Shown here: positions 1 to 22,965 of the stretch, piece after piece | Position numbering within the stretch: position 1 is the first letter of the stretch | Layout of the letters: the number at the start of each line of letters is the position of its first letter | Virus record (IMG/VR): IMGVR_UViG_3300045988_053025 | Strand: one strand, 5' to 3' | Length of the DNA stretch: 22,965 bases | From: a virus | Lineage: Duplodnaviria; Heunggongvirae; Uroviricota; Caudoviricetes | Notes under the pieces: generated by a model | Databases searched by the model: none | What the model was told of the DNA's origin: nothing | Seen by the model: only the letters and a program-made list of their open reading frames with translations | Program-made: the position numbers and the translations under genes

Positions 1-7633: not shown

Positions 7634-8620
7634 ATGGCTGTTAAAGGCTTAACTGCGCTAACGCTGGCTGACTGGGGTAAGCGCGTCGATCCAAACGGGA
7701 AAGTCGATAAGATTATCGAGCTTCTCGGTCAAACTAACCCGATCCTTCAGGATATGCCCTTTGTCGAAGGGAACCTTCCTACCGGACACCGAACCACCAT
7801 TCGTTCTGGTTTACCTTCAGCTACCTGGCGTTTGCTGAACTATGGCGTACAGCCAAGCAAATCAACCACAGTGCAGGTAACCGATTACGTTGGCATGCTG
7901 GAAACCTATGCTGAAGTCGATAAGTCACTGGCTGATCTGAACGGCAATACCGCTGAATTCCGCCTGTCTGAAGACCGCGCATTTATTGAAGCGATGAATC
8001 AGCAGATGGCGCAGACGCTGTTTTATGGTGATTCCAGCGTTAACCCTCAGCAGTTTATGGGACTGTCCTCCCGCTATTCCAGCCTGTCTGCGGGTAATGC
8101 TCAGAACATCATTGATGCTGGTGGCACGGGTACAGATAACACCTCAATCTGGTTAGTGGTGTGGGGCGAAAACACCGTGCATGGCATCTTCCCGAAAGGG
8201 CAGAAGGCTGGCATCCAGATGGAAGATAAAGGCCAGGTGACACTGGAAGATGCTAATGGCGGCAAGTACGAAGGCTATCGCACCCATTACAAATGGGATA
8301 ACGGACTTGCTCTGCGTGACTGGCGTTATGTTGTTCGCATTGCAAACATCGATGTCAGCAATCTTTCAGAACCATCCTCTGCCGCAAATATTGCGAAGTT
8401 GATGGTTAAAGCACTACATCGCATTCCAAACCGTGGCATGGGCCGCCCGGTGTTCTACATGAACCGCACTGTAGGCCAGGCTCTTGATCTGCAATCTCTG
8501 GAGAAAACATCTCTGGCGATCAGCGTAAAAGAGACAGAAGGAGAGTGGTGGACTTCATTCCGTGGTGTACCAATCCGTGAAACTGATGCGCTTCTGGAAA
8601 CAGAAGCCCGCGTGGTGTAA
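7634..8620 (+). CDS. major capsid protein
   Basis: About 328 aa, directly after the scaffold gene. Start taken at ATG 7634, which has better spacing to GAGGA (7622-7626) than ATG 7628. Followed by a stem-loop. Confidence 0.7.
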   Translation: MAVKGLTALTLADWGKRVDPNGKVDKIIELLGQTNPILQDMPFVEGNLPTGHRTTIRSGLPSATWRLLNYGVQPSKSTTVQVTDYVGMLETYAEVDKSLADLNGNTAEFRLSEDRAFIEAMNQQMAQTLFYGDSSVNPQQFMGLSSRYSSLSAGNAQNIIDAGGTGTDNTSIWLVVWGENTVHGIFPKGQKAGIQMEDKGQVTLEDANGGKYEGYRTHYKWDNGLALRDWRYVVRIANIDVSNLSEPSSAANIAKLMVKALHRIPNRGMGRPVFYMNRTVGQALDLQSLEKTSLAISVKETEGEWWTSFRGVPIRETDALLETEARVV

Positions 8621-8636
8621 CGCCTGTTATTAACCT

Positions 8637-8656
8637 GTGGGTCGTAACAGACCCAC
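8637..8656 (+). other. stem-loop downstream of capsid gene
   Basis: GTGGGTC-GTAACA-GACCCAC hairpin with no U tract, so probably an mRNA-stabilising or partial-termination structure rather than a full terminator. Confidence 0.3.
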
Positions 8657-8671
8657 TAATGGAGAAAGAAG

Positions 8672-9109
8672 ATGATCACCGACAAACTGTTGATGTTCTC
8701 CGAAGCACAGGCGGTAACTGATACCGCTGCTTCTACTGACGTAATCGATCTCGGTCCAATTGATGGAAACCGTCGCGATATCGGTGTGGGTTACCCGCTT
8801 GAGTTTTGGGTGCTGGTTAACGAAGCCGCCACGGCAAGTGGTGAGGCAACTGTAAACATCCAGTTGCAGACGAGTGAGAATAACAGCTCTTGGACCACTA
8901 TTTATGATAGTGGTGCGTTGGCAAAGGCCACCCTGACAGCAGGTAAGCGAGTTGTTTCTGCAAAGGTGCCAGCCGGTGTTCAGCGATATCTGCGTGTTAA
9001 CTACTCCGTCGCAACTGGCCCACTAACGGCCGGCAAATTCACTGCGGGTATCAGTCTGGATGTTGATGCCAATACGCCGTATCCGATCCGCTCAAAAGTA
9101 ACTGGTTAA
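8672..9109 (+). CDS. virion structural protein (possible capsid decoration protein), 145 aa
   Basis: GGAG RBS 7 nt upstream of ATG 8672; position immediately after the capsid gene; composition suggests a beta-rich protein. Function is inferred from position only. Confidence 0.5.
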   Translation: MITDKLLMFSEAQAVTDTAASTDVIDLGPIDGNRRDIGVGYPLEFWVLVNEAATASGEATVNIQLQTSENNSSWTTIYDSGALAKATLTAGKRVVSAKVPAGVQRYLRVNYSVATGPLTAGKFTAGISLDVDANTPYPIRSKVTG

Positions 9110-9119
9110 GGTGATATCG

Positions 9120-9455
9120 ATGTCAGGTGAGAAACCAAGATACCGCGTTCTGCGCCTCTCTCATATCCATAACACTCTGTGGCCGGAGGGGGCAGAAATC
9201 GAATACGAAGGTGAGCCTGGTAGCGCACTGGAACCTGTTAACGATGCAGCCAGACAGGCAAAAGCAAAAGTTGCAGGAAAGGTGTCAATGGCAGCAACCA
9301 GCACCAAAATCATCAACGATGTGTCAGATGATGGTGAACTGGATAAGCTCCGTGAAGAGTACGAATTGCTCTTTAACGAGAAGCCACACCATAACGCCAA
9401 AGCCGAAACGCTACGCGAGAAGATCGCAGATAAGCGTAAAGAACTGGGCGTGTAA
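9120..9455 (+). CDS. hypothetical virion-module protein (111 aa)
   Basis: ATG 9120 with AAGGTGA 5 nt upstream (ORF track starts at GTG 9111). Followed by a strong terminator. Confidence 0.5.
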   Translation: MSGEKPRYRVLRLSHIHNTLWPEGAEIEYEGEPGSALEPVNDAARQAKAKVAGKVSMAATSTKIINDVSDDGELDKLREEYELLFNEKPHHNAKAETLREKIADKRKELGV

Positions 9456-9471
9456 GCCTCGCGAATCAGAC

Positions 9472-9493
9472 AAGGGGCTTCGGCCCCTTTATT
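9472..9493 (+). terminator. rho-independent terminator after head genes
   Basis: GGGGC-TTCG-GCCCC hairpin (9474-9487) followed by TTTATT. Confidence 0.65.
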
Positions 9494-9511
9494 GCAGGAG
9501 TATAGAAACTT

Positions 9512-10117
9512 ATGGCCTCTGTAGTAGAGATCTGCAATCGTGCGCTGTCCAATATTGGCAACAGCCGCAGCATTAACAGCCTGACGGAAGCCAGCAAGGA
9601 AGCGGGGGAATGTTCGCTGCACTTTGAGGCCTGCCGTGATGCTGTGCTTTCTGATTTTGACTGGAACTTTGCTACCAAACGCGTGGCGCTTGCAGATACG
9701 AGCAATCCACCGCCTGACTGGGAATATGCGTACCAGTACCCGTCAGATTGTCTGCGCATTACTGAAATTATGCTTCCTGGTGTACGCAATCCAACAGCAG
9801 CAATGCGCGTTCAGTACGAAGTTGGTGCAGACACCAACGGAACAGGAAAATTGATCTACACAGACCAGCCGCAGGCATGGCTCAAGTATGTCTCTCGCGT
9901 TTCAGATGTAAACATGTTTGATGCCATTTTTATGGAGGCGCTGGCCTGGCGTCTTGCGGCAGCCATTAACATGGCGCTGACTGGGAATGCGGATCTCGGT
10001 ACATTTGCTCTCAATATGTACAATCGCGTGATTCTTAGTGCTGGCTCGCATAGCCAGAATGAATCACAGGAACCACAGCCACCGGTTGACGAGTTTACCA
10101 TTGCGAGGTTGTCCTGA
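9512..10117 (+). CDS. virion structural protein (possible head-tail adaptor or tail tubular protein), 201 aa
   Basis: First gene after the terminator; its stop overlaps the start of the following 823-aa gene (ATGA at 10115-10119). Function from synteny only. Confidence 0.55.
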   Translation: MASVVEICNRALSNIGNSRSINSLTEASKEAGECSLHFEACRDAVLSDFDWNFATKRVALADTSNPPPDWEYAYQYPSDCLRITEIMLPGVRNPTAAMRVQYEVGADTNGTGKLIYTDQPQAWLKYVSRVSDVNMFDAIFMEALAWRLAAAINMALTGNADLGTFALNMYNRVILSAGSHSQNESQEPQPPVDEFTIARLS

Positions 10118-12588
10118 TGGCTATCAGTTGGATCCAGCCCAGCTTTGCCGGTGGTGAGATTGGACCGTCGTTGTACGGGCGTATTGACATGGCGAAGTAC
10201 CAGGTGGCATTGCGCAAGTGCGATAACTTTATCGTGCGGCAGTATGGCGGCGTTGAGAATCGACCAGGTACGCGTTTTGTCGGTGCCGCCAAATACCCAA
10301 ATCGGAAATGCCGCCTGATCCCGTTCCAGTTCTCGACGGTTCAGACCTATGCTCTGGAGTTCGGACACCAGTACATGCGCGTTATCAAAGATGGTGCGTT
10401 GGTGCTGAACAGCAGCAATGTTATTTATGAAATTGCCACGCCATATACTGAAGCCGATCTGTTCCGAATTAAATTCACGCAAAGCGCCGACGTGCTTACG
10501 CTTGTTCATCCGGCATACCCGCCGAAAGAGTTGCGTCGCTATGCGCATGACAACTGGCAACTGGTTGATGTGGTAACGAAGAACGGACCATTTGAAGATA
10601 TCAATATTGACGAGTCAGTGACGGTTTATGCCAGCGCCAGCACCGGGACAATTACGTTAACGGCAAGCGCCTCTATTTTTGGCGCGGAGCAGGTAGGCAA
10701 ATTGTTCTATCTGGAACAGCCTGCAGTGGATTCTGTGCCGGTATGGGAAACCAGTAAGAGTACGTCGATTGGCGATATTCGCCGAGCAGACAGTAACTAC
10801 TATCGCGCCGTTAAAGCAGGCAAAACAGGTACTTTGCGCCCTTCGCATACAGAAGGCACATCATGGGATGGCTGGGGTGGATCGGGTGATGATGATACTG
10901 GCATTGAGTGGGAGTATCTGCACAGTGGTTTTGGCATTGCCCGTATAACTGCTGTAAATGGCACTACTGCAACAGCTGAGGTGATTTCCTATATCCCTTC
11001 GCAGGTCGTTGGCGAGGATAATGCCAGCTATAAATGGGCTAAATATGCCTGGAACAGTGTTAATGGTTATCCTGGCACTGTTGTTTATTATCAACAACGT
11101 CTTTACTTCGCCGCATCGACTGCGTTCCCTCAGACTATCTGGGCCAGCCGTACTGGGGATTATAAGGATTTTGGCAAAAGCAATCCTACGCAGGATGATG
11201 ACAGAATTATCTACACCTATGCCGGGCGTCAGGTTAATGAGATCCGTCACCTGATTGATGTTGGTTCACTGGTGGCGCTGACTTCCGGAGGTGAGTACGT
11301 CATCACCGGCGACCAGAACAAAGTGTTAACCCCATCATCATTTGCATTCAGCTCTCAAGGATCAAATGGCTCGAGCAATGTCCCACCAATTGCCGTGGCG
11401 AATATTGCTCTGTTCGTCCAGGAGAAAGGCAGTGTTGTCCGTGATCTGGCCTACTCATTCGATGTTGACGGCTATCAGGGGAACGACCTGACCATCCTTG
11501 CCAATCATCTTTTTCAGAAGCACAGCATTGTTGACTGGTGCTTCTCTATTGTCCCTTACTCCAGCGCCTTCTGCATTCGTGATGACGGTAAATTACTGGT
11601 GATGACCTATTTGCGTGATCAGCAGGTTTTTGCATGGGCACCACAATCCAGTGCCGGAAAATATGAAAGCACATGCAGTATCAGCGAAGGAAATGAAGAT
11701 GCGGTGTATTTCGTTGTTAACCGAACCGTTAACGGGCAAACAGTGAGATACATCGAGCGACTGTCCAGCCGTTTATTTACCAGCGATGAAGATGCTTTCT
11801 TTGTTGATTCTGGCCTTAGCTATGATGGAAGAAATACGTCTGACAGAACGATGATCATCACTGGTGGTTCTGGCGAATGGGATTACCGCGCGGAATATAC
11901 AATCAGTGTTTCTGGTGGTGCGTACTTCACCAGTAGTGATGTCGGTGCGCAACTACAGTTCCCTTATACCGGAACTGATCCTGATACTGGCGATGAAGTG
12001 TCAAAAGAATTACGTTGCGACATTATTTCTGTAACCAGCAACACCGCTGTAGTGGTTCGTGCTAACAGGAACGTCCCGCCATCCCTCAGGAATGTGGCCA
12101 CCACGAACTGGCAGATGGCGCGCCGGGCATTTGGCGGCTTGTCTCATCTTGAAGGTCAGACCGTAAACATCCTCTCTGATGCGAACGTGGAACCACAGAA
12201 AGTAGTTTCCGGAGGTGCCGTCACGCTGGAATCACCGGGGGCTGTAGTGCACATCGGCCTGCCAATAACTGCTGAATTCGAAACACTGGATATCAACATT
12301 AACGGACAGGAAACGCTGCTGGACAAAAAACAGGTGATCCCATCCGTTACTCTGGTTGTGAATGCCAGCCGCGGCATCTGGGCGACTACGCCAGGCGGTA
12401 AATGGTACGAATATCCACAGCGTGAATTCGAGTTCTACGATGATCCTGTTGATGATGCTACCGGAAAAGTAGAAGTGAAACTGGACAGTAACTGGGGCAA
12501 AAACGGACGTGTAAAAATCCGTCAGCTTGATCCGTTGCCGCTGTCTGTTCTTGCCGTTATTCCTCGCCTTACTGTTGGGGGATTCTGA
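10117..12588 (+). CDS. large tail or virion structural protein (823 aa)
   Basis: Long ORF translationally coupled on both sides; its size and position resemble the tail tube or hub proteins of short-tailed phages. No motif recognised with confidence. Confidence 0.7.
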   Translation: MAISWIQPSFAGGEIGPSLYGRIDMAKYQVALRKCDNFIVRQYGGVENRPGTRFVGAAKYPNRKCRLIPFQFSTVQTYALEFGHQYMRVIKDGALVLNSSNVIYEIATPYTEADLFRIKFTQSADVLTLVHPAYPPKELRRYAHDNWQLVDVVTKNGPFEDINIDESVTVYASASTGTITLTASASIFGAEQVGKLFYLEQPAVDSVPVWETSKSTSIGDIRRADSNYYRAVKAGKTGTLRPSHTEGTSWDGWGGSGDDDTGIEWEYLHSGFGIARITAVNGTTATAEVISYIPSQVVGEDNASYKWAKYAWNSVNGYPGTVVYYQQRLYFAASTAFPQTIWASRTGDYKDFGKSNPTQDDDRIIYTYAGRQVNEIRHLIDVGSLVALTSGGEYVITGDQNKVLTPSSFAFSSQGSNGSSNVPPIAVANIALFVQEKGSVVRDLAYSFDVDGYQGNDLTILANHLFQKHSIVDWCFSIVPYSSAFCIRDDGKLLVMTYLRDQQVFAWAPQSSAGKYESTCSISEGNEDAVYFVVNRTVNGQTVRYIERLSSRLFTSDEDAFFVDSGLSYDGRNTSDRTMIITGGSGEWDYRAEYTISVSGGAYFTSSDVGAQLQFPYTGTDPDTGDEVSKELRCDIISVTSNTAVVVRANRNVPPSLRNVATTNWQMARRAFGGLSHLEGQTVNILSDANVEPQKVVSGGAVTLESPGAVVHIGLPITAEFETLDININGQETLLDKKQVIPSVTLVVNASRGIWATTPGGKWYEYPQREFEFYDDPVDDATGKVEVKLDSNWGKNGRVKIRQLDPLPLSVLAVIPRLTVGGF

Positions 12589-13052
12589 TGATCGATGTTC
12601 AAATTATTCCCGCAACCGAAGAGCATCTTCAGATGATTTTGCCGGATGTTCGTCAGGCTGATATTGACGAACTGTATGCGGTATCACTGATGACTACCGA
12701 AGATGCGCTGCGTGTTGGTCTGCGTACTGCGACTATGGCCTGGTCAGGATTTGCGAACGGAGAACTGGTAACCATGTTTGGCGTATCTCCGGCGTCAATG
12801 ATCGGTGGCAATGGTACGCCCTGGCTGGTCGGAACCAGCCGTATCGAAAAATATCAGAAGACATTTCTTCGCCACTGCCGCCCTGTATTGCAGCAGATGC
12901 TGGCAGTTTATCCGCGCCTGGAAAACTATGTCGACGAGCGAAACCATGTTGCCAAAGCATGGCTGCACTGGCTTGGATTCAGGCTTGAAGAAGCCGCGCC
13001 TTATGGTGCTCTTGGTCTTAATTTCCACAGATTTCACATGGAGAGAAAATAA
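12588..13052 (+). CDS. hypothetical virion-module protein (154 aa)
   Basis: Start overlaps the upstream stop (TGATG at 12586-12590) and its stop overlaps the next start (TAATG at 13050-13054). Confidence 0.55.
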   Translation: MIDVQIIPATEEHLQMILPDVRQADIDELYAVSLMTTEDALRVGLRTATMAWSGFANGELVTMFGVSPASMIGGNGTPWLVGTSRIEKYQKTFLRHCRPVLQQMLAVYPRLENYVDERNHVAKAWLHWLGFRLEEAAPYGALGLNFHRFHMERK

Positions 13053-13597
13053 TGTGCGATCCGGTTATTGCTGGTGGCGCAATGCTCGCCATGAGTGGCA
13101 TTCAGGCATACACCCAGTACCAACAGGGAAAGTATGCCTCGAAGGTTGCAGAAGCGAACGCAGATATAGCCACAGCTCAGGCAAATGATGCAATAAACAG
13201 AGGTAACGCTGAAGCTGAGCAACGGCGCAGAGAGACCCGACAGCGGCTTGGTACACAGGCGGCGACAATGGGGGCTACCGGCGCTGATTTATCTACAGGT
13301 AACGCGCTGGATATATTTGGTGACACTGCTCAGTTCGGCGCTCTTGATTCGCTGACGACGGTGAATAACGCGCAACGCGAGGCTTACGGTTATCAGGTTC
13401 AGGCTGCCAACTATAAAGCAGAAGCCAGTTCAGCCCGTAAACAGGGGAATGTGGGAGCAGCAACAACATTGCTCACTGCGCCTCTGAAGGCATACGGTGC
13501 GTACCAGATGCTTGGTGGGACGTGGAGTCCGTTTACTCAAAGCACTCCTGCGCCAATCGGGGCAGCAGCAGGAACCAGATTACCCGGAGGATTATAA
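13052..13597 (+). CDS. putative internal virion protein (181 aa)
   Basis: Ala/Gln/Gly-rich protein coupled to the next gene (TAATG at 13595-13599). Confidence 0.55.
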   Translation: MCDPVIAGGAMLAMSGIQAYTQYQQGKYASKVAEANADIATAQANDAINRGNAEAEQRRRETRQRLGTQAATMGATGADLSTGNALDIFGDTAQFGALDSLTTVNNAQREAYGYQVQAANYKAEASSARKQGNVGAATTLLTAPLKAYGAYQMLGGTWSPFTQSTPAPIGAAAGTRLPGGL

Positions 13598-16314
13598 TGC
13601 CAGTCGTACCAACAGTATCCGGACGCCAGGTGCAAAGTCGTGGTGTGCAAACCGGTGGTTTTCAGACCTTCGATGTTCCTCAAGCAGGTCAGGTGCTGGC
13701 GAATGTCGCAGATCAGTATGCGGTGGCATATGGTGAAGCCAGGCAGAAAGCGAATGTTGCATTGTCTCAGGATGCCATCCTTCAGCTTAATCAGCGCAGC
13801 AATGAACGTCTTTATAACCCTCAAACCGGTTTTTATGCACAACAAGGCAAAAATGCGATTGGTAAGGGGCAAGAGTACATATCTGGATTTGATCAGGATG
13901 TGGAAGAAATAGCTGCTTCATTGACTGATGAAGCAGCAAGAAATATGTTTTTGCAACAAGCCAGAACACAGAAAATTCAGTTCAGTACTGGAGTTCTCAG
14001 ACATGAGATAGGGCAGACAAATGCCTATGAAGATGAGCAATATCAGGCAACGAGAAAATTATGGATACAAAATGAAGCGGATGCCTGGAATGACCCGCAA
14101 ACTGCCACTTTAGCCAGAAATTCCAGAATGGTAGCCATTGCTAGATATGGAGCTGCCAGGGGATGGTCACAAGAACGCATTCTGGAAGAAATAGAAAGTG
14201 ATGATCGCCGTGCCACAGAAATGCGGGCGAAGAATTATGCCGCTGCCAATCCAGAAGGATGGCTAAATGGTCTGTTTCAGAAAAATGATTCTGGAGGCAT
14301 GGATATGCGTGCCATACGCCTTGTTGAATCAGGTGATCGACATTTTAATCCTGATGGTAGTCTTCTTGAAGGACCGATAACATCTTCTGGAGAGAGAGCC
14401 CAGGGGAAATACCAGTTAATGCCGGGCACAGGGAAAGAACTGGCGGCCAAGCGTGGCGTTAAATACAACCCTACGGACGAACAACAGCATGAAATGCTCG
14501 CCAGTGACTATGTAAATCAACTGTATGGTAAGTACGGCTCCGAAATATTGACCGGAGCAGCATATAACTGGGGGATGGGTAACGTGGATAAACTGATCGC
14601 CAAAGTCGGTGATCCACGTAAAGGTGAAATATCAGAAGAAGAATTTATCCGAAATCTTCCATCAGAAACACAAGGGTGGCTTTCCCGATATAGAAAAAAT
14701 AAAACTGGAATGGATCCGCTGACTATTTATCAAATAGATAACCTTGCTAATAGTCAGATAGAAAAGCAAAGGAAGTTAATATTAGAACAGCTTGAGCCAG
14801 CTATTAATAACACCATGGCCCAGCTATATAACGGTGAGGTTCCAGATTATATACCGGCTCAGGAGACTATCATCAGGGGGTATGGAAAAAATGCAGATAA
14901 AATAATCAATCAACTGGATATAGCGATTGATAACGCGAGAATATTCCAGGCAATTCAGTATTTACCTCCTTCTCAGCAGCAAGAAGAAATGCAGAAAGTG
15001 AAGCCTGAGGTTAACGATCCTCACTATGCGTTAAAACTCGATGCTTACGGAAAATTGTCTGCATTGCTTCAGCGATCAAATGAAGCAATTCAGGCGCAAC
15101 GTGATTCACGCAGATTCAATGAGGCGCTGACAATAGGTGAAAAATTAGACCCAAGCAACAAATCAATGCAGAAAGCTGCTGATTACACAGAAATGGCGCA
15201 GAACTTTCGTATTAATGATGCCTCCACTCATGATGGGGTTGTTCGGCTTGTGGCTCAGACTGGCATCATGCCTTCGCAGGTCATCACGCAGCTTTCAGCA
15301 GTATCCAGATCCAGCAATCAGGAAGTGGTTAAAAATGCAGCGAATTTGTTTAGTCGGTTATATGAAACAGACAATGCATCTATTGGAAATATGCCGAAGG
15401 ATATGCAGGGTTTTTATCTGACTGTTAAGCAACTAACAGATTCTGGCATGTCTGCTGATGCGGCTATCGAGCAGGCGCAGAACCTGACGTACAACCAGAC
15501 CGATGCTCTTAAAGCTCAATTGGCATCAACGCAGAGTTCAAAAGAGTACAAAAATAATCGCAGCAAGGCGATGAATTCTGCTGTCAGCAATATGGCGCAG
15601 TGGTTCCGTTGGGATCCGTCTGCGGATGACCAGACGCCGGAAGCAGCTAGATTCCGTAATGACTATCAGACGCTGTATGACATTAACTACCGCGTTGCTG
15701 GTGGTAACGCTGACGTAGCGAAGCAAATGACCAACCAGCAGATAGCCCGCACCTGGAGTATCAGCGAGGTTAACGGAGAAGCGCAGTTTATGAAATATGC
15801 ACCGGAGGCGCTTTATCAATATGGGCCGTCAGGCTGGCAGGCGGCGCAGTGGAAAGCTGAAAAAGAACGGCTGATGTACGGTGAGCGCAAAGAGATTATA
15901 ACAACCAGTCCGACGTTGCTTGGGATCACGTCAGGTAATGCTCCTGTAGTTGAGACAAAAACCCCTGAGAGTCGTATTAATGGAGAATTATTCATAACCC
16001 CTGACGTGTTAACACCTCGTAATGGTGATTACGCCATTATGGTAAGAACTAAGGATGAAAATGGCATCGATCGGGTCCAGCCGTTTTATAACAAACATGG
16101 GCGTCCTATGCGTTGGGAACCATCACTAGAAGATTGGGAACCTTATAAGAAAATGCAGCAGGAACGGGAGCAGTACGAGCAGGAAGAAATTATGCGTGGA
16201 CAGGCTATACGAAACTTCAAAGACAAGCATCGCGCTCTGGATGAGCAGTATCAGCGCCTGCATAACGAACGTATGGACAAATTTAAAGATTACTTTTCGT
16301 GGGGATCTAAATAA
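13597..16314 (+). CDS. internal virion (ejection) protein with lytic transglycosylase-like domain
   Basis: Start taken at ATG 13597 (GGAGG 5 nt upstream), not the ORF-track start at 13522 which lies inside the previous gene. Region ~14296-14590 encodes LVESGDRHF...GKYQLMPGTG...AAYNWGMGNV, resembling the SLT signature (catalytic Glu-Ser, Q-hydrophobic-M, AYNxG). Confidence 0.7.
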   Translation: MPVVPTVSGRQVQSRGVQTGGFQTFDVPQAGQVLANVADQYAVAYGEARQKANVALSQDAILQLNQRSNERLYNPQTGFYAQQGKNAIGKGQEYISGFDQDVEEIAASLTDEAARNMFLQQARTQKIQFSTGVLRHEIGQTNAYEDEQYQATRKLWIQNEADAWNDPQTATLARNSRMVAIARYGAARGWSQERILEEIESDDRRATEMRAKNYAAANPEGWLNGLFQKNDSGGMDMRAIRLVESGDRHFNPDGSLLEGPITSSGERAQGKYQLMPGTGKELAAKRGVKYNPTDEQQHEMLASDYVNQLYGKYGSEILTGAAYNWGMGNVDKLIAKVGDPRKGEISEEEFIRNLPSETQGWLSRYRKNKTGMDPLTIYQIDNLANSQIEKQRKLILEQLEPAINNTMAQLYNGEVPDYIPAQETIIRGYGKNADKIINQLDIAIDNARIFQAIQYLPPSQQQEEMQKVKPEVNDPHYALKLDAYGKLSALLQRSNEAIQAQRDSRRFNEALTIGEKLDPSNKSMQKAADYTEMAQNFRINDASTHDGVVRLVAQTGIMPSQVITQLSAVSRSSNQEVVKNAANLFSRLYETDNASIGNMPKDMQGFYLTVKQLTDSGMSADAAIEQAQNLTYNQTDALKAQLASTQSSKEYKNNRSKAMNSAVSNMAQWFRWDPSADDQTPEAARFRNDYQTLYDINYRVAGGNADVAKQMTNQQIARTWSISEVNGEAQFMKYAPEALYQYGPSGWQAAQWKAEKERLMYGERKEIITTSPTLLGITSGNAPVVETKTPESRINGELFITPDVLTPRNGDYAIMVRTKDENGIDRVQPFYNKHGRPMRWEPSLEDWEPYKKMQQEREQYEQEEIMRGQAIRNFKDKHRALDEQYQRLHNERMDKFKDYFSWGSK

Positions 16315-19300
16315 TGCCAGTTTATGCACAAGCTGAAGATCTTAATAACGGACTGATCCCGTCAGGTAATGTTTTGCCGGAACAAACTGGGTTTGATGTT
16401 GCCCTTCCGGAAGGGGCTAATCCTGAGCCATTGCCACCGGAGCCTTCCGTATGGGGGGCTGCAATGCGACAGAACAATATTCTGGCTGGTTTTTTCCGAC
16501 CAGCCAGACAGTTTGAACCGGTCGAAGGTTATAACCCATATGCTGATAAAAATGAGTTGCACGGTTATGAATACTGGGGGGCGAAATTTGCAGATTCCCG
16601 ATCGCCAGAGGAAACGGCGTGGATTAAGCAGCAGATAGATGATGAAAATGAAGACAGACGTTTATTGTCTGATGCTGGCGTAGTTGGAACCCTTGCCAGT
16701 ATTGCTGCGGGAATGGATCCGGTTACTGTTGCGTCAATGTTTATCCCCGGTGCTCAAGGAGGGGCACTGGCGCGTATTGGCTCACAGATTGCGATTGGTG
16801 CAGCCGGTACAGCATTAAGCGAGGTTGTGCTGAATAATCAGCAAATAACACGCTCATGGGGTGAAAGTGCCGCTCACATTGCAGCGGGTGCGATGATGAG
16901 CGGCGTGTTTGCCAGTGCTGGTGTTGCGCTTTCGCCATCCGTCCGGGCTGCAGCCACGCGTGAGGTTGCTGATGCTCTTGATAATATGAGCATTACATCA
17001 GCGACTGACAGGGCTGCCGCTTCGCTTTCTGATGGTGGTAGTGTTGGTGCTATGAAAATTGATACAGCGACTCTGGATGATTTAACCCCTGTTTCCGGTG
17101 GGGTGGTTGGAAAGGCTGCATGGAAAGCAGGGAGCTATCTTACTCCTTTGACAAGGTTAATGGAGTCTCCGTCCAAGACAGTGCGAAAAACAACGCTGGA
17201 GTTAGCCGAAAATAATTTCACCCTTAAAGGAAATGAAAGGGGGATTGAAACACCGGTAGCTGTAGAAACCCGTACACGTGGATGGCAGCGTGAAGAAGCT
17301 GCTGTTGTTGTCGGAAATAAACAGGCATACGCAAAGTATAAAGCTGATGGTGGTGACATGAGTTTTGATTCATTTCGTCAGCAGGTTGGGAATGCTATGC
17401 GAAGCGGTGATGTGCATGCTAATCCTGTTGTTCAGGAAACGGCGCAGGCGATGCGAACTGTATTAAATCGGGTGAAGGTTGAAATGCAAAAGCTTGGTTT
17501 ATTGCCGCCAGATGAAGAACTGAAAGCATTAGGCCAGGCAAGCTATTTCCCACGTATATATAAAGTTGGAAAAATAATCAGTGAACGCGATAAATTTCGA
17601 CGTATTTTGGTTGACTGGTGGTCGAGAGGCAATAAAACACTGGATCCTGAGGATGCTGAAATTGCAGCGGATATCGTAATTAATAAAATTACTGGTGCTA
17701 AGGTTCCACAGGATTTTGTCAGCGTATTTTCTGTAAAAGCCGCAGGTAGTACGAAAGAAAGAACATTAAATGTGCCTGATAGTCTTATCAGGGATTATCT
17801 CGAAAGTGATGTGAATTACGTTCTACAACGTCATATCCGTGAAGCGGCAGCAGAAATTGAGTTGACGAGAACATTTGGCAAACGAACTATGACAGAGCGT
17901 CTGCAATTAATTGAGGACGAATATGACAGTCTGTTACGGGAAGTGCCTGAAAAAATAAAGGCGAAATATGACGAAAGTGTGGCAAATCTGAAAGCACGTT
18001 ATGAGAGCAATGGTGAAGTTGTTCCTCAGGGTAAACTCGATTCATTAATGCGAAAGTACGAAAAGGAATTACGGAAAGAACAGTCCAGACTTTCAAAATC
18101 AAGAGCAAATGATCTCAGAGACATAACAGCATTACGCGATCGTCTTGTTGGTACATATGGTATGCCTGATGACCCGTCTTCGTTTTTTGTTCGTGCTGGC
18201 GCTTTTCTGCGGGATGTGAACTTCACGACCAAACTCGGTGGAATGACAGTATCAGCTATTCCAGATCTGGCCAGAGGGGTTATGGTTAATGGTTTCCGTA
18301 ACTCCATGAAAGGCTATGCTTCTCAGATATCCCAATCACCGGCATTTAAGGCCAGCAAAGAAGAGATGTTGAAGATGGGGATTGGATTGGAAACTGTACT
18401 ACATTCACGTTCTCGTGCAATTGGTGATCTTGTTGACAGTTCTTCCAGGACAACAGCAGTCGAAGCAGGAATGGAGCGAATTACTGATGCCTTCGGCAAG
18501 CTGACACTCATGGATCGATTTAATGACATAAACAAATCCATGAACGGAATGCTCACGTCAGACGGTATTTTGTCTGGTGCGTTTTCTGCACGTCGCATGG
18601 CAAAACTCGGTATCAACGACAATATGGCTGCGCGTATTCGCAGTGAGTTCGAGAAACATGGTGAGGTAATTGATGGATGGCACATTGGTAACTTTGATAA
18701 ATGGGACGATCAGTACGTTGCCGGAGTATTCCAGTCAGCGGTTCTGAAAGACGTTAATAACACTATCATCACCCCCGGTATTGGTGACACACCTTTATGG
18801 GCGAGTACTCCAATGGGGCGAACGATATTTCAGTTTAAATCATTCACAACGGCTTCATACAACCGTGCGCTACTTGGTGGGTTACAGGAAGGAACTGCGC
18901 AATTTTATTATGGCACTGCATTTCAGATTGCTCTTGGCTCACTGGTCTATGCGCTTAAAGAAGCATCGAAAGGGAAAAATGTTGACTGGTCACCAGAGAA
19001 GCTGGTGCTTGAGGGTATAGATAGATCCGGTATTCTTGGGCCATTGATGGAATATAACAATATGGCTGAAAAGGCTACTGGTGGTGCTGTTGGGCTGGGG
19101 GCTTTATTTGGCACTGGCACACAGTCTAGGTATGCCAGTCGTGGATTCGTAGGATCTCTATTCGGACCGTCATTTGGTCTTGCGGATAGCATCATTGATG
19201 TGACCGCAGGAGTGTTGAATGGTGATGCCGGTGATCGTATTGTGCATAATGTCCGAACCCTGATACCCGGCAATAACCTGTTCTGGATTGCGCCACTAAT

Positions 19301-19328
19301 AAACCAGGTGGATCCGGTGATGCGGTGA
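16314..19328 (+). CDS. large internal virion / ejection protein (1004 aa)
   Basis: Coupled to the upstream gene (TAATG at 16312-16316). Size and position match the large ejection proteins of short-tailed phages; Gly/Ala-rich hydrophobic N-terminal third. Confidence 0.65.
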   Translation: MPVYAQAEDLNNGLIPSGNVLPEQTGFDVALPEGANPEPLPPEPSVWGAAMRQNNILAGFFRPARQFEPVEGYNPYADKNELHGYEYWGAKFADSRSPEETAWIKQQIDDENEDRRLLSDAGVVGTLASIAAGMDPVTVASMFIPGAQGGALARIGSQIAIGAAGTALSEVVLNNQQITRSWGESAAHIAAGAMMSGVFASAGVALSPSVRAAATREVADALDNMSITSATDRAAASLSDGGSVGAMKIDTATLDDLTPVSGGVVGKAAWKAGSYLTPLTRLMESPSKTVRKTTLELAENNFTLKGNERGIETPVAVETRTRGWQREEAAVVVGNKQAYAKYKADGGDMSFDSFRQQVGNAMRSGDVHANPVVQETAQAMRTVLNRVKVEMQKLGLLPPDEELKALGQASYFPRIYKVGKIISERDKFRRILVDWWSRGNKTLDPEDAEIAADIVINKITGAKVPQDFVSVFSVKAAGSTKERTLNVPDSLIRDYLESDVNYVLQRHIREAAAEIELTRTFGKRTMTERLQLIEDEYDSLLREVPEKIKAKYDESVANLKARYESNGEVVPQGKLDSLMRKYEKELRKEQSRLSKSRANDLRDITALRDRLVGTYGMPDDPSSFFVRAGAFLRDVNFTTKLGGMTVSAIPDLARGVMVNGFRNSMKGYASQISQSPAFKASKEEMLKMGIGLETVLHSRSRAIGDLVDSSSRTTAVEAGMERITDAFGKLTLMDRFNDINKSMNGMLTSDGILSGAFSARRMAKLGINDNMAARIRSEFEKHGEVIDGWHIGNFDKWDDQYVAGVFQSAVLKDVNNTIITPGIGDTPLWASTPMGRTIFQFKSFTTASYNRALLGGLQEGTAQFYYGTAFQIALGSLVYALKEASKGKNVDWSPEKLVLEGIDRSGILGPLMEYNNMAEKATGGAVGLGALFGTGTQSRYASRGFVGSLFGPSFGLADSIIDVTAGVLNGDAGDRIVHNVRTLIPGNNLFWIAPLINQVDPVMR

Positions 19329-19339
19329 GTTAAACACCT

Positions 19340-19903
19340 TTAGCATGATTCAGGGGAAACCCCAATATTAAATATGAGTGTCTCCCCTGAATCAGCATAA
19401 TAATGTAATATTATTGACTTACGTTGTTTTCTTGCTTCGTAGAATAAACGCTCTTGCGGCGATAATTTGTGAAAACTGCCGGATGCACAATATATGTTTT
19501 TTAACTTTTCGCGGGTTTCTTTTATTGTATCTTCTGATATGTATTTTAGGTATTTATCCGTATAGATGTTGCTACTATAAGAAATTAATGTTTTGCTGTT
19601 GTTGTGATGTATTGTATTTTTATCGTTGAAGTCTGTATTTTTATTTACTGTCATTAGGTTTTTAATGATTACATGTAATACAATAGTCTCCCCATCATCA
19701 ATTCCATATTTGATGTCATAGTCAGTATATTTATTTGTTATACCGCTTCCTGATAGCGGCACTATGTACTCTGAGAAAAATGAGTTTGCCGCGTGACTAT
19801 CAAGAGCAATAGCAGTTTGTTTGTGGTAAAAATAAAACAATATTGAGAGAGTCAAAATAATAGCGACGCCTAATGCAACCTTTAATATAGATATGGTTTT
19901 CAA
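19340..19903 (-). CDS. membrane protein in AT-rich accessory operon (possible superinfection-exclusion protein)
   Basis: Minus-strand ORF 19340..19951. Start preferred at TTG 19903-19901 with AAGGAG (reverse complement of 19911-19916) 7 nt upstream, giving an N-terminal transmembrane segment KTISILKVALGVAIILTLSILFYFY. Visibly AT-rich with Asn/Lys/Ile-rich codons. It occupies the slot where P22 carries sieA, as I recall. Confidence 0.5.
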   Translation of the reverse strand: MKTISILKVALGVAIILTLSILFYFYHKQTAIALDSHAANSFFSEYIVPLSGSGITNKYTDYDIKYGIDDGETIVLHVIIKNLMTVNKNTDFNDKNTIHHNNSKTLISYSSNIYTDKYLKYISEDTIKETREKLKNIYCASGSFHKLSPQERLFYEARKQRKSIILHYYADSGETLIFNIGVSPESC

Positions 19904-19993
19904 AATATCGCTCCTTGTTGTAACATACATCAGTAATGTGGCGTTTTTCAATTGTATTAAAGACGTGTAATATGTACACGCCTTTTGTTCTTC

Positions 19994-20425
19994 CTATTCA
20001 GGTATTTCAATTCCAAAACCATCTGCATCCCATGAGTTTTCACAGATGATGTAACCTAGTTCATTGAGCTTATTAAATGTTTTTTCAAAGATGATCTGGT
20101 AATCATTATCTGCAAGTGATTCCAGTTCAAGGTCATTAAGGTTTATATAAAAACTTGTATGTCCAAGTGTTATTTTCTTATTAATTTCATTAAAGGTTCT
20201 TTTGAAAATAATATTTGATATTTCATGTCGTGCATTGTTTGCAATGATTTTTGCTTCATAAGCAGAAATTACGTCATCTTCATGAATATCTTTCAGAAAG
20301 CTGGTGTCAAGACGTTGTACTATTTCAGCGTTCATTGATCGCTTATTGGCTTTTGCAGAAATTTCTATTTTTTCTTTTACTTCGACGGGAAGTCTGATCC
20401 TTAGTTGTGGATCTTCTCTGCTCAT
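19994..20425 (-). CDS. mnt: Mnt-like ribbon-helix-helix repressor with extended C-terminal domain
   Basis: From ATG 20425-20423 the N-terminus MSREDPQLRIRLPVEVKEKIEISAKANKRSMNAEIVQRL aligns well with the P22 Mnt N-terminus as I recall it (ARDDPHFNFRMPMEVREKLKFRAEANGRSMNSELLQIV). The protein is about 143 aa with a ~100-residue C-terminal extension of unknown function. Divergent from the arc-like gene. Confidence 0.6.
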   Translation of the reverse strand: MSREDPQLRIRLPVEVKEKIEISAKANKRSMNAEIVQRLDTSFLKDIHEDDVISAYEAKIIANNARHEISNIIFKRTFNEINKKITLGHTSFYINLNDLELESLADNDYQIIFEKTFNKLNELGYIICENSWDADGFGIEIPE

Positions 20426-20481
20426 GTTCTTCACCAAATATTGAGTTACTTGCAATGATTGAAGTATGCCTCACCGTGTGC

Positions 20482-20510
20482 TTGACATCAATGACGCACG
20501 GTGTGACAAT
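20482..20510 (+). promoter_or_regulatory. sigma70-type promoter for the arc-like/ant operon
   Basis: Perfect -35 TTGACA (20482-20487), 17-bp spacer, extended -10 TGtGACAAT (20502-20510). CACGGTG-type motifs flank and overlap it. Confidence 0.45.
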
Positions 20511-20516
20511 TATTTT

Positions 20517-20531
20517 GCCCCACGGTGGGGC
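20517..20531. promoter_or_regulatory. operator-like inverted repeat GCCCCAC-g-GTGGGGC
   Basis: 15-bp near-perfect palindrome between the putative -10 and the RBS (AAGGAG 20533-20538) of the arc-like gene. The 12-mer GCCCCACGGTGG recurs at 20723-20734. Confidence 0.45.
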
Positions 20532-20545
20532 TAAGGAGATATGAA

Positions 20546-20713
20546 ATGCAAAAAGCAAAAGAGATGTGTCAACGACGAGTTCGTTTTCCGGACGATGTGA
20601 AGTTAGCTATTGAAAGAAATGGCGAAAAAGAATGCCGAAAGTTCAATACAGAGATTATCTATCAGCTGAGGAAAGTGTATGGACTCACTGGTGAGAAGAA
20701 TAGCGTGGCATAA
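20546..20713 (+). CDS. arc: Arc-like ribbon-helix-helix repressor (55 aa)
   Basis: ATG 20546 with AAGGAG 7 nt upstream. The sequence RRVRFPDDVKLAIERNGEKECRKFNTEIIYQLRKVY resembles P22 Arc as I recall it. Small, directly upstream of the ant-like gene and divergent from the mnt-like gene. Confidence 0.55.
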   Translation: MQKAKEMCQRRVRFPDDVKLAIERNGEKECRKFNTEIIYQLRKVYGLTGEKNSVA

Positions 20714-20719
20714 AACAGC

Positions 20720-20752
20720 GAAGCCCCACGGTGGCCAGACCGTCAGGGCTTC
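20720..20752 (+). promoter_or_regulatory. second operator-like site inside a stem-loop between the arc-like and ant-like genes
   Basis: GAAGCCC (20720-20726) pairs with GGGCTTC (20746-20752), enclosing GCCCCACGGTGGCC, a repeat of the motif at 20517. Confidence 0.35.
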
Positions 20753-20785
20753 AGTATCGTAAAACTACGTATAGGAATTAACGAC

Positions 20786-21721
20786 ATGACGAGTATAGCA
20801 ACAGCAGTATCTACTATCAACGTGCCATTCCACGGCGCAGAGCTTTATGTTGTCAATCACAACGGCGAACCGTATACCCCAATGAAACCTATCGTTGAGG
20901 GAATGGGGCTAGACTGGAAATCTCAACATAAGAAGATTTCTCAACGCTTCTCGAAGGGTATGGTGGAAATCACCATACCTTCTGCCGGTGGGGTGCAAGC
21001 CATGATTTGTATGGCTTTACGAAAATTGGCAGCTTGGTTGAACAGCATCAGCCCTAACAAAGTCCGCCCTGAAATCCGCGACAAGGTAATCCAGTATCAG
21101 GAAGAGTGTGACGATGTGCTCTACGAGTACTGGACTAAAGGCCATGTGGTTAACCCACGCAAAGCTAAAAAGGCGTTGCCGGGTAAAATAACAACTGAAC
21201 AGCAGGAAGCCATTAAACAACTCGTCATGAGTCGCGGTCAGTCTCTGCCAAAAGAAAAACAGGCTAAGGCGATGATCACCATGTGGTCGTCACTGAAATC
21301 TCATTTTGGCTGTTCGTACAAAGAAATTGGTGAAGATCAATTTGCCGAAGCGTTGTCTCTTGTTGCTCGGGTTCCGCTTGAAGGGGAGTATCTCCCTGCT
21401 GGATCTGCATCAGAGAATGATGAAGTGGCAGTCAAGATGTTAGATGCGCTTCGTGAGGCAATTAAAACACAGACAAAATGTTATGGTTATCCATTGAAGC
21501 CAGGCTACCGCAGTCTGATTCATTCGCCGTCGGGTGTTCTCGGCCTGACGGAGAACTCACTGCTGATGAATCTGCTGAACCAGTTACAGGACGGGCACGA
21601 TGTATCGGGCGCGGCGGCGGAGCTGACCACCATGTTCTGCTACATCGTCGGTGTGAGCAAATGCCTGCGTGATATCCAGACGCACGCGGAATACATCAAC
21701 GACAAAGCAGGGTTCTTCTGA
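20786..21721 (+). CDS. ant: phage antirepressor (Ant-like)
   Basis: 311 aa; N-terminal VPFHGAELYVVNHNGEPYTPMKPIVEGMGLDW fits the antirepressor / Bro-N-type pattern as I recall it. Sits downstream of the arc-like gene in a P22 immI-like arrangement. Its 3' end is duplicated in inverted orientation at the right edge of the window. Confidence 0.6.
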   Translation: MTSIATAVSTINVPFHGAELYVVNHNGEPYTPMKPIVEGMGLDWKSQHKKISQRFSKGMVEITIPSAGGVQAMICMALRKLAAWLNSISPNKVRPEIRDKVIQYQEECDDVLYEYWTKGHVVNPRKAKKALPGKITTEQQEAIKQLVMSRGQSLPKEKQAKAMITMWSSLKSHFGCSYKEIGEDQFAEALSLVARVPLEGEYLPAGSASENDEVAVKMLDALREAIKTQTKCYGYPLKPGYRSLIHSPSGVLGLTENSLLMNLLNQLQDGHDVSGAAAELTTMFCYIVGVSKCLRDIQTHAEYINDKAGFF

Positions 21722-21745
21722 CAGAACGGCGGCACAGGGACGTGC
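21590..21745 (+). repeat. inverted repeat, left arm (3' end of ant plus ~24 bp downstream)
   Basis: Reverse complement of 22811..22965 matches 21590..21745 with 4 mismatches across the 132 coding nt, all synonymous, plus a short indel in the 3' flank. The repeat probably continues beyond the window. Confidence 0.85.
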
Positions 21746-21759
21746 AAAACGAAACTAGC

Positions 21760-21771
21760 GTGACATGTCAC
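21760..21771. repeat. 12-bp perfect palindrome GTGACATGTCAC, copy 3
   Basis: Read directly; immediately 5' of the terminator hairpin downstream of ant. Confidence 0.9.
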
Positions 21772-21796
21772 AGGCCGCTTTCGCGGCCTTGTTTTT
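21772..21796 (+). terminator. rho-independent terminator downstream of ant
   Basis: AGGCCGC-TTTC-GCGGCCT hairpin followed by TGTTTTT; overlaps the stop of the minus-strand small ORF. Confidence 0.65.
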
Positions 21797-21956
21797 AACG
21801 AATGCCACCGCCACCCGGGCGGGAATCCGCAGAACGCCCACCGCAGCGGGAGCCGTCAGCGGCAGTATCGCTGTCGTGCTGACAACGACCGGCAAAGGCC
21901 TGAGTTGAAGCTACCAGAGACAACAAAACGAACAGTGCAGCAAATGCTTTTTTCAT
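21795..21956 (-). CDS. small secreted peptide (53 aa) with signal peptide
   Basis: From ATG 21956-21954 the translation is MKKAFAALFVLLSLVASTQAFA|GRCQHDSDTAADGSRCGGRSADSRPGGGGIR: basic N-region, hydrophobic core, AxA cleavage motif, mature part with two Cys and a Gly-rich tail. The longer ORF-track start (GTG 22028) abuts a terminator and lacks an RBS. Confidence 0.4.
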   Translation of the reverse strand: MKKAFAALFVLLSLVASTQAFAGRCQHDSDTAADGSRCGGRSADSRPGGGGIR

Positions 21957-22028
21957 TGTGAAATTTCCATCTATAAGCCACCTCAATGTGGCGTCAATGA
22001 GTGTAGCACTGACTTTTGTTTCGTCCAC

Positions 22029-22049
22029 AAAAAAGCCCGCGCTGCGGGC
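22029..22049 (-). terminator. rho-independent terminator for the 210-aa gene (minus strand)
   Basis: GCCCGC-GCT-GCGGGC hairpin (22035-22049) followed on the minus strand by a 6-nt T run (plus-strand A run 22029-22034), 5 nt past the TAA at 22057-22055. Confidence 0.65.
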
Positions 22050-22054
22050 TTCTA

Positions 22055-22687
22055 TTAATGCAGTTTATCTTTGCTTATAACCAGTAGTCTGTGGGTATGC
22101 ACATCTTTATCACTGCCCCAACAGAAATCAGCCCACTGGCTATAGAAATCATCCCATGATGCCATGAAGCTAAGAGGTCTATCTTCTTCAGAGCCATCTG
22201 AAACGTATACATTATATCCTGGGGTGTTTATAGCCCAAGAAATCATTCTTTCCCAGAATCTTCTCCCATCGATTGTTTGTTGCTCATCAGATACAACGAT
22301 CGCATATTGCTCTAGGAAGAACTGAAAAAAAATCTGAGGCAAACCATGAACAGCACGGTCATGAATAACATTAGGCGTACGCCATACCATGATCTGCGTA
22401 CATGTTCTTTTGGCTTCGACGATATCTTCCCGAAAGATTAACTTAACCGCATACACCGTTTCTGGAGTATCGCTGGTAGTAATCATTCTGTAATGATCGC
22501 CATTACAAGATTTTACAAGGCGATAACCATAAGGTGTTGTGAATCCCGGAAGAACGAAATCAACCACACCTTTCGCTAAGTAGCTTTCGGTGTGACTAGT
22601 GTTCTTCTCAGACATGTTCAGTTTTCTATCGAAATCTGCTTCTGGGATAATGTATGGCATCGCTTTTCTTGTTGTATTTGTTCTCAT
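22055..22687 (-). CDS. hypothetical protein (210 aa), orphan accessory gene with own promoter and terminator
   Basis: ATG 22687-22685 with GGAGG 5 nt upstream on the minus strand, a candidate promoter upstream and an intrinsic terminator downstream. Trp/Phe/Asp-rich C-terminal half; no family recognised. Confidence 0.6.
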   Translation of the reverse strand: MRTNTTRKAMPYIIPEADFDRKLNMSEKNTSHTESYLAKGVVDFVLPGFTTPYGYRLVKSCNGDHYRMITTSDTPETVYAVKLIFREDIVEAKRTCTQIMVWRTPNVIHDRAVHGLPQIFFQFFLEQYAIVVSDEQQTIDGRRFWERMISWAINTPGYNVYVSDGSEEDRPLSFMASWDDFYSQWADFCWGSDKDVHTHRLLVISKDKLH

Positions 22688-22760
22688 TTCGTCCTCCCAT
22701 GTTTGGCTACAGGACGCGTTTTGAAGGGAAGATTAAAAATGCTTTCTTACCCTTGAGGTA

Positions 22761-22789
22761 ATAGTACGCTATTCACCCCCAGTCTGCAA
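22761..22789 (-). promoter_or_regulatory. candidate sigma70 promoter for the 210-aa gene
   Basis: On the minus strand: -35 TTGCAG (reverse complement of 22784-22789), 17-bp spacer, -10 TACTAT (reverse complement of 22761-22766), about 70 nt upstream of the ATG. Confidence 0.35.
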
Positions 22790-22833
22790 TCTGTACAGAA
22801 TTATTTAAAGGCACATCCCTGTGCCGCCGCCCG

Positions 22834-22965
22834 TCAGAAGAACCCTGCCTTGTCGTTGATGTACTCCGCGTGCGTCTGGATATCACGCAGGCATTTGCTC
22901 ACACCAACGATGTAGCAGAACATGGTGGTCAGCTCCGCCGCCGCGCCCGATACGTCGTGCCCGTC
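22834..22965 (-). CDS. antirepressor-like protein, C-terminal fragment (gene continues beyond window)
   Basis: Minus-strand frame encodes ...DGHDVSGAAAELTTMFCYIVGVSKCLRDIQTHAEYINDKAGFF then stop (reverse complement of 22834-22836), identical in protein sequence to the last 43 residues of the ant-like gene at 20786..21721. All four nucleotide differences are synonymous. Confidence 0.55.
   Translation of the reverse strand, partial: DGHDVSGAAAELTTMFCYIVGVSKCLRDIQTHAEYINDKAGFF

Follow-up and report, generated by a model that had tools for sequence, protein, structure and literature searches.

The immI region of phage P22 is a textbook model of DNA recognition by RHH proteins and of antisense control, and it has so far been treated as a feature of P22-like phages. 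Its parts lie in the order mnt, the promoters Pmnt and Pant, arc, sar and ant. The late operon of P22-like phages (ε34, CUS-3, HK620 and others) carries an insert, the ant moron, that is expressed independently and varies greatly; mnt, arc and ant are often among its genes (Villafane et al. 2008, PMC2629481). This moron has been described for P22-like virion modules only; the case that we report here is found in an ε15-like podovirus.

We analysed a stretch of viral DNA of 22,965 nucleotides, referred to as the window. In it, the late region of an ε15/phiV10-like (Uetakevirus) prophage probably carries, as a moron, a control cassette of the immI type that governs an antirepressor. We put the probability of this reading at roughly 0.8. 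The window aligns with phage TL-2011b at 97.6% identity over 92% of its length, with phiV10 at 97.9% over 53% and with ε15 at 77% over 35%. Its virion and packaging genes, for which PHROG families could be assigned, are homologous to and collinear with those of phiV10 and ε15. As these alignments indicate, the backbone is that of an E. coli Uetakevirus prophage and not of a Lederbergvirus. An earlier reading of the letters alone (the sequence-only reading) had placed the cassette after ejection-protein genes, had judged the head and tail genes not to look P22-like by size and had proposed a mosaic of an immI-type switch with a different virion module. The comparisons bear this out. The genes that immediately precede the cassette (13522-19328) belong to 'internal virion protein with endolysin domain' families, and the virion module as a whole is of the ε15/phiV10 type and not P22-like. 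The mosaic holds because an immI-type switch stands on a Uetakevirus backbone and is absent from the relatives phiV10 and ZX5. The literature that we searched held no description of an immI module in Uetakeviruses or in TL-2011b, which is no proof of absence. A 203-aa neighbour was considered as a homolog of SieA and rejected (E=0.11), its position alone being analogous.

The features of the locus are as follows, with the strand given where one was assigned:

19964..19980: hairpin just 3' of the mnt-like stop, possible terminator
19994..20425, minus strand: mnt-like gene, 143 aa, with an RHH N-terminus and a C-terminal alpha/beta domain of ~90 aa
20463..20491, minus strand: candidate leftward promoter of the mnt-like gene, -35 TTGATG (20491..20486), 17-nt spacer, -10 CATACT (20468..20463)
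20468..20482: candidate operator O1, imperfect 15-bp palindrome GCCTCAC-C-GTGTGCT, in the spacer of the candidate leftward promoter
20482..20510, plus strand: predicted rightward promoter, equivalent of Pant, TTGACA, 17 nt, GACAAT, with an upstream TG
20493..20507: candidate operator O2, GACGCAC-G-GTGTGAC (GACGCACGGTGTGAC), where the rightward promoter has its spacer and -10
20517..20531: candidate operator O3, perfect palindrome GCCCCAC-G-GTGGGGC (GCCCCACGGTGGGGC), at about +1 of the rightward transcript
20546..20713, plus strand: arc-like gene, 55 aa, small RHH protein
20717..20784, minus strand: sar-like antisense RNA across the ant ribosome-binding site, with two hairpins of which the second is a terminator
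20786..21721, plus strand: ant gene, 311 aa, predicted chimeric antirepressor
20792..20820, minus strand: Psar-like promoter, TTGATA-17-TATACT, within ant codons 3-12
21772..21789, plus strand: intrinsic terminator-like hairpin after ant, a stem of seven pairs, 6 of them G-C, and then a T run
22833..22965, minus strand: 3' end of a second, convergent Bro-N-type antirepressor gene, cut by the window end

All ORFs of the module are intact in the window. The mirroring of the P22 mnt / arc-ant layout proposed by the sequence-only reading holds for gene order and orientation, and extends to a sar RNA with a Psar-like promoter, at the same place as in P22. The cassette also has a similar location in the two phages, between ejection-protein genes and a tailspike or tail-fibre gene. 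The divergent mnt-like and arc-like genes are separated by a control region of 120 nt, and the promoter-like sequence within it agrees with the shared promoter region that had been postulated. At the protein level the likeness to P22 immI covers the N-terminal parts, namely the homologous Mnt RHH domain and the N-terminal two-thirds of Ant; the C-termini of the Mnt-like protein and of Ant, and the layout of the operators, are not those of P22. The arrangement is not due to chance, since 17 loci of many genera have the genes in the same order and at the same spacing, with the same control sequence. Judged by its sequence, the locus is a real and intact switch of the P22 immI type, with two small predicted repressors, an antisense RNA and an antirepressor.

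The leftward ORF spans 19994-20455. Its most likely start is the ATG at 20425, at which the PHROG profile and P22 Mnt also set in and the RefSeq annotation starts the gene. The identification of this gene as a Mnt-like RHH gene was upheld by the Pfam Arc family (54.3 bits against a cut-off of 20.4, E=1.2e-14), by BLASTP against P22 Mnt (32% identity over 88 aa, E=4e-14) and by comparison of its profile with PDB entry 1mnt (E=1.8e-7). Across the phage collection, the nearest named relatives of the RHH domain are Mnt proteins of P22-like phages. P22 Mnt is a protein of 83 aa in which the RHH domain is followed by a tetramerisation helix alone, whereas the 143-aa protein has an additional alpha/beta domain. 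In the AF2 model a long helix (55-87), which may be the counterpart of the Mnt C-terminal helix, precedes an extra beta-alpha-beta-beta unit (91-140), for which no structural relative was found in PDB or BFVD. The predicted DNA-contact residues are Q-R-R, compared with H-N-R in P22 Mnt. The hairpin beyond the stop codon gave its terminator-like match on the plus strand and presumably serves the minus strand; P22 likewise has a terminator after mnt.

The rightward Arc-like gene had also been claimed, and here the strand, size and position of the ORF stand; the assignment to Arc at the level of sequence is weak. Within an ORF at 20525-20713, the most likely start is the ATG at 20546. The resulting 55-aa product fits the 53-aa Arc in size and in its position as first gene of the ant operon. 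Pfam Arc gives 12.3 bits, under the cut-off of 20.4 (E=0.15). The protein matches phrog_228, 'Arc-like repressor' (1.8e-5), and BLASTP aligns it with P22 Arc in register with Arc residues 1-39 (E=5e-5). Probabilities from hhalign are 82% against Arc and 85% against the Mnt-like RHH domain. The AF2 model is too poor for a fold search (pLDDT 57), and helix positions alone were taken from it. The predicted contact residues are Q-R/K-R, as against Q-N-R in P22 Arc. We regard the protein as a probable relative of Arc, weakly so by sequence.

In the control region, the predicted rightward promoter matches the consensus at 10 of 12 positions and has the same layout as P22 Pant; its -35 and spacing are kept in 16 cassettes. 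We infer the leftward promoter from an 8/12 consensus match that was read from the sequence and falls below the scanner cut-off. Its -10 is CATAAT in nearly all other cassette loci. The two candidate promoters are back to back, with starts ~61 bp apart, whereas those of P22 overlap almost fully.

A further difference concerns the operators. P22 has separate operators for Arc and Mnt; here we find three related 15-bp palindromes, spaced 25 and 24 bp apart, whose half-sites form one family (nnCnCAC). Four of the window's seven CACSGTG sites fall within 262 bp (Poisson P ~4e-8), and among the 96 half-sites of 16 cassettes C3, C5 and A6 are invariant and C7 is present in 94. The 21-bp P22 arc operator, with its TAGA boxes between the -35 and -10 of Pant, is absent; its position is occupied by O2, which is identical in 14 of the 16 distinct cassettes. 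O3 and the P22 mnt operator (AGGTCCACGGTGGACCT) have the core CCACGGTGG in common and lie at the same position, with the centre 14 bp after the -10 here and 15 bp in P22. In most other loci O1 is the near-perfect palindrome GCCCCAC-S-GTGGGGT. Because the three operators belong to one sequence family, the division of labour known from P22 may not apply. Our best guess is that the Mnt-like protein would bind O3 (and O1) and the Arc-like protein O2. The location of O1 in the spacer of the candidate mnt-like promoter suggests autorepression by the Mnt-like protein, in contrast to P22, where Mnt binding favours its own promoter.

An antisense RNA at the arc-ant junction had been missed by the sequence-only reading. 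It matches the Rfam sar family RF00262 at 44.8 bits (gathering score 43, E=4.6e-7) and scores 72 bits with a purpose-built covariance model. Across 19 sequences, 13 of 23 pairs show compensatory changes, and the folding z-score is -2.3. At its gathering threshold Rfam reports no sar in loci L012-L025. We attribute this to filters and divergence, as the purpose-built model finds sar in every locus. The Psar-like promoter matches the consensus at 10 of 12 positions, and its -10 reaches to +7 of the ant ATG, a placement found also in P22 and in 13 of the 18 loci compared.

Taken as an immI-type switch, the cassette would work as follows. In the lysogen, the Mnt-like protein would be made from the weak leftward promoter and would occupy the palindromic operators around the strong rightward promoter, keeping arc-ant silent. 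On entry of the phage genome into a cell that lacks the Mnt-like protein, the rightward promoter would fire and yield a burst of Arc-like protein and Ant. The Arc-like protein would then bind the promoter region and turn the promoter off, and sar RNA, transcribed from Psar inside ant, would pair with the ant ribosome-binding site and block further translation. Ant would bind and inactivate a prophage repressor, probably that of the Uetakevirus. The analysis shows the genes with their families, the RNA, the promoter-like sites and the operators with their conservation; from homology with P22 we infer which protein binds where and when, and what Ant acts on.

The antirepressor gene was found where the sequence-only reading had put it, and its product has a P22_AR_N domain (PF10547, 152.6 bits against a cut-off of 30.7, E=6e-45). 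The BLASTP comparison recommended for it gave 39% identity to P22 Ant over 217 aa. The N-terminal part resembles Ant of the P22-like phage CUS-3: window positions 20720-21389 (sar and the first 200 ant codons) are 94% identical in DNA to CUS-3, and the two Ant proteins are 89% identical over aa 1-222. P22 Ant ends in P22_AR_C; Pfam gave no match to that domain (PF10548) in the Ant of the cassette. Its residues 212-311 are instead 82% identical to the C-terminus of the TL-2011b Bro-N protein gp46, with the last 60 aa nearly identical. At the end of the window, 22833..22965 is an inverted repeat of the 3' end of ant (21590-21722; 133 nt, 97% complementary), and the convergent Bro-N gene to which it belongs corresponds to gp46. 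Ant is, as these alignments indicate, a chimera of ~205 N-terminal residues like those of CUS-3 Ant and ~100 C-terminal residues like those of the host phage's own Bro-N antirepressor. A terminator follows ant, as it does in P22. The gene for the target repressor of Ant lies outside the window.

The C-terminus in common with the phage's own Bro-N antirepressor makes the Uetakevirus repressor the likely target. Alternatively, the regulatory cassette may be real and its cargo directed elsewhere, as a DNA-binding or anti-competitor factor that is no antirepressor of the resident prophage. Proteins of the P22_AR_N, Bro-N and KilA-N kinds might then, for example, serve to induce other resident prophages or put them out of action, or play a part in conflicts during superinfection. 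Arguing for this case, cargo is freely swapped behind the same controller among the types Bro-N+P22_AR_C, KilA-N+ANT and P22_AR_N, and the phage already has a second antirepressor, of the Bro-N type, upstream of which TL-2011b carries C4, isrK and a1b1 target RNAs. In addition, it is established that P22 Ant acts on the repressors of other lambdoid phages (cross-talk, PMC7380047). Counter to this, the last ~100 aa of Ant are those of the backbone's own antirepressor. Furthermore, overexpression of the Bro-N antirepressor (ORF4) of ZX5, a sister Uetakevirus, cut lysogen numbers ~1000-fold (PMC9782041), pointing to the resident repressor, and the ZX5 protein has, by sequence identity, a C-terminus in common with Ant. 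We thus consider a target other than the resident repressor unlikely.

It is much less probable that the module is an inactive remnant, acquired by recombination and now regulating nothing. TL-2011b, the one isolated phage with the cassette, has a 1-bp insertion that frameshifts the mnt-like gene, so that this phage may not need the cassette or may carry it in an already disabled form. There are also truncated variants (P0002, P0078), O1 of the window is the most degenerate among 16 cassettes (4 of 7 symmetric positions), and phiV10 and ZX5 manage without the module. Against these points, every ORF, promoter-like site, candidate operator and the sar RNA are intact in the window. The whole module is carried by 35 complete E. 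coli genomes, and the 15 copies listed of these 35 have at least 99.6% identity. Conservation extends over the entire control region in 16 distinct cassettes of at least 12 genera, which show compensatory changes in sar as well as symmetric ones in O3. The frameshift itself might be explained by loss of the repressor that silences ant in a phage that was isolated as free particles. That the two RHH genes form a partition or toxin-antitoxin type system is hardly credible and was rejected: neither an ATPase nor a toxin accompanies them as partner, the gene that follows encodes an antirepressor-type protein in every case, sar and Psar are present, PADLOC and NCBIfam gave no match at family threshold for the cassette and neighbouring proteins and so support no defence or toxin-antitoxin reading, and the 'partition' label also appears on genuine P22-type mnt genes and looks like annotation noise.

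Returning to the immI-type switch, we found its control cassette at 17 loci in at least 12 enterobacterial genera, with interchangeable antirepressor cargo. Sister cassettes occur in Enterobacter, where they lie amid siphovirus tail genes, and in a lambda-like prophage of Yersinia pestis. The controller may therefore move between the late regions of unrelated phages, including ε15-like podoviruses, siphovirus tail clusters and the lambda-like prophage, and may take up other cargo through recombination shortly downstream of Psar, inside the first ~12 cargo codons. Both repressors have the same predicted DNA contacts (Q-x-R-x-R) and face one half-site family, so that they may compete for the same operators. 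We tentatively suggest that the long Mnt, the three operators, the 55-aa Arc, sar and Psar form a portable and self-contained antirepressor controller with repressors that may compete, and we regard this proposal as possible and somewhat doubtful. If they compete, oligomerisation through the Mnt-like C-terminal domain and the timing of expression, and not distinct DNA specificities as in P22, would determine the early/late and maintenance logic.

The survey indicates a controller that is common in Enterobacterales prophages and whose antirepressor cargo can be swapped. In the window, an ε15-like prophage from Shiga-toxin-producing lineages of E. coli carries the immI circuit in a form whose Mnt is longer and whose operator logic differs from that of P22. 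These loci offer a natural set of variants for asking how two RHH repressors share or divide one operator family, and how prophages that reside together, Stx phages of the same strains among them, have their induction linked by antirepressors.

Other antirepressor systems resemble the cassette in part. The immI of P1/P7 (c4 antisense RNA, icd and ant) and the Salmonella isrK-type loci also control an antirepressor by antisense RNA; they differ in using another RNA family and in having no RHH repressors. The isrK/C4-type module beside the Bro-N gene of TL-2011b is separate, convergent and outside the immI cassette. The antirepressors controlled by LexA (186 Tum, Gifsy and SPC32H Ant) are, like Ant, small proteins that inactivate a non-cleavable prophage repressor. 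SPC32H is an ε15-like phage (PMC7380047, citing Kim and Ryu 2013). These antirepressors are under host LexA/SOS control, whereas the cassette is predicted to be controlled by RHH repressors of the phage and an antisense RNA. The locus is thus a variant of the known immI system and no new kind of system.

The virion module was predicted to be unlike that of P22, which would make the virus a mosaic, and genome comparison agrees. Over 92% of its length the window shares 97.6% identity with Escherichia phage TL-2011b, a member of Uetakevirus (PMC11522302), and its virion genes are 97-98% identical to those of phiV10 and other Uetakeviruses; identity to ε15 is about 77%. Both large genes that precede the module fall in families annotated 'internal virion protein with endolysin domain'. 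The module is absent from phiV10 and ZX5, where a few small genes and then a Bro-N gene come after the internal virion protein genes, so we regard it as an insert in an ε15-like late region. It occupies the place where P22 has sieA-mnt-arc-ant, between gene 16 and gene 9. G+C drops to 30-36% across 19300-20500. Of 5426 complete E. coli genomes, 35 carry the whole module; the 15 copies listed of these 35 are at least 99.6% identical.

Beside the module, at 19340-19951 (-), lies an AT-rich gene (30-35% GC) with its own promoter-like sites. Its 187-203-aa product (phrog_8033, unknown function) has one N-terminal hydrophobic segment. Although at the P22 sieA position, the protein has no similarity to SieA (E=0.11), and only a weak TIR-like ThsB match (E=0.006).

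Features of the module (coordinates, strand, description)
19994-20425 (-), most likely, within ORF 19994-20455: mnt-like gene, 143 aa, RHH domain
20491..20486 and 20468..20463 (-): candidate leftward promoter, TTGATG, 17 nt, CATACT, read from the sequence
20468-20482: O1, 15-bp palindromic site GCCTCAC-C-GTGTGCT
20482-20510 (+): strong promoter-like site TTGACA-17-GACAAT with upstream TG, 10/12 match
20493-20507: O2, 15-bp palindromic site GACGCAC-G-GTGTGAC
20517-20531: O3, 15-bp palindromic site GCCCCAC-G-GTGGGGC
20546 (+): most likely ATG start of the arc-like gene, 55 aa, AAGGAG Shine-Dalgarno upstream
20717-20784 (-): sar RNA, Rfam 44.8 bits against a gathering score of 43, E=4.6e-7
20820..20792 (-): Psar-like promoter site TTGATA-17-TATACT, within codons 3-12 of ant
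20786-21721 (+): ant, P22_AR_N domain, E=6e-45

The sequence-only reading described a three-gene immI layout. ORF listing and sequence agree on the three genes and their coordinates, but a fourth immI part, the sar RNA, had not been listed. The mnt-like ORF encodes an Arc/Mnt-type RHH domain (Pfam PF03869, E=1.2e-14); the protein is 32% identical to P22 Mnt over 88 aa (BLASTP E=4e-14), and its family profile matches the solved Mnt structure 1mnt (E=1.8e-7). An internal ATG is the most likely start: RefSeq annotates the gene from that codon, and both the PHROG profile and the alignment with P22 Mnt start at it. For the Arc-like protein, whose 55-aa length agrees with TL-2011b gp41 and RefSeq WP_001167931, the resemblance to Arc is weak but consistent: the Pfam Arc match is below threshold (E=0.15), phrog_228 'Arc-like repressor' matches at 1.8e-5, P22 Arc aligns by BLASTP with residues in register (E=5e-5), and hhalign gives 82% for Arc and 85% for the Mnt-like family's RHH. 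Its AF2 monomer model is poor (pLDDT 57).

Ant shares 39% identity with its P22 namesake over 217 aa, and a Pfam domain search found no P22_AR_C domain in it. Judged from its alignments, the protein is a chimera. Its N-terminal part (aa 1-222) shares 89% identity with Ant of CUS-3, a P22-like phage, with 94% DNA identity to CUS-3 from sar onward; its C-terminal part (aa 212-311) is 82% identical to the C-terminus of the backbone's Bro-N protein. The 3' ends of two convergent antirepressor genes make up a 133-nt inverted repeat (97%; 21590-21722 and 22833-22965), and in principle the 1.1-kb segment between its arms could invert. The window end cuts the second, Bro-N-type gene (22833-22965, -). 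The Bro-N protein and ZX5 ORF4 share 100% identity, and overexpression of ORF4 in ZX5 lowered lysogens from 1e9 to 1e6 (PMC9782041). In TL-2011b, Rfam places a C4 antisense RNA, isrK and a1/b1 targets just upstream of the Bro-N gene (L001, the TL-2011b locus, 9608-10549); there a P1-immI-like module adjoins the P22-immI-like one.

The interval separating the two antirepressor genes appears to be a slot for variable cargo. Its two leftward genes, 21795-22028 (-) and 22055-22687 (-), encode a small signal-peptide-like protein (phrog_3117/14503, 'membrane associated protein') and a 210-aa protein (phrog_1349, function unknown). The equivalent position holds an annotated YafO-family toxin and a small ORF in TL-2011b, and a frameshifted DUF2335 gene in E. 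coli 2015C-4498.

The cassette arrangement recurs in Enterobacter and Yersinia pestis genomes and in 14 further genomes (Kluyvera, Citrobacter, Dryocola, Xenorhabdus, Pantoea, Rouxiella, Proteus, Morganella, Raoultella, Mixta). At each of these loci, 118-129 nt separate the Mnt-like gene from a 55-58-aa Arc-like gene, and an antirepressor-type gene follows after 39-102 nt, usually 72-73 nt. These cargo genes encode P22_AR_N, Bro-N+P22_AR_C, Bro-N alone or KilA-N+ANT. At the two loci with annotated flanks, siphovirus tail genes surround the Enterobacter cassette, and the Y. pestis cassette lies between lambda-type tail genes K and I. Near the Y. pestis cassette (L009, a lambda-like prophage, 7993-9300), two genes for IS200-type Y1 transposases are inserted among the tail genes, and an STnc490 RNA match (152.6 bits) accompanies each. 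According to the ε34 paper (PMC2629481), CUS-3 seems to have no arc; between the CUS-3 mnt genes and sar, within the annotated 'bsq2 boundary sequence', we observed an unannotated small ORF with an RHH-like pattern (L003 3163-3303, +; MKVKTLRMPEKLEKILEEKAKEECRSFSAEVIKRVL...).

In the window the sar RNA occupies the 72-nt arc-ant gap, spans the ant ribosome-binding site and folds into two hairpins (z=-2.3). P22 has Psar annotated at the same place as the TTGATA-17-TATACT site. With a covariance model built from five sequences, each cassette locus yielded a sar-like RNA lying antisense at the junction of arc and ant (E-values 1e-11 to 1.3e-4 outside the training set). In the alignment 90.6% of cells pair, against 31-56% in slid controls, with compensatory changes in 13 of 23 pairs; these counts lean toward the structure because the alignment was fitted to the model. 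In 13 of 18 loci, with P22 among the 18, the -10 of the best antisense promoter match ends at +7 of the cargo ATG. This placing is independent of the cargo domain, which suggests that the opening codons of the cargo gene belong to the conserved cassette. The Xenorhabdus loci have a second sar-like match about 1 kb past the first (L024 1571-1653, 37.8 bits; L016 1560-1643, 21.8 bits; L023 1559-1640, 21.6 bits), which may be the sign of another gene under antisense control, downstream of the KilA-N cargo.

In Enterobacterales, relatives of the 143-aa Mnt-like protein make up 262 clusters at 90% identity, and their annotation goes no further than 'Arc family DNA-binding protein'; 36 diverse members share the N-terminus MSREDPQLRIRLP almost without change. 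In the isolated-phage collection, TL-2011b alone has the full-length form, the remaining matches being Mnt of P22-like phages. One extra C in the TL-2011b gene (L001 near 7100; window 20399-20400; GATCCCTTAG vs GATCCTTAG) breaks the frame at about codon 9-10, hence the annotation of gp40 as 113 aa. Unlike in TL-2011b, the gene is intact in the window and in one chromosomal E. coli copy. Speculatively, the repressor that silences ant may have been lost in TL-2011b, a phage recovered in the form of free particles.

O1-O3 surround the rightward promoter at spacings of 25 and 24 bp. Their CACSGTG core occurs 7 times in the 22,965-bp window (2.7 expected), with 4 of the 7 within 262 bp at the control region (Poisson P about 4e-8). 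Across cassettes, 14 of the 16 distinct copies have an identical O2, and O3 changes symmetrically (for example CCTCAC-C-GTGAGG, GTCACAC-C-GTGTGAC). Among 96 half-sites, C3, C5 and A6 never vary and C7 is present in 94; the centre base varies freely. The candidate leftward promoter (8/12, under the scanner's cut-off) has O1 in its spacer, and its -10 is CATAAT in sister loci.

Both immI and the concept of an 'ant moron' are familiar from earlier work (PMC2629481), the P22 mechanism is established (summarised in PMC2629481 and PMC7380047), and the TL-2011b RefSeq record already labels the parts 'Arc-like repressor' and 'anti-repressor Ant'; our literature search found no paper on an immI-type module in Uetakevirus, the long-Mnt family or the three-operator layout. 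Beyond its sequence features, we infer the working of the switch by homology with P22. In a lysogen, the Mnt-like protein would hold the rightward promoter shut. On entry into a naive cell, this promoter would drive a burst of Arc-like protein and Ant; the Arc-like protein would next close it, sar RNA would block translation of ant, and Ant would inactivate a repressor. The target is probably the Uetakevirus repressor, given the C-terminus common to Ant and the backbone Bro-N protein.

O3 and the annotated P22 mnt operator (AGGTCCACGGTGGACCT) have CCACGGTGG in common and lie 14 and 15 bp, respectively, after the -10. O2 sits in the promoter spacer, as does the P22 arc operator, but lacks TAGA boxes. 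If the leftward promoter is real, the window promoters stand back to back with starts about 61 bp apart, whereas Pant and Pmnt of P22 overlap almost completely. With RHH positions chosen from established structural knowledge of Arc and Mnt, the predicted DNA-facing beta-strand residues are Q-R-R in the Mnt-like protein (H-N-R in P22 Mnt) and Q-R-R in the Arc-like protein (Q-K-R in most homologs, Q-N-R in P22 Arc). Where P22 has two unrelated operators, the window has one putative operator family in three copies.

Follow-up and report, generated by a model that had tools for sequence, protein, structure and literature searches.

The immI region of phage P22 is the textbook case of control by ribbon-helix-helix (RHH) repressors (Arc and Mnt) and an anti-repressor. 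It is made up of a divergent mnt gene, an arc-ant operon, the sar RNA and ant. The two promoters of this region, Pant and Pmnt (their positions, like those of the operators and of sar, are taken here from the BK000583 annotation), overlap almost completely and share a spacer, from which a single Arc operator governs the pair. RHH repressors, Arc and Mnt included, act as dimers of dimers on palindromic operators (the family is summarized in PMC3413123).

The stretch of phage DNA considered here (the window, 22,965 nucleotides at its full length) has the same sequence of elements as immI, and differs from it in its promoters and operators: the promoters stand back to back with overlapping -35 boxes, and the control region holds three CACGGTG sites where that of P22 has one. 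Judged from its sequence, the segment 20463-20531 can with good confidence be said to control an anti-repressor switch of the immI type (mnt / arc-ant) in an epsilon15/TL-2011b-like prophage; it would contain two divergent promoters and three operators of the Mnt type. The elements of the locus are these:

19994..20425, minus strand: mnt-like gene, 143 aa; N-terminal RHH domain with β-strand DPQLRIRLP; Pfam Arc, E = 1.1e-14
20463..20491, minus strand: putative leftward mnt promoter, read from the sequence; TTGATG (20491..20486), 17 nt, CATACT (20468..20463)
20468..20482, centre 20475: candidate operator S1, GCCTCACCGTGTGCT; directly 5' of the Pant -35 element and in the putative leftward mnt promoter, whose spacer it occupies
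20482..20510, plus strand: Pant-like promoter upstream of arc-like and ant; TTGACA, 17 nt, GACAAT, TG of an extended -10; 10/12 consensus matches
20493..20507, centre 20500: candidate operator S2, GACGCACGGTGTGAC; in the 17-nt Pant spacer, its GTG providing the TG of the extended -10
20517..20531, centre 20524: candidate operator S3, a perfect 15-bp palindrome, GCCCCACGGTGGGGC; at ~+1 to +15 of Pant; probable counterpart of P22 Omnt
20546..20713, plus strand: arc-like gene, 55 aa; β-strand CQRRVRFP
20717..20784, minus strand: sar antisense RNA, Rfam RF00262, 44.8 bits (gathering score 43); directly upstream of the ant ATG (20786)
20786..21721, plus strand: ant (antirepressor), the regulated target; Pfam P22_AR_N, E = 6e-45
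20792..20820, minus strand: Psar-like promoter, TTGATA, 17 nt, TATACT, TG; inside the start of ant, as in P22

S1, S2 and S3 are 15-bp sites of the form G-N-C-N-CAC-S-GTG-N-G-N-C, lying between the leftward mnt-like gene and the rightward arc-like/ant operon, with centre-to-centre distances of 25 bp (S1-S2) and 24 bp (S2-S3) that place neighbouring sites on different helical faces. Common to the three are G at -7, C at -5, the CAC-S-GTG core and G at +5; S1 and S2 have the 7-bp core together with the C at -5 and G at -7, and S3 has the 9-bp core of the P22 site, CCACGGTGG. Between 20440 and 20545 the sequence has no other repeat or palindrome. Very probably S1-S3 are repressor-binding sites that control a prophage anti-repressor switch.

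An exact search of the whole window places CACGGTG at 1437(+), 3599(+), 8173(-), 20472(-), 20497(+), 20521(+) and 20727(+). The coordinates that a sequence-only reading of this DNA had given for the motif are all correct, the copy at 8173 being one that it had not listed. Since the heptamer is palindromic except for its central base (CACSGTG), the 'orientation' of a copy refers to that base only; the copy at 20472 is CACCGTG and differs solely at its centre. The same reading had assigned the four clustered copies to the promoter and to the junction of the arc-like and ant genes, and these placements hold: the first heptamer ends 4 nt before TTGACA (20482-20487), the second is inside the 17-nt spacer ahead of GACAAT (20505-20510), the third is the centre of the perfect palindrome at 20517-20531, and the fourth is inside a hairpin between the two genes. 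(Aligned in register, copy 1 reads GCCTCACCGTGT, copy 2 GACGCACGGTGT, and copies 3 and 4 both GCCCCACGGTGG.) Comparison of motif frequency with shuffled sequence, which had been proposed as a check, gives a divided answer: the clustering is far beyond chance, and the whole-window count is marginal (7 observed vs 2.66 expected, a total reached in 1/100 shuffles and thus mildly unusual). The cluster statistics were computed locally because the signal resides in the clustering. The three heptamers of S1-S3 fall inside 56 bp. In 3000 first-order Markov simulations a group of three copies within 60 bp arose in a single case and a group of four within 262 bp in none. By the Poisson expectation, a window has ~5e-5 clusters of the former kind and ~1e-5 of the latter. 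The tight group of three is not due to chance. On the other hand, the copies at 1437 and 3599, whose relation to the cluster that reading had left undecided, do not belong to it: they, and the copy at 8173, are without the flanks common to S1-S3 (C at -5, G at -7), and three copies in ~22.7 kb is the chance expectation, so that they represent background.

Comparison with P22 specifies the likely nature of these sites. Written in the orientation of the window, the P22 sequence is TTGACA-tgatagaagcactctac-TATATT-ctcaat-AGGTCCACGGTGGACCT, in which AGGTCCACGGTGGACCT is Omnt, and the equivalent in the window is TTGACA-tcaatgacgcacggtgt-GACAAT-tatttt-GCCCCACGGTGGGGC. S3 can be taken as the Omnt counterpart because the 9-bp core is identical and the offset from the -35 element nearly equal (the centre is at 43 in P22 and at 42 here). 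The outer operator positions differ (GGTC in P22, GCCC in the window), as do the DNA-reading residues, which are H-N-R in P22 Mnt and Q-R-R in the Mnt-like protein. S2 resembles P22 Oarc in lying in the Pant spacer, 24-25 bp from a Mnt-type site (the Oarc and Omnt centres are 25 bp apart, those of S2 and S3 24 bp), and in both phages a small Arc-like RHH protein is encoded first in the operon. In contrast, the TAGA-type half-sites of Oarc are absent from S2, which is of the Omnt type, like S1 and S3. The Pant spacer of the window, which is occupied by GACGCACGGTGTGAC, contains no 21-bp site with inverted TAGA-type half-sites; position alone matches. An S1 counterpart was not found at the equivalent position of the P22 sequence. 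Instead of the single Arc operator of P22, the window has a candidate spacer operator for each promoter.

The Pant-like promoter occupies the position of the P22 arc/ant promoter. The -35 element of the putative leftward promoter overlaps that of Pant by 2 bp (TTGACATCAA); a consensus promoter scan of the window did not call this leftward promoter.

The solved structure of P22 Mnt (1mnt) is the closest sequence relative of the N-terminal domain of the mnt-like protein (E = 3.5e-7; the alignment begins at the β-strand and includes helix B), and 262 homologues of the protein are found across Enterobacterales, Yersinia pestis included. Where P22 Mnt ends in a short tetramerisation tail, the 143-residue protein has an unrelated C-terminal domain of ~90 aa (residues 55-143; window 19994-20260), modelled at a pLDDT of ~90 as a long helix followed by β-α-β-β. 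A Pfam search assigns this domain to no family and a fold search with the structure model gives no significant PDB match; the domain is conserved in the 262 homologues, and a guess would be that it mediates oligomerisation. For the 55-residue arc-like protein, a Pfam search was without match and comparison of the sequence with the PDB gave spurious TALE-repeat matches only, so that profile-profile comparison was needed. A profile of 27 orthologues is in register with the Arc/Mnt profile (hhalign probability 92%, E = 6e-7), and this places the protein in the RHH superfamily. Its β-strand is QRRVR where that of P22 Arc is QFNLR.

Over the control region the window is 95.7% identical to Escherichia phage TL-2011b, in which the counterpart of the arc-like protein is annotated as 'Arc-like repressor', and the full control region is present in 38/5426 complete E. 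coli genomes. The TL-2011b sequence (L001, NC_019445, 3095-3436) has one extra base in the mnt-like gene, among the codons for the β-strand (CTGATCCCTTAG vs CTGAT-CCTTAG), at a place corresponding to window ~20409-20410 (codons 5-6). The extra base shifts the reading frame, and the one product that RefSeq annotates is 113 aa long and truncated at its N-terminus; this repressor may thus be missing from the free phage that was sequenced. A tRNA-Arg gene (anticodon TCT) is located at window 4224-4300 on the minus strand, within the phage late region.

The layout of three operators is retained in relatives of the window. The E. coli prophages L004 and L005 keep S1-S3; in L005 the centre of S3 has changed from G to C, with the palindrome retained. 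Three Xenorhabdus prophages (L009, L010 and L029) are more distant. They encode a Mnt-like protein that is 58-60% identical and has the same β-strand, DPQLRIRLP, an Arc-like protein (YQRKIRFP) and an anti-repressor, and they have a sar-like hairpin. Their leader, from the mnt start codon to site 1, is unrelated in sequence to that of the window, and three CACSGTG sites are found at the same places with spacings of 25 and 26 bp. (In these phages it is S1, not S3, that is perfectly palindromic; the flank types of S1 and S3 are swapped.) A phage contig from the human gut (L037, MT836498) encodes full-length Mnt-like (QFKLR) and Arc-like (QFNLR) proteins and has three sites of the GGACCACSGTGGTCC type, 26 and 26 bp apart. 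Thus, the sites stand at fixed positions in diverged relatives despite unrelated surrounding non-coding DNA.

Two pattern scans of IMG/VR, in which CACSGTG had to occur three times with gaps of 15-20 bp and which each matched at least 120 stretches, yield, together with loci derived from the proteins, at least 58 distinct phage and prophage arrays with one common layout; ~40 tandem coding repeats and ~39 further single matches without the TTGAC layout were set aside. The invariance of CACSGTG among these arrays is by construction, since the search pattern demanded three copies, and only the flanks and the layout are informative. Among the arrays listed, the S1 centre is exactly 7 nt 5' of TTGAC in 58/58, and in all 58 a TTGNNG on the opposite strand overlaps the Pant -35 element by 2 bp. 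A leftward CATAAT-like -10 element, at 17 nt and directly 5' of S1, is present in ~52 to 56 of the 58 listed (the 17-nt distance itself in 56/58), and the TG of an extended -10, supplied by the GTG of S2, in most of them. Spacing in the listed arrays is 25 or 26 bp for S1-S2 and 23-27 bp for S2-S3, and the S2 sequence TGACGCACGGTGTGACA is identical in nearly all listed arrays of the window type. A Mnt-like RHH gene diverges on the left in at least 54 of the 58 listed; the right-hand gene is an Arc-like RHH gene in most. The window agrees with this layout throughout (S1 offset, spacings, leftward -10, Mnt-like gene on the left).

In loci of the Pf type all three sites are kept, but the right-hand gene encodes an XisF-type excisionase and is not arc, so that three sites can be accounted for by the Mnt-like protein alone. 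The Pf-like filamentous phage contigs concerned (L040, L048, L112 and L126 from IMG/VR, and Pseudomonas phage PfAC03, L036) have the module with GGACCAC-type flanks, between a repressor of the RHH-plus-C-terminal-domain kind and the XisF-type excisionase. This suggests that the three-operator module is the immunity switch of this Pf sub-group. In some Pf prophages the usual repressor is replaced by an uncharacterised gene of the Arc family (PMC7549136).

Several loci show variants of the arrangement. At loci of the GGACC class (MT836498, for example) the putative leftward -10 element, CATCAT, is only ~7 nt from the mnt ATG, where the window has a leader of ~30 nt; this proximity implies that the mnt mRNA of that class is leaderless or nearly so. 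A prophage of E. coli PSJ-36 (L006, 770-860) has a different Arc-family pair, and at the equivalent place between its mnt and arc genes lie three CAAAG(G)TG-like sites; on this example the layout of three sites may extend beyond the CACSGTG class. Cronobacter phage ES2 (L035) and Acinetobacter phage qsb1 (L038) have QINIR β-strands and TAAC-S-GTTA or TCACCGTTA sites, which have only the central AC-S-GT in common with the operators of the window.

The bases flanking the core vary among loci, and they do so with the β-strand of the Mnt-like protein. At flank positions -7 to -4 of half-sites left unconstrained by the search, agreement is 2.85/4 within a locus and 1.64/4 between loci that differ in this β-strand. 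The flank classes partition cleanly:

Mnt-like β-strand Q[L/F]RIR: flank [C/A/T]C[C/G/T]-CAC (QLRIR with C at -5)
Mnt-like β-strand QFKLR: flank GA[C/T]-CAC (GGAC/GGAT)
Mnt-like β-strand Q[L/M]K[L/I]R: flank AAC-CAC
Mnt-like β-strand QLRVR: flank CT-CAC
Mnt-like β-strand QVNFR: flank AAG-CAC
P22 Mnt, HFNFR: flank GTC-CAC

In particular, the base at -5 tracks the middle DNA-facing residue, with C (G on the other strand) accompanying Arg and A accompanying Lys. (What this amounts to is ~5-6 independent events and not 58, because the flank classes are clades of related sequences, and the core is fixed by the search pattern.) The co-variation is the strongest indirect evidence for a reading of all three sites by the Mnt-like protein.

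The switch might operate in the following way. Two back-to-back divergent σ70 promoters would direct transcription rightward through arc-like and ant (Pant) and leftward through mnt-like (putative Pmnt). S1 would lie in the Pmnt spacer, S2 on the Pant spacer and extended -10, and S3 over the Pant transcription start; each can be thought of as a variant of the P22 Mnt operator, most likely bound by a dimer of dimers of the Mnt-like repressor. With S2 and S3 occupied, RNA polymerase would be shut out of Pant and ant would stay silent in the lysogen; repressor on S3 would lie over the start site, a place that Mnt also occupies in P22. Repressor on S1 would overlie the spacer of the leftward promoter and make mnt autoregulated. 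The MetJ met-boxes, CopG, ParG and omega offer a comparison, in that several RHH dimers also sit on repeated short sites over a promoter (summarized in PMC3413123). However, those arrays consist of contiguous repeats 7-11 bp apart, whereas the sites here are separate 15-bp palindromes 24-26 bp apart, each on a promoter element. Spacings that are off-phase in this way, and an S2-S3 distance that ranges over 23-27 bp, do not readily fit a simple, rigid cooperativity on one face of the helix.

The fourth heptamer copy has a different context. The sar RNA of the window is like that of P22 in its promoter, its length and its position antisense to the ant ribosome-binding site, and its covariance score is above the gathering score of RF00262. 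It folds at -24.9 kcal/mol (z = -2.7), and its terminator hairpin (plus strand 20720-20752), which is followed by GCUGUUUU, contains copy 4 (20727-20733). The upper stem is ACGGT/ACCGT in the window and ACTG/CAGT in P22; this difference and one polymorphic base account for the occurrence of the heptamer in sar.

It had been proposed from the sequence that the clustered heptamers are candidate operators of RHH repressors. For S1-S3 this is upheld by the correspondence with P22 Omnt, the conserved positions and the flank co-variation; the proposal fails at site 4, which lies in the sar terminator stem. If all four copies were operators, the one at the arc-ant junction might block read-through into ant or loop to S3, and it does have a 12-bp exact repeat, GCCCCACGGTGG, in common with S3, and a perfect left half-site. 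The conserved G at +5 and C at +7 are nevertheless missing from its right half. Among 26 close loci listed that have the same S3, 9 read CAACGGTG at site 4, which is also the reading in E. coli prophages L004 and L005; C is found in 17 and A in 9, and in the folded RNA this polymorphism merely turns a U-U mismatch into a G-U pair. A near-identical hairpin, GAAGCCCAACGGTGGCTAGACCGTCAGGGCTTC, stands in L008 beside a LexA-family repressor and an unrelated small protein, with no RHH pair; the Xenorhabdus sar-like hairpins are without CACSGTG; and only 3 of the 58 arrays listed have any further CACSGTG within 450 bp downstream. A fourth operator is accordingly improbable. Site 4, lying in a terminator stem and differing among relatives, is explained by the sar hairpin, and on present evidence is a part of that hairpin and not an operator. 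Still less probable is a role of the palindromes mainly as RNA, with S3 forming a hairpin at the 5' end of the arc-ant mRNA and affecting stability or translation. S3, a perfect inverted repeat, does start at ~+1 of Pant, but such a role is closed to S1 and S2, which precede the start, a 7+7 palindrome with a single central base makes a stem of only ~6 bp, the homologous P22 site is annotated as protein-binding, and changes in the flanks follow the protein β-strand. That the sites cluster by chance, or are shared promoter elements that bind no repressor, is hardly credible: the GTG of S2 serves also as the TG of the extended -10 and the window-wide heptamer count is just modestly high, yet the probability of the cluster is ~1e-5 to 3e-4, S1 and S3 are off the positions of the Pant promoter elements, and the three sites keep their flanks in diverged phages in which the intervening DNA is different.

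Which of the two repressors uses the operators is a closer question. Reading by the Mnt-like protein alone, with the Arc-like protein recognizing something else, as P22 Arc does with its TAGA-type operator, would accommodate the co-variation of the flanks with the Mnt-like β-strand and the three sites of Pf-type loci that lack arc. It would also fit the Arc-like protein itself, whose middle DNA-facing residue is Lys in most relatives and Arg in the window while the operators, S2 included, are unchanged. On the other hand, the segment 20440-20545 offers no alternative repeat or palindrome for a separate Arc-like specificity, and the DNA-facing triad of the Arc-like protein agrees with that of its Mnt-like partner, being Q-R-R for both in the window and Q-K-R for both in the GGACC class. 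Exclusive use by the Mnt-like protein is on balance a doubtful but quite possible reading. Shared operators for the Arc-like and Mnt-like proteins are favoured because the triads are equal and the region has no other repeat; confidence in this sharing is low, because the middle residue of the Arc-like protein varies (K or R) against a constant S2.

RHH operators of the immI switch are known. What seems to be new is the set of three Omnt-type operators, the back-to-back promoters, the length of the Mnt-like repressor and an Arc-like protein that has the DNA-reading residues of that repressor; no description of a three-operator variant of the control region was found in the searchable literature. 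For this locus the outcome is an annotation that comprises, as predicted elements, three operators, two promoters and one antisense RNA. Tentatively, the layout could be a widespread and undescribed design of anti-repressor and excision switches, distributed among Enterobacterales podovirus-type and other prophages and Pf-like inoviruses, in which paralogous Mnt-like and Arc-like proteins might share one operator set, unlike those of P22, and the middle residue of the β-strand might read position ±5 (Arg with C:G, Lys with A:T, Asn with T or A). The window suggests that the P22 plan, with one Mnt site, a distinct Arc site and fully overlapping promoters, is one variant among others; the relatives sampled have three candidate operators of the Mnt type, each on its own element of two back-to-back promoters. 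The matched variants of β-strand and operator flank constitute a natural data set on how RHH β-strands read DNA, and the series may provide a way to predict the immunity groups of prophages with such modules, the Pf-like prophages of Pseudomonas included.

Follow-up and report, generated by a model that had tools for sequence, protein, structure and literature searches.

Why should the end of an antirepressor gene be found twice, facing itself across a short accessory cassette? The stretch of DNA that we analyzed (the window; 22,965 nt, IMG/VR record IMGVR_UViG_3300045988_053025, Caudoviricetes) contains an inverted repeat in which positions 21590-21722 and 22833-22965 are 97% complementary over 133 nt with a spacing of 1110 nt, and a repeat search of the whole window gave no further inverted repeat longer than 32 nt. 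A first-pass annotation had reported that the end of the ant-like gene and ~24 nt of flank recur inverted at the right edge, and this is what the repeat consists of: 132 nt are coding (43 sense codons and the stop codon), followed by a 3′ flank of ~24 nt common to both arms with one indel and a few mismatches, the arm and flank together giving 156 nt at 94.9% identity. The coding parts differ at exactly four sites (21601, 21649, 21691, and 21706), all of them third positions and synonymous as had been claimed, and the encoded C termini are identical. Of all the single-base changes that these codons could undergo, ~22% are synonymous, so that four of four would arise by chance with a P of ~0.002.

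The window edge truncates the repeat, and the left limit of 21590 only mirrors that edge; the true homology of the left arm starts at 21495. As a reference for the parts beyond the edge we used the locus of NZ_CP074928 (L001), which is 99.5% identical to the window and in which the full repeat extends over 270 nt at 91% identity ungapped or ~254 nt at 95% gapped, a full length of about 250 to 270 nt. The left arm (21495-21745, plus strand) comprises module-coding sequence (21495-21718), the stop codon (21719-21721), and the ~24-nt 3′ flank, which includes GGCACAGGGACGTGC at 21731-21745. The right arm (22811-22965, minus strand) comprises the 3′ flank, the stop codon (22834-22836), and the last 43 codons of a right-hand antirepressor gene. 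Extension to the right, proposed as a check when the repeat was first noted, recovers that gene in L001 as an intact reading frame of 228 aa. The host element is a temperate podovirus prophage, TL-2011b/SPC32H-like. The explanation that we favor, and consider probable as a whole, is that two converging antirepressor genes carry a common SPC32H-Ant-type module, with an accessory slot between them and recombination taking place in the module. The repeat would then be the 3′ ends of two intact genes, each ending in a complete SPC32H-Ant-type domain.

The left-hand gene, ant, would be controlled by a P22-type immunity-I set, made up of sar RNA and of Mnt-like and Arc-like proteins. Part of this control system, and running divergently to the arc-like gene and ant, is a Mnt-like repressor gene (19994-20455, minus strand), whose 153-aa ORF encodes an Arc-family ribbon-helix-helix protein (Pfam Arc PF03869, E 1.2e-14); RefSeq calls it at 143 aa in a near-identical genome, and its annotation in L001 is “Arc family DNA-binding protein.” Directly upstream of ant lies a small Arc-like gene (20543-20713, plus strand), whose 56-aa product is matched by PHROG Arc-like families only (Arc-like repressor phrog_228, E 2e-5) and is identical (WP_001167931.1) in most sampled window-type loci. 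A sar-type antisense RNA (20717-20784, minus strand; Rfam RF00262) sits between the two genes, marginal in score (44.8 bits for a gathering score of 43) yet placed exactly as expected, and of the 11 ant genes of the P22_AR_N type that are intact in L002 to L015, 10 have sar upstream, the match in L015 falling below threshold. The ant gene itself (20786-21721, plus strand) encodes 311 aa from the first ATG, the RefSeq start in a near-identical genome being GTG 20822. P22_AR_N occupies residues 12 to 121 (Pfam PF10547, E 6e-45) and the SPC32H-Ant-type module residues ~237 to 311; the N-terminal part is 94% identical to CUS-3 ant, and a Pfam scan at E ≤ 0.01 returned P22_AR_N alone, with no P22_AR_C domain. 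The unit has the gene order of P22 immunity I (mnt-arc-sar-ant) and its place between ejection-protein and tailspike genes, but differs from P22 in ending in an SPC32H-type module without P22_AR_C and in its virion genes, which look epsilon15/SPC32H-like (T7 gp14-family core protein, capsid staple protein). In CUS-3 ant is followed by the tailspike gene, whereas here it is followed by the converging second antirepressor gene.

Sequence and profile matches show the shared C-terminal module of ~75 aa to be a homologue of Ant, the antirepressor of 86 aa found in Salmonella phage SPC32H (PDB 5D50; Kim & Ryu 2013; Kim et al. 2016). Residues 231 to 306 of ant match chain 5D50_E with an E of 2.6e-12, residues 147 to 223 of the right-hand Bro-N protein match it with an E of 1.1e-13, and a profile of the module matches it with an E of 9.8e-31 (positions 3 to 84 against chain residues 2 to 83), covering the full length of SPC32H Ant. 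SPC32H Ant forms a tetramer, binds the Rep repressor, and takes the Rep tetramer apart (PMC9638917, PMC9986798). As in SPC32H, the phage encodes a full-length Rep homologue: the search was made in the near-identical prophage, the window ending short of the early region, and a 194-aa helix-turn-helix (HTH) protein matches 5D50_A over its full length (E 4e-42), as does gp10 of TL-2011b (E 6.6e-42). We infer that the module binds this phage's Rep. The identity of the module to SPC32H Ant, as to the 85-aa Ant of the prophage itself, is only ~40%, and it might therefore target a different repressor. Modeled by itself, the module is helical, with modest-to-low confidence (pLDDT 71, pTM 0.38).

The 85-aa protein is a separate, direct SPC32H-Ant orthologue encoded in the same locus with a LexA-box consensus upstream, whereas the two genes studied here carry the Ant domain as the C-terminal part of proteins of 311 and 228 aa, behind P22_AR_N or Bro-N, and are placed under sar or isrK/C4 instead of the LexA (SOS) control of SPC32H. 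In L001 no LexA box (CTGT-N8-ACAG) was found upstream of the right-hand gene, or on the left side in the last ~900 nt of the mnt-like/arc-like/ant upstream region, which was the part searched there; the sole box precedes the 85-aa Ant gene. A single prophage can thus place one type of effector domain under three kinds of control.

The 5′ part of the right-hand gene and its control RNAs lie beyond the window, and what follows on them comes from the 99.5%-identical genomes. In these the gene is intact, combines Bro-N with the Ant module in 228 aa, and is preceded by isrK and C4 RNAs, found in L001 on the strand of the gene at 9277-9353 (isrK; 74.7 bits, Rfam gathering score 50) and 9172-9258 (C4; 77 bits, gathering score 45). 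Both RNAs are directly upstream of the right-hand antirepressor gene in all 15 loci sampled. Such a leader would control the right-hand gene in the manner of Gifsy-1 isrK-orf45-anrP and P1 c4-icd-ant. The likeness to Gifsy-1 and P1/P7 extends to the order of elements, an isrK small RNA with its terminator and then a C4-family RNA in front of the gene, and in Gifsy-1 isrK drives a downstream antirepressor-like gene (PMC4825925). Here, unlike Gifsy-1 and P1, the operon runs on into a promoter-cargo-terminator slot and a secreted-peptide gene. Depending on the genome, the N-terminal partner of the module on the right is Bro-N, AntA, or ORF6N.

The identical C termini had been taken as a sign of two intact paralogs under purifying selection. 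Intactness and selection hold, whereas whole-gene paralogy does not: the two genes have only the ~75-aa C-terminal module and ~24 nt of flank in common, their N-terminal domains and regulatory regions being unrelated. Over 29 arms we counted 32 synonymous and 4 nonsynonymous variable sites, with 20 of the 29 encoding the identical protein, and the module in the arms is under purifying selection. The arms within one genome are as similar (95.7%) as arms between genomes (95.7%), with mosaic polymorphism, and form one recombining pool. Near-identity of the arms would be kept up by purifying selection on the module, presumably imposed by the need to fit the phage's own Rep, together with continual homologous exchange of this segment between phages. 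That the right-hand copy could instead be a recent inverted duplication of the ant end, decaying and without function, is suggested by the high identity of the arms (97% in the window), but this is extremely improbable in view of the substitution pattern (four of four differences synonymous in the window, and the 32 to 4 ratio over the 29 arms) and of the full 228-aa reading frame, which has a Bro-N domain and an isrK/C4 leader to itself. Only 1 of the 15 sampled loci (L012) has a frameshifted right-hand gene, and the single-arm form with the right-hand gene only is the commoner one, which indicates that, if anything, it was the left gene that acquired the module.

Long inverted homology around cargo had been read as a substrate for inversion or module exchange and as a possible hotspot, with the suggestion to look for both orientations in related genomes. 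Both were found; 3 of 36 genomes with this ant type have the flipped one, and the breakpoints lie within the arms. In SCU-387 the cargo proteins are identical but encoded in the opposite orientation (L001 7092-8670 matches L003 8919-7342 at 98.7%), ETEC4085 and ETEC1749 are further flipped loci, and DS566-1 and UTME-14 have opposite orientations. The right part of SCU-387 is 99.9% identical to DS566-1 over 6578 nt, with a collinear crossover at the arm start, and crossover signatures are spread along the arms. There may have been as few as one independent inversion, since the best account of SCU-387 is collinear recombination with a lineage that had been flipped before. Recombination within the module would have inverted the slot at least once, while ordinary collinear crossover in the same module would have swapped gene halves and cargo between phages.

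The orientation calls rest on public assemblies as deposited, at the level of assembled sequence rather than reads, and short-read assemblers can misorient DNA between inverted repeats. We nevertheless regard it as very unlikely that the flipped versions are artifacts of a 250-nt repeat and that a single orientation is real. The flips occur in several independent “complete genome” assemblies from different laboratories and hosts and with different cargo (SCU-387, ETEC4085, ETEC1749, and DS566-1, plus MS10858 and AREA_R504, which are DS566-1-like at the level of search hits), the agreement of SCU-387 and DS566-1 at 99.9% over 6.6 kb is in the flipped configuration, and ordinary read pairs, like any long read, bridge a 250-nt repeat with a 1.1-kb spacer.

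A real flip could also be a programmed one, in which the repeat-flanked segment would be an invertible switch giving phase-variation-like mixed populations, transferring the cargo out of the operon controlled by isrK/C4 into the one controlled by Mnt/Arc/sar, and changing which antirepressor transcript meets the terminator T2 described below. Both orientations are natural, the breakpoints are in the arms, and in either orientation the cargo follows one of the antirepressor genes on the same strand and T2 faces the other gene, so that a flip would plausibly change read-through. The segment also resembles those of the Gin/Cin/Hin/Min systems and of shufflons in being found in both orientations between inverted repeats in a phage genome. 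The crossover sites of site-specific inversion systems are ~26 to 34 bp long. The arms here, in contrast, are ~250 nt of coding sequence, a flip leaves the coding sequences unchanged, and flipped forms are rare, six closely related strains all having one orientation. Neither L001 nor L003 has an annotated recombinase or invertase within ~6 kb to the left or right; the prophage integrase is ~30 kb from the cassette. In addition, the cargo has its own predicted promoter and terminator, and most cassette-bearing loci are single-armed and unable to flip. We therefore judge a programmed switch to be improbable. With no invertase gene nearby, the flip looks like incidental homologous recombination. 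RecA or the phage RecT system would be the probable catalyst of the recombination events, the phage encoding RecT and an exonuclease.

Between the arms, the first-pass annotation had placed two minus-strand genes with their own expression signals, a 210-aa orphan and a 53-aa secreted peptide. Both genes are present and the signals, promoter-like elements and the terminators T1 and T2, are predicted from sequence, but the 210-aa protein is no orphan, being a member of the conserved Enterobacterales phage family phrog_1349. Read in the direction of these genes, the region begins with a constant upstream border (22747-22832, minus strand) with a palindrome GGCACA-GGGA-TGTGCC (22810-22825) in the shared flank, a promoter-like element (TTGCAG, 17 nt, TACTAT; 22761-22789), and then TACCTCAAGGGTAA (22747-22760). 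The identical border sequence precedes at least five unrelated cargo types; L007 and L011 have other promoters and only the flank in common with the remaining loci. The cargo of the window is the 210-aa gene (22055-22687, minus strand), for whose product a GNAT-like fold is a weak lead. Directly after its stop codon is the putative terminator T1 (22028-22050, minus strand; AGCCCGC-AGC-GCGGGCT plus TTTTTTG), the fold of which has a z of −3.27, with 0 of 200 shuffles equally stable. T1 is kept beside differing cargo as the constant downstream border of the variable slot, and in ETEC1749 it is the common junction of two facing cassettes.

Beyond T1 lies a promoter-like element read from the sequence (TTGACG, 16 nt, TATAGA; 21970-21997, minus strand) and the 53-aa gene itself (21795-21956, minus strand), which encodes a predicted signal peptide, MKKAFAALFVLLSLVASTQAFA, followed by a 31-aa Gly/Arg-rich peptide with two Cys residues. 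It belongs to phrog_14503, a “membrane associated protein” in the moron category (E 2e-40), and the identical protein (WP_000708858.1) is a constant cassette member in many loci. The slot promoters are consensus matches only, and a generic promoter scan on L001 gave no enrichment over shuffles. The last element (21760-21796, plus strand) is a palindrome, GTGACATGTCAC (21760-21771), followed by T2 (21772-21796; hairpin AGGCCGC-TTTC-GCGGCCT plus TGTTTTT), which is supported by a terminator scan on L001 and by palindrome enrichment. This element moves with the cassette in flipped loci, and T2 would terminate whichever antirepressor gene converges on the cassette. Taken together, the slot seems to belong to the right-hand unit, as a constant promoter, exchangeable ORF(s), T1, the 53-aa gene, and T2.

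These terminators bear on a further possibility, namely that the repeat matters mainly at the RNA level, with read-through transcripts antisense to the 3′ end of the other gene or forming a long hairpin, leading to mutual inhibition. The two genes converge and are nearly identical over ~250 nt at their 3′ ends, and in the window orientation a weak hairpin alone separates the right-hand stop codon from the cargo promoter. The strong terminators T1 and T2, however, separate the genes in both orientations and the second arm is missing from most loci, making such a role quite unlikely, somewhat more so than a programmed switch.

The cargo comparison across related prophages that had been proposed gave at least seven types at this slot in E. 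coli, among them a YafO-like toxin pair, DUF4760, DUF2335, the GNAT-like protein, and other small gene pairs. Neither of the refuting outcomes named with the first-pass annotation occurred: the minus-strand copy is unbroken in the near-identical genomes, and related genomes differ in both cargo and orientation. In a spread sample of E. coli genomes bearing the cassette, about two-thirds match the 53-aa side only, with no shared module adjoining, and both inspected loci of this kind have a single arm. As most slot loci are single-armed, cargo exchange needs no repeat; the cargo is bordered by a conserved promoter and terminator of its own. With this qualification, the interpretation given with the first-pass annotation is supported. 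The slot, with its constant promoter and terminator, is a practical place to seek new prophage toxin or defense genes.

The high flux of this region had already been described in a general way for P22-like phages, under the name “ant moron” and with “ten types in sixteen genomes” (Villafane, Casjens et al. 2008, PMC2629481). Our cassette has the same map position between ejection-protein and tailspike genes, opposite-strand and independently expressed genes, and varying content, and it has the features of a moron, with a predicted promoter and terminator of its own and content that differs among related phages. The virion module is epsilon15/SPC32H-like rather than P22-like, and we therefore see the cassette as the corresponding region of a related group of podoviruses, which trade DNA with the P22-like phages. 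The “ant moron” description in PMC2629481 contains no shared antirepressor module, inverted repeat, inversion, or constant promoter/terminator, and the word “inverted” occurs in it 0 times. In a classical moron promoter and terminator travel with the gene, whereas here both stay and the ORF changes.

A more ambitious reading joins all of these parts into an anti-immunity hub, with three Rep-directed Ant-domain genes on three inputs (LexA/SOS to the 85-aa Ant, Mnt/Arc/sar to ant, and isrK/C4 RNAs to the Bro-N gene). The cassette would be a recombinational toggle assigning a plug-in accessory gene (a toxin, candidate defense, or modification enzyme) to either antirepressor operon, and the palindromic hairpins that mark every module border (flank hairpin, T1, and T2) would be orientation-independent joints making a plug-and-play slot. 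We find this combination doubtful as a whole and prefer the converging genes with an incidentally inverted slot, which are an extension of known phage mosaicism and not a new kind of system, leaving current views of mosaicism as they are. What the locus offers is a cleanly resolved natural case of a conserved coding module acting as a recombination linker, in which crossovers in the module swap regulatory and N-terminal halves between phages and convergent copies lead to inversion of the DNA between them.

Domain shuffling in Bro-N, KilA-N, and AntA “antirepressor” proteins was reportedly described by Iyer, Koonin, and Aravind in 2002. Here, by comparison, the exchange is seen at >93% nucleotide identity within one species, the crossover is mapped to the module start, and the C-terminal partner is tied to a solved antirepressor structure. 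A large class of prophage “antirepressor” proteins with vague annotation (fusions with Bro-N, AntA, ORF6N, or P22_AR_N) is thereby connected with an effector of solved structure, the SPC32H Ant domain, and its cognate Rep, giving a concrete and testable idea of which part of these fusion proteins does the work: one C-terminal module is joined to four N-terminal Pfam domains, P22_AR_N, Bro-N, AntA, and ORF6N.

The only long inverted repeat in the window pairs 21590-21722 with 22833-22965 (133 nt, 97% complementary, 1110-nt spacer); the second-longest measures 32 nt at 72%. In the long repeat, the left arm is formed by the 3'-terminal part of a 311-aa plus-strand ORF, the antirepressor gene ant (20786-21721), and the right arm by that of a converging minus-strand ORF that runs past the window edge. 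The coding part differs between the arms at four positions (21601, 21649, 21691, and 21706), each a synonymous third-position change, so both encoded C-termini are identical. Synonymous changes make up ∼22% of the possible single-base changes in the arm codons, so all four differences would be synonymous by chance with a P of ∼0.002. A flank of ∼24 nt after the stop codon, with one indel, is also common to both arms, which extends the alignment to 156 nt at 94.9%. The first-pass annotation had described two inverted ant-like gene ends of ∼132 coding nt plus ∼24 nt of flank with four synonymous differences, and these results agree with it. The left limit at 21590 merely mirrors the right edge of the window. 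Several complete Escherichia coli chromosomes match the region at 99.5%, and in one of them, strain 07_3636 (NZ_CP074928; locus L001), the rightward extension proposed in that annotation recovers the right-hand gene as an intact 228-aa ORF and a repeat of 270 nt at 91% ungapped, or ∼254 nt at 95% gapped. The true repeat start corresponds to window coordinate 21495, upstream of which the two genes are unrelated. The window's ant lacks one GAA (Glu) codon at 21587-21592 that is kept in all 28 other arms compared, and it reads ...LQDGHD... where the other arms read ...LQEDGHD... or ...LQDDGHD....

The left protein carries a P22_AR_N domain (Pfam, E 6e-45) and the right protein a Bro-N domain (Pfam, E 4e-20), while the Pfam scan of both proteins returned no model for the common C-terminal part. 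This module of ∼75 aa is homologous over its full length to PDB 5D50 chain E, the 86-aa "Anti-repressor protein" (Ant) of Salmonella phage SPC32H, with E values of 2.6e-12 for the left protein, 1.1e-13 for the right protein, and 9.8e-31 for the module profile. Full-length homologues of the SPC32H repressor, Rep, are the main repressor of TL-2011b, the closest isolated phage (E 6.6e-42), and a 194-aa HTH protein of a prophage 99.5% identical to the window (E 4e-42). Because of the homology to Ant and the presence of a Rep homologue, the module is best read as an effector domain that would act on the phage's own repressor. A structure model of the module alone had low confidence, and the 81-aa module used as a protein-search query returned only short standalone proteins and no fusion proteins; genome annotation and Pfam scans served instead to identify the N-terminal partner domains. 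The right-hand gene occurs with different N-terminal domains (Bro-N, AntA, or ORF6N), whereas identity across the module is 93% or more. Variable sites over 29 arms comprise 32 synonymous and 4 nonsynonymous ones, and 20 of these arms encode an identical protein. The earlier proposal of two intact paralogs under purifying selection thus stands for the intactness of the right-hand gene in 07_3636 and for selection on the arms but not for paralogy of the whole genes, which have only a domain in common. Signs of decay were seen in OkiPb01676 (L012 5691-6515), where the right-hand BRO-family gene is frameshifted and the gene for a 53-aa peptide truncated, and in UTME-14 (L005 1-4620), where IS3-family elements are inserted beside the left antirepressor gene.

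The two genes differ in their control regions. A sar RNA (minus strand, 20717-20784; Rfam 44.8 bits, gathering score 43) lies between a small Arc-like gene and ant, and with the divergent Arc-family repressor gene upstream the left unit has the layout of P22 immunity-I (Arc-family gene, Arc-like gene, sar, and ant). In 07_3636, Rfam places an isrK-family sRNA (74.7 bits) and a C4 antisense RNA (77 bits) upstream of the right-hand gene, the isrK arrangement paralleling PisrK-isrK-orf45-anrP of Gifsy-1 (PMC4825925). In 14 further loci, the isrK/C4 leader is found on every Bro-N-, AntA-, or ORF6N-type gene and sar upstream of 10 of the 11 intact P22_AR_N-type genes. For the window itself, we infer the 5' half of the right-hand gene and its control RNAs from the 99.5%-identical genomes. 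LexA control of the right-hand gene was ruled out, its 390-nt leader having no CTGT-N8-ACAG box; the box belongs to a neighboring 85-aa Ant gene (L001 10268-10562). This gene sits outside the window beside the tailspike gene, ∼1.1 kb further right and ∼2.3 kb past the right end of the window, and encodes a direct SPC32H Ant orthologue (E 2.2e-46 to 5D50_E) that is ∼40% identical to the module. A perfect match to the LexA-box consensus precedes it by 21 to 22 nt in 15 of 15 loci, and it is presumably a third, SOS-controlled Ant-domain gene. Together with the sar/Arc left unit and the isrK/C4 right unit, it gives the locus three Ant-domain genes under three predicted kinds of control. Only some loci (L001, L005, and L007) also have a 242-aa plus-strand gene (L001 9518-10246) with a weak Stc1-domain match (E 2.6e-4) in the stretch that separates the isrK promoter region from the 85-aa Ant gene, which is thus a second variable position of the same region.

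The DNA between the arms is organized as a cassette read on the minus strand. After the stop codon of the right-hand gene and the common flank with its palindrome GGCACA-GGGA-TGTGCC come a promoter-like sequence match (TTGCAG, 17 nt, TACTAT; 22761-22789), a 210-aa cargo ORF (22687-22055), terminator T1 (22050-22028; fold z of -3.27), a second promoter-like element (TTGACG, 16 nt, TATAGA; 21997-21970), a 53-aa signal-peptide gene (21956-21795), and terminator T2 with the palindrome GTGACATGTCAC (21796-21760), followed by the flank and stop codon of ant. The ∼1.1-kb spacer does therefore contain, as first annotated, two minus-strand genes, each with its own promoter-like element and terminator. 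The flank palindrome was rejected as a structured RNA, since it folds no better than shuffled sequence (z of -0.11). Comparison of cargo across related prophages, also suggested at that stage, showed that between the window, TL-2011b, and 13 other loci everything is conserved except the ORF or ORFs between promoter and T1. Seven cargo types occupy this slot in the loci compared: the 210-aa protein; a YafO_toxin-like protein with a 59-aa partner; a DUF4760 protein; a DUF2335 protein with a 108-aa protein; 251-aa and 69-aa proteins, accompanied in one locus by an additional 167-aa gene; 110-aa and 62-aa proteins; and 55-aa and 146/147-aa proteins. GC content is mosaic, ∼56% in the module and 53-aa gene and ∼42% in the cargo. 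Known defense systems were ruled out as cargo by PADLOC, which gave no match among 12 cargo proteins, and Pfam recognizes only YafO_toxin and DUF4760 among the cargo proteins.

Long inverted homology had been put forward as a substrate for inversion, to be sought as both orientations of the segment, and both were found. We used a simulated arm-recombination product as a query against 5,426 complete E. coli genomes, and SCU-387 matched the flipped junction over 100% of its length in a single piece. In this strain, a window-like left flank and ant are followed by plus-strand genes for the identical 210-aa and 53-aa proteins and then by a converging AntA-type gene; L001 7092-8670 matches this locus at 98.7% in inverted orientation, and it is inside the arms that gene-specific sequence gives way to cassette-specific sequence. 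A cargo-independent junction query found the window's ant type in 36 genomes, 33 of which stop at the window-orientation divergence and 2 of which span the flipped junction, the remaining one, ETEC4085, being flipped with a divergent promoter. A second lineage, in which both flanking genes are of the isrK/C4 type, again shows both orientations (UTME-14 versus DS566-1). In ETEC1749, one cassette lies behind each antirepressor gene, the two facing each other and joined at a single T1 hairpin with loss of the 53-aa gene. These facing cassettes (L004 5380-6970) have the palindromic terminator hairpin AGCCCGCGCTGCGGGCT in common, which suggests that the hairpin itself can act as a recombination joint for oppositely oriented cassettes.

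Not every flipped locus need record its own inversion. SCU-387 is 99.9% identical to DS566-1 over 6,578 nt from the first arm bases onward, whereas its left part is 97.6% identical to the window type, and because of this difference SCU-387 is most simply read as a collinear recombinant of a window-type phage with an already flipped lineage, the crossover falling, on this reading, at the start of the common module. The existence of both orientations requires at least one true inversion between arms; independent events could be few. The arm polymorphisms are mosaic, and left-versus-right identity is 95.7% within a genome and 95.7% between genomes, which rules out concerted evolution of the arms by gene conversion inside a genome; the arms therefore form one recombining pool and are not homogenized per genome. 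The locus does not belong to the site-specific inversion systems, since no invertase gene is nearby and the arms are long and protein coding. Mechanistically, the events most likely reflect incidental homologous recombination in the module, a strongly conserved presumed effector domain. A RecT-family recombinase and an exonuclease encoded by the prophage itself are a plausible, putative catalyst of arm recombination. In the 07_3636 prophage (L018), which is integrated beside guaA, this recombinase and a PD-(D/E)XK exonuclease are encoded at 19374-22263 near the Rep-type repressor gene, and the virion genes (T7 gp14-family core protein and capsid staple protein) indicate an epsilon15/SPC32H-like, not strictly P22-like, podovirus.

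Cargo exchange is independent of the inverted repeat. A cassette query matched 539 records (536 genomes), and in a sample of 60 spread over these records about two-thirds match the 53-aa side only, with no common module adjoining. Two loci of this kind were inspected, Ec55 and strain 4/0. Each lacks a left-hand immunity-I unit and has only one antirepressor gene, behind which lie the slot and the 53-aa gene, and the cargo types found there are the same as at two-arm loci. Outside E. coli, a converging second arm was found in none of five loci with the module (one genome per species). In P22-like phages, the variable region from ejection protein to tailspike has been called the "ant moron," with "ten types in sixteen genomes" (PMC2629481), a description that mentions no inverted repeat or inversion. 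The suggestion that the repeat marks a hotspot for swapping accessory genes is thus borne out for the varied cargo and the two orientations but not for the role of the repeat, as most sampled loci lack an adjoining module, and the hotspot was already known in outline.

P22 immunity I, the isrK and C4 antirepressor operons, the SPC32H Rep-Ant pair, and morons are already known, as is domain shuffling in Bro-N/KilA-N proteins. The literature searched, in which the SPC32H work is represented by papers discussing it, contained nothing specific on inversion between antirepressor genes. As far as that literature goes, the SPC32H-type Ant domain as the C-terminal part of fusion proteins, its occurrence at one locus in three differently controlled genes, the slot with fixed promoter and terminator and changing ORFs, and naturally flipped versions with breakpoints in a common coding module appear to be undescribed.

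Some further features of the window were observed. The 12-nt palindrome GTGACATGTCAC occurs exactly at 1325-1336, 3590-3601, and 21760-21771 and with one mismatch at 6677-6688 (expected, 0.04). The exact copies are all intergenic (one precedes the small terminase gene, one follows the large terminase gene beside a minus-strand insert, and one follows ant), two of the three directly beside terminator hairpins. The palindrome may be a site for a regulator or mark a module boundary; the "boundary sequences" of CUS-3 do not explain it. Between the large terminase and portal genes (3606-4300), a minus-strand 139-aa ORF (3606-4025) and a minus-strand tRNA-Arg(tct) gene (4224-4300) form another opposite-strand insert in the late operon. 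Directly after the last ejection-protein gene, in a stretch of 30 to 33% GC, lies a minus-strand 203-aa ORF (19340-19951; phrog_8033) with a weak TIR-like (ThsB) PADLOC match (E 0.006); sieA occupies this position in P22, and the ORF may be an exclusion or defense gene.

Follow-up and report, generated by a model that had tools for sequence, protein, structure and literature searches.

The small open reading frame at 21795-21956, on the minus strand of the window (the whole 22,965-nucleotide stretch of DNA that was analysed), is a genuine gene that is under strong purifying selection at the protein level and in frame. It starts with ATG and encodes a protein of 53 aa, MKKAFAALFVLLSLVASTQAFAGRCQHDSDTAADGSRCGGRSADSRPGGGGIR. 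We think it rather likely that the gene is an autonomous moron for a Sec-exported, cleaved and disulfide-closed periplasmic peptide of 31 aa, with a putative ligand-binding loop that would alter the envelope of the lysogen. The strong purifying selection, a family that keeps the signal pattern, and the autonomy of the module are borne out by the comparisons given below, and the binding-module step is a conjecture drawn from the distribution of the motif. The gene is not a discovery in itself, being an already annotated family member (RefSeq WP_000708858.1, NCBI name "transmembrane anchored protein"). What seems to be undescribed is the breadth of the family, the extreme conservation of a 24-residue motif, the modular reuse of this motif, and the fixed position of the gene by a cargo hot spot. 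About one in ten complete E. coli genomes carries the gene, yet no Pfam family, matching solved structure or paper was found for it.

The small frame and its predicted product

The frame had been described in the earlier note with no strand named; it is confirmed, and lies on the minus strand, as does the neighboring 210-aa gene. Its length alone is no evidence for a gene because the ORF list for this region contains 55 frames of 25 aa or longer within 3.4 kb. It is judged to be real because the frame is conserved in homologous loci, the opposite of what the note had named as grounds for refutation. For the comparison, 57 close homologues were gathered, as were 57 loci from a scan with one genome for each species, and the 24-codon core was compared across 37 homologous loci (666 pairs). 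The proportion of synonymous differences (pS) was 0.79 vs 0.24 for nonsynonymous ones (pN), with synonymous sites near saturation, and in the Enterobacterales alone the values were 0.71 vs 0.11. Column entropy was 1.62 bits at codon position 3, and 0.70 and 0.47 bits at positions 1 and 2. Serine codons alternate between TCN and AGY across the homologues, and arginine codons between CGN and AGR. The product matches the PHROG 14503 profile over its full length (residues 1-53 of a 53-position profile, E 2.3e-40), and the window's gene is a member of this "membrane associated protein" group of the moron category that differs from it in nothing. PHROG 3117 is the same family, its 77-aa version reflecting an upstream GTG start. 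This longer start (22028 in the window) was considered and rejected, as the added part runs into the upstream terminator and lacks conservation among homologues. A functional non-coding RNA was likewise rejected in favor of a coding gene: in an Rfam scan of 21600-22200 the best matches were far below gathering scores, and the fold of the whole transcript is ordinary (z = -1.6). The coding sequence and its predicted parts are as follows.

21795-21956, minus strand: coding sequence of the 53-aa pre-peptide, with its stop codon at 21795-21797 (ORF list, RefSeq, PHROG, purifying selection)
21891-21956, minus strand: predicted signal peptide, residues 1-22, made up of MKK, a hydrophobic core and AFA (statistics over 87 homologues)
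21798-21890, minus strand: predicted mature peptide of 31 aa, GRCQHDSDTAADGSRCGGRSADSRPGGGGIR (from the predicted cleavage)
21813-21884, minus strand: conserved core motif, Cys25-Gly48 (alignments A1, A2 and A5)

The signal peptide claimed for this frame holds up well. The N-terminus reads MKK, then AFAALFVLLSLVA, then A-F-A↓G, where the arrow marks the predicted cut, and has Sec-type features by a rule-based check that takes the form of feature statistics over 87 homologues. In these proteins the n-region has 1-2 K/R and the h-region 8 or more uncharged residues in a row; A, S or V stands at position -3 in 84/87, A or S at position -1 in 81/87, and G at position +1 in 79/87. Alignments show the first ~22 residues varying freely with the A-x-A↓G pattern kept. 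From these features we infer that the pre-peptide is exported by Sec and cleaved by signal peptidase I after Ala22. The resulting peptide would have a mass of ~3.06 kDa and a pI of ~8.1. The two cysteines reported for a mature part of ~31 aa are a constant of the family, with exactly two in 87/87 homologues. The Gly-rich tail is present in the window's peptide (GGGGIR) but does not extend to the family as a whole: the mature length is 28 aa in 69/87 homologues and 31 aa in only 15/87, the window's peptide among them, and most homologues end one residue past RPGG.

The mature part has the near-invariant family consensus C-x4-D-x-A-x-D-G-S-R-C-G-x-R-x4-R-P-G-G. In alignment A5 (88 sequences), C25, A32, G35, S36, C38, R41, G48 and G49 are identical in 88/88, and D30, D34, R37, G39, R46 and P47 in at least 90%. 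The near-constancy of 24 residues among E. coli prophages, rhizobia and cyanobacteria, together with saturated synonymous sites, suggests a precise molecular interaction. The two cysteines are predicted to form a Cys25-Cys38 disulfide. An AlphaFold model of moderate confidence (mean pLDDT 76, pTM 0.37) has a helix at residues 2-19 and a small loop in which residues 31 and 37 form a bridge. No lipobox is present in the window's peptide; Cys25 is preceded by A-G-R and is not a lipidation site, because a lipobox cannot have Arg at -1.

Gene order, flanking signals and the cargo slot

The window is a temperate E. coli prophage of the TL-2011b type, with Escherichia phage TL-2011b and the Phi05 fragments as its closest matches in the phage database; the match to phiV10 is short, covering the terminator segment only and not the ORF. 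The surroundings of the small gene resemble the layout of the P22 immI region with its Arc and Ant genes. The features of this region, beyond those of the coding sequence, are listed below.

19994-20455, minus strand: Arc-domain gene (domain match)
20525-20713, plus strand: small gene with weak Arc-like matches (domain match)
20786-21721, plus strand: antirepressor Ant with a P22_AR_N domain (domain match)
21760-21771: perfect 12-bp palindrome, GTGACATGTCAC, marking the module's downstream edge
21772-21789: GC-rich hairpin common to the convergent Ant gene and the small ORF (sequence)
21966-21968, minus strand: weak Shine-Dalgarno core GGA, 9 nt before the ATG (read from the sequence)
21970-21975 and 21992-21997, minus strand: alternative promoter candidate, TTGACG (21992-21997)-N16-TATAGA (21970-21975) (sequence)
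21977-21992, minus strand: 5' leader stem-loop, GCCAC-AUUGAG-GUGGC (hairpin search, covariance model)
22000-22005, minus strand: -10-like hexamer TACACT, a candidate sigma-70-type promoter with TGGACG 16 nt upstream (inferred)
22029-22049, minus strand: intrinsic terminator of the upstream cargo gene (sequence)
22055-22687, minus strand: 210-aa gene (PHROG 1349)

Read along the minus strand, the order is the 3' end of a second, Bro-N-type antirepressor (only this end lies inside the window, the gene running off it), the 210-aa gene, the terminator, the small ORF and the hairpin. The stop codons of the small ORF and the convergent ant are 73 nt apart. The small gene had been placed between two terminators, and this description stands for the upstream side. 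There, 5 nt past the stop codon of the 210-aa gene, the minus strand has GCCCGC-AGC-GCGGGC followed by TTTTTT (U6). This terminator was read from the sequence and had been missed by a consensus scan, probably because flanking A/T runs lengthen the stem; it forms the upstream boundary of the conserved small-ORF module. The downstream side fits the description less well, since the hairpin at 21772-21789 has its T-run on the plus strand and is a canonical terminator for ant only. Past it, the minus strand reads GTGACATGTCAC and has no U-tract. Termination of the peptide transcript at this hairpin is plausible although not canonical, and the transcript may read through into the 3' end of ant. A stable hairpin within 60 nt past the stop was found in 24/46 homologous loci vs 24/215 control windows. 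The palindrome also follows the hairpin in Kluyvera, Klebsiella and Buttiauxella loci, and similarity ends there; a reading of it as a CRP site was rejected by eye because the spacing is wrong.

Because the upstream terminator precedes it, the small gene needs a promoter of its own. In the 14 Enterobacterales loci the leader has a common layout: a T-A-x-x-x-T box, 4-7 nt, a stem-loop of 5-7 bp, CUACACA, GG(A/U)AAG and AUG. The T-A-x-x-x-T hexamer was seen by eye 4-7 nt before the hairpin in most loci, and relatives have GG(A/U)AAG or stronger GGAG/GGGG boxes at the Shine-Dalgarno place. The hairpin lies 18-41 nt upstream of the ATG in 12/14 of these loci, and a covariance model matches upstream of the ORF in 14/14. 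Its stem is paired in 82% of cells vs 17-33% once the 3' partners are shifted by -2 to +3 columns; a shift of -3 gives 87%, but on 31 cells only. Double changes occur in 5/5 pairs and 0/500 shuffles reach the covariation score, in a model-fitted alignment of 15 distinct sequences that leans towards structure. Taken together, the conserved -10-like box and the covarying leader hairpin argue for a candidate transcript start at this place. If TACACT is the -10 element, the leader stem-loop would form the start of the mRNA, and a 5' stem-loop is a known way to stabilize mRNA. Both promoter candidates are weak, neither reaching the 9-of-12 threshold of the scan.

In E. coli the upstream terminator, leader hairpin, small ORF and downstream hairpin form a fixed module, and it is the stretch upstream of it that changes. 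Among 80 IMG/VR contigs with an identical peptide, this stretch falls into at least 10 unrelated classes, including a YafO-like toxin, DUF4760, DUF2335, several membrane proteins and, in 11/80 contigs, the 210-aa gene. In TL-2011b, for example, the identical peptide gene is preceded by a YafO-like toxin gene, and homology between the window and this phage begins exactly at the upstream terminator hairpin. The peptide gene is therefore the constant element and the 210-aa gene one cargo among many, so that the peptide gene can serve as a landmark for mining swapped cargo (YafO-like toxin, DUF4760, membrane proteins). In prophages of other genera it adjoins Ant/Bro, Arc, Rz, Q, holin or terminase genes, and outside the enterics its neighbors are heterogeneous. 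The gene thus has the marks of a moron, namely a terminator or hairpin on both sides and a presence and position that vary independently of its neighbors.

Breadth of the family and reuse of the motif

The small-ORF segment was found in 531 of 5426 complete E. coli genomes (422 at ≥80% coverage). At least 1000 contigs encode the exact protein, annotated as "transmembrane anchored protein", and gp43 of Escherichia phage TL-2011b is 100% identical to it. In IMG/VR, 305 contigs encode a relative, and the copies returned were all 100% identical. Beyond this, a profile search gave 672 clusters, an exhaustive HMM search of 1.84 billion proteins gave 628 representatives at E<=1e-3 and 87 at E<=1e-10, and the scan of one genome per species gave the 57 loci described above. 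Carriers among the Rhizobiales are Mesorhizobium, Devosia, Rhizobium, Bradyrhizobium, Agrobacterium and Methylobacterium; others are Enterobacterales, cyanobacteria, Bacteriovorax, Vibrio, Rhodoferax and Polyangiaceae, and the family is also common in non-phage chromosomal contexts of other phyla. All named source organisms are double-membraned bacteria, which fits a periplasmic, disulfide-dependent unit.

Many relatives from the HMM search have the motif as a module inside larger lipid- or membrane-anchored proteins. In one architecture (P0157, P0165, P0193) it is N-terminal and is followed by RNPDTDW and then a membrane helix; in relatives of this type the motif comes right after a signal peptide or lipobox, and a cytoplasmic part lies beyond the helix. 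Lipobox versions of the motif protein also occur (P0190, P0216, L055), the lipoboxes in some distant relatives being LTAC, LSGC and LIAC. The motif is found at the extreme C-terminus, past a membrane helix, in two proteins (P0198, P0208) and in tandem copies in two others (P0139, P0224). In another architecture an N-terminal motif is joined by a Pro-rich linker to a second secreted domain. No informative Pfam domain recurs among the domains fused to the motif in 143 representatives, and no conserved neighbor recurs across genera by Pfam counts over 202 neighbor ORFs and all-against-all BLAST. A T2SS-T3SS_pil_N domain is fused to the motif in 2/143 representatives. Among neighbor domains, Rap1a-like immunity domains (3 loci) and LprI (1 locus) were too rare to support a conclusion.

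Based on this distribution, we tentatively suggest that the motif may be an undescribed and widespread periplasmic mini-domain of double-membraned bacteria, one of the smallest, with ~25 residues and one predicted disulfide. It would bind one specific and universal ligand, a cation or an envelope component, and would be used free, lipid-anchored or helix-anchored, with enteric temperate phages having captured the free form as a lysogenic-conversion gene.

Searches for a known relative gave little. The window's peptide has no match in Pfam at E<=1, nothing was returned for it by PADLOC or NCBIfam, and a PDB sequence-profile search found no relative. NCBIfam matches to HxsA3 and MarB (E about 0.1) stem from the signal peptide and were dismissed as noise. 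Foldseek found no fold match for the AlphaFold model, which includes the signal helix and has a domain too small for a fold search. A literature search returned no relevant paper on the peptide family or on DUF6719. The latter (Pfam PF20477) came into consideration through a four-Cys variant of the motif, CPCPY..DG..CG.RSAYS.PGG..P.C (P0257, P0281, P0283), that matches the peptide-family profile with an E of 9e-9. One of these proteins, P0281, in turn matches DUF6719 with an E of 6.5e-5 and 23.2 bits, below the Pfam cutoff of 27, and a search for further DUF6719-linked members gave 4 proteins, none with PF20477. These matches make a link between the two families no more than possible, and such a link would give no clue to function.

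Proposed role and alternative readings

The proposed role starts from a self-contained transcription unit outside the core gene set of the phage. It would be expressed in the lysogen from its own weak promoter, and the pre-peptide, once exported by Sec and cut after Ala22 by signal peptidase I, would be oxidized in the periplasm to give a ~3 kDa product. This product would consist of a Cys25-Cys38 loop of 14 residues, with Asp, Ser and Gly prominent among them, and, beyond it, an Arg/Gly-rich tail. The loop may serve in the periplasm as a small module that binds a ligand shared by double-membraned bacteria, an idea suggested by relatives that display the motif in the periplasm in free, lipid-anchored or helix-tethered form, with the tether at either end. 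A divalent cation or a component of the envelope is our best guess for this ligand; nothing in the neighborhoods or fused domains points to one. By binding it, the peptide would act as a lysogenic-conversion factor that alters the envelope.

Several prophage morons are expressed in lysogens, among them bor and lom of lambda, cor of phi80 and N15, llp of T5 and sieA of P22. Most of them encode lipoproteins or membrane proteins of ~100-200 aa, and their phenotypes include serum resistance, receptor blocking and exclusion. The gene described here resembles them in coding for a small protein, predicted to be exported or part of the envelope, in being dispensable for the phage cycle and in having termination signals and candidate expression signals of its own. 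It is also like them in lying between conserved phage modules (here the immI-like Arc/Ant genes) and in being variably present among related phages. It differs in having no sequence relation to any of them, in its product, which is predicted to be a soluble peptide of 31 aa, and in a family that is also common in non-phage chromosomes far outside the enterics. If it is true that the peptide changes the envelope or blocks superinfection, a very small class of lysogenic-conversion factor would be added.

The earlier note had raised two roles for the product, a periplasmic partner of the 210-aa protein or an independent small exported factor, and the results side with the second: the gene has its own terminator, a conserved leader, at least 10 upstream neighbors and varied positions. 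A dedicated two-gene system would agree with the adjacency of the genes on the same strand and with the fact that, among complete E. coli genomes, the 210-aa gene occurs in 93 and adjoins the peptide gene in 92. This co-occurrence is one-way only, however. Most of the 422-531 genomes with the module lack the 210-aa gene. No fewer than 10 unrelated cargo genes, one of them for the YafO-like toxin of TL-2011b, precede identical copies of the peptide gene, a terminator separates the peptide gene from the 210-aa gene, and relatives in other phyla have no such neighbor. Moreover, the 210-aa protein, for which there was no Pfam or PADLOC match, was judged by eye to lack the positively charged and hydrophobic start of a signal sequence. 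A dedicated partnership is thus extremely unlikely. It is also highly unlikely that the transcription unit is selected in place of the peptide, dampening or insulating ant by convergent transcription, much like the antisense sar RNA of P22 immI. The geometry would suit such a role, as the unit converges on ant with 73 nt between the stops, the shared hairpin makes a poor terminator for the peptide transcript, and the conserved leader hairpin and the 12-bp palindrome flank the unit. Selection, however, is clearly at the amino-acid level, the gene is also found away from any ant (with lysis, Q or terminase neighbors and in non-phage contexts), the whole-transcript fold is ordinary (z of -1.6), and no Rfam family reaches threshold. 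The unit may nevertheless have a secondary regulatory effect on ant.

Two further readings accept a selected and exported protein and place it elsewhere. In one, the N-terminal segment is uncleaved and the product is a signal-anchored inner-membrane protein with a periplasmic tail of 31 aa. Both database names ("transmembrane anchored protein" at NCBI and "membrane associated protein" in PHROGs) suggest this, and many relatives tether the motif to a membrane helix or a lipid, so that a membrane-proximal location would suit it. These names are automatic, however, and the small residues at -3 and -1 and the Gly at +1 are conserved in >90% of the 87 homologues. A cleaved signal is favored because the A-x-A↓G pattern is conserved while the hydrophobic core is free to vary, and we regard an anchored product as unlikely. 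In the other reading, the peptide leaves the cell and targets others, whether as a toxin of the bacteriocin or microcin type, as a signal, or as a toxin aimed at the host, of the heat-stable-enterotoxin kind. A small, Cys-containing, Gly-rich and predicted exported product that is common in both pathogenic and commensal E. coli could invite this idea, yet it seems quite improbable. Neither the annotated loci nor the neighbor-domain counts showed an immunity gene, an ABC exporter or a double-glycine leader, and the product departs from the class II microcins in its Sec-type leader and in the lack of an exporter or immunity gene in the annotated loci. STa has six Cys, and STb and EAST1 have four; the peptide has two. 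There was no match to a toxin in PADLOC or Pfam. Finally, the motif occurs in membrane-tethered proteins and in free-living soil and aquatic bacteria, which argues for an envelope role over a diffusible toxin.

For the preferred reading, a cleaved periplasmic peptide with a binding loop, a known domain that bears on the cation-binding idea is the Excalibur calcium-binding domain (Pfam PF05901), which has the motif DxDxDGxxCE. The peptide shares with it a small size, a predicted location outside the cytoplasm, bounding cysteines and an acidic loop whose end reads D-G-x-x-C (in the peptide D-x-A-x-D-G-S-R-C-G). It differs in having Ala at the third acidic ligand position and a much shorter Cys spacing (12 residues), and in the lack of a Pfam match, so that the resemblance may serve as a lead for the cation-binding idea only. 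The size of 31 residues makes chemical synthesis of the peptide feasible and its fold and ligand directly testable.

A cargo slot enclosed by antirepressor repeats

Different phages carry different genes in the stretch that runs from the Bro-N antirepressor gene to the terminator preceding the 53-aa exported-peptide gene (the small ORF). A survey of 80 viral contigs carrying an identical peptide (L060–L139) found at least ten unrelated gene sets in this slot, with occupants that include a YafO-like toxin, DUF4760, DUF2335, several membrane proteins and the 210-aa gene. Comparison of the gene sets from these 80 contigs with PADLOC returned no matches. The slot is a hot spot for cargo swapping. 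Both it and the small ORF are enclosed by a repeat whose arms are the 3′ ends common to two convergent antirepressor genes, Ant (P22_AR_N) and the Bro-N type, comprising the final ∼45 codons and the beginning of the downstream spacer. If these arms recombined, the segment between them could be inverted or exchanged.

22050–22830: cargo slot (loci L060–L139)
21590–21722 and 22833–22965: long repeat arms, 133 nt, 97% complementary
21727–21745 and 22811–22829: adjoining short repeat arms, 19 nt, 95% complementary

Leader and downstream edge of the small-ORF module

21977–21992, minus strand: leader stem-loop of the small ORF (equivalent positions in the homologous loci L003–L015)
21760–21771: perfect 12-bp palindrome GTGACATGTCAC, at the downstream edge of the module

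Across the window and L003–L015, the leader stem-loop is conserved with compensatory base changes, and the layout runs from a −10-like box through the stem-loop and CUACACA to the ribosome-binding site. The stem-loop could serve as an mRNA-stabilizing 5′ hairpin or as a regulatory site. At the opposite edge, the palindrome is found in E. coli, Kluyvera, Klebsiella and Buttiauxella, directly after the terminator hairpin in three of the homologous loci (L006, L007 and L015), and sequence similarity among the modules ends immediately past it. It could be a site for protein binding or recombination.

A repressor-like gene and its neighbor

19994–20455, minus strand: 153-aa gene (PHROG 1388), N-terminal Arc/ribbon-helix-helix domain with a C-terminal extension
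19340–19951, minus strand: 203-aa gene (PHROG 8033), adjoining the 153-aa gene

The 153-aa gene resembles that of a Mnt-type repressor placed opposite the Arc-Ant operon. The 203-aa product lacks any known domain and appears hydrophobic in its N-terminal region.

Motif variants in other proteins

A four-Cys variant of the family's two-Cys motif, CPCPY..DG..CG.RSAYS.PGG..P.C, was found in four proteins from the protein searches (P0257, P0281, P0282 and P0283) and at positions 3899–4102 of locus L049. In alphaproteobacteria it occurs in tandem copies or behind a bacterial SH3 domain, and its similarity to Pfam DUF6719 is weak. The variant points to a wider superfamily made up of G-x-x-C-G-x-R-S-A...PGG mini-domains. 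In cyanobacterial proteins (loci L051 and L056; P0182), the motif forms a C-terminal unit after Ser/Gly-rich linkers and occurs together with C[YF]M.......L..LCG, another recurrent Cys-pair motif.

Follow-up and report, generated by a model that had tools for sequence, protein, structure and literature searches.

The 210-aa protein encoded close to the right end of the 22,965-nucleotide stretch of phage DNA analyzed here (hereinafter, the window) is the product of a widely conserved, exchangeable accessory gene ("moron") located at a module junction of an E. coli prophage, and is predicted to adopt a divergent GNAT-like fold. The reading we favor, with a probability of roughly 0.55, is that this is a stand-alone cytoplasmic protein with a divergent GNAT fold, carried as exchangeable slot cargo and performing acyl-CoA-dependent modification of an intracellular target. 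Over 92% of its length, the window shows 97.6% identity to phage TL-2011b and therefore represents an epsilon15/phiV10-type podovirus prophage. The features of the locus, with coordinates in the window, are:

20786..21721, plus strand, ant1, a P22_AR_N-type antirepressor gene convergent with the cassette (Pfam PF10547, E = 6e-45)
21590..21745, plus strand, left arm of an inverted repeat, comprising the 3' end of ant1 and the downstream hairpin (repeat search)
21795..21956, minus strand, gene for a 53-aa protein with a predicted signal peptide (matches to PHROG 14503/3117)
22029..22053, minus strand, intrinsic terminator directly after the stop codon of the 210-aa ORF (folding; retained in all cargo variants examined)
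22051..22746, minus strand, exchangeable cargo segment consisting of the 5' UTR, the ribosome-binding site and the ORF (blastn breakpoints, TL-2011b and three E. coli prophages)
22055..22687, minus strand, 210-aa ORF with an ATG start, the product of which belongs to PHROG 1349 and is predicted to adopt a divergent GNAT-like fold (ORF list)
22057-22055, minus strand, stop codon TAA of the 210-aa ORF
22693..22697, minus strand, Shine-Dalgarno sequence GGAGG, separated from the ATG by 5 nt (read from the sequence)
22761..22789, minus strand, weak sigma-70-like promoter candidate TTGCAG-17-TACTAT (TTGCAG, 22789-22784; TACTAT, 22766-22761), a feature of the slot and not of the gene itself
22811..22965, minus strand, right arm of the inverted repeat, comprising the 3' end of a second, Bro-N-type antirepressor gene and a hairpin (repeat search)

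The minus-strand ORF and its ribosome-binding site, both called in an earlier reading of the DNA that involved no database searches (hereinafter, the sequence-only reading), are confirmed by the start codon, the spacing of the Shine-Dalgarno sequence and the RefSeq CDS in other genomes, which has the identical extent. The same holds for the gene's own intrinsic terminator: a hairpin at 22053-22031, with a 10-bp stem, a GCCCGC/GCGGGC core and a 3-nt loop, is accompanied by a U-tract at 22034-22029, and its folding energy is -16.7 kcal/mol (z = -3.56 against dinucleotide shuffles). A consensus terminator scan missed this hairpin, probably by prolonging the stem into the T-run. The promoter that the sequence-only reading considered plausible is present but weak, matching the consensus at 7 of 12 positions (3/6 and 4/6 in the two hexamers), below the threshold of the promoter scan, which produced 0 sites in 21600-22965 compared to 1.9 expected by chance. 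Only the promoter region, and no antitoxin ORF, occupies the 145 nt upstream of the gene; between 22688 and 22832, there is no frame-compatible ORF of at least 30 aa, the sole ORF being a 37-aa, out-of-frame one that overlaps the second antirepressor gene (ant2). A search of 19000-22965 against Rfam identified the sar RNA only, with no match in the cassette. The combination of the slot promoter with the terminator suggests autonomous expression of the 210-aa gene.

TL-2011b is collinear with the window up to position 22050, the terminator included, and again from position 22747, which is 15 nt 3' of the -10 hexamer; the intervening segment holds a gene of the YafO toxin family (Pfam YafO_toxin, E = 8e-6) preceded by an overlapping 59-aa ORF, the cassette being gp44/gp45. 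The flanks of the slot were detected in 499 of the 5,426 complete E. coli genomes, and the 210-aa cargo in 93, with STEC and ExPEC strains among the carriers. Across these approximately 500 genomes, the slot holds at least five other types of cargo; alternatives to the 210-aa gene include, besides the YafO-like pair, a DUF4760 protein, pairs of 125+72 aa and of 147+55 aa, and DUF2335 proteins. When the breakpoints were mapped by blastn in four cargo variants, the left one was found at 22050/22051 in all four, and the right one at 22742-22749 in three and at 22800 in the fourth; the promoter stretch is kept in three of these variants (TL-2011b, DUF4760 and 125+72-aa), where the breakpoints lie 12-19 nt 3' of the -10 hexamer. 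These positions assign the promoter region and the terminator to the slot and define the exchanged unit as the 5' UTR, the ribosome-binding site and the ORF. The clustering of the breakpoints just 3' of the -10 hexamer is the best available, albeit indirect, argument and suggests that the weak slot promoter matters. The copy of the gene in the lambdoid phage LLS has only 22055-22724 in common with the window, at 76% nucleotide identity, an extent of homology that would be consistent with the UTR and ORF as the moving unit. The replacement in TL-2011b and the slot-bearing E. coli genomes bear out the suggestion of the sequence-only reading that this is an autonomous accessory gene at a module junction.

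The cassette is indeed flanked by antirepressor genes, as had also been proposed. The ant2 gene, on the minus strand, extends past the end of the window and is annotated as Bro-N or Ant in matching genomes; it is convergent with ant1, and the two arms, 21590-21745 and 22811-22965, which are the common 3' ends of the two genes, are 95-97% complementary. The inverted 3' sequence common to the two ant genes spans about 155-250 bp. The notion that the 210-aa gene is transcribed against its neighbors is accurate with respect to ant1 and the structural module, on which it converges, but not with respect to the upstream ant2 and the downstream 53-aa gene, with which it is co-directional. The hairpin that follows ant2 is weak (-10.1 kcal/mol, z = -0.7, folding compared with shuffles), so that read-through from ant2 into the 210-aa gene is possible. 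The 53-aa protein (WP_000708858.1) is identical beside the DUF4760, 125+72-aa and 147+55-aa cargo types, and TL-2011b has a gene of equal size at the same position; because it remains constant when the cargo changes, the 53-aa gene is not a specific partner of the 210-aa gene.

The 210-aa gene is real and evolves under purifying selection, and, contrary to the earlier description, it is not an orphan: its product matches PHROG 1349 (function unknown) over the full length, with E = 1e-112. A word-indexed protein search yielded 63 homologues, with 37-99% identity, across Enterobacterales, including Escherichia, Enterobacter, Klebsiella, Raoultella, Serratia, Yersinia, Pectobacterium, Dickeya, Photorhabdus, Xenorhabdus, Providencia, Plesiomonas and other genera; every one carries the name "hypothetical" or "phage protein" and lacks a Pfam domain. 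A second search of this kind, with a diverse profile, returned almost only the already known proteins, again with no informative names. By exhaustive profile search, the wider family comprises about 924 clusters at 50% identity (E ≤ 1e-3), with 277 clusters detected at E ≤ 1e-10; nearly all members are about 200 aa long. The 210-aa sequence occurs in its exact form on 218 contigs, more than 1,000 contigs carry close variants, and pairwise dN/dS values in five lineages range from 0.05 to 0.24.

The expectation that the protein has no described function was upheld: there was no match in Pfam (E ≤ 1) or NCBIfam, 0 families were hit in PADLOC-DB v2 (E ≤ 1), the accession is absent from the text supplementary files of DefensePredictor, and a literature search that covered the accession, the PHROG, DUF5397 and the accessory genes of phiV10/TL-2011b turned up no paper on the protein or its family. 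Some members of the family are fused to other domains. The fusion with DUF5397, itself uncharacterized, is common in E. coli; fusions with a YgiT/MqsA zinc ribbon (P0154) and with an SRA-like modified-DNA reader domain (the metagenomic relative P0136; a weak match, E = 0.002) are each represented by one sequence on one contig and, for that reason, are not relied upon here.

The AlphaFold2 model of the 210-aa protein, built on 38 homologues, has a mean pLDDT of 79.7 and a pTM of 0.77, with disorder confined to residues 1-10. Foldseek comparison of this model with the PDB produced weak matches (best E = 0.017, TM 0.3-0.4), the top ones being to acetyltransferases, namely, AAC(2') enzymes, Naa50 and the toxins KacT and AtaT; the structural neighbors are the C-terminal domain of Rv1916/ICL2 (8g8k), NatD/Naa40 (4ua3), AAC(2')-Ia (5us1) and Hat1 (1bob). 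In BFVD, the best matches were uncharacterized phage proteins, at E of 1e-10, followed by phage "NAT_SF" proteins and giant-virus acyl-CoA N-acyltransferases, with E between 4e-6 and 6e-4. No confident match to a structural or housekeeping phage protein, which the sequence-only reading would have taken as a refutation, was found.

The GNAT core fold has the order beta1-alpha1-alpha2-beta2-4-alpha3-beta5-alpha4-beta6 and forms a V-shaped cleft, with motif A, Q/R-x-x-G-x-G/A, at the beta4-alpha3 junction holding the CoA pyrophosphate. Although the sequence-only reading recognized no conserved motif, motifs conserved throughout the family do exist. Among 60 family sequences (23-49% identity), N29, Y79, Q98, R103, D134, Q137, T138, G141 and D164 stand out as the polar positions with the highest conservation. 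Conservation of D134, Q137, T138 and G141 reaches 78-87%; these residues belong to the block S/T-D134-x-x-Q137-T138-x-x-G141-x-R143-F-W that, in the AlphaFold model, maps to the junction between the strand 130-132 and the helix 139-154. The protein resembles the GNAT superfamily in its size of about 200 aa, its soluble, single-domain organization and a conserved strand-loop-helix segment with a Gly at the presumed position of CoA pyrophosphate binding. It differs in having Q-T-x-x-G-x-R at the place of canonical motif A, with Arg where Gly or Ala is expected and, counting from Q137, one additional residue, and, in the model, in the additional N-terminal strands and the two helices inserted ahead of the presumed beta4, which depart from the textbook order of secondary structure elements. 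Because the motif is non-canonical and the order of elements differs, we denote the protein GNAT-like rather than a confirmed member of the superfamily. Another point against the GNAT reading is that no sequence profile ties the family to GNATs: when 60 diverse members were searched against Pfam (E ≤ 5), an acetyltransferase family appeared in 0 of the 25 weak matches listed.

Other candidate relatives were rejected. Searches of the PDB for sequence relatives with two family profiles gave chance matches only (de novo TIM barrels and ribosomal protein S6). The T4 Mrh-like family (PF24070) was hit once, weakly (E = 0.08), by one distant member, and is ruled out by hhalign, which assigned probabilities of 0.2% and 0.4% to the comparisons of the family profile with T4 Mrh and ModA.3, respectively.

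Under the favored reading, the slot between the two convergent antirepressor genes would supply a weak promoter and a strong terminator, and the cargo would bring its own 5' UTR and ribosome-binding site. In the most likely mechanism, the protein would bind acyl-CoA via the conserved strand-loop-helix segment that includes D134, Q137, T138, G141 and R143, and pass the acyl group to an intracellular target. This target could be a protein of the host or of the phage, a substrate of the aminoacyl-tRNA or nucleotide-like kind, or a small toxic molecule. By doing so, it would, on its own, alter the physiology of the host or the outcome of a phage-host conflict. Here, we infer acyl-CoA binding and catalysis as well as the target and any phenotype; the lack of a conserved partner gene is apparent from the genomic neighborhoods. 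Clustering of the neighbors of 69 and then 135 loci revealed no gene that travels with the family, only lineage-specific synteny: the 210-aa gene has no conserved partner gene, and its product would act alone.

These neighborhoods are diverse. In Enterobacter lambdoid prophages and phage LLS, the homologue lies between Rz and the gene for the small terminase subunit and, in the lambdoid prophages, is co-directional with the late operon. In Serratia siphovirus prophages, it is located between a DUF6246 tail-module gene and an Ant/Arc/tape-measure block and has its own promoter-like site (9/12) and a terminator with a 9-bp stem; in Citrobacter P1-like elements, it is opposite in orientation to the tail genes. 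The homologue in Yersinia pestis adjoins an Arc/Arc/Ant module, and both the Serratia and the Yersinia homologues adjoin immI modules. A specific link to antirepressors or Arc was considered and rejected: such neighbors recur in three lineages but are present at only 5 of 80 loci, and follow no rule.

Outside prophages, the family is represented on bacterial chromosomes at one fixed site per genus, among housekeeping genes and outside defense islands: at a ppc-metF site in Xenorhabdus, at a PTS operon/hda site in Photorhabdus, between a thiD-like gene and a permease gene in Proteus (six species), and between MFS/MmyB-like genes and a nitroreductase gene in the Enterobacter group (about 15 species). 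The chromosomal copies show dN/dS of 0.05-0.09, and such strongly constrained, genus-wide fixation fits a general cellular or detoxifying function. The family also extends to jumbo phages. The Agrobacterium phage Atu_ph07 protein gp672 aligns with the family profile with an hhalign probability of 98.9% (E = 1.6e-17); its gene adjoins a COG3236 gene, which we take to belong to the NADAR family, and lies near a gene annotated as "ADP-ribose 1-phosphate phosphatase-related" that probably encodes a macro-domain protein. A second jumbo-phage relative was found in the Burkholderia phage BCSR5.

The sequence-only reading gave superinfection exclusion and anti-phage defense as frequent roles of such genes. 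This explanation is a sub-case of the favored reading, in which the protein would acylate a component of the incoming phage or of the host, or trigger abortive infection. It is attractive given the hypervariability of the slot, where the other cargoes include a toxin of the YafO family, the gene of which overlaps a small ORF, and two further two-gene modules resembling toxin-antitoxin (TA) systems, and given the recurrence of the family in classic accessory sites of unrelated prophages (Rz-terminase, immI-adjacent and P1-like). The SRA-like fusion points in the same direction, but it is a single sequence on a single contig. The lack of matches in PADLOC and in the DefensePredictor files, the homologues in both jumbo phages, and the chromosomal copies, which are fixed per genus and strongly constrained amid housekeeping genes whereas defense genes are usually patchy, all argue against this role, which we consider possible but, on balance, unlikely.

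Alternatively, the protein could be a host-takeover or counter-defense factor that functions during lytic growth or induction, either by acylating and thereby inactivating an immune protein of the host or by binding without catalysis. The neighborhood of gp672 in Atu_ph07 and the second homologue in BCSR5 are suggestive of such a role, as is the orientation along the late operon in lambdoid prophages. In the window, the gene immediately follows an antirepressor gene of the same orientation, with a weak hairpin between the two, so that co-expression at induction is possible; the slot promoter and the gene's own terminator, on the other hand, point to autonomous expression. The long fixation and strong purifying selection of non-prophage chromosomal copies in four host lineages are hard to explain by takeover, which makes this a doubtful explanation.

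A toxin of a GNAT-type TA or abortive-infection module, acetylating aminoacyl-tRNA in the manner of TacT, AtaT or KacT, shares with the 210-aa protein the fold class and carriage on mobile elements; KacT and AtaT are among the weak Foldseek matches, and the alternative cargo of TL-2011b is a toxin-family gene. The toxins of this type (TacT, AtaT, ItaT, KacT) pair with RHH/DUF1778 antitoxins, the genes of which are usually located upstream and overlap the toxin gene, and are about 160-175 aa long. The 210-aa protein exceeds this length, shows no Pfam GNAT or DUF1778 signal, and is encoded with no antitoxin ORF upstream or downstream and no conserved neighbor across the 135 loci; furthermore, its partner-less, single-copy chromosomal orthologues are stably inherited. 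With no antitoxin gene, the toxin explanation is highly improbable. Finally, a structural role of the 210-aa protein is excluded, and a housekeeping phage protein or a spurious ORF is barely conceivable: apart from the position beside the virion and ejection-protein module, nothing speaks for these options, and the gene is missing from TL-2011b and most of the approximately 500 sister prophages that keep the flanks, is present at non-phage chromosomal sites, has hundreds of homologues, and shows dN/dS far below 1.

A precedent for inactivation of a host immune protein by acylation is AcrVA5, a phage-encoded GNAT anti-CRISPR that acetylates and inactivates Cas12a. The 210-aa protein and AcrVA5 would be alike in being small, stand-alone GNAT-type accessory proteins of mobile elements; they differ in that no sequence or structure match was seen between them and in that the 210-aa family is also chromosomally fixed. 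A more speculative extension, which we regard as improbable, is that PHROG 1349 and its relatives constitute an unrecognized class of single-protein effectors in phage-host conflict in which a divergent GNAT-like acyltransferase with a non-canonical cofactor loop would acylate a conserved cellular or immune target. Its gene would travel as a promoterless "UTR + ORF" cargo that inserts into existing promoter-terminator slots, like that between the two antirepressor genes in the window. If true, this would amount to a new mechanism of defense or counter-defense employed by temperate phages, jumbo phages and several genera of Enterobacterales.

The architecture of the accessory gene is ordinary, and the family has already been catalogued, without function, in PHROGs. 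The 210-aa gene is a sensible subject for experiments, not a surprising find. What is new is the predicted fold for a large dark family, together with its non-canonical putative cofactor-loop motif, the partner-less spread of the family over prophages, jumbo phages and chromosomes, and the anatomy of a slot with swappable cargo. For about 900 unannotated clusters, the fold and the lone action turn a "hypothetical protein" into a testable enzyme candidate. Should the target be immune or translational, an acylation-based mechanism would be added to the repertoire of phage-host conflict; should a small molecule be detoxified, this would be a phage-borne resistance function. The slot itself is a natural experiment, in which near-isogenic prophages have one promoter and one terminator in common and are distinguished solely by the cargo that these enclose, and comparison of the cargoes could reveal the selective pressure on the locus.

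As a cargo site, the slot resembles the locations of known morons, such as lambda bor/lom and sieA in the P22 immI region: these are self-contained units, with a promoter and a terminator, that are present or absent among near-identical phages. The defense hotspots of P2 and P4 are comparable (Rousset et al. 2022, PMC9122126). The 210-aa gene is similar in its replacement by unrelated cargo at fixed breakpoints and in the occupation of the Rz-terminase junction in lambdoid phages. The YafO cassette of TL-2011b sits in exactly this slot and shares its promoter region, its terminator and the 53-aa gene downstream, but is a two-gene module encoding an unrelated protein. Two distinctions from typical morons are that the promoter and the terminator are those of the slot, only the UTR and the ORF being exchanged, and that the slot is situated between two convergent antirepressor genes with an inverted common 3' sequence. 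The latter arrangement is uncommon: the junction of ant1 with the cassette, as in the window, was found in 8 genomes only, and most of the slot-bearing genomes lack ant1 and hence the inverted repeat. Strain SCU-387 carries the entire cassette in reverse orientation with respect to the backbone, which would fit recombination across the inverted 3' ends of the ant genes.

The window's phage resembles P22 in its immI module, with an Arc-like gene (20525-20713), a sar RNA, which is an antisense regulator of ant, and the antirepressor gene ant1. The Rfam match to the sar RNA, which is flanked by the Arc-like gene on one side and by ant1 on the other, shows that the P22-style immI module of this epsilon15-type phage is complete and includes the antisense regulator of ant. 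The features around this module and the adjoining slot (the site of variable cargo between ant1 and the second antirepressor gene) are as follows:

19340-20455, minus strand: low-GC island, 30-33% GC versus about 45-47% in adjoining phage DNA
20717-20784, minus strand: sar RNA (RF00262; 44.8 bits versus a gathering score of 43)
21590-21745 and 22811-22965: inverted-repeat arms, the 3' parts of the two convergent antirepressor genes
21795-21956, minus strand: 53-aa protein WP_000708858.1 (PHROG 14503, 'membrane associated protein')
22790-22799: perfect 10-bp palindrome TCTGTACAGA, adjoining the slot promoter's -35 hexamer

The low-GC island encodes two proteins: one of 203 aa, with a hydrophobic segment at the N-terminus (PHROG 8033, unknown function), which produced a weak ThsB/TIR-like match in PADLOC (E 0.006), and one of 153 aa, with an N-terminal Arc domain and in an Mnt-like position. 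In P22, the position corresponding to that of the 203-aa gene is occupied by sieA. As a candidate for defence or exclusion, the 203-aa gene may be at least equal to the 210-aa PHROG 1349 gene, the cargo of the slot.

The two convergent antirepressor genes have in common a near-identical 3' stretch, in inverted orientation, that measures at least 155 bp and, where the copies are full-length, about 250 bp, and in Escherichia coli SCU-387 (locus L003, 5569-8286), the cassette between these genes is reversed relative to the phage backbone. Taken together, these observations suggest inversion of the cassette by recombination across the repeat. Among the complete genomes, only eight contain the window's form, and one contains the flipped form.

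The palindrome belongs to the portion of the slot that is kept across cargo variants and could be an operator. Downstream of the slot, the 53-aa gene is unchanged in every cargo variant; its product is predicted to have a signal peptide and ends in a Gly/Arg/Cys-rich tail. Upstream of this gene, reading the sequence by eye shows a possible promoter, TTGACG-16-TATAGA. Immediately beside the slot, one sister prophage, that of E. coli M9682-C1 (locus L006, 3126-3410), shows an unusual combination, namely, an ORF of DUF1778, the antitoxin family of GNAT toxins, that overlaps the BRO-N antirepressor gene at its beginning.

Domain fusions occur among the relatives of the PHROG 1349 protein. In a 270-aa paralogue (P0150/P0217), which occurs on more than 217 contigs and is thus common in Escherichia (E. 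coli, E. albertii and E. fergusonii), the family domain is followed at the C-terminus by DUF5397 (Pfam, E 2.5e-7), and the NCBI name derives from this small domain alone. Of two metagenomic fusion proteins, P0154 carries a zinc ribbon of the YgiT/MqsA type (E 3e-20), and P0136 has a weak match to an SRA-like domain that reads modified DNA (E 0.002); each comes from a single contig, unreplicated, and is a possible hint to the function of the family. In the jumbo phage Atu_ph07 of Agrobacterium (locus L145, 2251-4970), the homologue gp672 is located directly downstream of a COG3236 gene, presumably of the NADAR type. Two genes away from gp672 is a probable macro-domain gene, which bears the annotation 'ADP-ribose 1-phosphate phosphatase-related'; this neighbourhood looks like one of ADP-ribosylation reversal.
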